From Haplodiscus bocki (taxonomy: Eukaryota): 64,000 nucleotides of DNA. Position 1 is the first letter of the stretch. Each line of letters starts with the position of its first letter. The notes under the pieces were generated by a model. The model searched no databases. It was not told where the DNA came from and saw only the letters and a program-made list of their open reading frames with translations. Location of the stretch: contig OZ296655.1 of assembly GCA_965655095.1 (NCBI GenBank), positions 33,976,001 through 34,040,000 of the forward strand, in the 5' to 3' direction. Made by a program: the position numbers and the translations under genes. Positions 1-64,000 of the stretch are shown one piece after another.

Positions 1-198
1 AAAAGGAATTCCGGCAGAGTTGTCAAAACTGTTTTCTAAGTGTCCAGACGAACATTTTTAGGGTTTTCAAAAAAATTTCCAAACGTGAACGCAACATTTT
101 TTGAAATGGTGAACGCAGTTGGCAAACATCGGGTTAAAAAACGCACGCTTTGAGTGGATGATTTTCCTTCCATATCTTAAATATGGGCGGAAAATAAT
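1..198 (+). repeat. End of a dispersed repeat (GTTGTCAAAAC..GTGTCCAGA unit) with a terminal hairpin; possibly a Helentron-like non-autonomous element
   Basis: The unit at 19-60 matches the 15290-16010 array. The hairpin ATTTTCCTTCCATAT-n5-ATATGGGCGGAAAAT lies at 161-195. Confidence 0.5.
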
Positions 199-719
199 GT
201 TAGCTTGTGGTTATTCGGCCACAATCCTGAAATTAACGTTTGATTTTGAACTGTCGTCTCCTTTGGAGTGTTTTGAACCAGTGTATTGAAATGTCATTTC
301 CCCGATTGTGATCCTGTAATACAATATAATAGTTATGCTGAGAGTGAAATTTATGCAGTTTTCGACAAAAATGAAGTTTTTCGTTCATAAGATTTGTAAT
401 TGTCTACATTGTGCCTTCTGAATTATGAGAAGACAGACTACTTTGATGAGTTCCATTCTTTCGAAGTTAGTACTGAAAAGTTTTTTCATTGGCTTTGTTT
501 ACACAGTGACCTATCAACTGGCCGCCGGCTCAGTAAACCGATTGTTCAACGAGCCGATTTTAGCTTACTTCTGAAATGTTATTGGCTGAAGTAGTGTGAT
601 TCGGCTACGGAATAATTCCGAGCGATGAGCAGAACTCAAATACGTGCAATGCAAATTCGTTCAATAGCACAGTCGGTTTATGAAGCGGTCGGCTAATCGA
701 ACGGCACCTTGTTTGCATT

Positions 720-985
720 TATGCAAGCAAGTATTGTCACAGCGTTTTTCGGATCCCTTCGCAACTCGCATTTGTGTCTACATTCTTCTAATGGTGCCTT
801 GATTTTCTTCATGCGCTCTCGCTCTCTTAAAAAAATTCTTTCACGATGCCTATTTTTTAACCTGTACGCTTATTATAGCTAGGTATAAAGCAAATTAACT
901 CATAGTCGTTCGCACTTGTTACATTTACATATAAATATAAGAATTAAAAGCAGTAGTTTTCGTTGTACCGTCACCCCTTCGAGAT
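720..985 (+). repeat. Dispersed ~270-300 bp repeat; inverted, diverged homologues at ~24300-24615 and ~28630-28945
   Basis: The blocks GCAAGCAAGT, AACTCGC.TTTG.G.CTACATTC, CTTGTTACA and AGTAGTT.TCGT..TACCGT.AC.CCTTCG occur in the same order on opposite strands. Confidence 0.7.
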
Positions 986-2199
986 CAGTTATACTTGTTC
1001 GATTTGTTCACTCGGATTCCGTTGGCGCTTCGCCTATGTGTTTTGTGCTTGGATTTTTTGCAGTTTGAATTGTATGTGTTCCATTTGCTTTTTTATTCGC
1101 CGTTTTGTTTGCAATGATTCATTTTTATTTTGCTGTTTGTATATGGAGTGAAGTAAGAGCTTCTAAACTTACTTTCCTTCTTTCAAATCCTTTAGTAAGC
1201 ATTAAGGATGAATCCAATTTTGTCATCTCGGTATTCAAAACTTTGTCTTTGAAAACCGGAGCGAAGGGTTTTTGGAACCTTTTGAAAAACTGCCTGAGTC
1301 TCTTCAAAATATGGACGTTTTCAGAAGTCTTCACTTTTTTGAAATGTCGTATTGAAGTAATTGATTGATAATCGATAATTTATACTTGTGTGTGGAAATT
1401 GATTGATAATTGATTGAAAGTCAAAATTCACTAATCGCACAGCCCTATCAATAACTAATTTTTATTGGCTTTCGAGACTTCAAAGCACTTCTTTCCAAAA
1501 TTATCAGGTAAACAAATGGAGTTGGAGAAATAATCTCGCATGGGAAGGATTAACTTTTTCTTATTGAAAACTCATTCAATAACATTGTTCGGGAGTTTGT
1601 TTGGTATCAGATATTTTCTGCATTCAATGAAAGATAAAGGTTTTTTGTTTTTTTCTTGAAACTTTTTTCTTTGATCTCAGGGGTTTAATAACACTGCCAT
1701 AGAGTGTGAATTTCGGAGCGAGAAAAGAAGCCATTCATTCTAATTCTTTTTAGCTAATCAACAAAATTTTTTCACTGGCTAATTGGTTCAAAGACTGTAT
1801 GAATTTTGTTTTTTCTTTCCGCTGGATTTTTTTCCTACTTCTTCCAAATTTTCTGTCAGTTAACGTGAAATTTGCTAGCTTCTTATCAAGGCGAGCGTAA
1901 CGAAGCCTATTATCCGTCATCAAGACATCAAATTGGACTTCCATTTTTTTACTCACCGAGTAATGTCACCGAGTTTCTCGACGTAAAAGCCGGAAGTCTG
2001 GACACCTATTGGTTTTTTATTTTTATATAAACACAGGGACAAGGTGAAAATCTATATACTATATTTTTTGGTAGTGATTACCAGTAGGACAGGTTGAAAT
2101 CAATGCAACCCAAATTTTTGATGAAGAAAGTTATTCGGCGAGTTATGAAATATTTTTCGATAAAAGCCTAGAAATCTCTAAATCACCAATATTTAAGAC

Positions 2200-5035
2200 G
2201 TCCTAACATGAATGCCAATGAAGCTGCGGCTCCCTCGGCAACTGGGGCAAGCCCGGTTCGACCAACTCGGATTGCGCGATCAAAGTAATGTCTTTCAATA
2301 CTGAAGACTGTCATTCATTGAACAAAATCGCTGATCGGACAATTCGCACGAGAAAACGGAATCAAAATTGTCCTGATCTAAGAAACACATTGCGGCCACA
2401 ACCTAACTCGACCGGAAGTCTCTGAATTTGAACTTCTCGTTGAATTCTCCATCACAAAAATGTTAACGCAATTTTCATTGAGCAAGAACCAAAATGGGAT
2501 CAAACAACAACCACGAAACGCTGATATCGAAGTAATCAGTGTACACTTGAAAAATGTGTCACGAGTGTCTTCAATCCGTCTAACATCAATTTCCCCGACA
2601 ACTTCGAAGTTGCATCCTAAAAGCTTACCCATGTAATGATGGACGACTGAAATTGCTTGGGGATACCGAGAAAAACGAAGAGGTTTCCAAGTTCGACGCA
2701 TATGAGAAAATGTGTATGAAGCTGATTTACGACCCAAAACTGGAAGCATCCTGCAATAGTTGTAGATGACGGTGAGGTTTCAACTCAGTCCTTGTGTTTG
2801 CTAGTGAAAACCTGGTTAGAGTAGAGAACAGGAACACACGCAGCCCTGCATAGCGTCGCCGACCAATCTGCTTGTCAGTTGAAAGCTCAACTGATTTTAC
2901 AACCGCGAATTTCAAGAGGAGCTTCAATTCCAGGAAAGCTGAATTGAAGGCCTTTGCCGAATACTTATCAAGACATCTGACTTTCGAACAATCTCTGAAA
3001 AACAGCGAGAAGTTCTCCCCTCATTCAGAAGGCAGAACGGTAGAACATACTAAGAGGATGTTGGGTCAAAATTATACCGGGCTTTAATGAAGACAGTGAG
3101 AAGTTAATCTAGGAGTTGGAACGTGAGTTCAGCTTATACCCTCTCAGCCATATAGCGATTGCTTGAGAATTGTTTGCTAGCGCTGTCGCTGGAAACAGAC
3201 AAAACGTATGTCAACTTTGTTGAAAGCATTGAGATGAAGCGCACTCACCAGAACAAACTTGAGAAACTGTCAGGTGAAAAAATAAGTGACAACACCCATT
3301 CCAATGTCACCCCCAACCAATTTTCCTCACAGTTTATGCTTAACAGCAGTAGCCATGGACTCATAAAAGGACACCAGAAATGATTTGCAACGTATCAAAT
3401 TTTGTCCGATGTACACGAGTCGTGAGGTGTCTCATGCATTGGAGGAATTAAAAAATAACAGCTGCCGGAATGAATTTCACGGAAATGGTTGCACACCTTC
3501 CCGAAAAGAATTCAACGATTAGTAGGTTTCTTCAGTTGCTGAACCGAGATGATGAGTGTCCCTGCAATCTGGAGGAAATGAGAAATCAATGGCTTGCCCA
3601 AAACTGGAAAGGCCGAAATGACCGGAAAATTTTCAGGCCTATGTCTTCTCTGCCGCATGTACAAGCTCCTCAACCGCCTAACGCCCATCGTTGAAGCGCA
3701 GCTGATCTAGGAGCAAACAAGTCTCAGAACCGGTAAATCAACAACCAGTCAAATACCGAAGCTAACGCAGTTCATTGAGGATGGCTTTGAGGAAAACAAG
3801 TTTTTGTTGTTGCTGTTTTCATAGAACTCAGCGCATCATTTGGCACCGTCAATCTTCAGAAACTCTTCGCGCTCTCTGATGACTACAAAATGATGAGAAT
3901 TAGAAATGACGTTTCGAAACGTTTTGACGTGGAACTGAACGTTAAAAAAGAGATGGTGAGAACAAAAGAACGCGGTACCCCAAGGTACTGTCTTCGTCCC
4001 GATTTTGTTCAACGTATTCATGAATGATCAAACCGTGCCTCCAGGAACATTAGTTTCATCTATGCAGGTGACCGTGCTATAGCTTGCCAGAAAACAAACG
4101 TAATCGGAATGGAACAGACGTCCCGGAAAGCGCTCGAATAGTTGAAATACTACAGAAATGAAGGTCTCCGGCCAAATTCATCCGCAACGGAGACTTGTCT
4201 CTTCCACCTCAAAAATAAACGCACACACGCTAATGAATATAACCTGGAATGGAACCAAACTGAAGCATACACCAAACCCAAAGCACTTGGGCGTAACCGT
4301 TGACAGGACGCTGACATTTGAAGATCACTGTGACTGCAACCAACTGAAATTGTTTGTGCGGAATCACCTACGGAAGCTGATGTTACCTTCGCGCGGAGCA
4401 TTAACCCTCACCTTTTCTACTCCAGATTACTCTTGCCCTGTCTGGTCACTATTGAGTGATTGCCAGAAAGTGATGGAAGCCCTGAGACCTGCGTAAACGT
4501 GGCTGGGTGCTTGGATCGAGGAGTGACTAAATTGCACACATTTGCGGGCATTAGTCCCCACAAATGGGAAGATGAGTTTGGACCCGGAAGAAACATCGGA
4601 AGCAACAAGACGATGGATGGCACCCCCTGTTCGAGCAGAGCACAATGATCAAGTTCCGGTAAAGCTTCCTAAAGATCCACAGAGCTCACGAGAGCGTAGA
4701 TGTCTTCCAGATCAACAAATGAAAATTCCCGAGTGCTCTAAGAGAACATGTATACCAAAGTGAAGAGACTTCCACTTCGCGGGATCCTTTCATGGAAAAC
4801 GTGGTACTGCTTAGTTCGACTTCGAGATAAGGCAGGAAAGTGCTGCAGTACCCTTCTCAACTGGGGTCCGAAAGATGGACCCCTATTGCACTTGCGGACA
4901 ACTTGAAACCTTGTCCCATCTTACGCTATACCCACAAAAGAGAAATGCAACAGAAAATCAAATGTGGTAAGCATCCAAATTTGTCATCAAACTAGCACGA
5001 GAGCATGAGGACACCATATATGGGACATGATGACG
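2200..5035 (+). mobile_element. Decayed, near full-length non-LTR retrotransposon (APE + RT + C-terminal Zn region), Ingi/Vingi-like
   Basis: Frameshifted fragments include APE-like KVMSFNTE and IVLI*ETH (~2280-2390). RT fragments are PQGTVFVPILFNVFMNDQ, FIYAGD and PNPKHLGVTVDRTLTFEDH. A C-terminal WKTWYCLVRLR..NWG..ETLSH follows, and the element ends at CATGATGAC. The clade call is tentative. Confidence 0.8.
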
Positions 5036-6905
5036 GCAACTAGTCCCTGCTAACAAAAAATACAGATCTGTTATTGGCCAAATGAATGTTTATTCAGACC
5101 TTCCTGCAGATGAAGAAACAATGGCTTCAACTAGGTTTTTTCCGCTGATACACCTTTTGTTTTTTTATTAGACGTTTGAATTTCACGAGGGAAAATGCCA
5201 CTTTTTGGCGTGTCTCCGACTGCATTGCTCCAGATTCATCATGGATCGTTGCAGAGTTTTTCAATGTCATTTCCTTTTTCGCAGATTTTTTTAAACGTTG
5301 CAATGGCGTTTTTTACGCGAAAGATTTTTTGGACATGAAAAGCTGTATCAGCTTCAAATCCGAAAGATTTTCAATTAGTTTCCGTAGCGGCAAGCTTTGG
5401 TGGTACATTCAGATTTTCTCCCAAGGTCTCGGTTTCATGAATGTTTGGACGAGTAATGTTGGAAGTTTCCGGAAAGTTTACGTTTTTTGCTATTTCTTAA
5501 GAGTCACAAAATGGATTGCTTCTGGATTACTGCTTGATTGAGTAGTTGAAAAACTTTACATTATGTCCCCAGTGTTTGCTCAAGTGTTTGACATGAAAAA
5601 TAGAAACTCACCATTTTCGATGGTCTCTAAATGATGCCTTCCTGCTGTCACCGAGAATCAACTCTAGAGTTTGAAAGGCGTTTATAGGCTCCTGGAAACT
5701 ACACGATCTCATTTTTCGAATATAGTGAATTTCGTTAAAATTGGTCGAAAACTTCGTATTCAGTCGGTGCTTTAGTTATTTAACTAAAAAGCCCGACTAT
5801 AGTATTACTTCGCTTTTTCAAGATGACAGACCTTACTCTCTAACCGATGATTTGTTGTAACCGAGACGTTTTATAAACGGTACATACCTAGAACGTTGCA
5901 AAGACTTCCCCAAGCGTACCAAAGCCCAAAAGCCGGAAAATTTCGCAAAAGCAGATAATATAAAATTTGTCCTTGTGAATCCAAAATTTTCGAGATAAAT
6001 ACCAACAAACTTTTGTGATACCCTCCGCACACTTTTTGCTGATCGCAATTTTGGCAACTGAGTTTCCCTATTACATTACCGAAATTACTCTCAATGAAAC
6101 CTTTCTGTGCTCTGAGAAGAATTTTCCTCACAGAATTAACGATAACATATAAATTCTTCCGTTTTCTTAACATCTTAACAGTATATGAAATGTAAACAAA
6201 AACGGAGTAGAAGGTACTTAAAACATCGAAAGTTGTGATGCAAAATCAATCTCCTATCTTAATACTTAGAGGTGCAAAATCTCCTGACTTCTATAATAAT
6301 GATCCTGGAAGTTTCAAGCAAACACCATTGTAAACTAGATAAATTTCTAAGAAACTTTTGTTTCGAACATAGTTTGTGATTTTCAGTTGTTTTTCTAGTA
6401 TTACGCAAGTATTAGTAGCGTTCCAGTATTAATTCACAAATAAAGGTTCCATTCTTTTCTGACACTACTGTAGCTTCAGCAAGCAGCCAGCTTCTTGGAA
6501 GGTACTTGAGATTTGTGAATTGTGTGCACTGTCTACTGACTCGCAAAAGAGGTATTCAGTGAATACACTGGTAGCAGCAGCTACAGCTTCGACTGGGAGG
6601 AAATAACGGAATAAAAGACTGACAACAATGAAAGTTTCGGAGCACTTCTGTTCAACAAATGCGCTTTTCAAAACTTGACGGTAGCGCCAAACTTGGGTCC
6701 CCATGCAAAGTGAACGGGGTTGTGTGAGAATTAAAGTTGACAGAATTGATCCGATTACTATTTTACCCTTTTGCACTGGCGGTAAATCGAAAACCGTATG
6801 ATATTAAAGGAGGCCTATACATGCGTCCGAAAAAAATTTCTCAATGCCTTGTCAAATTTTCAACAGTGCTATTTTTTCAGATAGGGTTGTCTAAAAGTAG
6901 AAAAA

Positions 6906-8165
6906 ATGGGACGTCTCAAAGACAGATCAGATGTGGGCGCGAGCAAGGGAAAGGGTAAAAATCGTTTGGCTGTGCGCAAATCACTGGAAGTTGCTGAAGA
7001 ATATTCCAGAAAAGCTCTTAAAGGTGAAGAAGCAATGCCCAAAAAGTTAACCTCCAGGTCTCGCAAAAGGCTGGCGAGGCGAACAAAGAAAGAAGAAATG
7101 CTGAAGGCTACGAAACTGGACAAGATGAAAAAAGTGAAGGAAAAGGAAGTCGAGAAAGAAGTTTGGGAGAACTCGGATTTGGAAGACGAAGAGGAAGTAG
7201 AAGCAAAAGAGCCCATGTCGAAGAAGTTGAAGCTGTTCAATGACGAAGCGGACGATAATGATATCAACGGGTTTGGGCCTGAGTCGGGATCTGATTTTGA
7301 AGGCGACAATGACGATGATGAACTGCCAGACGATGATTTTGGCGCCAAAAATGATAGCAGTTCAGATCAAGAAGAAACAATTGTGAAAAAGTCTAGAAAA
7401 ATTTTGAAGAAAGATGCTGCGATGCGTGCAGCAGCTGAAAAGGAACTGAAGTTAAATATCGCCAAACCCGGTGCGCATCATGAAGGTTCAGACGACGAGG
7501 ATGAAAATATTTTGAATGATAACAGAACAGATTATAATTCTATGAAAGACAAAATATCGGCAAAGTTGAACTTATTGAATTCAAACTTAAAGCTTAAAGC
7601 TTACGTAGCTCAACAGAAAGCAATGGGCAATGAAATGAGTCGTAACGATATTCTTAAGAGTGTAATCAAAGAGTTGAGAAAATTTTATTCCTACAACTCG
7701 TTTTTGATGAAAGAACTTTTTGATCTTTTCACGCCCAGAACAATTCTTGATTTTTTGGAGGCCAATGAAGCAAAAAGGCCAGTGACGATAAGGACAAATA
7801 CTCTGAAAACAAGAAGAAAAGATCTGGCACAAGCTTTGATAAACAGAGGAGTCAATCTGGACCCCATTGGACCCTGGAGCAAAGTGGGTCTGGTCATTTT
7901 CCAATCCCAGGTGCCGATCGGTGCTACTCCGGAATATCTGGCTGGTCATTATATGATCCAGGGTGCATCCAGTATGTTGCCAGTTATATCTCTGGCCCCT
8001 AAAATGAATGAGCATGTTCTGGATTTGTGCGCTGCTCCGGGTATGAAAACCTCTTACATTGCACAGCTGATGAAAAACACTGGTACCCTTGTTGCAAATG
8101 ATGCTAATGCCGAGAGGTGTAAAGCCATCGTGGGAAATCTACATCGAGCTGGAGTGTCGAATACA
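6906..8165 (+). CDS. NOP2: NOP2/NSUN1 rRNA (cytosine-C5) methyltransferase, coding exon 1 (420 codons)
   Basis: The basic/acidic N-terminus is followed by NOP2-typical blocks YSYNSFLM, RPVTIRTNTLKTRRKDLAQALINRGVNLDP, PIGATPEYLAGHYMIQGASS and motif I LDLCAAPGMKT. Similarity stops after LHRAGVSNT at the donor ACA|GTTAGT (phase 0). Confidence 0.96.
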
Positions 8166-8689
8166 GTTAGTAAAAGTGACTTTATTTACTACAGACATCT
8201 TGAAAGTAAAAGAAACCAAGATTACCTTATTCATATGCAAAAACTGGCGTTAACTATTTTTGCAAGTAAAAATGGACTCTACATCAATTGGGACCAAAGA
8301 CATCTTCGGACTCGAAAGCAGATTCGGACTGAAGACAAATTCGGACTTACTTCAAAATTCGACACGAGTTTTTTCGCTAATTAGCCTAATTACTAAATTA
8401 GCAAATAAACCAAAGTCGATTTATTTTCGAAAATTAACCATTTCTATTCTACAAATTCAAATACAGATTCAAGGGCGGCATTAGCTTTGTGGTTTTGGGC
8501 TGGTTATATTTATGTTATATTATATTTTAGTTAATATCATAAAAGTTAAAGTTCCAAATTTATTCTAAAACGGCCAAGGTCGGCGCAGCCCGTAAGTCGC
8601 AAAACCTTTGAGGGGGAGCTTTTGGTGTTGTTAAGCTGGCAAATCACCTACTTATTACACTCTTAGTTTTATTTGAGTCTTTTCAAACT

Positions 8690-9110
8690 TGTTTTTCTCG
8701 AAGAAACTTGTGGTTGGATTGAAGCCAGCCAGTGCTCATTCCAATTCCCGCAATATATGAAGTCGGCGGAGGAATCGGAAAGTTTTATTTCATACAGATG
8801 TAATTTACATTTTTTTCAGTGGAATCATTTTCTCTGTAAATTTTTCAATTTGAAAACGTCAATAAAATAAACCATTTTCCTCAGTAATTAGTCGGTGCCT
8901 TTGCTCACTTTCTTCGCAAGTGTTTGCAAAGCGGACCTTCGCCTCTGTGTTAAGTTTACTAAGGACAAATTTTTCGGATTCGCAAAGCGGGTATTCACGA
9001 TTTTGCGATTTTTTTTAAATTACTGGAATTTCAAATTCCTGGTTTTGAAAGTTAGTGTGAATAAGAAAGAAGAAAGAAAGACTTTATTTCTCCCAATTTT
9101 TAGCATAAAA
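8690..9110 (+). repeat. Dispersed repeat, homologous to ~34970-35500 in intron 2
   Basis: Shared blocks are GGTTGGATTG..GCTCATTC, TTTTCTCTGTAAATTTT and ATTAGTCG.TGCC.TT.CTCACTTT..TCGCAAGT.TTTGC.AAGC. Confidence 0.65.
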
Positions 9111-9139
9111 TTTATTATATAATTGAAATATCGTAACAT

Positions 9140-10745
9140 GGAATAACATAAATAAGATTAGGTCGGCAAAATCGATCGATGGAGAGGATAGACTGAGGGC
9201 TCACTAGGAGCCCACTTGAGAGTCTACCCCGGCTATGCCTATGGCACTGAAATGAACTAGTAAAAAATGACAAAATACCATTTAGATTCATTTTTCAATT
9301 TTTTTCCATTTTTTATACTTCGATCTTCTCTGTTGGATGAAGTGTTTCTTGAGCCCATGCTACTGCATACAATTTGGGCAGAGTAAGGCTTTTAGCAATG
9401 ACCAAAAAGCCTATTTTCAAGAATATGATTATCTTTAGTTGAGTGGTATATGCATAGCACCCAACTACGATGATATCAACAAGCCGCCAACCACGATGAA
9501 CTGTGCCAGGAAGACATCTATTAGTTGCTTTTGGCCCCGGGCAGTCATCGCAGCAATCAACGACAAGCATCAACCATCAAGATAGTCACGTTCTTACCTT
9601 TCAAAAACAATTTTTGCGAGATCTATGTTTGAAAGTATATAAAGATCACGGAACGTATTAACAAAATCCGTTACTTCGCAGTCTTTCATTGAGCCAAAAT
9701 TTTTTGGAAGCAAACCTTTCTGACTCAAAAAATTCAAAAATTTACTGCCTCTGTGCTTCAGCAAAGAAGAATGGAACGTTGATCACTTGGATGAAATTGT
9801 AAAACTGAGCAATCGAGAACTTCTAGTACTTTTTTGACCGGAATTGAGTTCTTGAAATTTTTTGAAAAAAGCAGTGGTTGAAAGATTATTGACCGACTTG
9901 CACACAAATTTTATGAGTTCATAGGCATAGAGCTCATGCACTGTTACAATTTTCACATCCTCGAAAACTTTATCCAAAGTGTTTGCTTCTAAAATAAATT
10001 AACCGAAGTTTTTTCTTTGCATTGCTAGAATTGGTTCAAGTACAGTGAAAGAAGTACATTCATAAACTAGTATGAGATATTGAACAATTGGTTCCACATT
10101 ACAAAAATAATACTTCAACAAAACGCTTCGCGGAACATAATGCCGCATTTGGGATATCACGCCTGAATGCCTGGCAAGTTTGAATCTAGTATATCTGACA
10201 TGTTCACAAAACTTGACATTTCCATCAATCAAAACTCCTAAATACTTACAATAATCATTTGTATTTTATGAAGACTCATTTATTTCAACCTGCAGAGTTG
10301 AAGCACTCCTCTTTCTGTTAAAATTAAGTAAACTCGACTTGTCAACATTTATAGATAACTTATTGGAAAGGAACCAGTCGCATATACTGGAGAGATCGTT
10401 CTGAAAACTTGCGGAGGACGAACAAACACTTGTAATGTTGGTATTGTCTGCAAACAGATACACTTGCGAGAACTGAACTGCTTTAGGAATGTCATTAATG
10501 TAAACCAGGAACAATAGTGGTCCTAAAACAGAACCCTGCGGAACTCCTGTTGTTATATTGGCCCAATCGGACGCTTGACCGTTAACTTCTACAAACTGCA
10601 TTCTTTTTGATTGATAACTTTCAAACCATTTGTTTGCGATTTCTCTAACTTCGTGAGCCTCTACTTTGTCTAGCAAATAAATTCTTGTTGCAGTACAATT
10701 TTTTTTTACTTTCCACTCGTGTAGATATGGAAGGAGAATCATTCA
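9140..10745 (-). mobile_element. 5'-truncated CR1/L2-group LINE (C-terminal half of RT plus 3' UTR), antisense in NOP2 intron 1
   Basis: Translates GVPQGSVLGPLLFLVYINDIP..YLFADNTNI and WFLSNKLSINVDKS, then KYLGVLIDGNVKFCEHV. A 3' stem-loop lies at ~9189-9226. Confidence 0.9.
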
Positions 10746-11169
10746 CTCCCCACGTGCCTTCTTTTTCCTAGTAAAGTTGTCATTGCACTATTGTGACAAA
10801 GTCGTGCAATTTTGACTTAGAAAATTTTTCATAACCAAATTATGTCAAGTTTGCTGTAGAATGCAAATAAAACAGTATCATTTCTTGAAGAACCCTTCTG
10901 GGCATAACTTTGGTTTGTATGCTCATTGCCTCTAGATTTTACTTTTTGCTTTTGTTGGCTCTTCTACTTCGTGCTGATTACTTTGAAAAGAAATTATTGA
11001 AGGTTTTATAAACGCTGCTAATTACCACTAATTACAGTTAATCAACAATATCAAAATTTTGAAACTTAAATAGCTTTCACAATTAGAATGCTCTTTTTTA
11101 TACTAATAACTGATGAATATTGTTGATATCGAATAAGTAATTTAGATATTGAGCACTTGTTTGCTTTAG

Positions 11170-11293
11170 GTCATTTGTTCTTTCGATGGCAGAGCAGTGA
11201 ATAAGTTCTATCCGACTTTGTTCGACAGAGTGCTGGTGGATGCTCCTTGCAGCGGAACTGGTATCGGTTCCAAAGACACCTCAGTCAAAACCT
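11170..11293 (+). CDS. NOP2: NOP2 coding exon 2 (motif IV, DAPCSG)
   Basis: The acceptor is TTTAG|GTC and the donor is T|GTAAGT (phase 1). It translates VICSFDGRAVNKFYPTLFDRVLVDAPCSGTGIGSKDTSVKT in frame with exon 1. Confidence 0.95.
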
Positions 11294-11529
11294 GTAAGTG
11301 GTCTGCATGTCCCTCTTCGATAGTGACAACTTATATTATACTAATTAATCAACTCAATAAAATATTGCTAGTTATAAATATTTGGATCATAATTCTTGAC
11401 CCTGTTCAAAATATTTCTTAGTCCAGCTTACCATCAACCAGGTTAAACGGAAAAAGCTTTATGAAGGTGGCAACGCCAGGTTAATAGATTGACGGTTCTG
11501 TTTTTGTTTGAACGATAAAAACCTCTGTT

Positions 11530-11865
11530 GGCGCTCTTCATTGCCGATTGGTCTTCGACCTATGTTTTGTCGACTTTGTATGAACTACATTTAAGAAAAA
11601 CCCCAAAAGAAAAAGAAAATAAAATAACAATTAGGACAAAATAATAGTGCAGAGAGAGCATCATATTGCTTTAGGCGTTATTCCCGAAATGGATTTAGAT
11701 ATTATCTCTCCCCCCCCCCCCCCCAAAAAAAAAGTGGGATAAAGATCCAAAACAGAATAAGGTCTAAAACCCCTAAAACATTAAGAGAATAACGTGTTAA
11801 ACTCACTCGGGAATAACGTCTAAAAACACAGTGTTACTAAGATACTGGAGGAGCTTGAAATTACA
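11530..11865 (+). repeat. Diverged direct repeat of ~32243-32560 (unique segment plus one minisatellite unit)
   Basis: TTCGACCTATGTTTTGTC.ACTTT.TATGAACTAC, TTAGGACAAAAT, TTCCCGAAATGGATTTAGAT, a C-run and TACTAAGATACTGGA are colinear in both copies. Confidence 0.8.
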
Positions 11866-11869
11866 GACA

Positions 11870-14800
11870 GCTGTGCTCTAGATCCGCAAATTGCAATGGG
11901 CCTTGTGCAATTAGCACTAGACGCAGATACCTCGGAAAAACTGAATCCCAACAAAGAGAGGAGCTCCTTATCCGCACATTGCAATGGGCCAAGCCATGTT
12001 CCTCGTCTGCGTCGGTGTCTGGAGCAGTCGATAAACAATTATTCGCTTTTTTCGACTGAAACAAAAAACATGCAGTTTTACATCTGACAAGGTACAGTTT
12101 TTGCATCACAACTGTGCAAAAAAAATTTCAAAAACTGATTGAAAAACATGACGTTAAAGAACATCTCAAAATTCAATTCACCGCAACAAGAAAACAGTTT
12201 CAATGACAACTTTTGCAAAAAAACAATTCCATCAAAATTCCTATATAACCTTGGGTCCAGAAAAGAAAGTGAGCAGTCATAATAATTGCAATGCTTGAAA
12301 GTCAATCTTCATTACACATCAAAAATCCACAAAAACAACATCATACAACATCAAAATTCGAAAATGTCCAAAAAAAGATTTGAAGAGAGTTGACGGTGTG
12401 CGCAAGCTCACGGTGAAATCCACGACGAACCCGCGAAAATGGTTCACAATAAAAAACGAGGTTTATGGCACACGATTTGTCTGAAAAGCTATGTAAATAC
12501 CAGTAGTCATAAAGAAGTCGCAAAAACTGAATTTCAACAAAGAGGAGCTCCTTATTCACTCATTGCAATTGGCCACTCCATGTTCTTCGTCTGCATCGGT
12601 TTATGTAGAGGAATCAATAAACAATTTTTCACTTTCGAAGAAAACAGCAAACAAACGCAGTTTTACATCTCACAAGCTACAATTTATACATTACATCTGT
12701 GCAAAAAAAAATTTATTGAACTTTATTGAAGAACATGACGTTAGAGTACATTTAAAAACTCTGTTCACCCCAACGTAAAAGGAGTTTCAATGACGTTTTT
12801 CGCAAAAAAAACAACATGAAAATTCCTACATAACATTAGGCTCAGAAGAAAGTCAAGTCATAATAATCGCAATGCATAAAATTCAACCTTCATTACACAT
12901 CAAAAATCCGCAAAAACAACCTAACATCAAAATTCAAAAACGTTCGAAAAGAAGATTTGCAAGAGAGTTGAGGTTGTGCGCAAGCTCACGGTGAAATCCA
13001 CGACAAAACCCCAAAAACGGTTCAGAATAAAAAAAACGAGGTTTACGGTACACGATGTCCCAGTAAGAGTAGTCATAAATACGTCGCTAAAACTGAATCG
13101 CAACAAAGAAAGGAGCTCGAGATCCGCAAAGTGCAATGGGCCACTCCAGATTCCTCGTGTGTGTCGATTTCTATGCTGAGTCAATCGAGAAACGCAAAGT
13201 AACTTTTTTCGACTCACACACAAAAAAAAAATTTGCATCTGGTGACGTACAATATTTACATCACGTCTGTGCAAAAAGAATCCAAAAGTTGATTGAAAAC
13301 AAGACGGCACAGAAGATCTAAAAATCTTGGTTCAATGTAGCGTAATAACAGTAATAGTATTAATTTTTTGCTGAAAAGTTCCATCCTATTTCTCATAAAA
13401 CGTCAAATGCGAAAAACAAAGTCAGAAGACATTATGCTCGTACTGGCAGAATTAAGTTTCTAAAACTTCAACAGAGCAAGCGTTTTAAGACATGAAACTT
13501 CCGAAAAGTTCGCAAAAATATACGACAATTGAAGAAGTGCACAAATTCACAGTGCAACCCAAGGAGAACACTTCCCAAGCAGCAGAAAAAGCAGACATAG
13601 GAAAAATTGATGCACTACAAAACATTTAGTTTGCACTACTAGCAGATACCTCGAAAAAAACTGAATCGCAACAAAGGGAGGAGCTCCATATCCGCACAAT
13701 GAATTTGGCCACTCCATGTTCTTCGTCTGCATCAGTGTCTCCGGAGCAATCAATAAATATTTATTCGGTTTTTTCGACTGAAGCAAAAACCAATGCAGTT
13801 TTACATCGGATAAGGTATAGTGTTTACAGCACATCTGTGCAGAAAAAACGATGCCAAGGAGTGATTGAAAAACACGAGGTTAGAGAAAATATGAAAACTC
13901 AGTTCACCGCTACGTAAAAAGTTTTGATGACACCCTGGGCAAAAAAAAACAATTCCATCAAAATTCCTATGTAAGATTCAGTCCAGAAAACAAAGTCAGA
14001 AGTCATAATGATCGCTCTGCATAAAAGTCAACCTTCATTACTCATCAAAACATCAAAATTTCACAAAAACAACAAGTTGCAACATCAAAATTCAAAAACG
14101 TTCGAAAATAAGATTTGCAAGAGAGTTGACGGTGTGCGCAAGCTCACGGTGAAATCCACGACGAACCCCCGAAAACGGTTCACAATAAAGAAAACGAGGT
14201 TTTTGGTACACGATGTGTCAGAAAAGCTATGTAAATACCAGTAGTCATAAATACCTTGCTAAAGCTGAACCGCAACAAAGAGAGGAGCTCCATTTCAATC
14301 GGCCACTCACTGTTACACCTCTGCATCGATGTCTCTAGAGCAGTCAGGAGACACTTTATCACTCTTTTCGACTGAAACAGAAAACGAATGATGTTTTACA
14401 TGTGAAAGAAAGTAGTTCACCCCGGCGCAATAATTCCAAAACTGGCCGAAGGACATGATGACGGAGAACATCTAGAAACTCGGTTCATTGGAACGCAAAA
14501 AACTGCGATGACAGCCTATGCTATAAAAAGAAATTCCATCCCTATTTCCTATTGACGTCAAGTGCAAAAAGTCAGAACACGTGATGCTTCTTATCCCAAA
14601 AGTCAATTTCCACTACATGATCGAAACTAGCATTTCGAAACATCAAAAAATTCGAAAAATTGAAAGCAGCTAAAGAAGTGCGCAAGTTGCCGGTGAAATC
14701 CATGAAAAAGCCTTGAACGAACAGCAAAAAAACGAGGTATACAGTATATAATACATAAAATAATCACTGTAAATACTAGTACTCACATACTTCGGCAAAA

Positions 14801-14890
14801 CTGGGTCGCACCAAAGTAACCTGCTCCAGATTCACAACTTGCAACAGACCACTCCATGCTCCTCGTCTGCATCGATGTTCAAAGCTGGCA
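11870..14890 (+). repeat. Tandem array of about 5 diverged ~580-bp units (satellite-like)
   Basis: The marker GAGCTC recurs at ~11961, 12545, 13113, 13681 and 14285. GTGCGCAAG..CGGTGAAATCCA recurs at ~12398, 12976, 14133 and 14678, with a degenerate copy at ~13537. Confidence 0.85.
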
Positions 14891-15289
14891 ACTCAAGCTC
14901 TGGGTGAATGAAAGTCAACAACTAGGCTCTCCGATAACATCAAAGAATGCTAGTTTTGAACAGAAGAAAATTCTGACTGAAAGCAGGTCTTAATTACCTC
15001 GTGTGTTCAGAGTATGTAAAAAAGATAAGCACCAGTGGCCTCGTGTTGGCCTACCGGCAGCACCCTCTAAAACAAGCCAGAAAAACACGCTTTCATCTTT
15101 TATTTGGAGGCTTGAGTGCTCGAAGGTTTGATATAAAGCGAAGCATTTAGATTCACAAGTTTCCGAAAGCCATCGATTTTCATTTATTTGCAGAAATTTT
15201 TTCCGAAAATTTCTCACAACAAGCAAAAAGTAAATGTATTACATTGCAGTCTCCTCGTTTTCCCTCTCTGAAAATGGGTCGTGTTTGGG

Positions 15290-16010
15290 GGAAACTTTTT
15301 GGGACATTGAGCAGAAAATTTTCCGCACGGCTATCAAAACTGCCTTGGACGCGTTTAAAATTGAAATCTTACCTCTTGGGTAAAATACTTTTAAGAAACT
15401 TCTTTGCTTTTTCGGACTGATAGCAAAGATTTTGCGACTTTAAGTCAGAGGTTTTCTGCAGGGTTGTCAAAACCACCTTCTACGTGTCCAGAGGAAGATT
15501 TTGGAGAAAAATAACTGAAGAGCTGATAGAATTGAAGACTATTCAGAAATTGAAGCAAAAGATTTTCGGACTCTGGGCCGGAATTTTCTCTTGGAATTAT
15601 CAAAACTGCGTTCGACATGTCCAGAGTAACCTTCGAGACCGAATATTTTGAGAAATGATGAGAAACTTATAAATTTTTCGGCCTCCGAGCGATAATTTTC
15701 CGACGTTTAGCGACAGGTTTCCGGAAGTGTTGTCAAACCTGCCTTGCACGTGTTCAGAGGAACATTTTGGAAGAAAAATTTTGGCAACCAAGTATATCTA
15801 TTAAAATCTTTCACAAACTTGGAGCAAAAGTTTTGGCAAGGTTGTCGAAACTTCCGAAGTGTCCAGAGGATTATTTTGACTTTGAACCAAAAATTTTTGT
15901 AGTGTGGGCCTAATTTTTTCTATAGTGTTGTCGAATTCTACTTGTCCAGAGGAGCCTTTAAAGAGGAGAAATTTGTAAACTTCTATCATATGAAAACATT
16001 TTCGGTGTCC
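15290..16010 (+). repeat. Array of ~120-130 bp diverged units (GTTGTCAAAAC..CGTGTCCAGAGGA)
   Basis: The motif recurs at ~15330, 15463, 15598, 15729, 15841 and 15927; it is the same unit as at 19-60. Confidence 0.75.
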
Positions 16011-16769
16011 AAAAATTTGATGTTCCCGGATGATTTCATCAATTTAGCAAATAGCGATATTTAGTTCGATTCGCCATTATAACTGCTCTGAACAAAAAAT
16101 GGCGGAAATTTTCACAGAGTCGACGCTGGGAGTATTAGCAAACGATCGGAAGTAAGTTATTACATAAGTGTGATTTGAAGAATTTACTTTCGCCTTTTAT
16201 TACGACAGAAAATTGAAATTTGCATAATTTCGATCTTTTTGACATACCCCTTCAGCAAAGACTAAAACAGTTGCAATATATGGACTAACTTGACTGGCTC
16301 AATATCTATGCCTATAGAACACAATCTTGAATGGGACGAGGCTCGTGTTTAGGTTATATTATGACTCAGTTACTTGAAAATCGACTGATGTGGTAAAAAT
16401 CCCTAGAAAACTATTCAATTGCTATCAAAAGTCCGCTGCGAAAAATCGGAAAAAGTGCGCTTTCGGAGAACATCTCCCAACCTACCAAAGAAAAACCAAT
16501 CAGAAATATGCTCTATCCTCATTCAGCTGTTACTTTACTCAATTCTAGCTAACACTATAGATCCTTCATTTTGTCTCATCAGGCAACTATTGCAAGGTGA
16601 AAGGTACTAAGAGCTAGTAATTCGGATTGAAAAAAAACAAGGCAGAAAAATTGTTTCCGATGATAAGTGATCATCAGGGTAGACTTATAGATTTTAACAA
16701 CCAAGTATGAAAAAATTTAGGTGCACAAAATGTTTGGGCAATTTCTCAGTACTTTCCGCTGCTAAGATT

Positions 16770-18943
16770 TCATTTATGATCGACAAAATATGGCACTTTT
16801 CTGGACCGACTTTCGGAGTCGTACTTGATAGAAAAGAGTTTGACCACCCTATCCAATGGAACGAGTGCTGTTTCACAGCTATCAGCCGCAGTCAAGTGCA
16901 GCTTCTTGCAAAAGTCCAGTCTTCCGATGTATTTCTGTATGTGATAAATCTGCACGAAAGCGTTTTTATTTGAAGAATCCGGCATACTCAAGAAGTAATG
17001 TATTTTCCCACATTCCTTTCTACCATCTTCTTCGAAAAGAACGTTACCATTTGGCGCTCTCCAGTTCCAACGTTAGCACAAAGAACCGAAGTACCCGTTG
17101 CCTACACGTGCACGCGAAAAGAATTTGTTTACTCTCGGTAATCAACTCGAGCTGCATTCACATACTCAGTCTCCAAAACATCCTTCATTAAAGTGCGATC
17201 ACTTTGAAGGAAAGAAGTTTGGCCTGACCATGAAGCAGCAATGTCACATAGGACATCATTTTCGATTTCTTCTTCCATCAGAGCCTGGTTTTCTAGATAC
17301 CGTCGACATATCACTTCGCATTGACTCACAGTTCCGGTAAACAACTGCACAAGGAATTGATCAGCGGGTTCGAAACACATAGCGGAAGACACAAAAAGAG
17401 GGCCAAACTGAGTTGATAACTCAAATGTCGCAGGCAATGTAAGTTGATAGTTTCACACTTCTCTGTTCGGAAAATGTCTACCGCTTCGCAGCAAAATGTA
17501 TCCAAACAAGCCTCAGCCACCTGAATCTAATCCTCCACGAAGTTTCCAAGAGAAGGCTTATGCGGTTAACTAACTGCAAGTAATGATGATTCACTTTATC
17601 AGGAAGCCGATTCCGCAGAAAATTAATGCCGACGTAAAGGAGGTAATTGTAAAAACTCATTAGCTTTGAAATCTTTCAGATCTGTTAATGGACGAACAGA
17701 CCGACCATGATTGAATAAATCACATGGAAGCGAAATTTTTTCGAGGTGATTATTGAAGTTTTCCAAAAGTTTCCGCTCAGTCATCAACTTATTATGCAAT
17801 TTGAAAAGGAACTGGTGCACACCAATCAAGTTAATGCATGCAATCTATGCATGCAGACAAAGGTAAGGCAGGAATTATATCACTGAATGCACTTCTACTC
17901 TTAACACCCACTACATTAGTCGAGCTGTGACCACCTTCATTTAAAGTCTCCGCAAACTGTACGCATTGTTTGTTCATGGAACGTGGATTCTCGAACGCGG
18001 AAGTCTTGCTTATAGGGGTAATAGCAGTGGTGTCGATCAAAGGTGGCACCGCAAGCTGTGCAGTAGCAGCAGCCGAAGTGACCATTGTGTTGGTACATTG
18101 AGTCAGCTACTAACATGATTATCTTACAACGTATCTGTACGGTCGTCCCCAAAGAGCTCCAAACAACAGGAAGTTTCAAAGCTTCTAGTTTGATGTGAAA
18201 TATAAAGGCTTCAAAGACAGGCTTTTTGGCACTAACAAACAGACGCAAGTACTTTTTTTCTGAGATATTCTGAGACGTGGTGGCAACTGCGCTGAAGATA
18301 ACCAAATTGGCCATAGTATGCGGTGAGAAGAAGACTTTATAAAGGTAACGCCATCAGGAAGAGTGTGAAATCTATAGCAATTATGTTTTCTTCATTGGGG
18401 AATGTTAACTTGGAATTCGGAATAACGTTTGTTTGATAAGTCGCTTTCCGCTCAGCATTGTATTTCAAAATACTTGAAATGTTCTTTTTCACAACGCTGA
18501 CAATTGAACTGGAAAACTTGAGAACACAAACACGTCCATTTGAAGTATCGATCATTGTAGCAGTGAACTCAGCGAGTCGAATTTTAGAAGATTAAACCGC
18601 AGTAAAAGACGAAGCCATCCCGTTATCTGGCAGCAAAAGCGAATGATTCCTGTTAAACAATCATTTTGAAGCGACGTCGCTCAATTTAAAACGATCGCAA
18701 AAGCATCGGGCGATTAGATTGGTGTTCTTTTTTTCTGATTCTGGAAGAAGGATAAAGTAACTGGGATAATGGCCTAAGCTCTTCGTCCTCATTCTGGAAA
18801 ATAGCCGAAAGAGGCTCAAAGTTTTCATTTATGGAAGAAATGTCGACCGATTCCAAATCTGCACCGTTTGAAACTGGCGAGGATGCAAAAGGTCGAGCAG
18901 ACACCATCGGCGTGGAAGTAGTTGCCTCTGGAGACATAGGCAA
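16770..18943 (-). mobile_element. CACTA/EnSpm (CMC superfamily) transposase pseudogene
   Basis: Ordered, frameshifted motifs: MYQHNGHFGCCYC, GVKSRSAFSDIIPALPLSACIDCMH, RSVRPLTDLKDFKANEF/YNYLLYVG, TINLHCLRHL and QFGPLFVSSAMCFE, ending ..PYFVDHK*. Confidence 0.88.
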
Positions 18944-19423
18944 TTATTGCTACAGGAAAGAGCGAAATTTTAGTGGAACAGCTCGGAAAATTCAAAAATC
19001 ACCGAAGCAGATCCGAAAAAGCAACCAATTGTGAAAAAACTGAGAAAAGAATGTAAATCAGTACCAATGTAGAAATGTGAAACATCCATTAAAGGATGCG
19101 AAAAACTGCTCTTAGAAAAGCTCACTGGAAAAAAGCGAAAATAAGAAGTTTCATGCAAATTTAAATTTATATCTGGAAGCGAGCAGAGCAACCATCAAAA
19201 CCGGCGGTGTACAGATAAAAACTTTTGAAAAACTGCAAAACAGGAGCAATTTTCTAGTATCACGCCAAAAATGCACCTCCAGTTCCTCGGTCATGACCAG
19301 GGGGTTAGAAACTTCAGTTAATTGAACTCTTGCTGGAAGTGTAGCCGATTCAAAATGTTCCTCCCTCAACAAATCTTCTGACGACCAAGCGATTAGATGC
19401 GTATACTTTTCAACTCCCATTTC

Positions 19424-20565
19424 CTACTCTCGAATTCTTGCAGCGTTGGACAACCGTCGCGGAGAACACCAACTTTTCGACTTCTTCCTGGGCGGTAGAG
19501 CAAAGTCATTCGCAATCTCGGCGATATGCCTCTCCGATGTTTCAATTGAAACGGGTAACGGTCTCATCTGCAACATTCGATCCAGTCTCGAGTTGGTAGG
19601 CCATTTGTTCAGAAAGTTTGGCGGGTCTGAAGGTGTCTGATGCGGCTTTCTCATTTGCACAAGTAGCACGTAGATATTTCGGTCAAAAAACTCTTCGCTA
19701 TATTTCACGAGCAACTTATCACCGGGTGTAATCTTTTTCAAAGTTCCAATTTGAACTAATTCGTCTGTCCTATCAAATTTATTTCGGCTGTTGGGGTCGC
19801 AATCAGAATTCAGAAAGCGAATGGAACATAGCACCAAAATACGGACCTCTTCTTTGTTTTGACGTCAAATAAATTGTCGGAACTGGGAGAACCTCGTCAG
19901 GAACGGCCGCTAAATGTCCCAAGGAACCGTCTCTCAGAATGCTTTTGGCAGGTATTTCGAGGTCTCGTATATAAAACAATCTAAAGCCACCGAAATTGTC
20001 ATGACGAATTAAATAAAATATCGACCCGAGAGTAGGATTCTTTCAGTTTTTTATAACATCTCGCCAGATCCGGATTGGCTCGGAGCTGTGAGCTGTGATC
20101 CAAACTTTCGCTCAGAATGTAATCTTAGAACTGTTCTCGCTTCGCGACCATCATACTCGACCATCTGCTCAACCAGTTGCTTATCACACTGAGCCAACAT
20201 CGCCCCCGGAAAACACTCGCTGCTCTCAACTGATTTGCAATCAAAACGACAACATTTTATTCAAGAAACCAAGATTTTAAGTTGAGAACCACGACGAAGT
20301 TCCGGTCCGATTGAAGATGTCATTCATTCCTGTAGCTCTGCTGGATTTTTGGACCAAATTTACGGCTGTGTCATTCGTTTTTCGAAACCTGCGTATTCAA
20401 TGCTCCAATCAATTCTGAAAACAGGCCCCTACGAAATCGCGCAATACATCCTCGTGACGTTCACAAAAGCCCTCCAAAATTGATTGTTGGTGTTCAAAAC
20501 ACGACGAGTTTGGTACAGAAAGCCGATGAATTTATGAAACCGTTTGTCCTAATGTCACTCCATTT
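19424..20565 (-). pseudogene. Decayed gene with a SUV4-20/Set9-like SET domain (~19659-20040)
   Basis: It reads GGFRLFYIRDLEIPAKSILRDGSLGHLAAVP and then, after a frameshift, ILVLCSIRFLNSDCDPN..TLKKITPGDKLLVKYSEEFF. YLRATC follows in a shifted frame and may be a decayed post-SET CxCxxC. A stop-interrupted reading frame extends upstream to ~20565. Confidence 0.72.
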
Positions 20566-23500
20566 CTGTCTTCTCAACTTTAGTATGAATGCATGTCAGC
20601 TACTGCACCTAAGTACAGGAGTTTACAACTACAACATTGACGTTGAGCGCGAATAAGTGTTGCCTGTTGGAGGCGGTTAATTGAGAGTGCCTCTTTTTTT
20701 ACAATTTCCAAAAATTAGAAATATACCACTCTCGATTAAACGCCACTGCAATCTACGCCATGACGTCAGAAGTGTCAATTATAAAACTTCCGATACAGCG
20801 CAAGTGCAGTAATTGTCAAAAACACGATTTCAAGTACAGTGCTTCAGCTGAAGTTATAATTGCAAAATTGAGGTTACCACAAATGCTCAGCTAACTTTGC
20901 TACACTTGTCAAGTTACGTTACGAATGCAACAACTGACGTTGGAAAGACTGACGTTCAGACTTTTGGAGTTGAAGAACTTGGTTGAAAAAGGTCATCAGG
21001 TGTCTTTTTATCGCACACCTTCCTTTTTCAATCAACTAGCAAAAACGTTTAGTAAAAAATCTTATCGCTATTGGTACCTAAAAGTTACAAAAAACCAACA
21101 AGCGGCCTTTTTTTGAAAAGCAACAGCAAAAACCTCAGCAAATAAGATAAATATCTAATCTAGGCAAAACAGTCAAAAATCCGGATACTGAATCATCGTA
21201 TAGGTTTCAAATTGGTTGCTAAAGCGCAACTTTCTGGAAGTCAAACACATTGCATGCTTAAAACAAGAGTCACCATAAGGGTTGACTTGTGCATGATGGG
21301 TCTATATTATAAATCTTTTGTTACAGTCAAAAAAGTCTCTTAAAAAGGTGAAAAGGGATCCGCTGTTTATCAGACAAGCACTTCAATCAAAACTTATTTG
21401 AACATCGAAGAGTTTATTTCTATGAGATTGGAAGGGAAGAAAAGTATCCAGAGCTGCATGATTTTTTGAATACGAACTTGTCAAAATAAAGCAAGATGTA
21501 TGTACAGAATCATGTAACAAACATTGTGTAGCATCATTTATCATAAAGGTTTCAAAGGGCACTAGTGATTAAGAGGGAACTAACTTGATCGCCTTCAAAC
21601 AATAATTAAAAGAACTCGCGTAAAAGAAAGAACCAGACATATCTGAAGTCTCTATAAATTTCTTCGGCATGGTTACACAAAATCCAGTTCAAAAATCATT
21701 AAAAAGCGTCAAGGGTTAAAATCAGTCTGAAGAAAAGGAAACAGTTAGTGAACAGACTGGCTGAGTATATCAGTTTCTGGAAGTATCCTTCAATATAAAA
21801 AGAAAATATACAGTAAACAAAGGACCATAGTTGGTTACCGAAAAAAGACAGCAAATTAGATGGCACCAGTTGTCCCAAGGAGGTGAAGCTCAACAAACGG
21901 AGAAATCTCATGACTAAAAATTCATTTAAGACAGTCATCATAAGGGTTAACTTATTAACGACCACCCGGTTGCGGTATGAAACAGAATACGAGGCTCTTC
22001 GTCAACGTTTTTAGACGTTAGACCTGCGTTTTCTACTTGACTTTCCGAAAACTTCTTCATCATCGATATCATTATCGGCCGCATCTTTTTCATATGCGTT
22101 CACAAGCTCAAGAGTTGCTTCGGCCAGGATTGTGCTCCCGAGATCCCTCTTTTCGGTTGAACATTGGGAGACCGAGAGAGCAGCTTTCAATTGATCCAAT
22201 TCAGCTTTCTTTCAATTGTGCCAGTTACGCTCGCTCACCATGCTTTTGAATCTACCTCTGGCCTCTATCTATGTATCAATAGGTCCATTCGGGTTTTTCC
22301 GCTTGACAGCCTCTGAAAAATAATTGGGTCCCAGATTTCTATGAAAATGAGAACGGTACACCTAAAACAATCGGACCGAAAAGTGCGAATTAATTTCGAA
22401 CAGATTAGACCTTTCCCACATTACTTTCGGGGCGTTTTTGTCAGCTGGTGAATACGGGCTGTAGGACGGAGCGATTCTCCGCAGAATTTACCTAAAATGG
22501 TTTCAGGCAGAAGCTAAGACATTTACTCGACTTGCAGGACGAATATTCTTGCTGGCCACCAAATAATACATCGCCGCTTCTCTACAGAATAAACAAACAA
22601 ACATCACTAACTACGTCTTTCAAGACTTGGCCTATCTTGTAAGTTCCAGCAACGTTCCTAGAAGTAATAGTTTTGATTGTCTGATTGGGAGATGAAATGG
22701 ACGAATCAACACGCTCCAAGGACGCTAGTCAATTTATTGAGAACAGGATGAAGTTTCGCAGAATCTAGCAGCACCTAGACAAAAAAAAACTCAAGCGTGT
22801 TAGTCACAATTGACAGGCAAGGAAAGCAGCAAAATTGAAAATAGCGTAAGCTTTGAAGCTAATCGGCTAATGCTTGCTGCAGAAATTTCCATTATTTGAA
22901 ATTAAAAAGTCAGTCGATTAGACTTCCGCTCACAAATGAAACACCACTTCGACGGTTGTGGGGCTTGCATCCTGGTGAAGTAAGCGATATCTCCAGGGGT
23001 AAACACTTTCTTCCGTTTGGCATTTAGAGGTGTTGTACTAGCAAACTCAGCACTGAACTCAGATGAAAGATCTGCCAGGTCAACATCAGGCACCGCATCA
23101 TCGGGGCCACGCAAGTCAGTACCCTTTGAAAGGAAACTGTTAGTACCGCAGCTACAAGTTAGAGACCGACGTTCGGTTCAACCAAATTCCAAGAGCTGCC
23201 ATAAAGGGGACGATTGGTTTGGCATCGAGACATATGAGATGCGAAACCAAACAAGGCTCCAGATCAGGCGTAAAACTTGTACACTACGGAAGATATCTTT
23301 CATGACTGCTTGCGAACTCCCAAAAGTTGAACGCAAACAAACCGTGAAAAGCCACCTTTAGGGTGACAGAATTAACAAGATACCAACGGAATGAAAAGAT
23401 CTAAAAGTACGTGATAACGTCAGACCTGTACGGTTGGCGGAGTCGTTATTGTTGTCACATCGATATCCGCAGCACTGCCGAATTATTCAACGTTGGTGCA

Positions 23501-23569
23501 TTCTGATCCATTTGTCGAAACACTATAGGAGGATTGTCGCAGGGATACGGCAAGCCTTTGCAAAAATCC

Positions 23570-24210
23570 GACAGTTGTTACAGGAACGTAGTGACATAAT
23601 CCTTCGGGCCTCTTGCATACTTTTTGCATGTATACATTGTCCTGGTGCCTTTGACTTTAACAATGCTCTTCTCCTCGAACGGTTTCCAAAACCGAAGCAT
23701 CAACGATCAGTGTCGCTTGAAACCCACATTTCAGAGCGGCTACCCACAACTCCATGCAACATTGATCACTTATGCACAAGGATGGACCATTGTAAACAAA
23801 GGAAATCCTTCACGCAGTGGATCAAGTTCTGTGAGCACGTGAATAGAGTGAGAAATGAAACCCCACATAACGAAATGAACGAATCTAATTAGCGAGAAGC
23901 TTACCCTAATTTCAGCTTTTTCTGTACTTCTTCCTTGAATGCTATCCGACAATTGCGGTCTAACGAAGCTCCGACCATCATTTAAGAAGTACAATCAGAG
24001 GTACGTGGATTTCAATGTCTCTTTAATTGAATACTCAACATCGTTAAAACTGTGATGGAGAGAAGCCGGAGGTCTTGTTTTTTGAGCAGAGCTAGTGGTT
24101 TGCGAGATTTTGAACTGAAAATGGAAGAAAGTCTTGAAGAACATGCCAAAAATACACGAGTTCGCGCTGCTCGTAAAGCTGAAAACACCCATAGGACGGC
24201 ACCTTGTCAA
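23570..24210 (-). pseudogene. Possible OTU-like cysteine protease remnant (duplicate at ~27897-28530)
   Basis: SANSCIFGMF (Cys 24154-24156), MELWVAALKCGFQATLIV and GLCHYVPV (His 23591-23593) occur in OTU order. There is a candidate 76-bp GT-AG intron at 23829-23904. Confidence 0.4.
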
Positions 24211-25149
24211 ATTTCAGACTTTCGACTCAGAGGCGAAGCTGGGCTTTGCAACACTTGCTCCAGTGGAATACTACTGAACAAAACAAACAAGTTTGAATAT
24301 TTTCCGAAGGAGTCACGGTAATACGACAACTACTAATAAAGCAAACAGAAGTTCAATTACTCAGTTAGTTCAATAAAATTTTTATACAAGTGTAACAAGT
24401 AAGATATGCGATCGCTCATTTTATATTGAAGCAGGCGCGCACGCTGGAAAACAGGCAACGTGCAAAAGTTCCTGCAACTGCGCTGGAGTACATGAACAAT
24501 TTTATAGCCACACAGTTTACAAAACCTAGGCAGCATTGGAATGTAGGCGCAAACGCGAGTTTTGAACGGATCGGGAAGAAAGAATCAAGCCTGTGGTATA
24601 ACACTTGCTTGCGCAAGATTTATTAGAAATATCAACTGAAGTTTCAAGGAATTTCTGCGCCAATTGTTTTGGGCAAAAGAGCGTGCGAAATTTCAAACAC
24701 TACTTACTTAGAAAGTTGGTTGAAAAACGTTTTTGCAATTGAAAGTGTTAGTTTCGTCCAACGGGAATTAAGAATAGAAATTCTGTGATGCACACCACCC
24801 ATGTAGCGCTGAAAGGGTTGATTAATTGAAGAGTATTCGTACTGAAGAATCACATTTAACAAGTGGTAGGAAACAAACTGACCTCCAAAGCCGGCTGAGA
24901 TGCCGGAACTTACACAAGTCTCAAATCAACTTAATGTTCAAAAAGTAGGTAGGAGTATTATTCCTCGTTGCAAAATAAAGGCGATGAAAAACCAATCTCA
25001 GAAAAAGCAACTTTTCTGGAAAAAATAATCTACAATTGCATGACAATGACAAGGTTTTCAAAACTCAAAATAAGAAGCAAAGCTGGCATGTGAATGTAAT
25101 GCCCCTATAAGGGTGACAATTCACCGTGAAATTCCATTCTTTATGATAG

Positions 25150-25960
25150 TGCTTAGCTGACGGCATCCGGTCTTGTCAAATGAATGCGATCCACCAATTT
25201 GACGATATTCTTGTACTAGAGTCTTTTGTCCACTCCCACAAACCGAAAGAACATGGGATTCCTGTGCAGTAGTTCATTTGTCATCTTGATGTAACAAGAA
25301 GTGTCAGTTTGTCGCCTCGGGATGCCCATTACGTAGACCATCTTTACCATAGACTGGAGAATCCTGGCGATTCGGCATATTTCGTCGTAGACCTAAGTAA
25401 AATCATGGGCAGCAATAAAGTTAGACAATAAACTCAGCGACACTATCGAAAGCGTCAAAGAAAGTGATAATTTTGGTTGGACTTGTAAAATTCGGAAAAT
25501 GACGCAATGAAGTAACCAGAATTTTTATGTCTTGAGCAATCAAGTATTGCATAAAAAAGCTACTTTATTCCAGTATTCGGAAGAAACTCCTATTTCTCTG
25601 CTCAATGAGAATCAAATTCTTCAAGTAAGGTGACTCGCTAGCCTTACAAGTTGCATTTTGATACCAAGTATAGCACAGGCCATGGGCGAACTGCGTTGAA
25701 CCAGTGAAATCATGATAGAACGCTGCACGAGAAAATCAGTTTTGAGAAAACAACAAAAAATTTCCTCAAATGCTGACATTTCGGCGCGATCTGCCGTTTT
25801 TCCACCGTCCATGAAAACAATTTCCTGCAACTAAAAATACGGACGAAAACGTTAGATTTAGGAAACGGATTCCTTCAAAGATATCCCACGGCATGCCTTT
25901 GGAAACTGCTAATGTGCTACACTCCTCGAAAATCATTAGAGAGCAGATAGTCCCCAGCCG
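25150..25960 (-). pseudogene. Possible SGNH/GDSL hydrolase-fold remnant (partial duplicate at ~29470-30065)
   Basis: Fragments are AGDYLL (GDSL-like), TLAVSKG..D, VFLVAGN, VYVMGIPRR..IKMTNELL and DRIHLT (DxxH). There are many stops and frameshifts. Confidence 0.38.
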
Positions 25961-26562
25961 GAAGGTACGCGCTGTCTCTGCATTGAAGAACACATTTGAA
26001 CTCGCAGCCATTTTAATTAGCTGCAAACTGACTCATAGCAACTGAAAAACATAAGCTCTCCAAAAAACTGTTCGTAAACAGGATCCACTGAGGATTCAAA
26101 TAGCAGATCCAAAAATAGGCTACGTCTGTACCACCGATGATGCTGAAACTTAACTTTCAAGAGTGATTGATGTGGTGTTTTCTCACCAGGGAAGGCATGC
26201 TTCAAAAGACCCTAAACACGAAATACTAGACAAATAACCGGTCATCAAACCAAATGAGAAGATATAATCGGGTACCCTTGCAAAGTTTACGGCAATTTTG
26301 GCTTGATTTTTCTGATTCTCGGTTTTACACACAGACAGGGCATGAACTTATCACAGAAGGCATTATTTGTCTTCTCCCGGTACTGTAAATGATAACATAC
26401 CGTTAACGTCCAACGAACTGGATAAGCGATCCTAAATCACAAACCTATAATCCCCGAAGACCGGAATAACCAAATGATCAAAAACTTAAGATTAACAGAT
26501 GAGATCTCGTTATCAAGGTTACTCAAACGTACGATAATCGATGAATTTAGTACAGATCAATG

Positions 26563-26662
26563 CACGGGTTCGAATCCCAGTCTTCAGCCAGTTCTTTCTT
26601 TTTATATAGGTATCATGAATGAATGTTTTTCCTTCCATATACGAAATATGGGCGGAAATAAG
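26563..26662 (+). other. tRNA-like B-box/3' half, T-tract and terminal hairpin module (copy at ~30658-30752)
   Basis: GGGTTCGAATCCCAGTCTTCAGCCA is followed by a T-rich run and then TTTTCCTTCCATATACGAAATATGGGCGGAAAT. Confidence 0.55.
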
Positions 26663-26721
26663 AAATGAATTTCTGTTAATATTGTAGAACCACCTTGACC
26701 TTTGTTTTAGGTTGAAACCTA

Positions 26722-29700
26722 AACTTTCTGGAAGTCAAACACTGATTGCATGCTTAAAACAAGAGTCACCATAAGGGTTGACTTGTTCAAGATGGGTCTC
26801 TATTATAAATCTTTTGTTACAGTCAAAAAAGTCTTAAAAAGGTGAAAAGGGATCCGCTGTTTATCAGACAAGCACTTCAATCAAAACTTATTTGAACATC
26901 GAAGAGTTTATTTCTATGAGATTGGAAGGGAAGAAAAGTATCCAGAGCTGCATGATTTTTTGAATACGAACTTGTCAAAATAAAGCAAGATGTATGTACA
27001 GAATCATGTAACAAACATTGTGTAACATCATTTATCATAAAGGTTTCAAAGGGCACTAGTGATTAAGAGGGAACTAACTTGATCGCCTTCAAACAATAAT
27101 TAAAAGAACTCGCGTAAAAGAAAGAACCAGACATATCTGAAGTCTCTATAAATTTCTTCGGCATGGTTACACAAAATCCAGTTCAAAAATCATTAAAAAG
27201 CGTCAAGGGTTAAAATCAGTCTGAAGAAAAGGAAACAGTTAGTGAACAGACTGGCTGAGTATATCAGTTTCTGGAAGTATCCTTCAATATAAAAAGAAAA
27301 TATACAGTAAACAAAGGACCATAGTTGGTTACCGAAAAAAGACAGCAAATTAGATGGCACCAGTTGTCCCAAGGAGGTGAAGCTCAACAAACGGAGAAAT
27401 CTCATGACTAAAAATTCATTTAAGACAGTCATCATAAGGGTTAACTTATTAACGACCACCCGGTTGCGGTATGAAACAGAATACGAGGCTCTTCGTCAAC
27501 GTTTTTAGACGTTAGACCTGCGTTTTCTACTTGACTTTCCGAAAACTTCTTCATCATCGATATCATTATCGGCCGCATCTTTTTCATATGCGTTCACAAG
27601 CTCAAGAGTTGCTTCGGCCAGGATTGTGCTCTCGAGATTTCCCTTTTCGGTTGAACATTGGGAGACCGAGAGAGCAGCTTTCAATTGATCCAATTCAGCT
27701 TTCTTTCAGTTGTGCCAGTTACGCTCGCTCACCATGCTTTTGAAACTACCTCTGGCCTCTATCTATGCATTAGTAGGTCCATTCCGGTTTTTCCGCTTGA
27801 CAGCCTCTGAAAAATAATCGGGTCCCATATTTCTATGAAAATGAGAACGGTACACCTAAAACAATCGGACCGAAAAGTGCGAAATAATTTTCGAACAGTT
27901 GTTACAGGAACGTAGTGACATAATCCTTCGGGCCTCTTGCATACTTTTTGCATGTATACATTGTCCTGGTGCCTTTGACTTTAACAATGCTCTTCTCCTC
28001 GAACGGTTTCCAAAACCGAAGCATCAACGATCAGTGTCGCTTGAAACCCACATTTCAGAGCGGCTACCCACAACTCCATGCAACATTGATCACTTATGCA
28101 CAAGGATGAACCATTGTAAACAAAGGAAATCCTTCACGCAGTGGATCAAGTTCTGTGAGCACGTGAATAGAGGGAGAAATGAAACCCCACATAACGAAAT
28201 GAACGAATCTAATTAGCGAGAAGCTTACCCTAATTTCAGCTTTTTCTGTACTTCTTCCTTGAATGCTATCCGACAATTGCGGTCTAACGAAGCTCCGACC
28301 ATCATTTAAGAAGTACAATCAGAGGTACGTGGATTTCAATGTCTCTTTAATTGAATACTCAACATCGTTAAAACTGTGATGGAGAGAAGCCGGAGGTCTT
28401 GTTTTTTGAGCAGAGCTAGTGGTTTGCGACATTTTGAACTGAAAATGGAAGAAGGTCTTGAAGAAGAACATGCCAAAAAATACACGAGTTCGCGCTGCTC
28501 GTAAAGCTGAAAACACCCATAGGACGGCACCTTGTCAAATTTCAGACTTTCGACTCAGAAGCGAAGCTGGGCTTTGCAACACTGGCTCCAGTGGAATACT
28601 ACTGAACAAAACAAACAAGTTTAATTATTTTTCAAAGGAGTCACGGTAATACGACAACTACTAATTAAGCAAACAGAAATTCAATTACTCAGTTAGTTCA
28701 ATAAAACTTATATACAAGTGTAACAAGTAAGAAATGCGATCGCTCATTTTATATTGAAGCAAGCGCGCACGCTGGAAAACAGGCAACGTGCAAAAGTTCC
28801 TGCAACTGCGCTGGAGTACATGAACAATTTTATAGCCAGACAGAGTTTACAAAACCTAGGCAGCATTGAAATGTAGGCGCAAATGCGAGTTTTGAACGGA
28901 TCGGGAAGAAAGAATCAAGCCTGTGGTATAATACTTGCTTGCGCAAGAGTTAATAGAAATATCAACTGAAGTTTCAAGGAATTTCTGCGCCAGTTGTTTT
29001 GGGCAAAAGAGCGTGCGAAATTTCAAACACTACTTACTTAGAAAGTTGGTTGAAAAAGGTTTTTGCAATTCAAAAAGTTAGTTTCGTCGAACGGAAAGTA
29101 AGAATAGAAATTCTGTGATGCGTACCACCCATGTAGCGTTGAAAGGATTGATTAATTCAAGAGTATTCGTACTGCAGAATCACATTTAACAAGTGGTAGG
29201 AAATAGAGTGACCTCCAAAGCCGGCTAAGATGCCGGAACTTACACAAGTCTCAATCAACTTAATGTTCAAAAAGTAGGTAGGAGTATTATTCCTCGTTGC
29301 AAAATAAAGGCGATAAAAAACCAGTCTCAGAAAAAGCAACTTTTTTTGAAAAATAATCTACAATTGCATGACAATGACAAGGTTTTCAAGACTCAAAATA
29401 AGAAGGCAAAGTTGGCATGTGAATGTAATACCCCTATAAGGGTGACAATTCACCGTGAAATTTCATTCTTTATGATAGTGCGTAGCTGACGGCATCCGTT
29501 CTTATCAATGAATGCGATCCACCAATTTGACGATATTCTTGCACTAGAGTCTTTTGTCCACTCCCACAAACCGAAGGAACATGGGATTCCTGTGCAGTAG
29601 TTCATTTGTCATCTTGATGTAACAAGAAGTATCAGTTTGTCGCCTCGTGATGCCCATTACGTAGACCATCTTTACCATAGACTGGAGAATCCTGGCGATT

Positions 29701-30810
29701 CGGCATATTTCGTCGTAGACCTAAGTAAAATCATGGGCAGCAATAAAGCTAGACAATAAACACAGCGACACTATCGAAAGCGTCAAAGAAATTGATAATT
29801 TTGGTTGGACTTGTAGAATTCGGAAAATGGCGCAATGAAGTAACCAGAATTGTTATGTCTTGAGGAATCAAGTATTGCATAAAAAAGCTACTTGACTCCA
29901 GTATTCGGAAGAAACTCCTAATTCTCTGCTCAATGAGTCAATGAAAATCAAATACTTCAAGTAAAGTCACTCGCAAGCCTTACGTGTTGGATTTTGATAC
30001 CAAATATAGCACAGGCCACGGGCGAAGTGCGTTGAACCAGAGCAGATAGTCCCCAGCCGGAAGGTACGCGCTGTCTCTGCATTGAAGAACACATTTGAAC
30101 TCGGAGCCATTTTAACTAGCTGCAAACTGACTCATAGCAACTGAAAAACAGGCTCTCCAAGAAACTGTTCGTAAACAGGATCCACTGAGGATTCAAATAG
30201 CAGATCCAAAAATAGGCTACGTCTGTACCACCGATGATGCTGAAACTTAACTTTCAAGCGTGATTAATGTAGTGTTTTCTCACCAGAAAAGGCATGCTTC
30301 AAAAGACCCTAAACACGAAATGCTAGACAAATACCGGTCATCAAACCAAATGAGAAGATTTAATCGGGTACCCTTGCAAAGTTTACGGCAATTTTGGCTT
30401 GATTTTTCTGATTCTCGGTTTGACACACAGACAGGGCATGAACTTATCACAGAAGGCAATATTTGTCTTCTCCCGGTACTGTAAATGATAACATACCGTT
30501 AACGTCCAACGAACTGGATAAGCGATCCTAAATCACAAACCTATAATCCCCGAAGACCGGAATAACCAAATGATCAAAAACTTAAGATTAACAGATGAGA
30601 TCTCGTTATCAAGGTTACTCAAACGTACGATAATCGATGAATTTAGTACAGATCAATGCACGGGTTCGAATCCCAGTCTTCAGCCAGTTTTTTTTATATA
30701 GCTATCATGAAAGGGTGTTTTTCCTTCCATATACGAAATATGGGCGGAAATAAGAAATGAATTTCTGTTAATATTGTAGAACCACCTTAACCTTTAAGGT
30801 TGAAACTTAA
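26722..30810. repeat. Tandem duplication, copy 2 (4.1 kb, two internal deletions)
   Basis: Colinear with copy 1 but lacking the equivalents of ~22404-23574 and ~25705-25940. Confidence 0.93.
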
Positions 30811-31239
30811 GTAGAATTTGTCAGCACTGTTATATGGTTTGCCCGATACAGAAATCATCATGAAACCAAGATGATCTGCATGAAAAATTTCCCTGGCTTT
30901 CATTAGTCATATGCCCTTAGGGTTCATTCACTTGTCTTCGAAGCTCGAACGTCTGTCCAGAGCTTTCAATTTATTCAATTTATAAGAAAAATTTGTTTGA
31001 TAAAAATTAAAACGACCATACCCATCGAATACTTTTTCTTCCATATTTTGAAGTATGCGGAAAAAATGACAATTGTGTTATGAATCATTCATAATCATAG
31101 AGACAAACGGGTAGAATCCTTATCTGCAAGCTATCTGGCCTCTGTCGATAAGTTGTTGTCTGGACGTCCGTATCATTCTGAGAGAACATCATTTATCTAA
31201 AATTATTACGAAAGGGCTAAATCAGCATACATGCAATGA

Positions 31240-32640
31240 AGAATATGAATAACATCTAAAGATACAGAATGAACATCACGTGGGTTTGGACGTTATTACC
31301 AAATTTTATCGAAACGGATTTGAACGTTGTCCTCTGGATGTTATTTCTGGCCCCCAAATATGGAATATTATCTTAATTTATAGCAAGAGTGGTATTTTAG
31401 GGTTGAGAATAACTTCCGACGCGGGAATATTAAATTAAAATGACGTCTAGATAAATAATGTCCAAAACGCAGTGTACCAATGTACTGGAAGAGCTCGACA
31501 TGGCTCTTTAGGCTTCATTCCCGAAATATGGATTTAGGGGTTAATCTCCAGACGTGATTTCTGCCACCCACCGCTCCCCCCCCCATGGATTAGGATCAAA
31601 AATATCAATAGGGAATAAGATCTAAGTATATCATGTAAAGTCACTCAGGAATAACGTCTCAAACAAAATGTACTCAGATACTGAATGGGCTTGGAATGCT
31701 TTAGGCCATATTGCCGAAATGGATGTAAACGTTATTCCTATCCCCCCAAAGTCGAATTAGGATCTAAATTATCATGAAGGAATAAGATCCAAAAACGCCT
31801 AAAACATCTAGAAATTAACACGTTAAAGTCACTCGGGAATGACGTCCGAATGAGGAACGTGTAAAACATCATGTACTCAGATACTGGATGAGATTGGCAT
31901 GCTTCAAGGCCATAGTCGCGAATTGGATTTAAACGTTATTCCTGCCCAAAGTGGGATTAGTATCTAAATATCAAAAGGGAATAACATCCAAAAACGCCTG
32001 AAATATCAAAAGATTAATGTAAAAAAAAGTCACTCGGGAACAACGCCCTAAACAGAATGTACTAAGATACTGGAAGAGCTTGGCATGATTCTTAAGGTTT
32101 TACTCCCGAAATGTATTGGACGTTTCTCTTCAGACGTCAGTTCGGACCCCCACCGCCCCCCCCCCTCTCACGCAAAGTGGAAGTAGGAACTAAAACTTGA
32201 GACGATTCCGTTCCGTCGAATACTCTGATGAATTCTGAACAACGGCTCCTCATTGTCGAATGGTTTTCGACCTATGTTTTGTCAACTTTTTATGAACTAC
32301 TTTCAAGAAAAAGCCAAAAGAAAAAGAGAATAAATTAACAGTTAGGACAAAATTAAACACACGTTGGGCAAAAATCCATTATGGAGTGAGCGTCACCTTG
32401 CTTTAGCGCTATTCCCGAAATGGATTTAGATGTTACCCCTCCCCCGCCAAAAAGTGGGATAAGATCTACAGCATCAAAAGAATAACATGTCAAAGTCACT
32501 CAGGAGTAACGTCTAAATCAATAACGTCCAAAGCACAATATACTAAGATACTGGAAGAACTTGTCATGGCTTTAGGTTTCTTTCCCGAAATTGATTTAGA
32601 CGATATTCGTTACACGTCATTCCTGCCCCCTCCCCCCCCA
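31240..32640 (+). repeat. Diverged ~190-bp minisatellite array
   Basis: A TACTGGAAGAGCTTGGCATG-like marker occurs at ~31483, 31679, 31882, 32068 and 32549. CGAAATGGATTTA and AAAGTCACTC also recur. Confidence 0.8.
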
Positions 32641-32643
32641 GAG

Positions 32644-32817
32644 TGATTAGGAAATAAAAATTGAGACGTTATTCTGCTACGTCGAATGGACTCTGATGAA
32701 TTCTGAACAATATTGAATCAGCTGTGAAAATGATTAGGAAATAAAACTTGAGACGTTATTCTGCTCCGTCGAATGGACTCTGATGAATTCTGAACAATAT
32801 TGAATCAGCTGTGAAAA
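32644..32817 (+). repeat. 87-bp direct tandem duplication
   Basis: TGATTAGGAAATAAAA..CAGCTGTGAAAA occurs at 32644 and 32731 with two mismatches; a partial third copy is at ~32183-32242. Confidence 0.92.
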
Positions 32818-33383
32818 TAACTAATTTTCTCTGTTAGCATTTCTGAAAAATACTGATTCAGCTCTGAACATAGCTGATTTCTTCTGATCCGGCCATGAAC
32901 ATCGCTGGTGCAGAGATTTTTCATGTTCGCCCAAAAACACTGTTGAAACATCGAAATTAACTCCTGTAGCGTTTTTTTCCTGATTGCAGGATTAAGTATT
33001 TTTCACCTTTTTTTTGTTCTAGTAAGAAGTCGTCTGACATGGAATCAGAAGGAAATACAGATTTCGGGAAAATCACGTTTTTGGAATTTTTCAAGAGAAC
33101 CCACTAAAAGTTGTTCCGAAATTTTCGATTTCTCGTCTCTTCAGCATCAATATTGAAAAAAAAACACTTTTTCTGGCTGTTTCGATGGTCTTCGCCTGCT
33201 TGCTGCCTTCCAGTAATGTTCAGCGCTGAATCAGAGATGTTCAGAAATGTTCATCACTGAATCAGTTATGATCAGAGATGTCAAAATTAAAGTCGGCTGG
33301 TACAGCTCTGAACATCGCTGAAAACGCAAAATCTCTGAATCAGCGCTGAAAATGACTGAATATCTATGAGAGCTCAACCCGGG
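32690..33383. mobile_element. DNA-transposon end with clustered subterminal repeats and a CCCGGG terminus (CACTA/CMC-like)
   Basis: Multiple CAGCTCTGAA, CAGCGCTGAA and ATCAGAGATG motifs end abruptly at GAGCTCAACCCGGG. Confidence 0.5.
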
Positions 33384-33476
33384 TCCTTTTTCATAGGAGC
33401 TCCATTTTATTGTCTTCTAGAAAATTTTACTTTGTAATAATATGAAATATATACTTGCGCTACCATGACTATAAAA

Positions 33477-33480
<4 letters not shown>

Positions 33481-33530
<50 letters not shown>
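33481..33530. repeat. (TC)25 microsatellite
   Basis: Perfect dinucleotide run. Confidence 0.98.
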
Positions 33531-33532
<2 letters not shown>

Positions 33533-35549
33533 CTTTTTCATAGTTATCCGGAAAATGTTTCAATTTAAACGTCACTTTTTATTTAGGCTACCTTTTAGCA
33601 AAAATTATGTTTTCGAATTTGAATTTCCTGAACGCTAATAATTGGATTGCAACCTTTCGCTATCAATGCAACTGGTAAAGCCTACTCAATGCAAGAGATC
33701 TCAATTTGCATCTTTCATGTTAAAATTCTCATTGTAAATTTCCAATTTTGCGAAGAACAGTTAGCAGATTGCATTTTTCGGAAGTGAATTTCGGAACACC
33801 ATCGGTCGGATAGAAGTTCAGTCACAGCCTTTATCCTATTGACAGCTTTGAGCAGCTCCGCTTTGACTCTGTTACACTTGCAATAGCAAGTATGATGAAC
33901 ACTGATATGGTGGATACTTTCTTTCCGACAGCGGACAACTGTTTCACGATATCGAATCAAACTGCGCGCTTTGCTGAACTTATAGTTCAACATCTCGCGT
34001 TTGAACTTCCAAATCTTGTGTGTGTGAATTTGTCATTGTGTCAATATTTGCCGGGAGTATCTAAGTTGGTAGAAATTTATTTGGCGTGAAAACTAATTGC
34101 ACGCGTCAACCCTCTTCGTTTTTGACAGAAAAGCAAATATTTCTTACAGAAGTGGGATTTTCTTCAATGTTTTCTACACAATATGCAGTACACCTGGTTC
34201 ACAATATATCATATCCAAGATTTTTCATCTCCAATTTTTTCGCCGAGTTCCGAAAAAGATTGGAATTTTCGGGACTTCTAGAGTAAATGCCATATTTTGA
34301 GCGTTTTTGATTTTATGCGCTCCAGATACACTTACTAACAACTATGAGAGAAACGTTAATCTTCGTTGAGATTTTCAATGTAAGAGAAATACCTGCGAAG
34401 AGGCAGGTGTGTCCTGTTTTTCATGTTTTACTTGAAATATTTTAGCTAATTTTTTTTTCACTTGCGTCCTTATTCAAAAATGTTTTTCTGAGAGACTGCC
34501 GATAGAATGACGGATATAAAGTATTTTCTCAAAAGCCTGCACTTTGAAAAATTGGAAAAAATGCAGGGAGTGCCCATATGATACTTCTCACTCGAAATAT
34601 TGACTCGCAGCTTAGTTTCGTCTCTTTTCAGTTCTCTGTCGGAAACTGCGTATTGTATTACAACCCTCGATTGCTCATAAAATTCCGCAGTGTGAAGCTT
34701 CTTCGGAGCAACAGGGATATCGTGTTTCCCACTTTTCAGGAGAAATATCTTGACTTGTAATTAGAAATATTGAAGTTTTAGTTGTGTCAATTTTCGAAGT
34801 GGGTTTCCTCCGAGTACCTGATGGAATGCAACCATCGAGTGCTCATTAAAAGGCCTGCCTTAAAAAGAATTTGCGGAGTAGCAGAACTGTCGTGTTCAGT
34901 GTTTTTCCCACGAAATATTTTGAACTGTAATACAAAATTCAAGTTTTTCAAAATTTACAACAGTGTTTTATGATTGCGTCTTTCCAAAATTTTTTTTTCG
35001 GAACTACCGGTTGGATTGCAATCATTGGTTGCTCATTCAAGAGCCTGCAGTATGGAAGCCTCCGGAGTAGCAGGGATGTCATGTTTTCTACTGTTCCAAA
35101 GAAACATCTTGACTTCTCTTTGGGATTTCAAAATTGTTTACATGTCTTCTTTTACTGTTGTTTTTCTGGCAGACTACGGGTTGGATTTGTCGTCATCCAA
35201 TGCACAACCTAACTCTCAATAAGTAGGATTGCTCTGTGACAGGCGTAACTTCCATTTCTTCAGTAGAAGCGTTTTCTCTGTAAATTTTACTATAACGAGA
35301 TGTTCGTGAGAATTAAGTGAGCAGCTTCCTTCGATGGTAAATTAGTCGATGCCGTTCCTCACTTTTTTTCTGTCGCAAGTTTTTGCGAAGCACAGCTTCA
35401 CCTATTTGTTAAAAAATGTATTGCTATCGTTGTCTCAGAACGAAATTGCTGTGAACATTTTTAAAGTTGGAGTGAAAGAAAAGCATCAATATGGAATGAA
35501 AAATTAAATGAAACTTCTGATATAGTATTGCAACAGTATCTTGTTTCAG

Positions 35550-36034
35550 CCAAGGATTCTCTACAGATTCAGAAATGTTTCACCGTCCAACGACAACTTC
35601 TTTTAGCAGCCATCGACAGTTGTAACAGTCAATCAAAAACTGGTGGTTTCATTGTTTATTCAACCTGTTCAGTTTTAGTCGCCGAAAACGAAGCAGTGGT
35701 CGACTATGCTTTGAAGCACCGTCATGTCAAAATTGTTCCTACTGGGTTGGATATAGGAGAATGTGGGTTCACCAAATTCAGAACGGCCAGATTTCACCCT
35801 ACTCTCAAAGAAACCAAAAGGTTTTACCCACATGTGCATAACATGGATGGATTTTTCATTTGCAAATTGTACAAAACTGCTGAAGGTGTGAAAACATTCA
35901 AAGAGGAACATGAAGATAACTACGAGGAGCGAGTCGAAGAACAACAATTTTTTGAGGACGATGATCATCAGAATGGTGAAGATGAAGATGCAGGTGATGA
36001 CAATGAATCGGATTCGGAGGGCGTGTCTGATTAA
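35550..36034 (+). CDS. NOP2: NOP2 coding exon 3 (motif VI, YSTCS; acidic tail; stop)
   Basis: The acceptor is TTGTTTCAG|CC, and T+CC gives Ser, restoring VKTSKDSLQ. It contains GGFIVYSTCSVLVAENEAVVDYAL and RFYPHVHNMDGFFICKL. The three exons sum to 1260+124+485=1869 nt (622 aa plus TAA). Confidence 0.95.
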
Positions 36035-36899
36035 TTTTTTGTTCTTTTTGTTGGGATTCGAATCTAAATATAACTTGCGAAATACAAATTGTTGCAGAAA
36101 GTTCGACGGGCAAAAAAAGCACTTTCTGTCATCAATTAATCGTAAGAATAACCTTTATCAAATTAAAAAGAATAGGTTTCGAGTGCTTAGCCTGAAGTGT
36201 CATTATTATCGAATGACCTTTACCACATTAAAAGGAGTCAACTTCTTTTCTGTTATTAAACTAAGCGTTTCGATATCAGCTTTCGTTCAAAACCTAGATA
36301 TTTGACAGAAATTAAACATGTCTGGGATTTCGCAATAGCCCATTTTGTGGAGAGCAAGTTAACAGGTGAGAGTATAAAAACTGCGGAAAACTTGTCGGAA
36401 AACAAACTAGTCACAGTGAAGGTAGAAATGCCGATGAATACAACTGCACATTCACTCCGTTATTTAGCTGTCATTTAAAATTTTACGCATTACTGGTTAT
36501 TACCACTTAGTCTCAATTCTTGCCCTCCAAACAGTCACTGGATTTTGGTTGGCACTCATAATAACGGAACAGCTCGGGGTCGGCGCTGCTCATCTGTCGG
36601 GCGCGAAAGCTCGAATACGAAGAGTTCTCACAGAAAAAGATGTCGAAAACTTTTTGTCTCTAAAAAACTAAGGAGGGGCTTTTTAATGCTTCAAATGTTT
36701 TTTAGTAGCGAAAAATTATGCAAGGGGGGCTATCACTATTTTTCAACAAAAATTTTTGTGCCTCTTGAGCACCGGGACATTTCGTAGGAGGGACATTTTG
36801 CTGCTTTTGAGAACTTGACCTTGCTTGCTTTAGACTACGTGCAGGTGTTAAAATATTGTGCCATGTAAAACATTGCGATGAAGTGGACAAGTTGTTTTC

Positions 36900-37490
36900 A
36901 GTAGTAGATAGGTGAATCGATCAGGTGGGGATGGATGACCCTCCATGTATTAAAATAAGGTATAGCCTCTGGGCGGGCCCAATTCTGAGAAGGCTGATCT
37001 GGGCTCCCGAGGGTTCTCCGGTGTAACGTAATGTTTGGTTCTTTTTGGTTAACAAGGGATTGATAGGCTGGCGACTCCATTATGGGCGACGGTAATCTGT
37101 TATATTAAAAACTACTCCGGCAAGGTAATAAAAGTAATCTTTGGCAAAATATTAGGGTTGTGAATGTGCATCGGCTTTTGGCGAAAGGCGAGTCAACATA
37201 TGACAATAGGCGAAACCTGATTCGAATGTGTTCGGCAATCTATTAAGATAGAAAAAAAATTCGGTAGTTTGTCAAAATAGGGAATAATAATTGGTAATGT
37301 ATTAAGATAGGGAACGGAGACTGGTAGGGTATCAATATAAGCCGGGAGGCTTTGAAACGAATAAAGATGCAAAGTGGGGCTTCACGACTCAATTTCCGGA
37401 ATGCAAGACCTTTTTCAAAAAAAGTTCCAGCTTCTCACTGGCCACCGTTCGAGCCGATAGTGTATTACGCCTGCTAACAGTATAATACCC
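36900..37490 (+). repeat. Left Polinton terminal region (diverged inverted repeat)
   Basis: It starts with AGTAGT. GGTATAGCCTCT, TGGGCGACGGTAAT, GCAAGAC.TTTT..TCCAGC and GGCCACCG are shared with the reverse complement of 62930-63480. Confidence 0.78.
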
Positions 37491-37544
37491 CCCTCCTGTT
37501 ATTGAGAAGACAGATACCGGTGATGCTCGAAAGTAATGTGCTCA

Positions 37545-40500
37545 AAAACTTCTTTTCTGATGTTGATTTCACTGTGTCATCAAGAGCCGTGCTTCACTTT
37601 CGCAGCGGCTTCACCCCTGGTTGCAGTATTCGGTTATGTAGAACTTCGCTGCTGAATTGTAACTCTAAGAAACAGTATAGCAGCAAAAACCAATACTACA
37701 AAGGCAAAACTTCTGAGCAACTGATTTCTGTGAAGAGAGCCGGTTTTCTCTTGTCTAGTTTTTGTGTTTTGTGCAGCAAGTTTGGGGAAAAAAAGTTTCC
37801 TTGTGCATCTTCCATGAAACTGTTGACACAGTCACTGGATTGTATTTTCTCCCATTGTTTTCATTTCAGATGGAATAGGAGTGGTGAGTTTATTTCAACA
37901 AGCAAACAAAGGAAAATTTCTATCCTTTTTCCATCTCTAAATCGTTCACATCACAGAAATCATCAAAGCTAGAGAGCTTCAATCTCCGTAGTTTAACAAA
38001 TTCAACAACAGAAAATCTAGCAATAACAGGCTTCTTGTGTTTACCTTCTACACTTGCAAGGTCTATTTCTTACAATTGGTGGGCCACGTGACTTAGTTTT
38101 TTGAAACTCCTTCTTTATATAGCGGAGTGCAAATTCTCGTTCAAGTACTTTGTTACCGTGTCGCCTGCAATCCATAATTTGAAAAACATCGAAGGCCATC
38201 GTTAGCAGCTTCCTTGTCTCAGCGACTATACTCTGCAAATTGGATTTTCGCACCTGGTCGAGTGGCATCTCCAATTGTTTGTTCAAAGTTGATGAAACAA
38301 TTCTCCAGAGTACATTCAACGAAGCGGTGTAAAAGCATACGGGCGAGATGCGGTTCAAAAAACAGAAGCAGAGGATCGATGAATCTTTCGTTTGGGAAAT
38401 TGAAGCTTGAATTTAACGTTTTCGATGATGAAACGTCAACGACCTTTTTCTGCGTACCTTCTCGTCAGCATTCCAATAACGTTGCGACTGACTGAATCGT
38501 TTTTGAAAACAGAACGCAACTTTGCCAAATGCAACTTCAAGCAGTGGAAAACGTCTGTGTTGCATTAAAGATGATCAAACAGCTTTCCACTTTTCATTTC
38601 CCCAAGTGTCAATAAACTGCAAGCGAACGCCTGTAAGGAAACTTTTCTCGTACGTGTTCTTTAGTACTAGTATCTGGTTTGTTTAGTCTCCACCATTCAC
38701 ACTCCCACCTTCCAGCCATTGTGATGCTTTTCCTTTTTGTACATTTCCACCGTTTTCTCATCGAGTTAGCTCTTTTCAATACCACGTTGGATATTTCCTT
38801 TAGTGAGAAGGGTGTACATCCTGACACGGCGGAAAATGATAGAAGCAAACCATAGCTTCGAAAACAATATTGCATTGACAACAAAACTCATAGACATTGA
38901 AGCAGTCAATTTGTTCTGATTTCCTGAGGCAATTGAAGCTTTCACTTTTGCAATCGGGTCTCATGCTAGGGAAATATGAGGTTACCATATTTTCAAAACT
39001 ACCGTCCTTGCTCTGTCGTGGCATGATTCTGCTGGTCTCCGTATAAATATCTTCAAACGTCTAAATTCCCGTTGGCATAGGCCGACACACTGATCACAGA
39101 TATAGTTGAGTAGCATCACTTCCAATATTTGTTTGGCATAGATTGTTCATTTGCCAAAAATCTCGTCAACGGCTGTTTCACGCGTATACACAATAGATGC
39201 CCCACCTGCTACGTATTTCCAGACTTTTTGCAAATTTTTTTAAGTTTTTCAGTGAATTGACAAAGTTCTGCTTCTTCCAATTTGTGTAGAGGAACATTGA
39301 CTAGGTTGGGTAACGTTCAACCAAGCTTGAACATGTCAATATTTTTGTCGTGGTAAAAAGAGTCCTCTTTTGCAGTTTCTCCAGAATGGGGACAGCGCTC
39401 ATGTTGTTGCACCAATGAAAAAAGTCTCCGAATGAACTCATCTCCTCCTGCTCTCAATTGTTTCAAGCACTGATGATTGTGAACTACTGCAGATGGCGGT
39501 TTCGATGGCTTCATTCTGACAACAACTTGTTCTGCTGTCTTTTCATTTTCCACTACATTGACACTTTTTGTGTAGCCTGCTTCAAGTAGATTACAGCTAC
39601 GCAATTTCCAGTGAACAGTGCCATTTGGATAGAGTTCTGTGCTTTGTACTTTGTCAGAGTGATCGCATCATTAAAAAAAAGATCCTTTTGTATCAGAAGT
39701 TTTGTATGCTATGAAAAAAGAATCAAGGGTTGTTGATCCGCCAAAAAATCAAAATCTAAGCGTTAAATGTCACCAAACTTGAAAGAGTTGTACTTGTTTG
39801 CTTCAAAATTAACCATCGGTTCAAAATCTTGCTCATTGACAAGTATAGGTATTAAACGGAACTTGATTAAATTGACACCATGAGTTGCACTGTTGAAAAC
39901 AAAGACGGGCAACTTGTCGAAGTAACTTTGCAAAACTTCTTGCATGCCAAATCGTTGTTTTTTCTGTTTTCTGAATAACTGAGCAGAAGAACAATTGTCA
40001 TGACCTGACCACCTCGGTAATGACGCTGGGTAAGTGTGGTTCATCCAAACTTATTCATGGTGGTGTCAAAGTTCAACAAGGAGTTTTCCTTTTGTGCTTG
40101 GCTATTGTATGCTCAAAATTCAAGAGTTGCTATAAGAACGCAACAAATAATAGGGATGAGAATTGCGTAGAAAAGTTGGTTCCGCGATCCAAATTGACAA
40201 GATGGAGCACATGATTGGAGTTTGTTTTCCAACCCAGTTTGTTTTATCCTTGTTTTAAAACTTTTTTCTGGCACGCGTAAAAATTCAAACTCAGACAACT
40301 TAGTGTTTTCAGAAGCGTCTGCTCGTTCATGTTCTCCCTTCCAAAAAGTCCAATTTGTCGAAAGAAGTTTTTTGAACTTAAAATCAATTCTTGGGATCGA
40401 CTTTTTAACTCCTTCACTGCATTCACTTGAACGTCGAACGTCGCTCCTCATTCGGCACTGTTAGTGAGTTCTAAAATTTTAACAAGCAAACGCTTCGTTC

Positions 40501-41210
40501 ACAACATTGTTCATCGTCAGATGACAAATACGGTTGTTGAATCTCAATAGTCCCACATTGTTCTGGTGTTTCTGCACACATCGTTGAGCAACTTCACTTT
40601 TAACGTTCTCACCTACAATTTCAATTTCAAAAGGAAAAAGTTCAAGAGAAGATGATGTTCAACTATCGGTTGTCCAAACGAACACGTTGAAATTGTTCAG
40701 GTTTGCATACTTCGATCTGGTGTAGAATTGTATGAAAACCTTCCATATTTCTTTTCCAATTTTTGGTGACATCATAAACTGAGAGCGAATGCTCTAAAAT
40801 GACACTAATTGTCGTTACAACGTAGTCTAGTTTTTTTCTCAAACGTGAGACAACTTTTTCAAAAAAAAGGGTTTGTGTGAAACAACATCTCTGCAACCCA
40901 TTGCCTCATCCTTGGCACAGAAAGAACGCATATGTTCGAGTTGTCAACTTGAACATCCTCCAGGTTACGATGGTTCTCTATATTTTTTTATAACACCATT
41001 CAATTGCATCTTTTTTATTCCCAACTTCGTTCAGCTTTGTCATAGTTTTTTCGGTACACAGAAGTCTCGATCAATTTAGTAACGTTTTGTTTTCGTGAGC
41101 ATGGAAAAGTAGAATATTCTGAAGATTCCAGTCTCTACATTTTTTATGCTTGCAAAGGCTAGAATCACTTTGGTTGCTCAATACATTTTTCTGAAAACCT
41201 GATCGCAGTT
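37545..41210 (-). pseudogene. Protein-primed family B DNA polymerase (pPolB) pseudogene, copy A
   Basis: Fragments include LPVFVFNSATHGVNLIK (ExoII-like), SFKFGDI, SFENMVTSYF, FEAMVCFYHFPPC, WECEWWRL and ETRKLLT..QIMD. It has many frameshifts. Confidence 0.85.
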
Positions 41211-41989
41211 TTTTCACCAGAATCTGACTTTTGCAGAAATTTTAGTTTTTCAAAGTTGTGCTTTTCAAAAAGTACAGAAGCACAAAATCGAATTTCTACG
41301 GAGTAAAATTGAGGAAAACTTGATTTTAGAGATGCAAATTCTCCTTGAAAAAGCGATTTTCTCAAATCAATTTTACATCAAAACCTAGTTCTTTGAAAAT
41401 TTATATATTATTTTCAAAATCTGATTTTTTGAAAAAAAAATCATTTCTAATTGCGACATTTTAAAATTTTTCCGTCGTAAAAACTGATACATTCTAAGTT
41501 TTGCGTTGAGAACTTTGACAAGTTGCTCTTTCCCTGTAGCAAAATCCAAAACTTTGTGGAATTTTTGTTTTGAAATCTGATTTTTATTTTTGATTTACGG
41601 GATTCCACTGAATGAAAATTCTGTCGCTAAAATTGGGAACAACTTTTTCTACGGAGCAGAATTGAAAGGAAACTTTTCGGGCCATTTGCGTAATTGTTGG
41701 GATTAGGCTGTAACACAGCAGCAACAATCTAACTGTTGAAGAGGTTTTCAGCGGAATGTGGATCTGAAAAACGAAACAAAAGTACACCTTGCACAAAGTC
41801 CTCAAAAAATCAAACAGCTTTCATATCCGAAAAATTCCCGTATCTCCTACCAAAAAGGAAAGAAATTCCAAAGGCGGAAATTCGTTGTATTAAATCTCAA
41901 AAAAAGTAGATTCCCCAAACAAGTTAAGGTATGATTCAGTCAAAATTGTATGAAAGTAAAAACTTGCTTCTCTGAAAAATAATTTTGAA

Positions 41990-42605
41990 AAATCTTTGTC
42001 GACAACATCAACCCACTTCTTGCAGCTACCATTGTGCTCAATCACTATCGATTATCTTGCTTAAATCAATCTACGATCAGAATTCGGTGATTGACAATTA
42101 TGAAAACTGAACTTTTCCCTGAACCTTTATTCATGAAGCCTTGTTCAAATGCAACTCAACCCAGGAATGTACTTATGATCCCACAAAGTTTTCATTTCAA
42201 TCTTTCCTGAACACAGAAGTCAACTGTTTAACACAACCTGGTGAAAATTTCAAGAAGTTGGTTTCTTTTGACGACGTGATGCACCTCGCTGACAAGAAGA
42301 CCATCGTAAGTTCTGTAGGTTCTGGTTGTGGTGTGGTGTCCTACCGTGAAGCTCGTACGAAAAGCAAACATATCACTAAAAAAAGGAAAACACTTCCACG
42401 TCCTGTGAAAGCGCCCTGCATATCCCAAGTAACGATCAATGTAACTCTTAATGGTGAATAGCCTGCCGCTATTATGTTTGTGGAACACTACAAGCATTGG
42501 AACGTGGATCTAGCAGTCCCTTCGACACACAACCACACTTTCGATATAGTTTGTATGACCATTCAATGTCCTTTTCTATCGACTCACAAGCCTAAATTAA
42601 ATTTA
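41990..42605 (+). pseudogene. Uncharacterised Polinton accessory ORF remnant (copies: ~48300-48605 with a deletion, ~55840-56450 diverged, ~57415-58030 inverted)
   Basis: ORFs 42141-42461 and 42474- are one frame broken by a single stop. Protein-level similarity to the diverged copy at 55990-56260 is visible. Confidence 0.55.
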
Positions 42606-43724
42606 CATCCCGTATATTTTCCATTACGGAAGACCCCTCAGCTGGGTCGGAGGTTCCCATGTGTTAAGGTAGACCACGGCAAGTTGGCTCGGTTTAGCCT
42701 ATTTTAACCGATAGGAATCTCCACTGTGGCCGAGAATTTTTGACTGTTTTTGAGTTAAGTAAAACTCGATTCTGTTGGGGGTGCCGACAAGTTTTCGGTG
42801 GAATCCGACATCATTGTTTCACGATACTGTACATCTCGACAACGTTTTAAACTAGGGTATATTTCGGCGGTATACAAATGTATGGTAAGGATTTGTATGG
42901 CCGAGTAAAGGTAGTAGGATAGAGTTCAGGTTTCTCAGCAACGAGAAACGCCTCGAGATAGGCAAACTGAGCTGAAAAGTTTCAGCAAAGTGCCTTGATG
43001 GGGAATGGTAACCAGTAAAGTTTACTAAAGACCACAAACGATTGCAATGTACAAAATTATGGAGTCAGGTTTAACTGACTCGTTTTCGGAGACTTTGTCA
43101 TAGTGTACACAGCTGACTTGTTCAAATATTGAAGTAGCCCCAAGAGGCTCGAACTTGAGGAAGGTGTGTACATATATCTCACGGTCAGGTTAACTTCTGC
43201 AATTTATTAAAATGGGTCGACGTTTCGAGTGTATATGAAAGTGTTACTTTACCTGACAGTGGTTGATTAGTTTTGACTTCTCAGGTACTTTTTCAAATAA
43301 CAAGAAAAAATTGAACGAGCAAACAAAAGAATTGAAATAACTAAATCATTATTTTTCAATATGTTCCAGCTCACCTGTAACCGGCCACCGCCGAACAGGT
43401 AGTGTATCAGGCCTGCTGATAAATTATTACTCCCCCGGTTCTTTAATAAATGTTTACACACTGATTTGCTCAAAACTAAAGTGAACTTGATCCAAAGTTT
43501 ATAAAAAGTTGTTTAGAAAGTGAAGAAAACTGCCAAATGCATTGTATTACTCGCAAACTTATCTTGAAATTTTGAATCTGAGGATCTCACAAACATTGGA
43601 AAGTAAAGTTTGCCTAGTTGCTATGAGTTGTGCTGGAACGATAAGCTCAAGGAATTTCAAAACGTTATTTGCCGTGATAAAAGCAAGAAAAATAAAGCAA
43701 AGTTTTCTTGATAGACTACGTAAT

Positions 43725-46700
43725 TTACAAAATCACTTGTTGTGTGTGATTTCTGTCATCCGCGAAAATCTCATTAGGATGAAAAAACATTGATTTTTGT
43801 TTAATCTGGTTTCAGCGGCAACAGTGTGGCCCTTCGTTTGAAAATTTCCTTTTTGTTGATGTTACTTTCACTGCGTCATCAAGAACCGTTCATTACTTCT
43901 ATAGTGGTTTATCAGCACTCGCTTATATAGAACTTCGCTGCTGAATTGTAACTCCTTAGAAGCAGTATAGCAGCAGCAAAAACTAATACTACAAAAGCAG
44001 GACTTCTGAGCAACTGAATTCTTCTGTGAAGAGAGCCGGTTTTCTCTTGTCTAGTTTTTGTGTTTTGTGCAGCAAGTTTGGGGAAAAAAAGGTTTCCTTG
44101 TGCATCTTCCATGAAACTGTTGACACAGTCACTGGATTGTTTTTTCTCCCATTGTTTTCATTTCCGATGGAATAGGAGTGGTGAGTTTATTTCAACAAGC
44201 AAACAAAGGAAAATTTCTATCTTTTTCCATCTCTAAATCGTTCACATCACAGAAATCATCAAAGTTTTAGAGCTTCAATCACCGTAGTTTAACATATTCA
44301 ACAACAGGAAATCTAGCAATAACAGGCTTCTTGTGTTTACCTTCTAAACTTGCAAGGTCTATTTCGTACAATTGGTGATCCACATGACTTAGTTTTTTGA
44401 AACTCTTGCCTTATATAGCGGAGTGAAATTTCTCCTCGTTCAGGTACTTTGTTACCGTGTCGCCTGCAATCCATAATTTGAAAATTATCGAAGGCCATCG
44501 TTAGCAGCTTAGCTTCCTTGTCTCAGCGACTATACTCTGCAAATTGGATTTTCGCACCTGGTCGAGTGGCATCTCCAATTGTTTGTTCAAAGTTGATGAA
44601 ACAATTCTCCAGAGTACATTCAACGAAGCGGTGTAAAAGCATACGGGCGAGATGCGGTTCAAAAAACAGAAGCAGAGGACCGATGAATCTTTCGTTTGGG
44701 AATTTGAAGCTTGAATTTAACGTTTTCGATGATGAAACATCAACGACCTTTTTCTGCTTACCTTCTCGTCAGCATTCCAATAACGTTGCGACTGACTGAA
44801 TCGTTTTTGAAAACAGAACGCAACTTTGCCAAATGCAACTTCAAGCAGTGGAAAACGTCTGTGTTGCATTAAAGATGATCAAACAGCTTTCCACTTTTCA
44901 TTTCCCCAAGTGTCAATAAACTGCAAGCGAACGCCTGTAAGGAAACTTTTCTCGTACGTGTTCTATAGTACTAGTATCTAGTTGGTTTAGTCTCCACCAT
45001 TCACACTCCCACTTTCCAGCCATTGTGATGCTTTTCCTTTTTGTACATTTCCACCGTTTTCTCAACGAGTTGGCTCTTTTCAATACCACGTTGGATACTT
45101 CCTTTAGTGAGAAGGGTGTACATCCTGACACGGCGGAAAATGATAGAAGCAAACCATAGCTTCGAAAACAGTATTGCAATGAGAACAAAACTCATCGACA
45201 TTGAAGCAGTCAATTTTTTCTGATTTCCTGAGGCAATTGAAGCTTTCACTTTTACAATCGGGTCTCATGCTATGAAAATATGGGGTTACCATATTTTCAA
45301 AACTACCGTCCCTGCTCTGTCGTGGCATGATTCGGCTGGTCTCCGTATAAATATCTTCAAACGTCTAAATTCCCGTTGGCATAGGCCGACACACTGATCA
45401 CAGATATAGTTGAGTAGCATCACTTCCAATATTTGTTTGGCATAGATTGTTCATTTGCCAAAAATCTCGTCAACGGCTGTTTCACGCGTAAACACAATAG
45501 ATGCCCCACCTGCTACGTATTTCCAGACTTTTTGCAAATTTTTTTAAAGTTTTTCAGTGAATTGACAAAGTTCTGCTTCTTCCAATTTGTGTAGAGGAAC
45601 ATTGACTAGGTTGGGTAACGTTCAACCAAGCTTGAACATGTCAATATTTTTGTCGTGGTAAAAAGAGTCCTCTTTTGCAGTTTCTCCAGAATGGGGACAG
45701 CGCTCATGTTGTTGCACCAATGAAAAAAGTCTCCGAATGAACTCATCTCCTCCTGCTCTCAATTGTTTCAAGCACTGATGATTGTGAACTACTGCAGATG
45801 GCGGTTTCGATGGCTTCATTCTGACAACAACTTGTTCTGCTGTCTTTTCATTTTCCACTACATTGACACTTTTTGTGTAGCCTGCTTCAAGTAGATTACA
45901 GCTACGCAATTTCCAGTGAACAGTGCCATTTGGATAGAGTTCTGTGCTTTGTACTTTGTCAGAGTGATCGCATCATTAAAAAAAAGATCCTTTTGTATCA
46001 GAAGTTTTGTATGCTATGAAAAAAGAATCAAGGGTTGTTGATCCGCCAAAAAATCAAAATCTAAGCGTTAAATGTCACCAAACTTGAAAGAGTTGTACTT
46101 GTTTGCTTCAAAATTAACCATCGGTTCAAAATCTTGCTCATTGACAAGTATAGGTATTAAACGGAACTTGATTAAATTGACACCATGAGTTGCACTGTTG
46201 AAAACAAAGACGGGCAACTTGTCGAAGTAACTTTGCAAAACTTCTTGCATGCCAAATCGTTGTTTTTTCTGTTTTCTGAATAACTGAGCAGAAGAACAAT
46301 TGTCATGACCTGACCACCTCGGTAATGACGCTGGGTAAGTGTGGTTCATCCAAACTTATTCATGGTGGTGTCAAAGTTCAACAAGGAGTTTTCCTTTTGT
46401 GCTTGGCTATTGTATGCTCAAAATTCAAGAGTTGCTATAAGAACGCAACAAATAATAGGGATGAGAATTGCGTAGAAAAGTTGGTTCCGCGATCCAAATT
46501 GACAAGATGGAGCACATGATTGGAGTTTGTTTTCCAACCCAGTTTGTTTTATCCTTGTTTTAAAACTTTTTTCTGGCACGCGTAAAAATTCAAACTCAGA
46601 CAACTTAGTGTTTTCAGAAGCGTCTGCTCGTTCATGTTCTCCCTTCCAAAAAGTCCAATTTGTCGAAAGAAGTTTTTTGAACTTAAAATCAATTCTTGGG

Positions 46701-47515
46701 ATCGACTTTTTAACTCCTTCACTGCATTCACTTGAACGTCGAACGTCGCTCCTCATTCGGCACTGTTAGTGAGTTCTAAAATTTTAACAAGCAAACGCTT
46801 CGTTCACAACATTGTTCATCGTCAGATGACAAATACGGTTGTTGAATCTCAATAGTCCCACATTGTTCTGGTGTTTCTGCACACATCGTTGAGCAACTTC
46901 ACTTTTAACGTTCTCACCTACAATTTCAATTTCAAAAGGAAAAAGTTCAAGAGAAGATGATGTTCAACTATCGGTTGTCCAAACGAACACGTTGAAATTG
47001 TTCAGGTTTGCATACTTCGATCTGGTGTAGAATTGTATGAAAACCTTCCATATTTCTTTTCCAATTTTTGGTGACATCATAAACTGAGAGCGAATGCTCT
47101 AAAATGACACTAATTGTCGTTACAACGTAGTCTAGTTTTTTTCTCAAACGTGAGACAACTTTTTCAAAAAAGGGTTTGTGTGAAACAACATCTCTGCAAC
47201 CCATTGCTTCATCCTTGGAACAGAAAGAACGCATATGTTCGAGTTGTCAACTTGAACATCCTCCAGGTTACGATGGTTCTCTATATTTTTTTATTCAATT
47301 CAACCATTCAATTGCATCTTTTTTATTCCCGACTTCGTTCAGCTTTGTCATAGTTTTTTCGGTACACAGAAGTCTTGATCAATTTAGTAACGTTTTGTTT
47401 TCGTGAGCATGTAAAAGTAGAATATTCTGAAGATTCCAGTCTCTACATTTTTTATGCTTGCAAACGCTAGAATCACTTTGGTTGCTCAATACATTTTTCT
47501 GAAAACCTGATCGCA
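43725..47515 (-). pseudogene. pPolB pseudogene, copy B
   Basis: Nearly identical to copy A (e.g. ORFs 45622, 46068 and 46418 equal 39317, 39763 and 40113). It retains the C-terminus ..DDRNHTQQVIL*. Confidence 0.85.
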
Positions 47516-49725
47516 GATTTTTCACCAGAATCTGACTTTTGCAGAAATTTTAGTTTTTCAAAGTTGTGCTTTTCAAAAAGTACAGAAGCACAAAATCGAA
47601 TTTCTACGGAGTAAAATTGAGGAAAACTTGGTTTTAGAGATGCACGTTCTCCTTGAAAAAGCGATTTTCTCAAATCAATTTTACATCAAAACCTAGTTCT
47701 TTGAAAATTTGTATATTATTTTCAAAATCTGATTTTTTGAAGAAAAATCATTTCTAATTGCAACATTTTAAAACTTTTCCGTCGTAAAAACTGATACATT
47801 CTAAGTTTTGCGTTGAGAACTTTGACAAGTTGCTTTTTTCCTGTAGCAAAATCCAAAAGTTTGTGGAATTTTTGTTTTGAATTCTGATTTTTAATTTTGT
47901 TTTACGGGATTCCACTGAATAAAAATTCTGTCGCTAAAATTGGAAACAACTTTTTCTACGGAGCAGAATTGAAAGGAAACTTTTCGGGCCATTTGCGTAA
48001 TTGTTGGGATTAGGCTGTAACACAGCAGCAACAATCTAACTGTTGAAGAGGTTTTCAGCGGAATGTGGATCTGAAAAACGAAACAAAAGTACACCTTGCA
48101 CAAAGTCCTCAAAAAATCAAACAGCTTTCATATCCGAAAAGTTCCCGTATCTCCTACCAAAAAGGAAAGAAATTCCAAAGGCGGAAATTCGTTGTATTAA
48201 TTCTCAAAAAAAGTAGATTCCCCAAACAAGTTAAGGTATGATTCAGTCAAAATTGTATAAAAGTAAAAACTTGCTTCTCTGAAAAATAATTTTGAAAAAT
48301 CTTTGTCGACAACATCAACTCACTTCTTGCAGCTACCATTGTGCTCAATCACTATCGATTATCTTGCTTAAATCAATCTACGATCAGAATTCGGTGATTG
48401 ACAATTATGAAAACTGAACTTTTCCCTGAACCTTTATTCATGAAGCCTTGTTCAAATGCAACTCAACCCAGGAATGTACTTATGATCCCACAAAGTTTTC
48501 ATTTCAATCTTTCCTGAACACAGAAGTCAACTGTTTAACACAACCTGTTGAAAATTTCAAGAAGTTGGTTTCTTTCTATCGACTCACAAGCCTAAATTAA
48601 ATTTACATCCCGTATATTTTCCATTACGGAAGACCTCTCAGCTGGGTCGGAGGTTCCCATGTGTTAAGGTAGACCACGGCAAGTTGGCTCGGTTTAGCCT
48701 ATTTTAACCGATAGGAATCTCCACTGTGGCCGAGAATTTTTGACTGTTTTTGAGTTAAGTAAAACTCGATTCTGTTGGGGGTGCCGACAAGTTTTCGGTG
48801 GAATCCGACATCATTGTTTCACGATACTGTACATCTCGACAACGTTTTAAACTAGGGTATATTTCGGCGGTATACAAATGTATGGTAAGGATTTGTATGG
48901 CCGAGTAAAGGTAGTAGGATAGAGTTCAGGTTTCTCAGCAACGAGAAACGCCTCGAGATAGGCAAACTGAGCTGAAAAGTTTCAGCAAAGTGCCTTGATG
49001 GGGAATGGTAACCAGTAAAGTTTACTAAAGACCACAAACGATTGCAATGTACAAAATTATGGAGTCAGGTTTAACTGACTCGTTTTCGGAGACTTTGTCA
49101 TAGTGTACACAGCTGACTTGTTCAAATATTGAAGTAGCCCCAAGAGGCTCGAACTTGAGGAAGGTGTGTACATATATCTCACGGTCAGGTTAACTTCTGC
49201 AATTTATTAAAATGGGTCGACGTTTCGAGTGTATATGAAAGTGTTACTTTACCTGACAGTGGTTGATTAGTTTTGACTTCTCAGGTACTTTTTCAAATAA
49301 CAAGAAAAAATTGAACGAGCAAACAAAAGAATTGAAATAACTAAATCATTATTTTTCAATATGTTCCAGCTTACCTGTACCCGGCCACCGCCGAACAGTT
49401 AGTGTATCACGCCTGCTGATAAATTATTACTCCTTCGGTTATTTATTAAGTTTTTACACACTGATGTTGCTCAAAACTAAAATGAACTTGATCCAAAGTT
49501 TATAAAAAGTTGATTAGAAAGTGAAGAAAACTGCCAAATGCATTGTATTACTCGCAAACTTATCTTGAAATTTTGAATCTGAGGATCTCACAAACATTGG
49601 AAAGTAAAATTTGCCTAGTTGCTATGAGTTGTGCTGGAACGATAAGCTCAAGGAATTTCAAAACGTTATTTGCCGTGATAAAAGCAAGAAAAATAAAGCA
49701 AAGTTTTCTTGATAGACTACGTAAT

Positions 49726-52700
49726 TTACAAAATCACTTGTTGTGTGTGATTTCTGTCATCCGCGAAAATCTCATTAGGATGAAAAAACATTGATTTTTG
49801 TTTAATCTGGTTTCAGCGGCAACAGTGTGGCCCTTCGTTTGAAAATTTCTTTTTTGTTGATGTTACTTTCACTGCGTCATCAAGAACCGTTCATTACTTC
49901 TATAGTGGTTTATCAGCACTCGCTTATATAGAACTTCGCTGCTGAATTGTAACTCCTTAGAAGCAGTATAGCAGCAGCAAAAACTAATACTACAAAAGCA
50001 GGACTTCTGAGCAACTGAATTCTTCTGTGAAGAGAGCCGGTTTTCTCTTGCCTAGTGTTTGTGTTTTGTGCAGCAAATTTGGGGAAAAAAAGGTTTCCTT
50101 GTGCATCTTCCATGAAACTGTTGACACAATCACTGGATTGTATTTTCTCCCATTGTTTTCATTTCAGATGGAATAGGAGTGGTGAGGGTATTTCAACAAG
50201 CAAACAAAGGAAAATTTCTATCTTTTTCCATCTCTAAATCGTTCACATCACAGAAATCATCAAAGTTATAGAGCTTCAATCACCGTAGTTTAACATATTC
50301 AACAACAGGAAATCTAGCAATAACAGGCTTCTTGTGTTTACCTTCTAAACTTGCAAGGTCTATTTCGTACAATTGGTGATCCACATGACTTAGTTTTTTG
50401 AAAATCTTACCTTATGTAGCGGAGTGAAATTTCTCCTCGTTCAGGTACTTTGTTACCGTGTCGCCTGCAATCCATAATTTGAAAATTATCGAAGGCCATC
50501 GTTAGCAGCTTCCTTGTCTCAGCGACTATACTCTTCAAATTGGAGTTTCGCACCTGGTCGAGTGGCATCTCCAATTGTTTGTTCAAAGTTGATGAAACAA
50601 TTCTCCAGAGTACATTCAACGAAGCGGTGTAAAAGCATACGGGCGAGATGTGGTTCAAAAAACAGAAGCAGAGGACCGATGAATCTTTCGTTTGGGAATT
50701 TGAAGCTTGAATTTAACGTTTTCGATGCTGAAACATCAACGACCTTTTTCTGCTTACCTTCTCGTCAGCATTCCAATAACGTTGCGACTGACTGAATCGT
50801 TTTTGAAAACAGAACGCAATTTTGCCAAATGCAACTTCAAGCAGTGGAAAACGTCTGTGTTGCATTAAAGATGATCAAACAGCTTTCCACTTTTCATTTC
50901 CCCAAGTGTCAAAAAACTGCAAGCGAACGCCTGTAAGGAAACTCTTCTCGTACGTGTTCTTTAGTACTAGTATCTAGTTGGTTTAGTCTCCACCATTCAC
51001 ACTCCCACCTTCCAGCCATTGTGATGCTTTTCCTTTTTGTACATTTCCACCGTTTTCTCTACGAGTTGGCTCTTTTCAATACCACGTTGGATATTTCCTT
51101 TAGTGAGAAGGGTGTAAATCCTGACACGGCCGAAAATGATAGAAGCAAACCATAGTTTCGAAAACAATATTGCAATGACAACAAAACTCATCGACACTGA
51201 AGCAGTCAATTTGTTCTGATTTCCTGAGGCAATTGAAGCTTTCACTTTTGCAATCGGGTCTCATGCTAGGGAAATATGAGGTTAGCATATTTTCAAAACT
51301 ACCGTCCTTGCTCTGTCGTGGCATGATTCGGCTGGTCTCCGTATAAATATCTTCCAGTGTCTAAAATCCCGTTGGCGTAGGCCGACACACTGATCACAGA
51401 TATAGTTGAGTAGCATCACTTCCAACATTTGTTTGGCATAGATTGTTCATTTGCCAAAAAATCTCGTCAACGGCTGTTTCACGCGTAAACACAATAGATG
51501 CCCCACCTGCTACGTATTTCCAGACTTTTTGCAATTTTTTTTAAGTTTTTCAGTGAATTGACAAAGTTCTGCGTGTTCCAATTTGTGTAGACGAGCATGG
51601 ACTAGGTTGGGTTAAGTTCAGCCAAGCTTGAACATATCAATACCTTTGTCGTGGTAAAAAACAGCCCTCTTTTGCAGTTTCTCCAGAATGGGGACAGCGC
51701 TCATCTTGTTACACCAATGCAAAAAGTCTCCGAAATAATTCATCTCTTCCTGCTCTCAATTATTTCAAGAACTGATGATTGTGAACTACTGTAGATGGCA
51801 GTTTCGATGGCTTCATTCTGACAACCACTTGTTCTGCTGTCTTTTCATTTTCCACTATATTGACACTTTTTGTGTAGCCTGCTTCGAGAAGATTACAGCC
51901 ACGCAATTTCCAGTGAACAGCGTCATTTGGATAGAGTTCTGTGCTTTGTACTTTGTCAGAGTGATCGCATCATTAAAAAAAAAAGATCCTTTTGTATCAG
52001 AAGTTTTGTATGCTATGAAAAAAGAATCAAGGGTTGTTGATCCGCCAAAAAATCAAAATCTAAGCGTTAAAAGTCACCAAACTTGAAAGAGTTGTACTTG
52101 TTTGCTTCAAAATTAACCATCGGTTCAAAATCTTGCTCATTGACAGGTATAGGTATTAAACGGAACTTGATTAAATTGACACCATGAGTTGCACTGTTGA
52201 AAACAAAGACGGACAACTTGTCGAAGTAACTTTGCAAAACTTCTTGCATGCCAAATCGTTGTTTTTTCTGTTTTCTGAATAACTGAGCAGAAGAAAAATT
52301 GTCATGACCCCACCACCTCGGTTATGATGCTGGGTAAGTGTGGTTCATCCAAACTTTTTCTTCATGGTGGTGTCAAAGTTCAACAAGGAGTTTTCCATTT
52401 GTGCTTGGCTATTGTATGCTCAAAATTCAAGAGTTGCTATAAGAACGCAACAAATAATAGGGATGAGAATTGCGTAGAAAAGTTGGTTCCGCGATCCAAA
52501 TTGACAAGATGGAGCACATGATTGGACTTTGTTTTCCAACCCAGTTTGTTTTATCTTTGTTTTAAAACTTTTTTCTGGCACGCGTAAAAATTCAAACTCA
52601 GACAACTTAGTGTTTTCAGAAGCGTCTGCTCGTTCATGTTCTCCCTTCCAAAAAGTCCAATTTGTCGAAAGACGTTTTTTGCACTTAAAATCAATTCTTA

Positions 52701-53978
52701 GGATCGACTTTTTAACTCCTTCACTGCATTCACTTGAACGTCGAACGTCGCTCCTCATTCGGCACTGTTAGTGAGAGTTTCAAAACTTTAAGCAAACCTT
52801 TTGTTCACAACATTGTTGGTAGAGGACAAATACAGTTGTTGAATCTCAAAAGTCCCACATTTTTCTGGTGTTTCTGCACACATCGTTGAGCAACTATACT
52901 TCTTTTCATCTCACCTACAATTTCATTTTCAAAAGGAAAAAGTTCAAGAGAAGATGATCTTCAACTATCGGTTGTCTAAACGAACACGTTGAAATTGTTC
53001 AGATTTGCATACTTCGATCTGGTGACGAGTTGTATGAAAACCTTCTATATTTCGTTTTTCCAATTTTTTGTGACATCGTAAATTGAGAGCAAATGCTCTA
53101 AAGTGACACTAATTGTCGTTACAACGTGGTCTAGTTTTTCCCTCAAACGTGAGACAACTTTTTCAAAAATGGGTTGGTGTGAAACAACATCTCTGCAATC
53201 CAATGCCTCATCTTTGGCAGAGGAAGAACGCATATTTTCGGGTTGTCAACTTGAATAACCTCCAGGTTACGATGGTTCTCTATATTTTTTATAACACCAT
53301 TCAATTGCATCCATTTTATTCCCAACTTCGTTCAGCTTTGTGGTAGTTTTTTCGGTACACAGAAGTCTCGATCAATCTAGCAACGTTTAGTTTTCGTGTG
53401 CATGGAAAAGTAGAAAAATCTGAAGTTTCCAGTTTTTACAATTTTCAAATTGATTTAAAATGCCAGATTCACTTTGGTTGCCAACACAGTTTCCTGAAAA
53501 CTTGATCGCAGTCAGTTTTTTTCCTCATTTTTCGTAGTAAGTTTTTCTATTGCTTGATAAAACACTTTGGGTCTAGCCGTCTCAATGTCACAATCGAAAC
53601 GAAATTTCTAACAGGGGATTGTAGTTTTTCTTGAGGTTTTTGTTGACCACAACTTCTACCTTTAGATTTCCATGAGTCTGTTCTTGCTCCACACTTTTTC
53701 TCAAGTTTTGTGCTGGTTTTGTCATAACAAATTGAGTAGAATATGGGAACTTTTTCTTTGCATTCTTGACAATCGTGTGTAAATTTAGGTTTCGATGAAC
53801 TGTGAGTCTTGGCCACATGGTAATTCCAGTCAAGCCGGGATGAAAAATTGGAAGACTGCTTACAATAAAGTGTCAAAGTTAATATTTTCTCATGTGCTGT
53901 CCCATAATGCTTCTTCTGATTGGTGTTACAACTTTTCCTCAAGTACTTTCTTCGATGCAATTCAGAAAGGCATTTCAA
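49726..53978 (-). pseudogene. pPolB pseudogene, copy C (the only copy with the N-terminal Zn-finger-like region)
   Basis: It has the same motifs plus LYCKQSSNFSSRLDWNYHVAKTH..HDCQECKE at 53547-53978. Confidence 0.83.
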
Positions 53979-56900
53979 TGAAGAATTAGTAACATGATAT
54001 TCTGAGACGAAGAAGTCCCTTATAAAATAACCAACTGGACAGTATCAACGGAAGAGAAGGGACAAGTGGTAAAATTGTGGAAAAAACTGTTTTTGCGCGA
54101 TTAATATATATAGAAAAACCCTAAAAGAAAAATTCAAACATGAGAATGAAAGGAAACGTGTAATGAAATTACCATGGAAGGAAGGTCTAGTTTGCATAAT
54201 AAGAAAGAAAACTCATGATAACACTGCAACCTTCCGACTTTGATACCAACGACGAAAAGTGAAATTTCAAATAATTGAGACTATCGTCCCATTCCTTGGT
54301 GACAATATGTCTGAAAAAAAATTCACACTGATCAATCGTTCCGTGAGGTGGTGAAAATCTTTCCGAGAAAACTATTCTAGTCGAATGGTTTTTTTTCTAG
54401 CGGAGACTACTCGTCTGACAAAAAGAATTAAAAAAACGAATTTACAAAGAGTAAAGAGTTAATCTGAGAAATGAATCGAGTTCCTGGATGGAAAACCAAT
54501 GAACAATAAGAATTGTAGTTAAGTTTCAAGGAAACCTACCACAGAAGAACATTTTCTGCGCAGCAATCACCTGGTGAAAACAAAACGTTTTCCTTACATG
54601 GAGTTTCCTTGCCTTTTCATTCCTCGACATATGTTCTTGATTTGCACATTTTTCAAATTGTTTCCAGAGTCTAGAATTTGTTTAAGTTCTACTGCGACAA
54701 ACGTTCATCAGCGGAGTCAATAGTTTGCATCAAAACAAGTAGTTTTTGTATATTGACACTTTTTCGACAGTCTATCCGCAAGAGAAATGTGTATTTTAAC
54801 AGGCCAACAACTGCAAATTTCTTGGTTTTTACTGAGTAAAAAAGGTCCAAATGTCAAGTTTCGAATGCAAGTTTTTTCTAACACCTTGATTCTTTCAGGA
54901 AAACTTCTACTTCAGATTGTAACACATTGCGAAAAACTTCACGGGAATACTGACACGTTGTAGAAAATGCGTTTCAAAATCTGATGTGTTGAAAATTTCT
55001 CTGATTTAACACCTGCTTTTTTGAAACAATGAGAAGCTCTAGTTTTTGAAAGATGCCTTCTCACTAGAATCTGAGTGTTGCAGAAAAAATACTTTTCCAG
55101 ATTTGTGCTTTCCAAAAAAAAACAGACTCACAAATTACACGAAATCGCTTTTCTACTGAAAATGAAGAAAACGTGAATTTTGAGATGCACATTCTCCTTG
55201 AAAAAGCGATTTTCTCAAATCAATTTTATTTCAAAACCTAGTTTCTTGAAAGTTTATATTTTTTTCGTAATCTGATTTTTTGAAAAAAATTCTTTTCGAA
55301 CTGCGACATTCTAAAACTTTTCCGGCGTAAAAATTGATACGTTCTAAGTTTTATTTGTAAAACTTTGACAAGTTGCATTTTTTCCTGTAGCAAAACCTAA
55401 AAGTTTGTGGAATTTTTGTGCTGAAATCTGATTTTTATATTTTGTTTTACGGGATTCCACTGAAAAAAAATTCTGTCGCTGAAATTGGAAACAACTTTTT
55501 CTACGGAGCAGATTTGAAAGGATTTTTTTCTGGCCATTTGCGTAAGTGTTGGGATTAGCTTTTAACGTAGCAGCAACAATCTAAACTTCTGAAGAGGTTT
55601 TCGGCGGGAATGGATCTGAAAAACAAAATGAAAGTATATCTCGCATGAAGTCCTGGAAACATCAAACAACTTCCATGTCTGGAAAACTGCGGTATCTACG
55701 GCCAAACAAGATTGACCTTACAAATGCTGAAAGTTGTTGTGTTAATGCTCAGATAGCGAAGATTCTCCCAACAACGTAAGGTATGATTCGGTTAAAGTCC
55801 TACAAAAGCAACTTCTTTCTCTGAAAAATCTTTTGTAGGAATTCTTTGTCAAGAACAACATCATCTTACGTCTTGTAGCTACTATCATGCCCAACTACTA
55901 GCGATTTATCTTGCTAAGACCAATCTACTATCAGACATCGGTGGTCGACCTTTTTTAAACATGAATAAATTTTCCCTGACTCGAGCAGCTTTGTTCAACT
56001 ATAAATCACCTCAAAACTGTGCTTTAAATCCCACAAAACTTGCAATTTTATCTATCTGACCTCCAGCTGTATGCATGGTGTCAAAATTTTGTGATGTTTT
56101 CAGTAAAACGGTTTCTTTCGTTGACATGCTATGGCTCATTGATGAGAAAAACATTGTAACTTTTTTAAGTTTCCATTGCAGTTCGAAGTTGTATTTTGAT
56201 GCTCCTGCAAAAATCAGACAAATAAACCAAGTACGTAAAATTACTTCCACGTCCAGTTAAAACTCAGTATGTAACCCAAGTCAAGACTAACGTTACTGTT
56301 TTATTGATAAAGTACAAGCCTATCATGTCTTTGTGGACCGCTACAAACTATGAAACAGAGATCCAGCAGCCCTTCTTACACACAACCACACTATAGCTAG
56401 GGATTTATTGACCATTCACTTCAAAATCCATAACTTCCACTTGACAAACCAAAAACAGATTTTTATCAGGCTTTTTTCGTTACGAAAAATGGACAAAACA
56501 GGACTGGGTAGTGTGTCAGCTTTGCATTCTATGAAAAAAAAAGATAGCCGGACGTATGAACGAACAGTTTACTGCTACACTTAAAGAATTGAGTATTTAT
56601 TGGAAACCCGGAGCAAAGTTTCGAGTTCTTCCGTTTGTGACGAAGTGTAATTGTATTTTCTTGTAGCTATTTGTTTTAGTTATTTCAATTCTTTTGATTG
56701 CTCGCTCAATTTTTTCTTGTTATTTGAAAAAGTACCTGAGAAGTCAAAACTAATCAACCACTGTCAGGTAAAGTAACACTTTCATATACACTCGAAACGT
56801 CGACCCATTTTAATAAATTGCAGAAGTTAAGCTGACCGTGAGATATATGTACACACCTTCCTCAAATTGGAGCCTCTTGGGGCTACTTCAATATTTGAAC

Positions 56901-58811
56901 AAGTCAGCTGTGTACACTATGACAAAGTCTCCGAAAACGAGTCAGTTAAACCTGACTCCATAATTTTGTACATTGCAATCGTTTGTGATCTTTAGTAAAC
57001 TTTACTGATTACCATTCCCTATCAAGGAACTTTGCTGAAAATTTTCAGCTCAGTTTGCCTATCTCGAGGCGTTTCTCGTTGCTGAGAAACCTGAACTCTA
57101 TCCTACTACCTTTACTCGGCCATACAAATCCTTACCGTACATTTGTATACCGCCGAAATATACCCTAGCTTAAAACGTTGTCGAGATGTACAGTATCGTG
57201 AAACAATGATGTCGGATTCCACCGAAAACTTGTCGGCACCCCCAACAGAATCGAGTTTTACTTAACTCAAAAACAGTCAAAATTTCTCGGCCACAGTGGA
57301 GATTCCTATCGGTTAAAATAGGCTAAACCGAGCCAACTTGCCGTGGTCTACCTTAACACATGGGAACCTCCGACCCAGCTGAGGGGTCTTCCGTAATGGA
57401 AAATATACGGGATGTAAATTTAATTTAGGCTTGTGAGTCGATAGAAAAGGACATTGAATGGTCATACAAACTATATCGAAAGTGTGGTTGTGTGTCGAAG
57501 GGACTGCTAGATCCACGTTCCAATGCTTGTAGTGTTCCACAAACATAATAGCGGCAGGCTATTCACCATTAAGAGTTACATTGATCGTTACTTGGGATAT
57601 GCAGGGCGCTTTCACAGGACGTGGAAGTGTTTTCCTTTTTTTAGTGACATGTTTGCTTTTCGTACGAGCTTCACGGTAGGACACCACACCACAACCAGAA
57701 CCTACAGAACTTACGATGGTCTTCTTGTCAGCGAGGTGCATCACGTCGTCAAAAGAAACCAACTTCTTGAAATTTTCACCAGGTTGTGTTAAACAGTTGA
57801 CTTCTGTGTTCAGGAAAGATTGAATTGAAAACTTTGTGGGATCATAAGTACATTCCTGGGTTGAGTTGCATTTGAACAAGGCTTCATGAATAAAGGTTCA
57901 GGGAAAAGTTCAGTTATCATAATTGTCAATCACCGAATTCTGATCGTAGATTGATTTAAGCAAGATAATCGATAGTGATTGAGCACAATGGTAGCTGCAA
58001 GAAGTGAGTTGATGTTGTCGACAAAGATTTTTCAAAATTATTTTTCAGAGAAGCAAGTTTTTACTTTTATACAATTTTGACTGAATCATACCTTAACTTG
58101 TTTGGGGAATCTACTTTTTTTGAGAATTAATACAACGAATTTCCGCCTTTGGAATATCTTTACTTTTTGGTAGGAGATACGGGAATTTTTCGGATATGAA
58201 AGCTGTTTGATTTTTTGAGGACTTTGTCCAAGGTGTACTTTTGTTTCGTTTTTCAGATCCACATTCCGCTGAAAACCTCTTCAACAGTTAGATTGTTGCT
58301 GCTGTGTTACAGCCTAATCCCAACAATTATGCAAATGGCCAGAAAAGTTTCCTTTCAATTCTGCTCCGTAGAAAAAGTTGTTCCCAATTTTAGCGACAGA
58401 ATTTTTATTCAGTGGAATCCCGTAAAACAAAATTAAAAATCAGAATTCAAAACAAAAATTCCACAAACTTTTGGATTTTGCTACAGGAAAAAAGCAACTT
58501 GTCAAAGTTCTCAACGCAAAACTTAAAATGTATCATTTTTTACGCCGGAAAAATTTTAAAATGTCGCAATTAGAAATGATTTTTTTTTCAAAAAATCAGA
58601 TTTTGAAAATAATATATAAATTTTCAAAGAACTAGGTTTTGATGTAGAATTGATTTGAAAAAATCGCTTTTCCAAGGAGAACTTGCATCTCTAAATTCAA
58701 GTTTTCCTCAATTTTACTCCGTAGAAACTCGATTTTGTGATTCTGTACTTTTTGAAAAGCACAAATCTGAAAAACTAAAATTTCTGCAAAAGTCAGATTC
58801 TGGTGAAAAAA

Positions 58812-61800
58812 CTGCGATCAGGTTTTCAGAAAAATGTATTGAGCAACCAAAGTGATTCTAGCATTGGCAAGCATAAGAAATGTAGAGACTGGAATCTTCA
58901 GATTATTCTACTTTTCCGTGCTCACGAAAACAAAACGTTGCTAAATTGATCGAGACTTCTGTGTACCGAAAAAACTATGACAAAGCTGACCTAAGTTGGG
59001 AATAAAAAAGATGCAATTGAATGGTGTTATAAAAAATATAGAGAACCAACGTAACCTGGAGGATGTTCAAGGAGACAACTCGAAGATATGCGTTCTTTCT
59101 GTGCCAAGGATGAGGCAATGGGTTGCAGAGATGTTGTTTCACACAAACCCTTTTTTGAAAAAGTTGTCTCACGTTTGAGAAAAAAAAGTGGACTACGTTG
59201 TAACGACAATTAGTGTCATTTTAGAGCATTCGCTCTCAGTTTATGATGTCACCAAAAATTGGAAAAGAAATATGGAAGGTTTTCATACAATTCTACACCA
59301 GATCGAAGTATGCAAACCTGAACAATTTCAACGTGTTCGTTTGGACAACCGATAGTTGAACATCATCTTCTCTTGAACTTTTTCCTTTTGAAATTGAAAT
59401 TGTAGGTGAGAACGTTAAAAGTGAAGTTGCTCAAGGATGTGTGCAGAAACACCAGAACAATGTGGGACTTTTGAGATTCAACAACCGTATTTGTCATCTG
59501 ACGATGAACAATGTTGTGAACGAAGAGTTTGCTTGTTAAAAATTTAGAACTCACTAACAGTGCCGAATGAGGAGCGACGTTCGACGTTCAAGTAAATGCA
59601 GTGAAGGAGTTAAAAAGTCGATCCCAAAAATTCATATTCAGTCCAAAAAAGTTCTTTTAACAAACTGGGGACTTTTTGAAAGGGAAAACATGAACGAGCA
59701 GACGCTTCTGAAAACACTAGTTTGTCTAAGTTTGAATTTTTACGCGTGCCAGAAAAAAGTTTTAAAACAAGGATAAAACAAACTGGGTTGGAAAACAAAT
59801 TCCAATCATGTGCTCCATCTCGTCAATTTTGATCGCGGAACCAACTTTTCTACGCAAGTCTCATCCCTATTATTTGTTGCGTTTGTATAGCAACTCTTGA
59901 ATTTTGAGACTACCATAGCCAAGCACAAATGGAAAACTAGTTGCTGAATTTTGAAACTACCTTGAATAAAAAGCATGGTTGAACCACACTTACCTAGCGT
60001 CATAACCGAGTTGGTCAGGTCACTGAAATTTCGGATGTATGTACTCAAAAACCATTGATGTCAATTGTTCTTCTGCTCAGTTTTTCCGGAAACAGAAAAA
60101 TCAACGGTTTGACATGCGAGAAGTTTCGCACAGTTACGTCGACAAATTGCCCGTCTTTTTTTTCAACATTGCAACTCATGGTGTCAATTTAATCAAGTTC
60201 CGCTTCATACCCATGTTTGTCAATGAGCAAGATTTTGAACCGATGGTTAATTTTGAAGCAAACAAGTACAACTCTTTCAAGTTTGGTGACATTTAACGCT
60301 TAGATTTTGATTTTTTGGCGGATCAACAACCCATGATTCTTTTTTCATAGCATACAAAACTTCTGATACAAAAAGATCTTTTTTTTAATGATGCGATCAC
60401 TCTGACAAAGTACAAAGCACAGAACTCTATCCAAATGACACTGTTCACTGGAAATTGCGTAGCTGTAATCTACTTGAAGCAGGCTACACAAAAAGTGTCA
60501 ATGTAGTGGAAAATGAAAAGACAGCAGAACAAGTTGTTGTCAGAATGAAGCCATCGAAACCGCCATCTACAGTAGTTCACAATCATCAGTGCTTGAAATA
60601 ATTGAGAGCAGGAAGAGATGAGTTCATTCGGAGACATTTTGCTTCGGTGCAACAACATGAGCGTTGTCCCCTTTCTGGAGAAAATGCAAAAGAGGACTGT
60701 TTTTACCACGACAAAAATATTGACATGTTCAAGCTTGGTTGAACGTACGTTACCCAACCTAGTCCATGCTCGTCTACACAAATTGGAAGACGCAGAACTT
60801 TGTCAATTCACTGAAAAACTTAAAAAAAAATTGCAAAAAGTCTGGAAATACGTAGCAGGTGGGGCATCTATTGTGTTTACGCGTGAAACAGCCGTTGACG
60901 AGATTTTTTGGCAAATGAACAATCTATGCCAAACAAATGTTGGAAGTGATGCTTCTCAACTATATCTGTGATCAGTGTGTCGGCCTACGCCAACGGGATT
61001 TTAGACGCTTGAAGATCTTTATACGGAGACCAGCAGAATCATGCCACGACAGAGCAAGGACGGTAGTTTTGAAAATATGGTAACCTCATATTTCCCTAGC
61101 ATGAGACCCGATTGCAAAAGTGAAAGCTTCAATTGCCTCAGGAAATCAGAACAAATTGACTGCTTCAATGTCTATGAGTTTTGTTGTCAATGCAATATTG
61201 TTTTCGAAACTATGGTTTGCTTCTATCATTTTCGGCCGTGTCAGGATTTACACCCTTCTCACTAAAGGAAATATCCAACGTGGTATTGAAAAGAGCTAAC
61301 TCGATGAGAAAACGGTGGAAATGTACAAAAAGGAAAAGCATCACAATGGCTGGAAGGTGGGAGTGTGAATGGTGGAGACTAAACAAACTAGATAATAGTA
61401 CTAAAGAACACGTAAAAGAAAAGTTTCCTTACAGGCGTTCGCTTGCAGTTTATTGACACTTGGGGAAATGAAAAGTGGAAAGCTGTTTGGTCATGTTGAA
61501 TGCAAAACAGACGTTTTCCACTGGTTGAAGTTGCATTTGGCAATGTTGGGTTCTATATTAAAAAACGATTCAGTTAGTCGCAACGTTATTGGACTGCTGA
61601 CGAGAAGGTCAGCAGAAAAAGGTCGTTGATGTTTCATCATCGAAAACGTTAAATTCAAGCTTCAAATTCCCAAACGAAAGATTCATCGGTCCTCTGCTTC
61701 TGTTTTTTGAACCGCATCTCGCCCGTATGCTTTTACACCGCTTCGTTGAATGTACTCTGGAGAATTGTTTCATCAACTTTGAACAAACAATTGGAGATGC

Positions 61801-62639
61801 CACTCGACCATGTGCGAAAATCCAATTTGCAGAGTATAGTCGCTGAGACAAGGAAGCTGCTAACGATGGCCTTCGATATTTTTCAAATTATGGATTGGAG
61901 GCGACACGGTAACAAAGTACTTGAACGAGGAGAAATTTCACTCCGCTATATAAGGCAGGAGTTTCAAAAAACTAAGTCATGTGGATCACCAGTTGTACGA
62001 AATAGACCTTGCAAGTTTAGAAGGTAAACACAGGGAGCCTGTTATTGCTAGATTTTCTGTTGTTCAATATGTAAAACTACGGAAATTGAAGCTGTATAAC
62101 TTTGTTGATTTCTGTCATGTGAACTACTTATAGATGGAAAAAGGATACAATTTTTCCTTTGTTTGCTTGTTGAAATAAACTCACCACTCCTATTCCATCT
62201 GAAATGAAAACATTGGGAGAAAATATAATCCAGTGACTGTGTCAACAGTTTCATGGAGGATGCACAAGGAAACTTTTTTTCCCCAAACTTGCTGCACAAA
62301 ACACAAAAACTAGGCAAGAGAAAACCGGCTCTCTTCACAGAAGAATTCAGTTGCTCAGAAGTCCTGCTTTTGTAGTATTAGTTTTTGCTGCTGCTATACT
62401 GCTTCTAAGGAGTTACAATTCAGCAGCGAAGTTCTATATAAGCGAGTGCTGATAAACCACTATAGAAGTAATGAACGGTTCTTGATGACGCAGTGAAAGT
62501 AACATCAACAAAAAAGAAATTTTCAAACGAAGGGCCACACTGTTGCCGCTGAAACCAGATTAAACAAAAATCAATGTTTTTTCATCCTAATGAGATTTTC
62601 GCGGATGACAGAAATCACACACAACAAGTGATTTTGTAA
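58812..62639 (+). pseudogene. pPolB pseudogene, copy D (inverted)
   Basis: It shows YVAGGASIVFTRETAVDE..NVGSDASQLYL (motif A), ETRKLLT (motif B remnant) and MEKDTIF (decayed DTDS). The stop is at 62637-62639. Confidence 0.87.
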
Positions 62640-62929
62640 ATTACGTAGTCTATCAAGAAAACTTTGCTTTATTTTTCTTGCTTTTATCACGGCAAATAAC
62701 GTTTTGAAATTCCTTGAGCTTATCGTTCCAGCACAACTCATAGCAACTAGGCAAATTTTACTTTCCAATGTTTGTGAGATCCTCAGATTCAAAATTTCAA
62801 GATAAGTTTGCGAGTAATACAATGCATTTGGCAGTTTTCTTCACTTTCTAATCAACTTTTTATAAACTTTGGATCAAGTTCATTTTAGTTTTGAGCAACA
62901 TCAGTGTGTAAAAACTTAATAAATAACCG

Positions 62930-63480
62930 AAGGAGTAATAATTTATCAGCAGGCGTGATACACTAACTGTTCGGCGGTGGCCGGGTACAGGTAAGCTGGA
63001 TTATTTTGAAAATGTCTTGCGTTACACTAATTAGGTCATAAAGCCCTTCTTCGTATCAATAAACTTCGCAAAACCCGGTAGCCTGTACTAATGCATTACC
63101 GATCTCTGTTCCCTATCTTGAAAAAATTTTCGAATATCATTCTTTATCTTGATACACCACCGAAAATTATTCCCTATCTTTATCCATTGCCGAAAACACT
63201 CGGCTCGGATATCACTTATCTTTATCCATTGACTTTTGCAGAGAGCTGAGACACATTCACAACCTTGATAAATTGTTCAATGAGACCCTATCTTGACAAA
63301 ATTCCGGAGTGTACCCTATCTTAATACATTACCGTCGCCCACAACCGGATGAGCTGCCAATCAAAACCATCGTTGACCAACCGGGACCGAGCATTGTCTA
63401 ACGCAATTAGGCTCGCCAAGAGGCTATACCCCATCTTGATACATCAACACGCCACCTGATCGACTCACCTATTTGCTACT
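62930..63480 (-). repeat. Right Polinton terminal region (diverged inverted repeat)
   Basis: The reverse complement begins AGTAGCAAATAGGTGAGTCGATCAGGTGG and is colinear with the left end. Confidence 0.78.
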
Positions 63481-64000
63481 GTTGTGATCTCGGAAAAGAA
63501 CAGTGACTACAAGAGTCTGCTATTTTCAATAAAGTGAAAGCGCGCGCTGAAAACTGGGACTGAAATTCGAGACAGTACCCTTGCAAAGTTTCTGGAAAGA
63601 AACTTTTTACTAACTTTGACCAGAGTTTGAAAAAACTCACCACAAAATTTTAAAGTTATCGAAAGCTTTCGCGGTGTAATTGACAAGAAACCGCGGCCGT
63701 TTGTACGATTCGAAAATTATCACGCGGAAACAGACTTCTCAACACGTTAAAAAACGATATACGTTCCCGTCAACATTCTCCTGAGTTCAAATACAAAAAA
63801 AGTGCCTTGCAAGTATAGGTCACCAAATTTCTTCGATGTTCGCTCAAATTTTTATTGAAAAGAGAGGACGTGCTCTGAGCAGCTGCAGAATTTCTTTTGT
63901 GGTGTCATTGTCAATTCTTCGGGCACAAAAACTATATTTGGTTCCCCGAAAACAAAAACTTTGACGTATCTGTGGAACGCCCACTGTTGTGAGATCAATC

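What the first reader, a model, noticed from the sequence alone, without database searches (positions are those of the whole stretch)
16770..20565. CACTA transposase paired with a SUV4-20/Set9-like SET-domain gene
Seen: about 0.7 kb upstream of the transposase on the same strand is ILVLCSIRFLNSDCDPN..LKKITPGDKLLVKYSEEFF. TAT CTA CGT GCT ACT TGT follows at 19659-19676, two transitions away from CLCATC. Known: H4K20 methyltransferases have [43 protein letters not shown]. SET cargo is known in Helentrons and KDZ elements, and I am not aware of it as a standard CACTA feature. The NH motif reads NS here, suggesting a divergent or pseudo-enzyme. Inference: a transposon-encoded chromatin modifier for anti-silencing or self-regulation. 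This copy is dead.
Basis: partly seen in the sequence, partly recalled or inferred. Interest (0 to 1): 0.75.

Follow-up and report, generated by a model that had tools for sequence, protein, structure and literature searches.

The report
Dead SET-transposase jumping gene copy
This stretch is a broken copy of a roughly 22-kb cut-and-paste transposon whose transposase gene begins with a module shaped like the histone H4K20 methyltransferase SUV4-20; intact relatives keep both parts in one protein, an arrangement I found in no paper I could search.

Summary
On the minus strand of 16770-20227 lie a decayed SET-domain reading frame and, about 0.75 kb downstream, a decayed DDE transposase of the CMC (EnSpm/CACTA-Mirage-Chapaev) group.

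- **Element:** both parts belong to one large transposon, window 11518-33383. It ends in CCCGGG and makes 2-bp target duplications. The genome holds at least 13 long copies, all broken.
- **SET type:** the SET part is SUV4-20-like by sequence profile and by predicted fold.
- **NS motif:** 'NS' in place of 'NH' is not decay. It is fixed in this family and in relatives with intact genes.
- **Fusion, not cargo:** in relatives 30-42% identical, SET and transposase form one uninterrupted ORF of about 1000 codons. Four intact 1016-codon ORFs of this kind exist elsewhere in this genome. All SET-bearing transposases fall in one well-supported clade.
- **This family:** a 280-bp intron-like spacer separates the two parts. 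No RNA data were available to test splicing.
- **Function:** anti-silencing, nucleosome tethering and repair recruitment are all untested.

This scan had already met the family on other DNA of this genome (s1-376376, s1-376424, s1-381285, s1-376495). I retested their main claims and agree. I found no paper describing a SET-CMC fusion.

The parts
11518..33383 (.). Whole transposon copy in the window. About 0.7 kb including the inverted repeat is missing at the low-coordinate end. The copy lies antisense in an intron of a NOP2-like host gene.
   Evidence: Collinear homology with 25-kb copies on other chromosomes. The first about 710 bp of full copies are absent from the window.
33364..33383 (+). 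Right terminus, ending ..GAGCTCAACCCGGG. The flanks of all copies diverge right after it.
   Evidence: Full copies C4a and C4b have CCCGGGTTGA inverted ends and 2-bp duplications, TT and AT.
11906..14878 (.). Internal tandem array of units of about 585 bp, downstream of the transposase gene. Full copies carry about 15 units.
   Evidence: A relative from another assembly has a comparable 340-bp array in the same position.
16770..18943 (-). Decayed transposase part (CMC, DUF1258 type). Conserved ATG at 18937-18935, stop at 16770-16772.
   Evidence: The sister-copy ORF L007:3240-5201 (654 aa) shows D..D..C(2)C..H(3)H..E.
18957..19215 (-). Intron-like spacer of about 280 bp between the SET and transposase parts. 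It has no open frame in any of the 13 copies, and carries GTAA-type and TCTCTAG-type boundary motifs.
   Evidence: Alignment of 13 copies. Gapped columns make up 23% here against 5-11% in the coding parts. Splicing is not shown.
19225..20227 (-). Decayed SUV4-20-like part: N-terminal helices, SET, post-SET and linker. The start codon is lost in this copy (GAG where sister copies have ATG).
19790..19819 (-). SET motif RFLNSDCDPN. The NS that replaces the canonical NH is at 19805-19810.
19659..19676 (-). Degenerate post-SET CxCxxC motif (YLRATC, out of frame).
21228..30810 (.). Internal tandem duplication private to the window copy: 21228-26722 repeated at 26722-30810, 96-98% identical.
   Evidence: It is single in other copies.

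Best explanation
Shown: the finding is the gene region of a dead, 5'-truncated copy of a large (22-25 kb) cut-and-paste DNA transposon of the CMC superfamily. The element has CCCGGG ends, 2-bp target duplications and a long internal tandem array. Its transposase belongs to a clade in which an N-terminal SUV4-20-type module (helical bundle, SET, post-SET zinc cysteines) is part of the transposase polypeptide.

Open: in this family the two parts are separated by a 280-bp spacer that looks like an intron, so they were made either as a spliced fusion or as two proteins.

Inferred: the SET module gives the transposase a handle on nucleosomes through the H4 tail. It either methylates H4K20 or simply docks there. 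This would steer integration or promote repair of the excision break. It is the mobile-element counterpart of the SET-mariner fusion SETMAR. I put about 0.35 on this mechanistic part.
For: - Family and ends: at least 13 long copies with collinear 25-kb structure, CCCGGGTTGA inverted ends and TT and AT duplications.
- SET type: the profile scores SUV420H1/H2 at E 1e-26 against 1.5e-12 for KMT2C. An AlphaFold model of P0004:1-200 has pLDDT 87. The top 16 Foldseek hits are all SUV4-20 with TM 0.65-0.78, and other SETs reach at most 0.46.
- Fusion in relatives: 8 of 9 long relatives carry SET plus DUF1258 in one protein by Pfam, and the ninth matches the family's own SET profile. P0004, P0007 and P0037 are uninterrupted ORFs of 1035, 1108 and 995 codons in three assemblies.
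- Fusion in this genome: four intact 1016-codon ORFs match both the SET profile (E 1e-44) and the transposase.
- One clade: all 13 SET-bearing rows fall in one clade of 34 (support 99). None is among the other 60 rows.
- Constraint: two intact subfamily copies differ by 13 synonymous and 8 non-synonymous changes, with none in the first 273 codons. Their flanks differ by 1.3-1.5%.
Against: - Within this genome's family, substitutions shared between copies show purifying selection on the transposase (93 synonymous to 152 non-synonymous, against 226 to 720 for singletons). They show none on the SET part (32 to 78 against 100 to 271), though power is low.
- The canonical His of the NH motif, which I recall is needed for activity in several SET enzymes, is Ser here.
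- Every copy of this family has stops between the SET and transposase parts. The frame at the tail of the upstream part differs between copies, so a spliced fusion is not demonstrated.
- No RNA runs exist for this organism in the index.
- No biochemical evidence of any kind exists.
Confidence: 0.8

Rival explanations
1. In this particular family the ancestral fusion has split. SET and transposase are two separate proteins, made from one transcription unit or from two, much as En/Spm makes TnpA and TnpD.
For: All 13 copies end the upstream frame with a stop. A conserved ATG (MSPEA..) opens the transposase frame about 285 bp later. The sister family, 63% identical, has a similar gap.
Against: Relatives have one ORF. 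The spacer carries GTAA.. and ..TCTCTAG motifs, and SET and transposase share a frame in the two best copies, L003 and L007. The first about 20 residues after the ATG lie upstream of the ..ASSP.. linker motif, which sits inside the single ORF of relatives.
Confidence: 0.35
2. The SET frame is passively captured host sequence (a transduplicated fragment or a processed pseudogene of host SUV4-20) with no role for the element.
For: No purifying selection on SET is detectable within this family. NH is replaced by NS.
Against: - The module is kept at the N-terminus of intact transposase ORFs across relatives that are only 22-46% identical in SET. The glycine, the N..C.PN core, the catalytic Tyr and the CxC are conserved.
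- It shares only about 20-22% identity with SUV420H1/H2.
- It is linked to the transposase in all subfamilies of this genome.
Confidence: 0.04
3. The module is a catalytically dead nucleosome-docking domain in the NS lineages and an active methyltransferase only in the NH lineages.
For: His-to-Ser arose in at least three places in the clade: the NSD group, P0033, and P0043/P0089. The fold-defining residues stay conserved. SUV420H1 is reported to have non-catalytic effects on nucleosomes (title of PDB 8t9f).
Against: The catalytic Tyr and the zinc cysteines are retained in the NS lineages. No assay exists.
Confidence: 0.4
4. It is a domesticated host gene like SETMAR, not part of a mobile element.
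For: The domain order matches SETMAR: SET, then transposase.
Against: It is multi-copy. It sits inside 25-kb units bounded by inverted repeats and target duplications. The copies decay neutrally, with singleton changes evenly spread over codon positions.
Confidence: 0.01

Closest known systems
SETMAR / Metnase (primate SET-Hsmar1 fusion)
   Same: A SET domain sits N-terminal to a DDE transposase in one polypeptide. A role in break repair has been proposed (my own knowledge, not tested here).
   Different: SETMAR is a single-copy domesticated host gene with a mariner transposase and a different SET type. Here the fusion sits in multi-copy mobile elements, with a CMC transposase and a SUV4-20-type SET.
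CMC (EnSpm/CACTA-Mirage-Chapaev) DNA transposons
   Same: DDE with C(2)C and H(3)H motifs, DUF1258 and Transposase_21 profile hits, short target duplication, subterminal repeats, large size (PMC12730594).
   Different: The termini are CCCGGG rather than CACTA or CA..TG, and the transposase carries an N-terminal SET module. I could not test assignment to Mirage proper. It rests on the DUF1258 profile and the 2-bp duplication, which animal CACTA elements also show (PMC6004678).
SET genes carried by oomycete transposons (HarbingerS, MuDR, proto-Helentron)
   Same: Transposon-borne SET histone-methyltransferase-like coding sequence (PMC12730594; PMC4067079).
   Different: Those are separate ORFs in other superfamilies, and Clr4-like in the proto-Helentron. 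Here the SET is SUV4-20-like and part of the transposase.
SUV4-20 / KMT5B, KMT5C
   Same: Best sequence and fold match over the N-terminal helices, SET and post-SET parts. The four zinc cysteines and the catalytic Tyr are kept.
   Different: Only about 20-22% identity. NH is replaced by NS in this lineage. Activity and substrate are unknown.

Membership tests
CMC (EnSpm/CACTA-Mirage-Chapaev) transposase | [quoted passage not shown] | tested here: met
   The sister-copy ORF L007:3240-5201 reads ..FTDG....VAD..GCCYC....HCLRH....FES... The same holds in P0004.
CMC (EnSpm/CACTA-Mirage-Chapaev) transposase | Profile match to curated CMC families | tested here: met
   DUF1258 scores 41.6 bits against a 33.1 cut-off. 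Transposase_21 scores 20.6, below its 28.6 cut-off, in this family, but 42 bits in the clade member P0015.
CMC (EnSpm/CACTA-Mirage-Chapaev) transposase | Terminal inverted repeats and a 2-5 bp target duplication | tested here: met
   CCCGGGTTGA at both ends of C4a and C4b, with duplications TT and AT. Only two complete copies were checked.
CACTA in the strict sense | CACTA (or CA..TG) termini and a 3-bp duplication | tested here: not met
   The termini are CCCGGG and the duplication is 2 bp.
SUV4-20 / KMT5 SET methyltransferases | Closest SET subfamily by sequence | tested here: met
   Family profile: SUV420H2/H1 at E 1e-26 (97 bits), next KMT2C at 1.5e-12 (51 bits). Single sequence: 1.3e-7 against 1e-3.
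SUV4-20 / KMT5 SET methyltransferases | Fold with N-terminal helical domain, SET and post-SET zinc cluster | tested here: met
   Model pLDDT 87. The top 16 Foldseek hits are SUV4-20 with TM 0.65-0.78 over 212-237 columns, and other SETs reach at most 0.46. The C in N.DC.PNC plus CxCxxC are present.
SUV4-20 / KMT5 SET methyltransferases | Canonical NH(D/S)C cofactor motif | tested here: not met
   It reads NSDC in this family and its nearest relatives. NHSC is kept in four deeper members of the clade.
SUV4-20 / KMT5 SET methyltransferases | H4K20 methyltransferase activity | not testable with these tools
   This needs a biochemical assay.
Domesticated SET-transposase host gene (SETMAR-like) | Single-copy, syntenic, without transposon ends | tested here: not met
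   Multi-copy, with inverted repeats and target duplications, decaying neutrally.

The most novel reading that the evidence does not exclude
A clade of autonomous animal CMC transposons carries its own SUV4-20-type chromatin module in the transposase. The module reads or writes H4K20 methylation on nucleosomes at the donor or target site. This would direct integration or recruit break repair. It would be a free-living counterpart of SETMAR and, among DNA transposons, an analogue of chromodomain integrases.
Probability: 0.3. Interest if true: 0.85.

Novelty: new variant of a known kind. Interest (0 to 1): 0.6.

Why it matters
Transposases fused to a histone-methyltransferase fold are so far known, to my knowledge, only as the domesticated primate gene SETMAR. 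Here the same logic appears in mobile elements, in a whole clade of CMC transposases, with young intact copies in this genome and in other assemblies.

That makes an old question testable: do DNA transposons use chromatin marks to choose targets or manage repair? Natural NH and NS variants are available for comparison. The window copy itself is a fossil and has no likely function.

Tried and rejected
- **Pfam on window fragments:** single transposase fragments gave nothing. Longer ORFs of sister copies were needed.
- **PDB by sequence:** the transposase has no match.
- **RNA evidence for splicing:** the run index lists four runs of one study for this organism, none on record as RNA. I did not use read laying, because contigs cannot show splicing.
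- **Rfam on the window:** no hits.
- **Other ORFs of the element:** ORF-A (about 21700-22400, minus) and ORF-B (23434-23892, plus) have no Pfam family. Differences between copies look neutral (9:24 and 9:23 synonymous to non-synonymous). Neither has a counterpart within 10 kb of the gene in two relatives.
- **ESM Atlas:** only SET-less CMC clusters at low scores, 0.78.
- **Intact 1016-codon ORFs in this genome:** I did not try another route.
- **Host organism:** not identified.
- **No joined or consensus sequence:** I built no consensus and no joined SET-plus-transposase sequence for this family. The two parts were always searched separately by reference.

Full report
**Observation**

- ORF 19424-19837 reads ..IRFLNSDCDPNS..ITPGDKLLVKYSEEFF... 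It hits Pfam SET at E 2.7e-4.
- 19659-19676 reads YLRATC one frame off. Sister copies read CLC(S/A)TC at that place.
- A decayed transposase follows on the same strand. Its conserved ATG is at 18937-18935 and its stop at 16770-16772.

**The element**

A search of the window's own 1.5-Gb genome with 16500-20700 found at least 13 long copies, 79-86% identical and collinear over the whole query.

With 10-kb flanks, five copies align with the window from 11518 to 33383. All copies end at ..GAGCTCAACCCGGG, after which the flanks diverge. In the window this terminus lies at 33364-33383.

Two complete copies are 25.5 kb long. They have CCCGGGTTGA inverted ends and 2-bp duplications, TT and AT.

The window copy differs from full copies in two ways:
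- It lacks the first 0.7 kb, including one inverted repeat.
- It has a private internal duplication, 21228-26722 repeated at 26722-30810.

A tandem array of about 585-bp units lies downstream of the gene at 11906-14878.

The element sits antisense in an intron of a NOP2-like rRNA methyltransferase gene. Its exons at 6906-8381 and 35528-36031 cover the two halves of the RsmB-F profile.

**The transposase**

- Longer ORFs of sister copies hit DUF1258 (41.6 bits against a 33.1 cut-off), and Transposase_21 and Plavaka weakly.
- They show D, D, C(2)C, H(3)H and E in the order that defines the CMC group (criterion in PMC12730594).
- The termini are not CACTA. 'CACTA transposase' is therefore right only at superfamily level.
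- Animal CACTA elements with 2-bp duplications are on record (PMC6004678). I cannot assign the element to Mirage proper with the tools at hand.

**The SET part**

- The best sister-copy ORF (213 aa) finds SUV420H2 and KMT5B first in the PDB, at E 1.3e-7 against 1e-3 for the next SET type.
- A profile of 12 family members raises this to 1e-26 against 1.5e-12.
- An AlphaFold model of the first 200 residues of the intact relative P0004 has pLDDT 87 and pTM 0.83. It matches SUV4-20 structures over their whole catalytic module (TM 0.65-0.78; the top 16 hits). Other SET proteins match only the core, at TM 0.46 or less.

**Cargo or domain**

An exhaustive HMMER search with a 654-residue sister-copy transposase ORF gave 6912 relatives.
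- Of nine long relatives, 30-42% identical, eight carry SET and DUF1258 in one protein by Pfam. The ninth matches the family's own SET profile.
- P0004 (1035 aa), P0007 (1108 aa) and P0037 (995 aa) are each one uninterrupted ORF, in three different assemblies.
- P0004 has four intact copies on different contigs.
- In the window's own genome, four 1016-codon ORFs without stops match both the SET profile (E 1e-44) and the transposase. The sister family, 63% identical, is SET-linked as well.
- On a tree of 94 transposase cores, all 13 SET-bearing rows lie in one clade of 34 (support 99). None lies among the other 60. Most SET-less rows inside the clade are too short at the N-terminus to hold the module.

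The SET module is thus an ancestral part of this clade's transposase, not a passenger.

**This family's gene structure**

All 13 copies have stops in a stretch of about 280 bp (window 18957-19215) between the two parts. GTAA-type and TCTCTAG-type motifs sit at its edges, and it has more indels than the coding parts. The sister family has a similar gap.

The frame at the tail of the upstream part differs between copies, and no RNA data exist. Whether this is a spliced fusion or two proteins stays open.

**NS for NH**

- The family and its nearest relatives read NSDC, including intact, recently copied ones.
- Four deeper clade members keep NHSC. Three others read NSSC, and one reads NND.
- His-to-Ser therefore arose at least three times, while the catalytic Tyr, the N..C.PN core and the zinc cysteines stay.
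- So NS is not decay. It may mean tolerated or lost catalysis with a retained fold.

**Selection**

- Within this genome's family, singleton changes are evenly spread over codon positions, which fits neutral decay after insertion.
- Shared changes show constraint on the transposase (93:152 against 226:720). They show none on SET (32:78 against 100:271), with low power.
- Between two intact subfamily copies of P0004 there are 13 synonymous and 8 non-synonymous changes. None falls in the first 273 codons, while the flanks differ by 1.3-1.5%.

**Literature**

SET genes are known as separate ORFs in oomycete HarbingerS, MuDR and proto-Helentron elements (PMC12730594, PMC4067079). I found no paper on a SET-CMC fusion. 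Many journals are not in the library.

**Earlier notes of this scan**

Earlier notes describe the same family on other DNA of this genome. I retested the fusion, the ends and the SUV4-20 type, and I agree. I could not confirm two further conserved genes.

**Verdict**

This is a real, dead copy of a CMC transposon with a SUV4-20-like module in its transposase gene. The family-level architecture is the interesting part, and its function is unknown.

Noticed in passing
window 6906-8381 (+) and 35528-36031 (+): Two exons of a NOP2/NSUN1-like rRNA cytosine methyltransferase, covering RsmB-F profile positions 2-75 and 105-198. The 22-kb transposon, a reverse-transcriptase fragment and other repeats fill the intron of at least 27 kb between them.
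   Followed up: partly
window 37545-63012: A block of large repeats about 6 kb long, 92-98% identical, in both direct and inverted orientation. Each unit has a 112-aa ORF (40113-40451, 46418-46756, 52420-52758) with no Pfam family.
   Followed up: partly
G000 C2:24980173, C4:79629351, C8:66706240, C12:23950236 (own genome, outside the window): Four intact 1016-codon ORFs combine the SET profile (identical scores, so near-identical copies) with a CMC transposase 31% identical to the window family. This looks like a young, possibly active cousin family.
   Followed up: partly
G000 C11:41125168, C9:90891162, C10:46680202, C1:27069787 and others: At least eight further open frames of 563-584 aa match the same SUV4-20-like SET profile at E about 1e-31. 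They have no transposase match in my searches. This may be another SET-bearing repeat family.
   Followed up: no
window 11906-14878; L041:14441-20083: Both the window family and a 40%-identical relative from another assembly carry a long tandem array (585-bp and 340-bp units) just downstream of the SET-transposase gene. The array sequences are unrelated but the position is conserved.
   Followed up: partly
window about 21700-22400 (-) and 23434-23892 (+): Two further ORFs of the element stay open for 255 aa and 141 aa in some sister copies. They have no Pfam family, differ neutrally between copies and have no counterpart near the gene in two relatives.
   Followed up: partly
window 10266-10742 (-): Reverse-transcriptase (RVT_1) fragment of a retroelement just outside the truncated end of the transposon.
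   Followed up: partly
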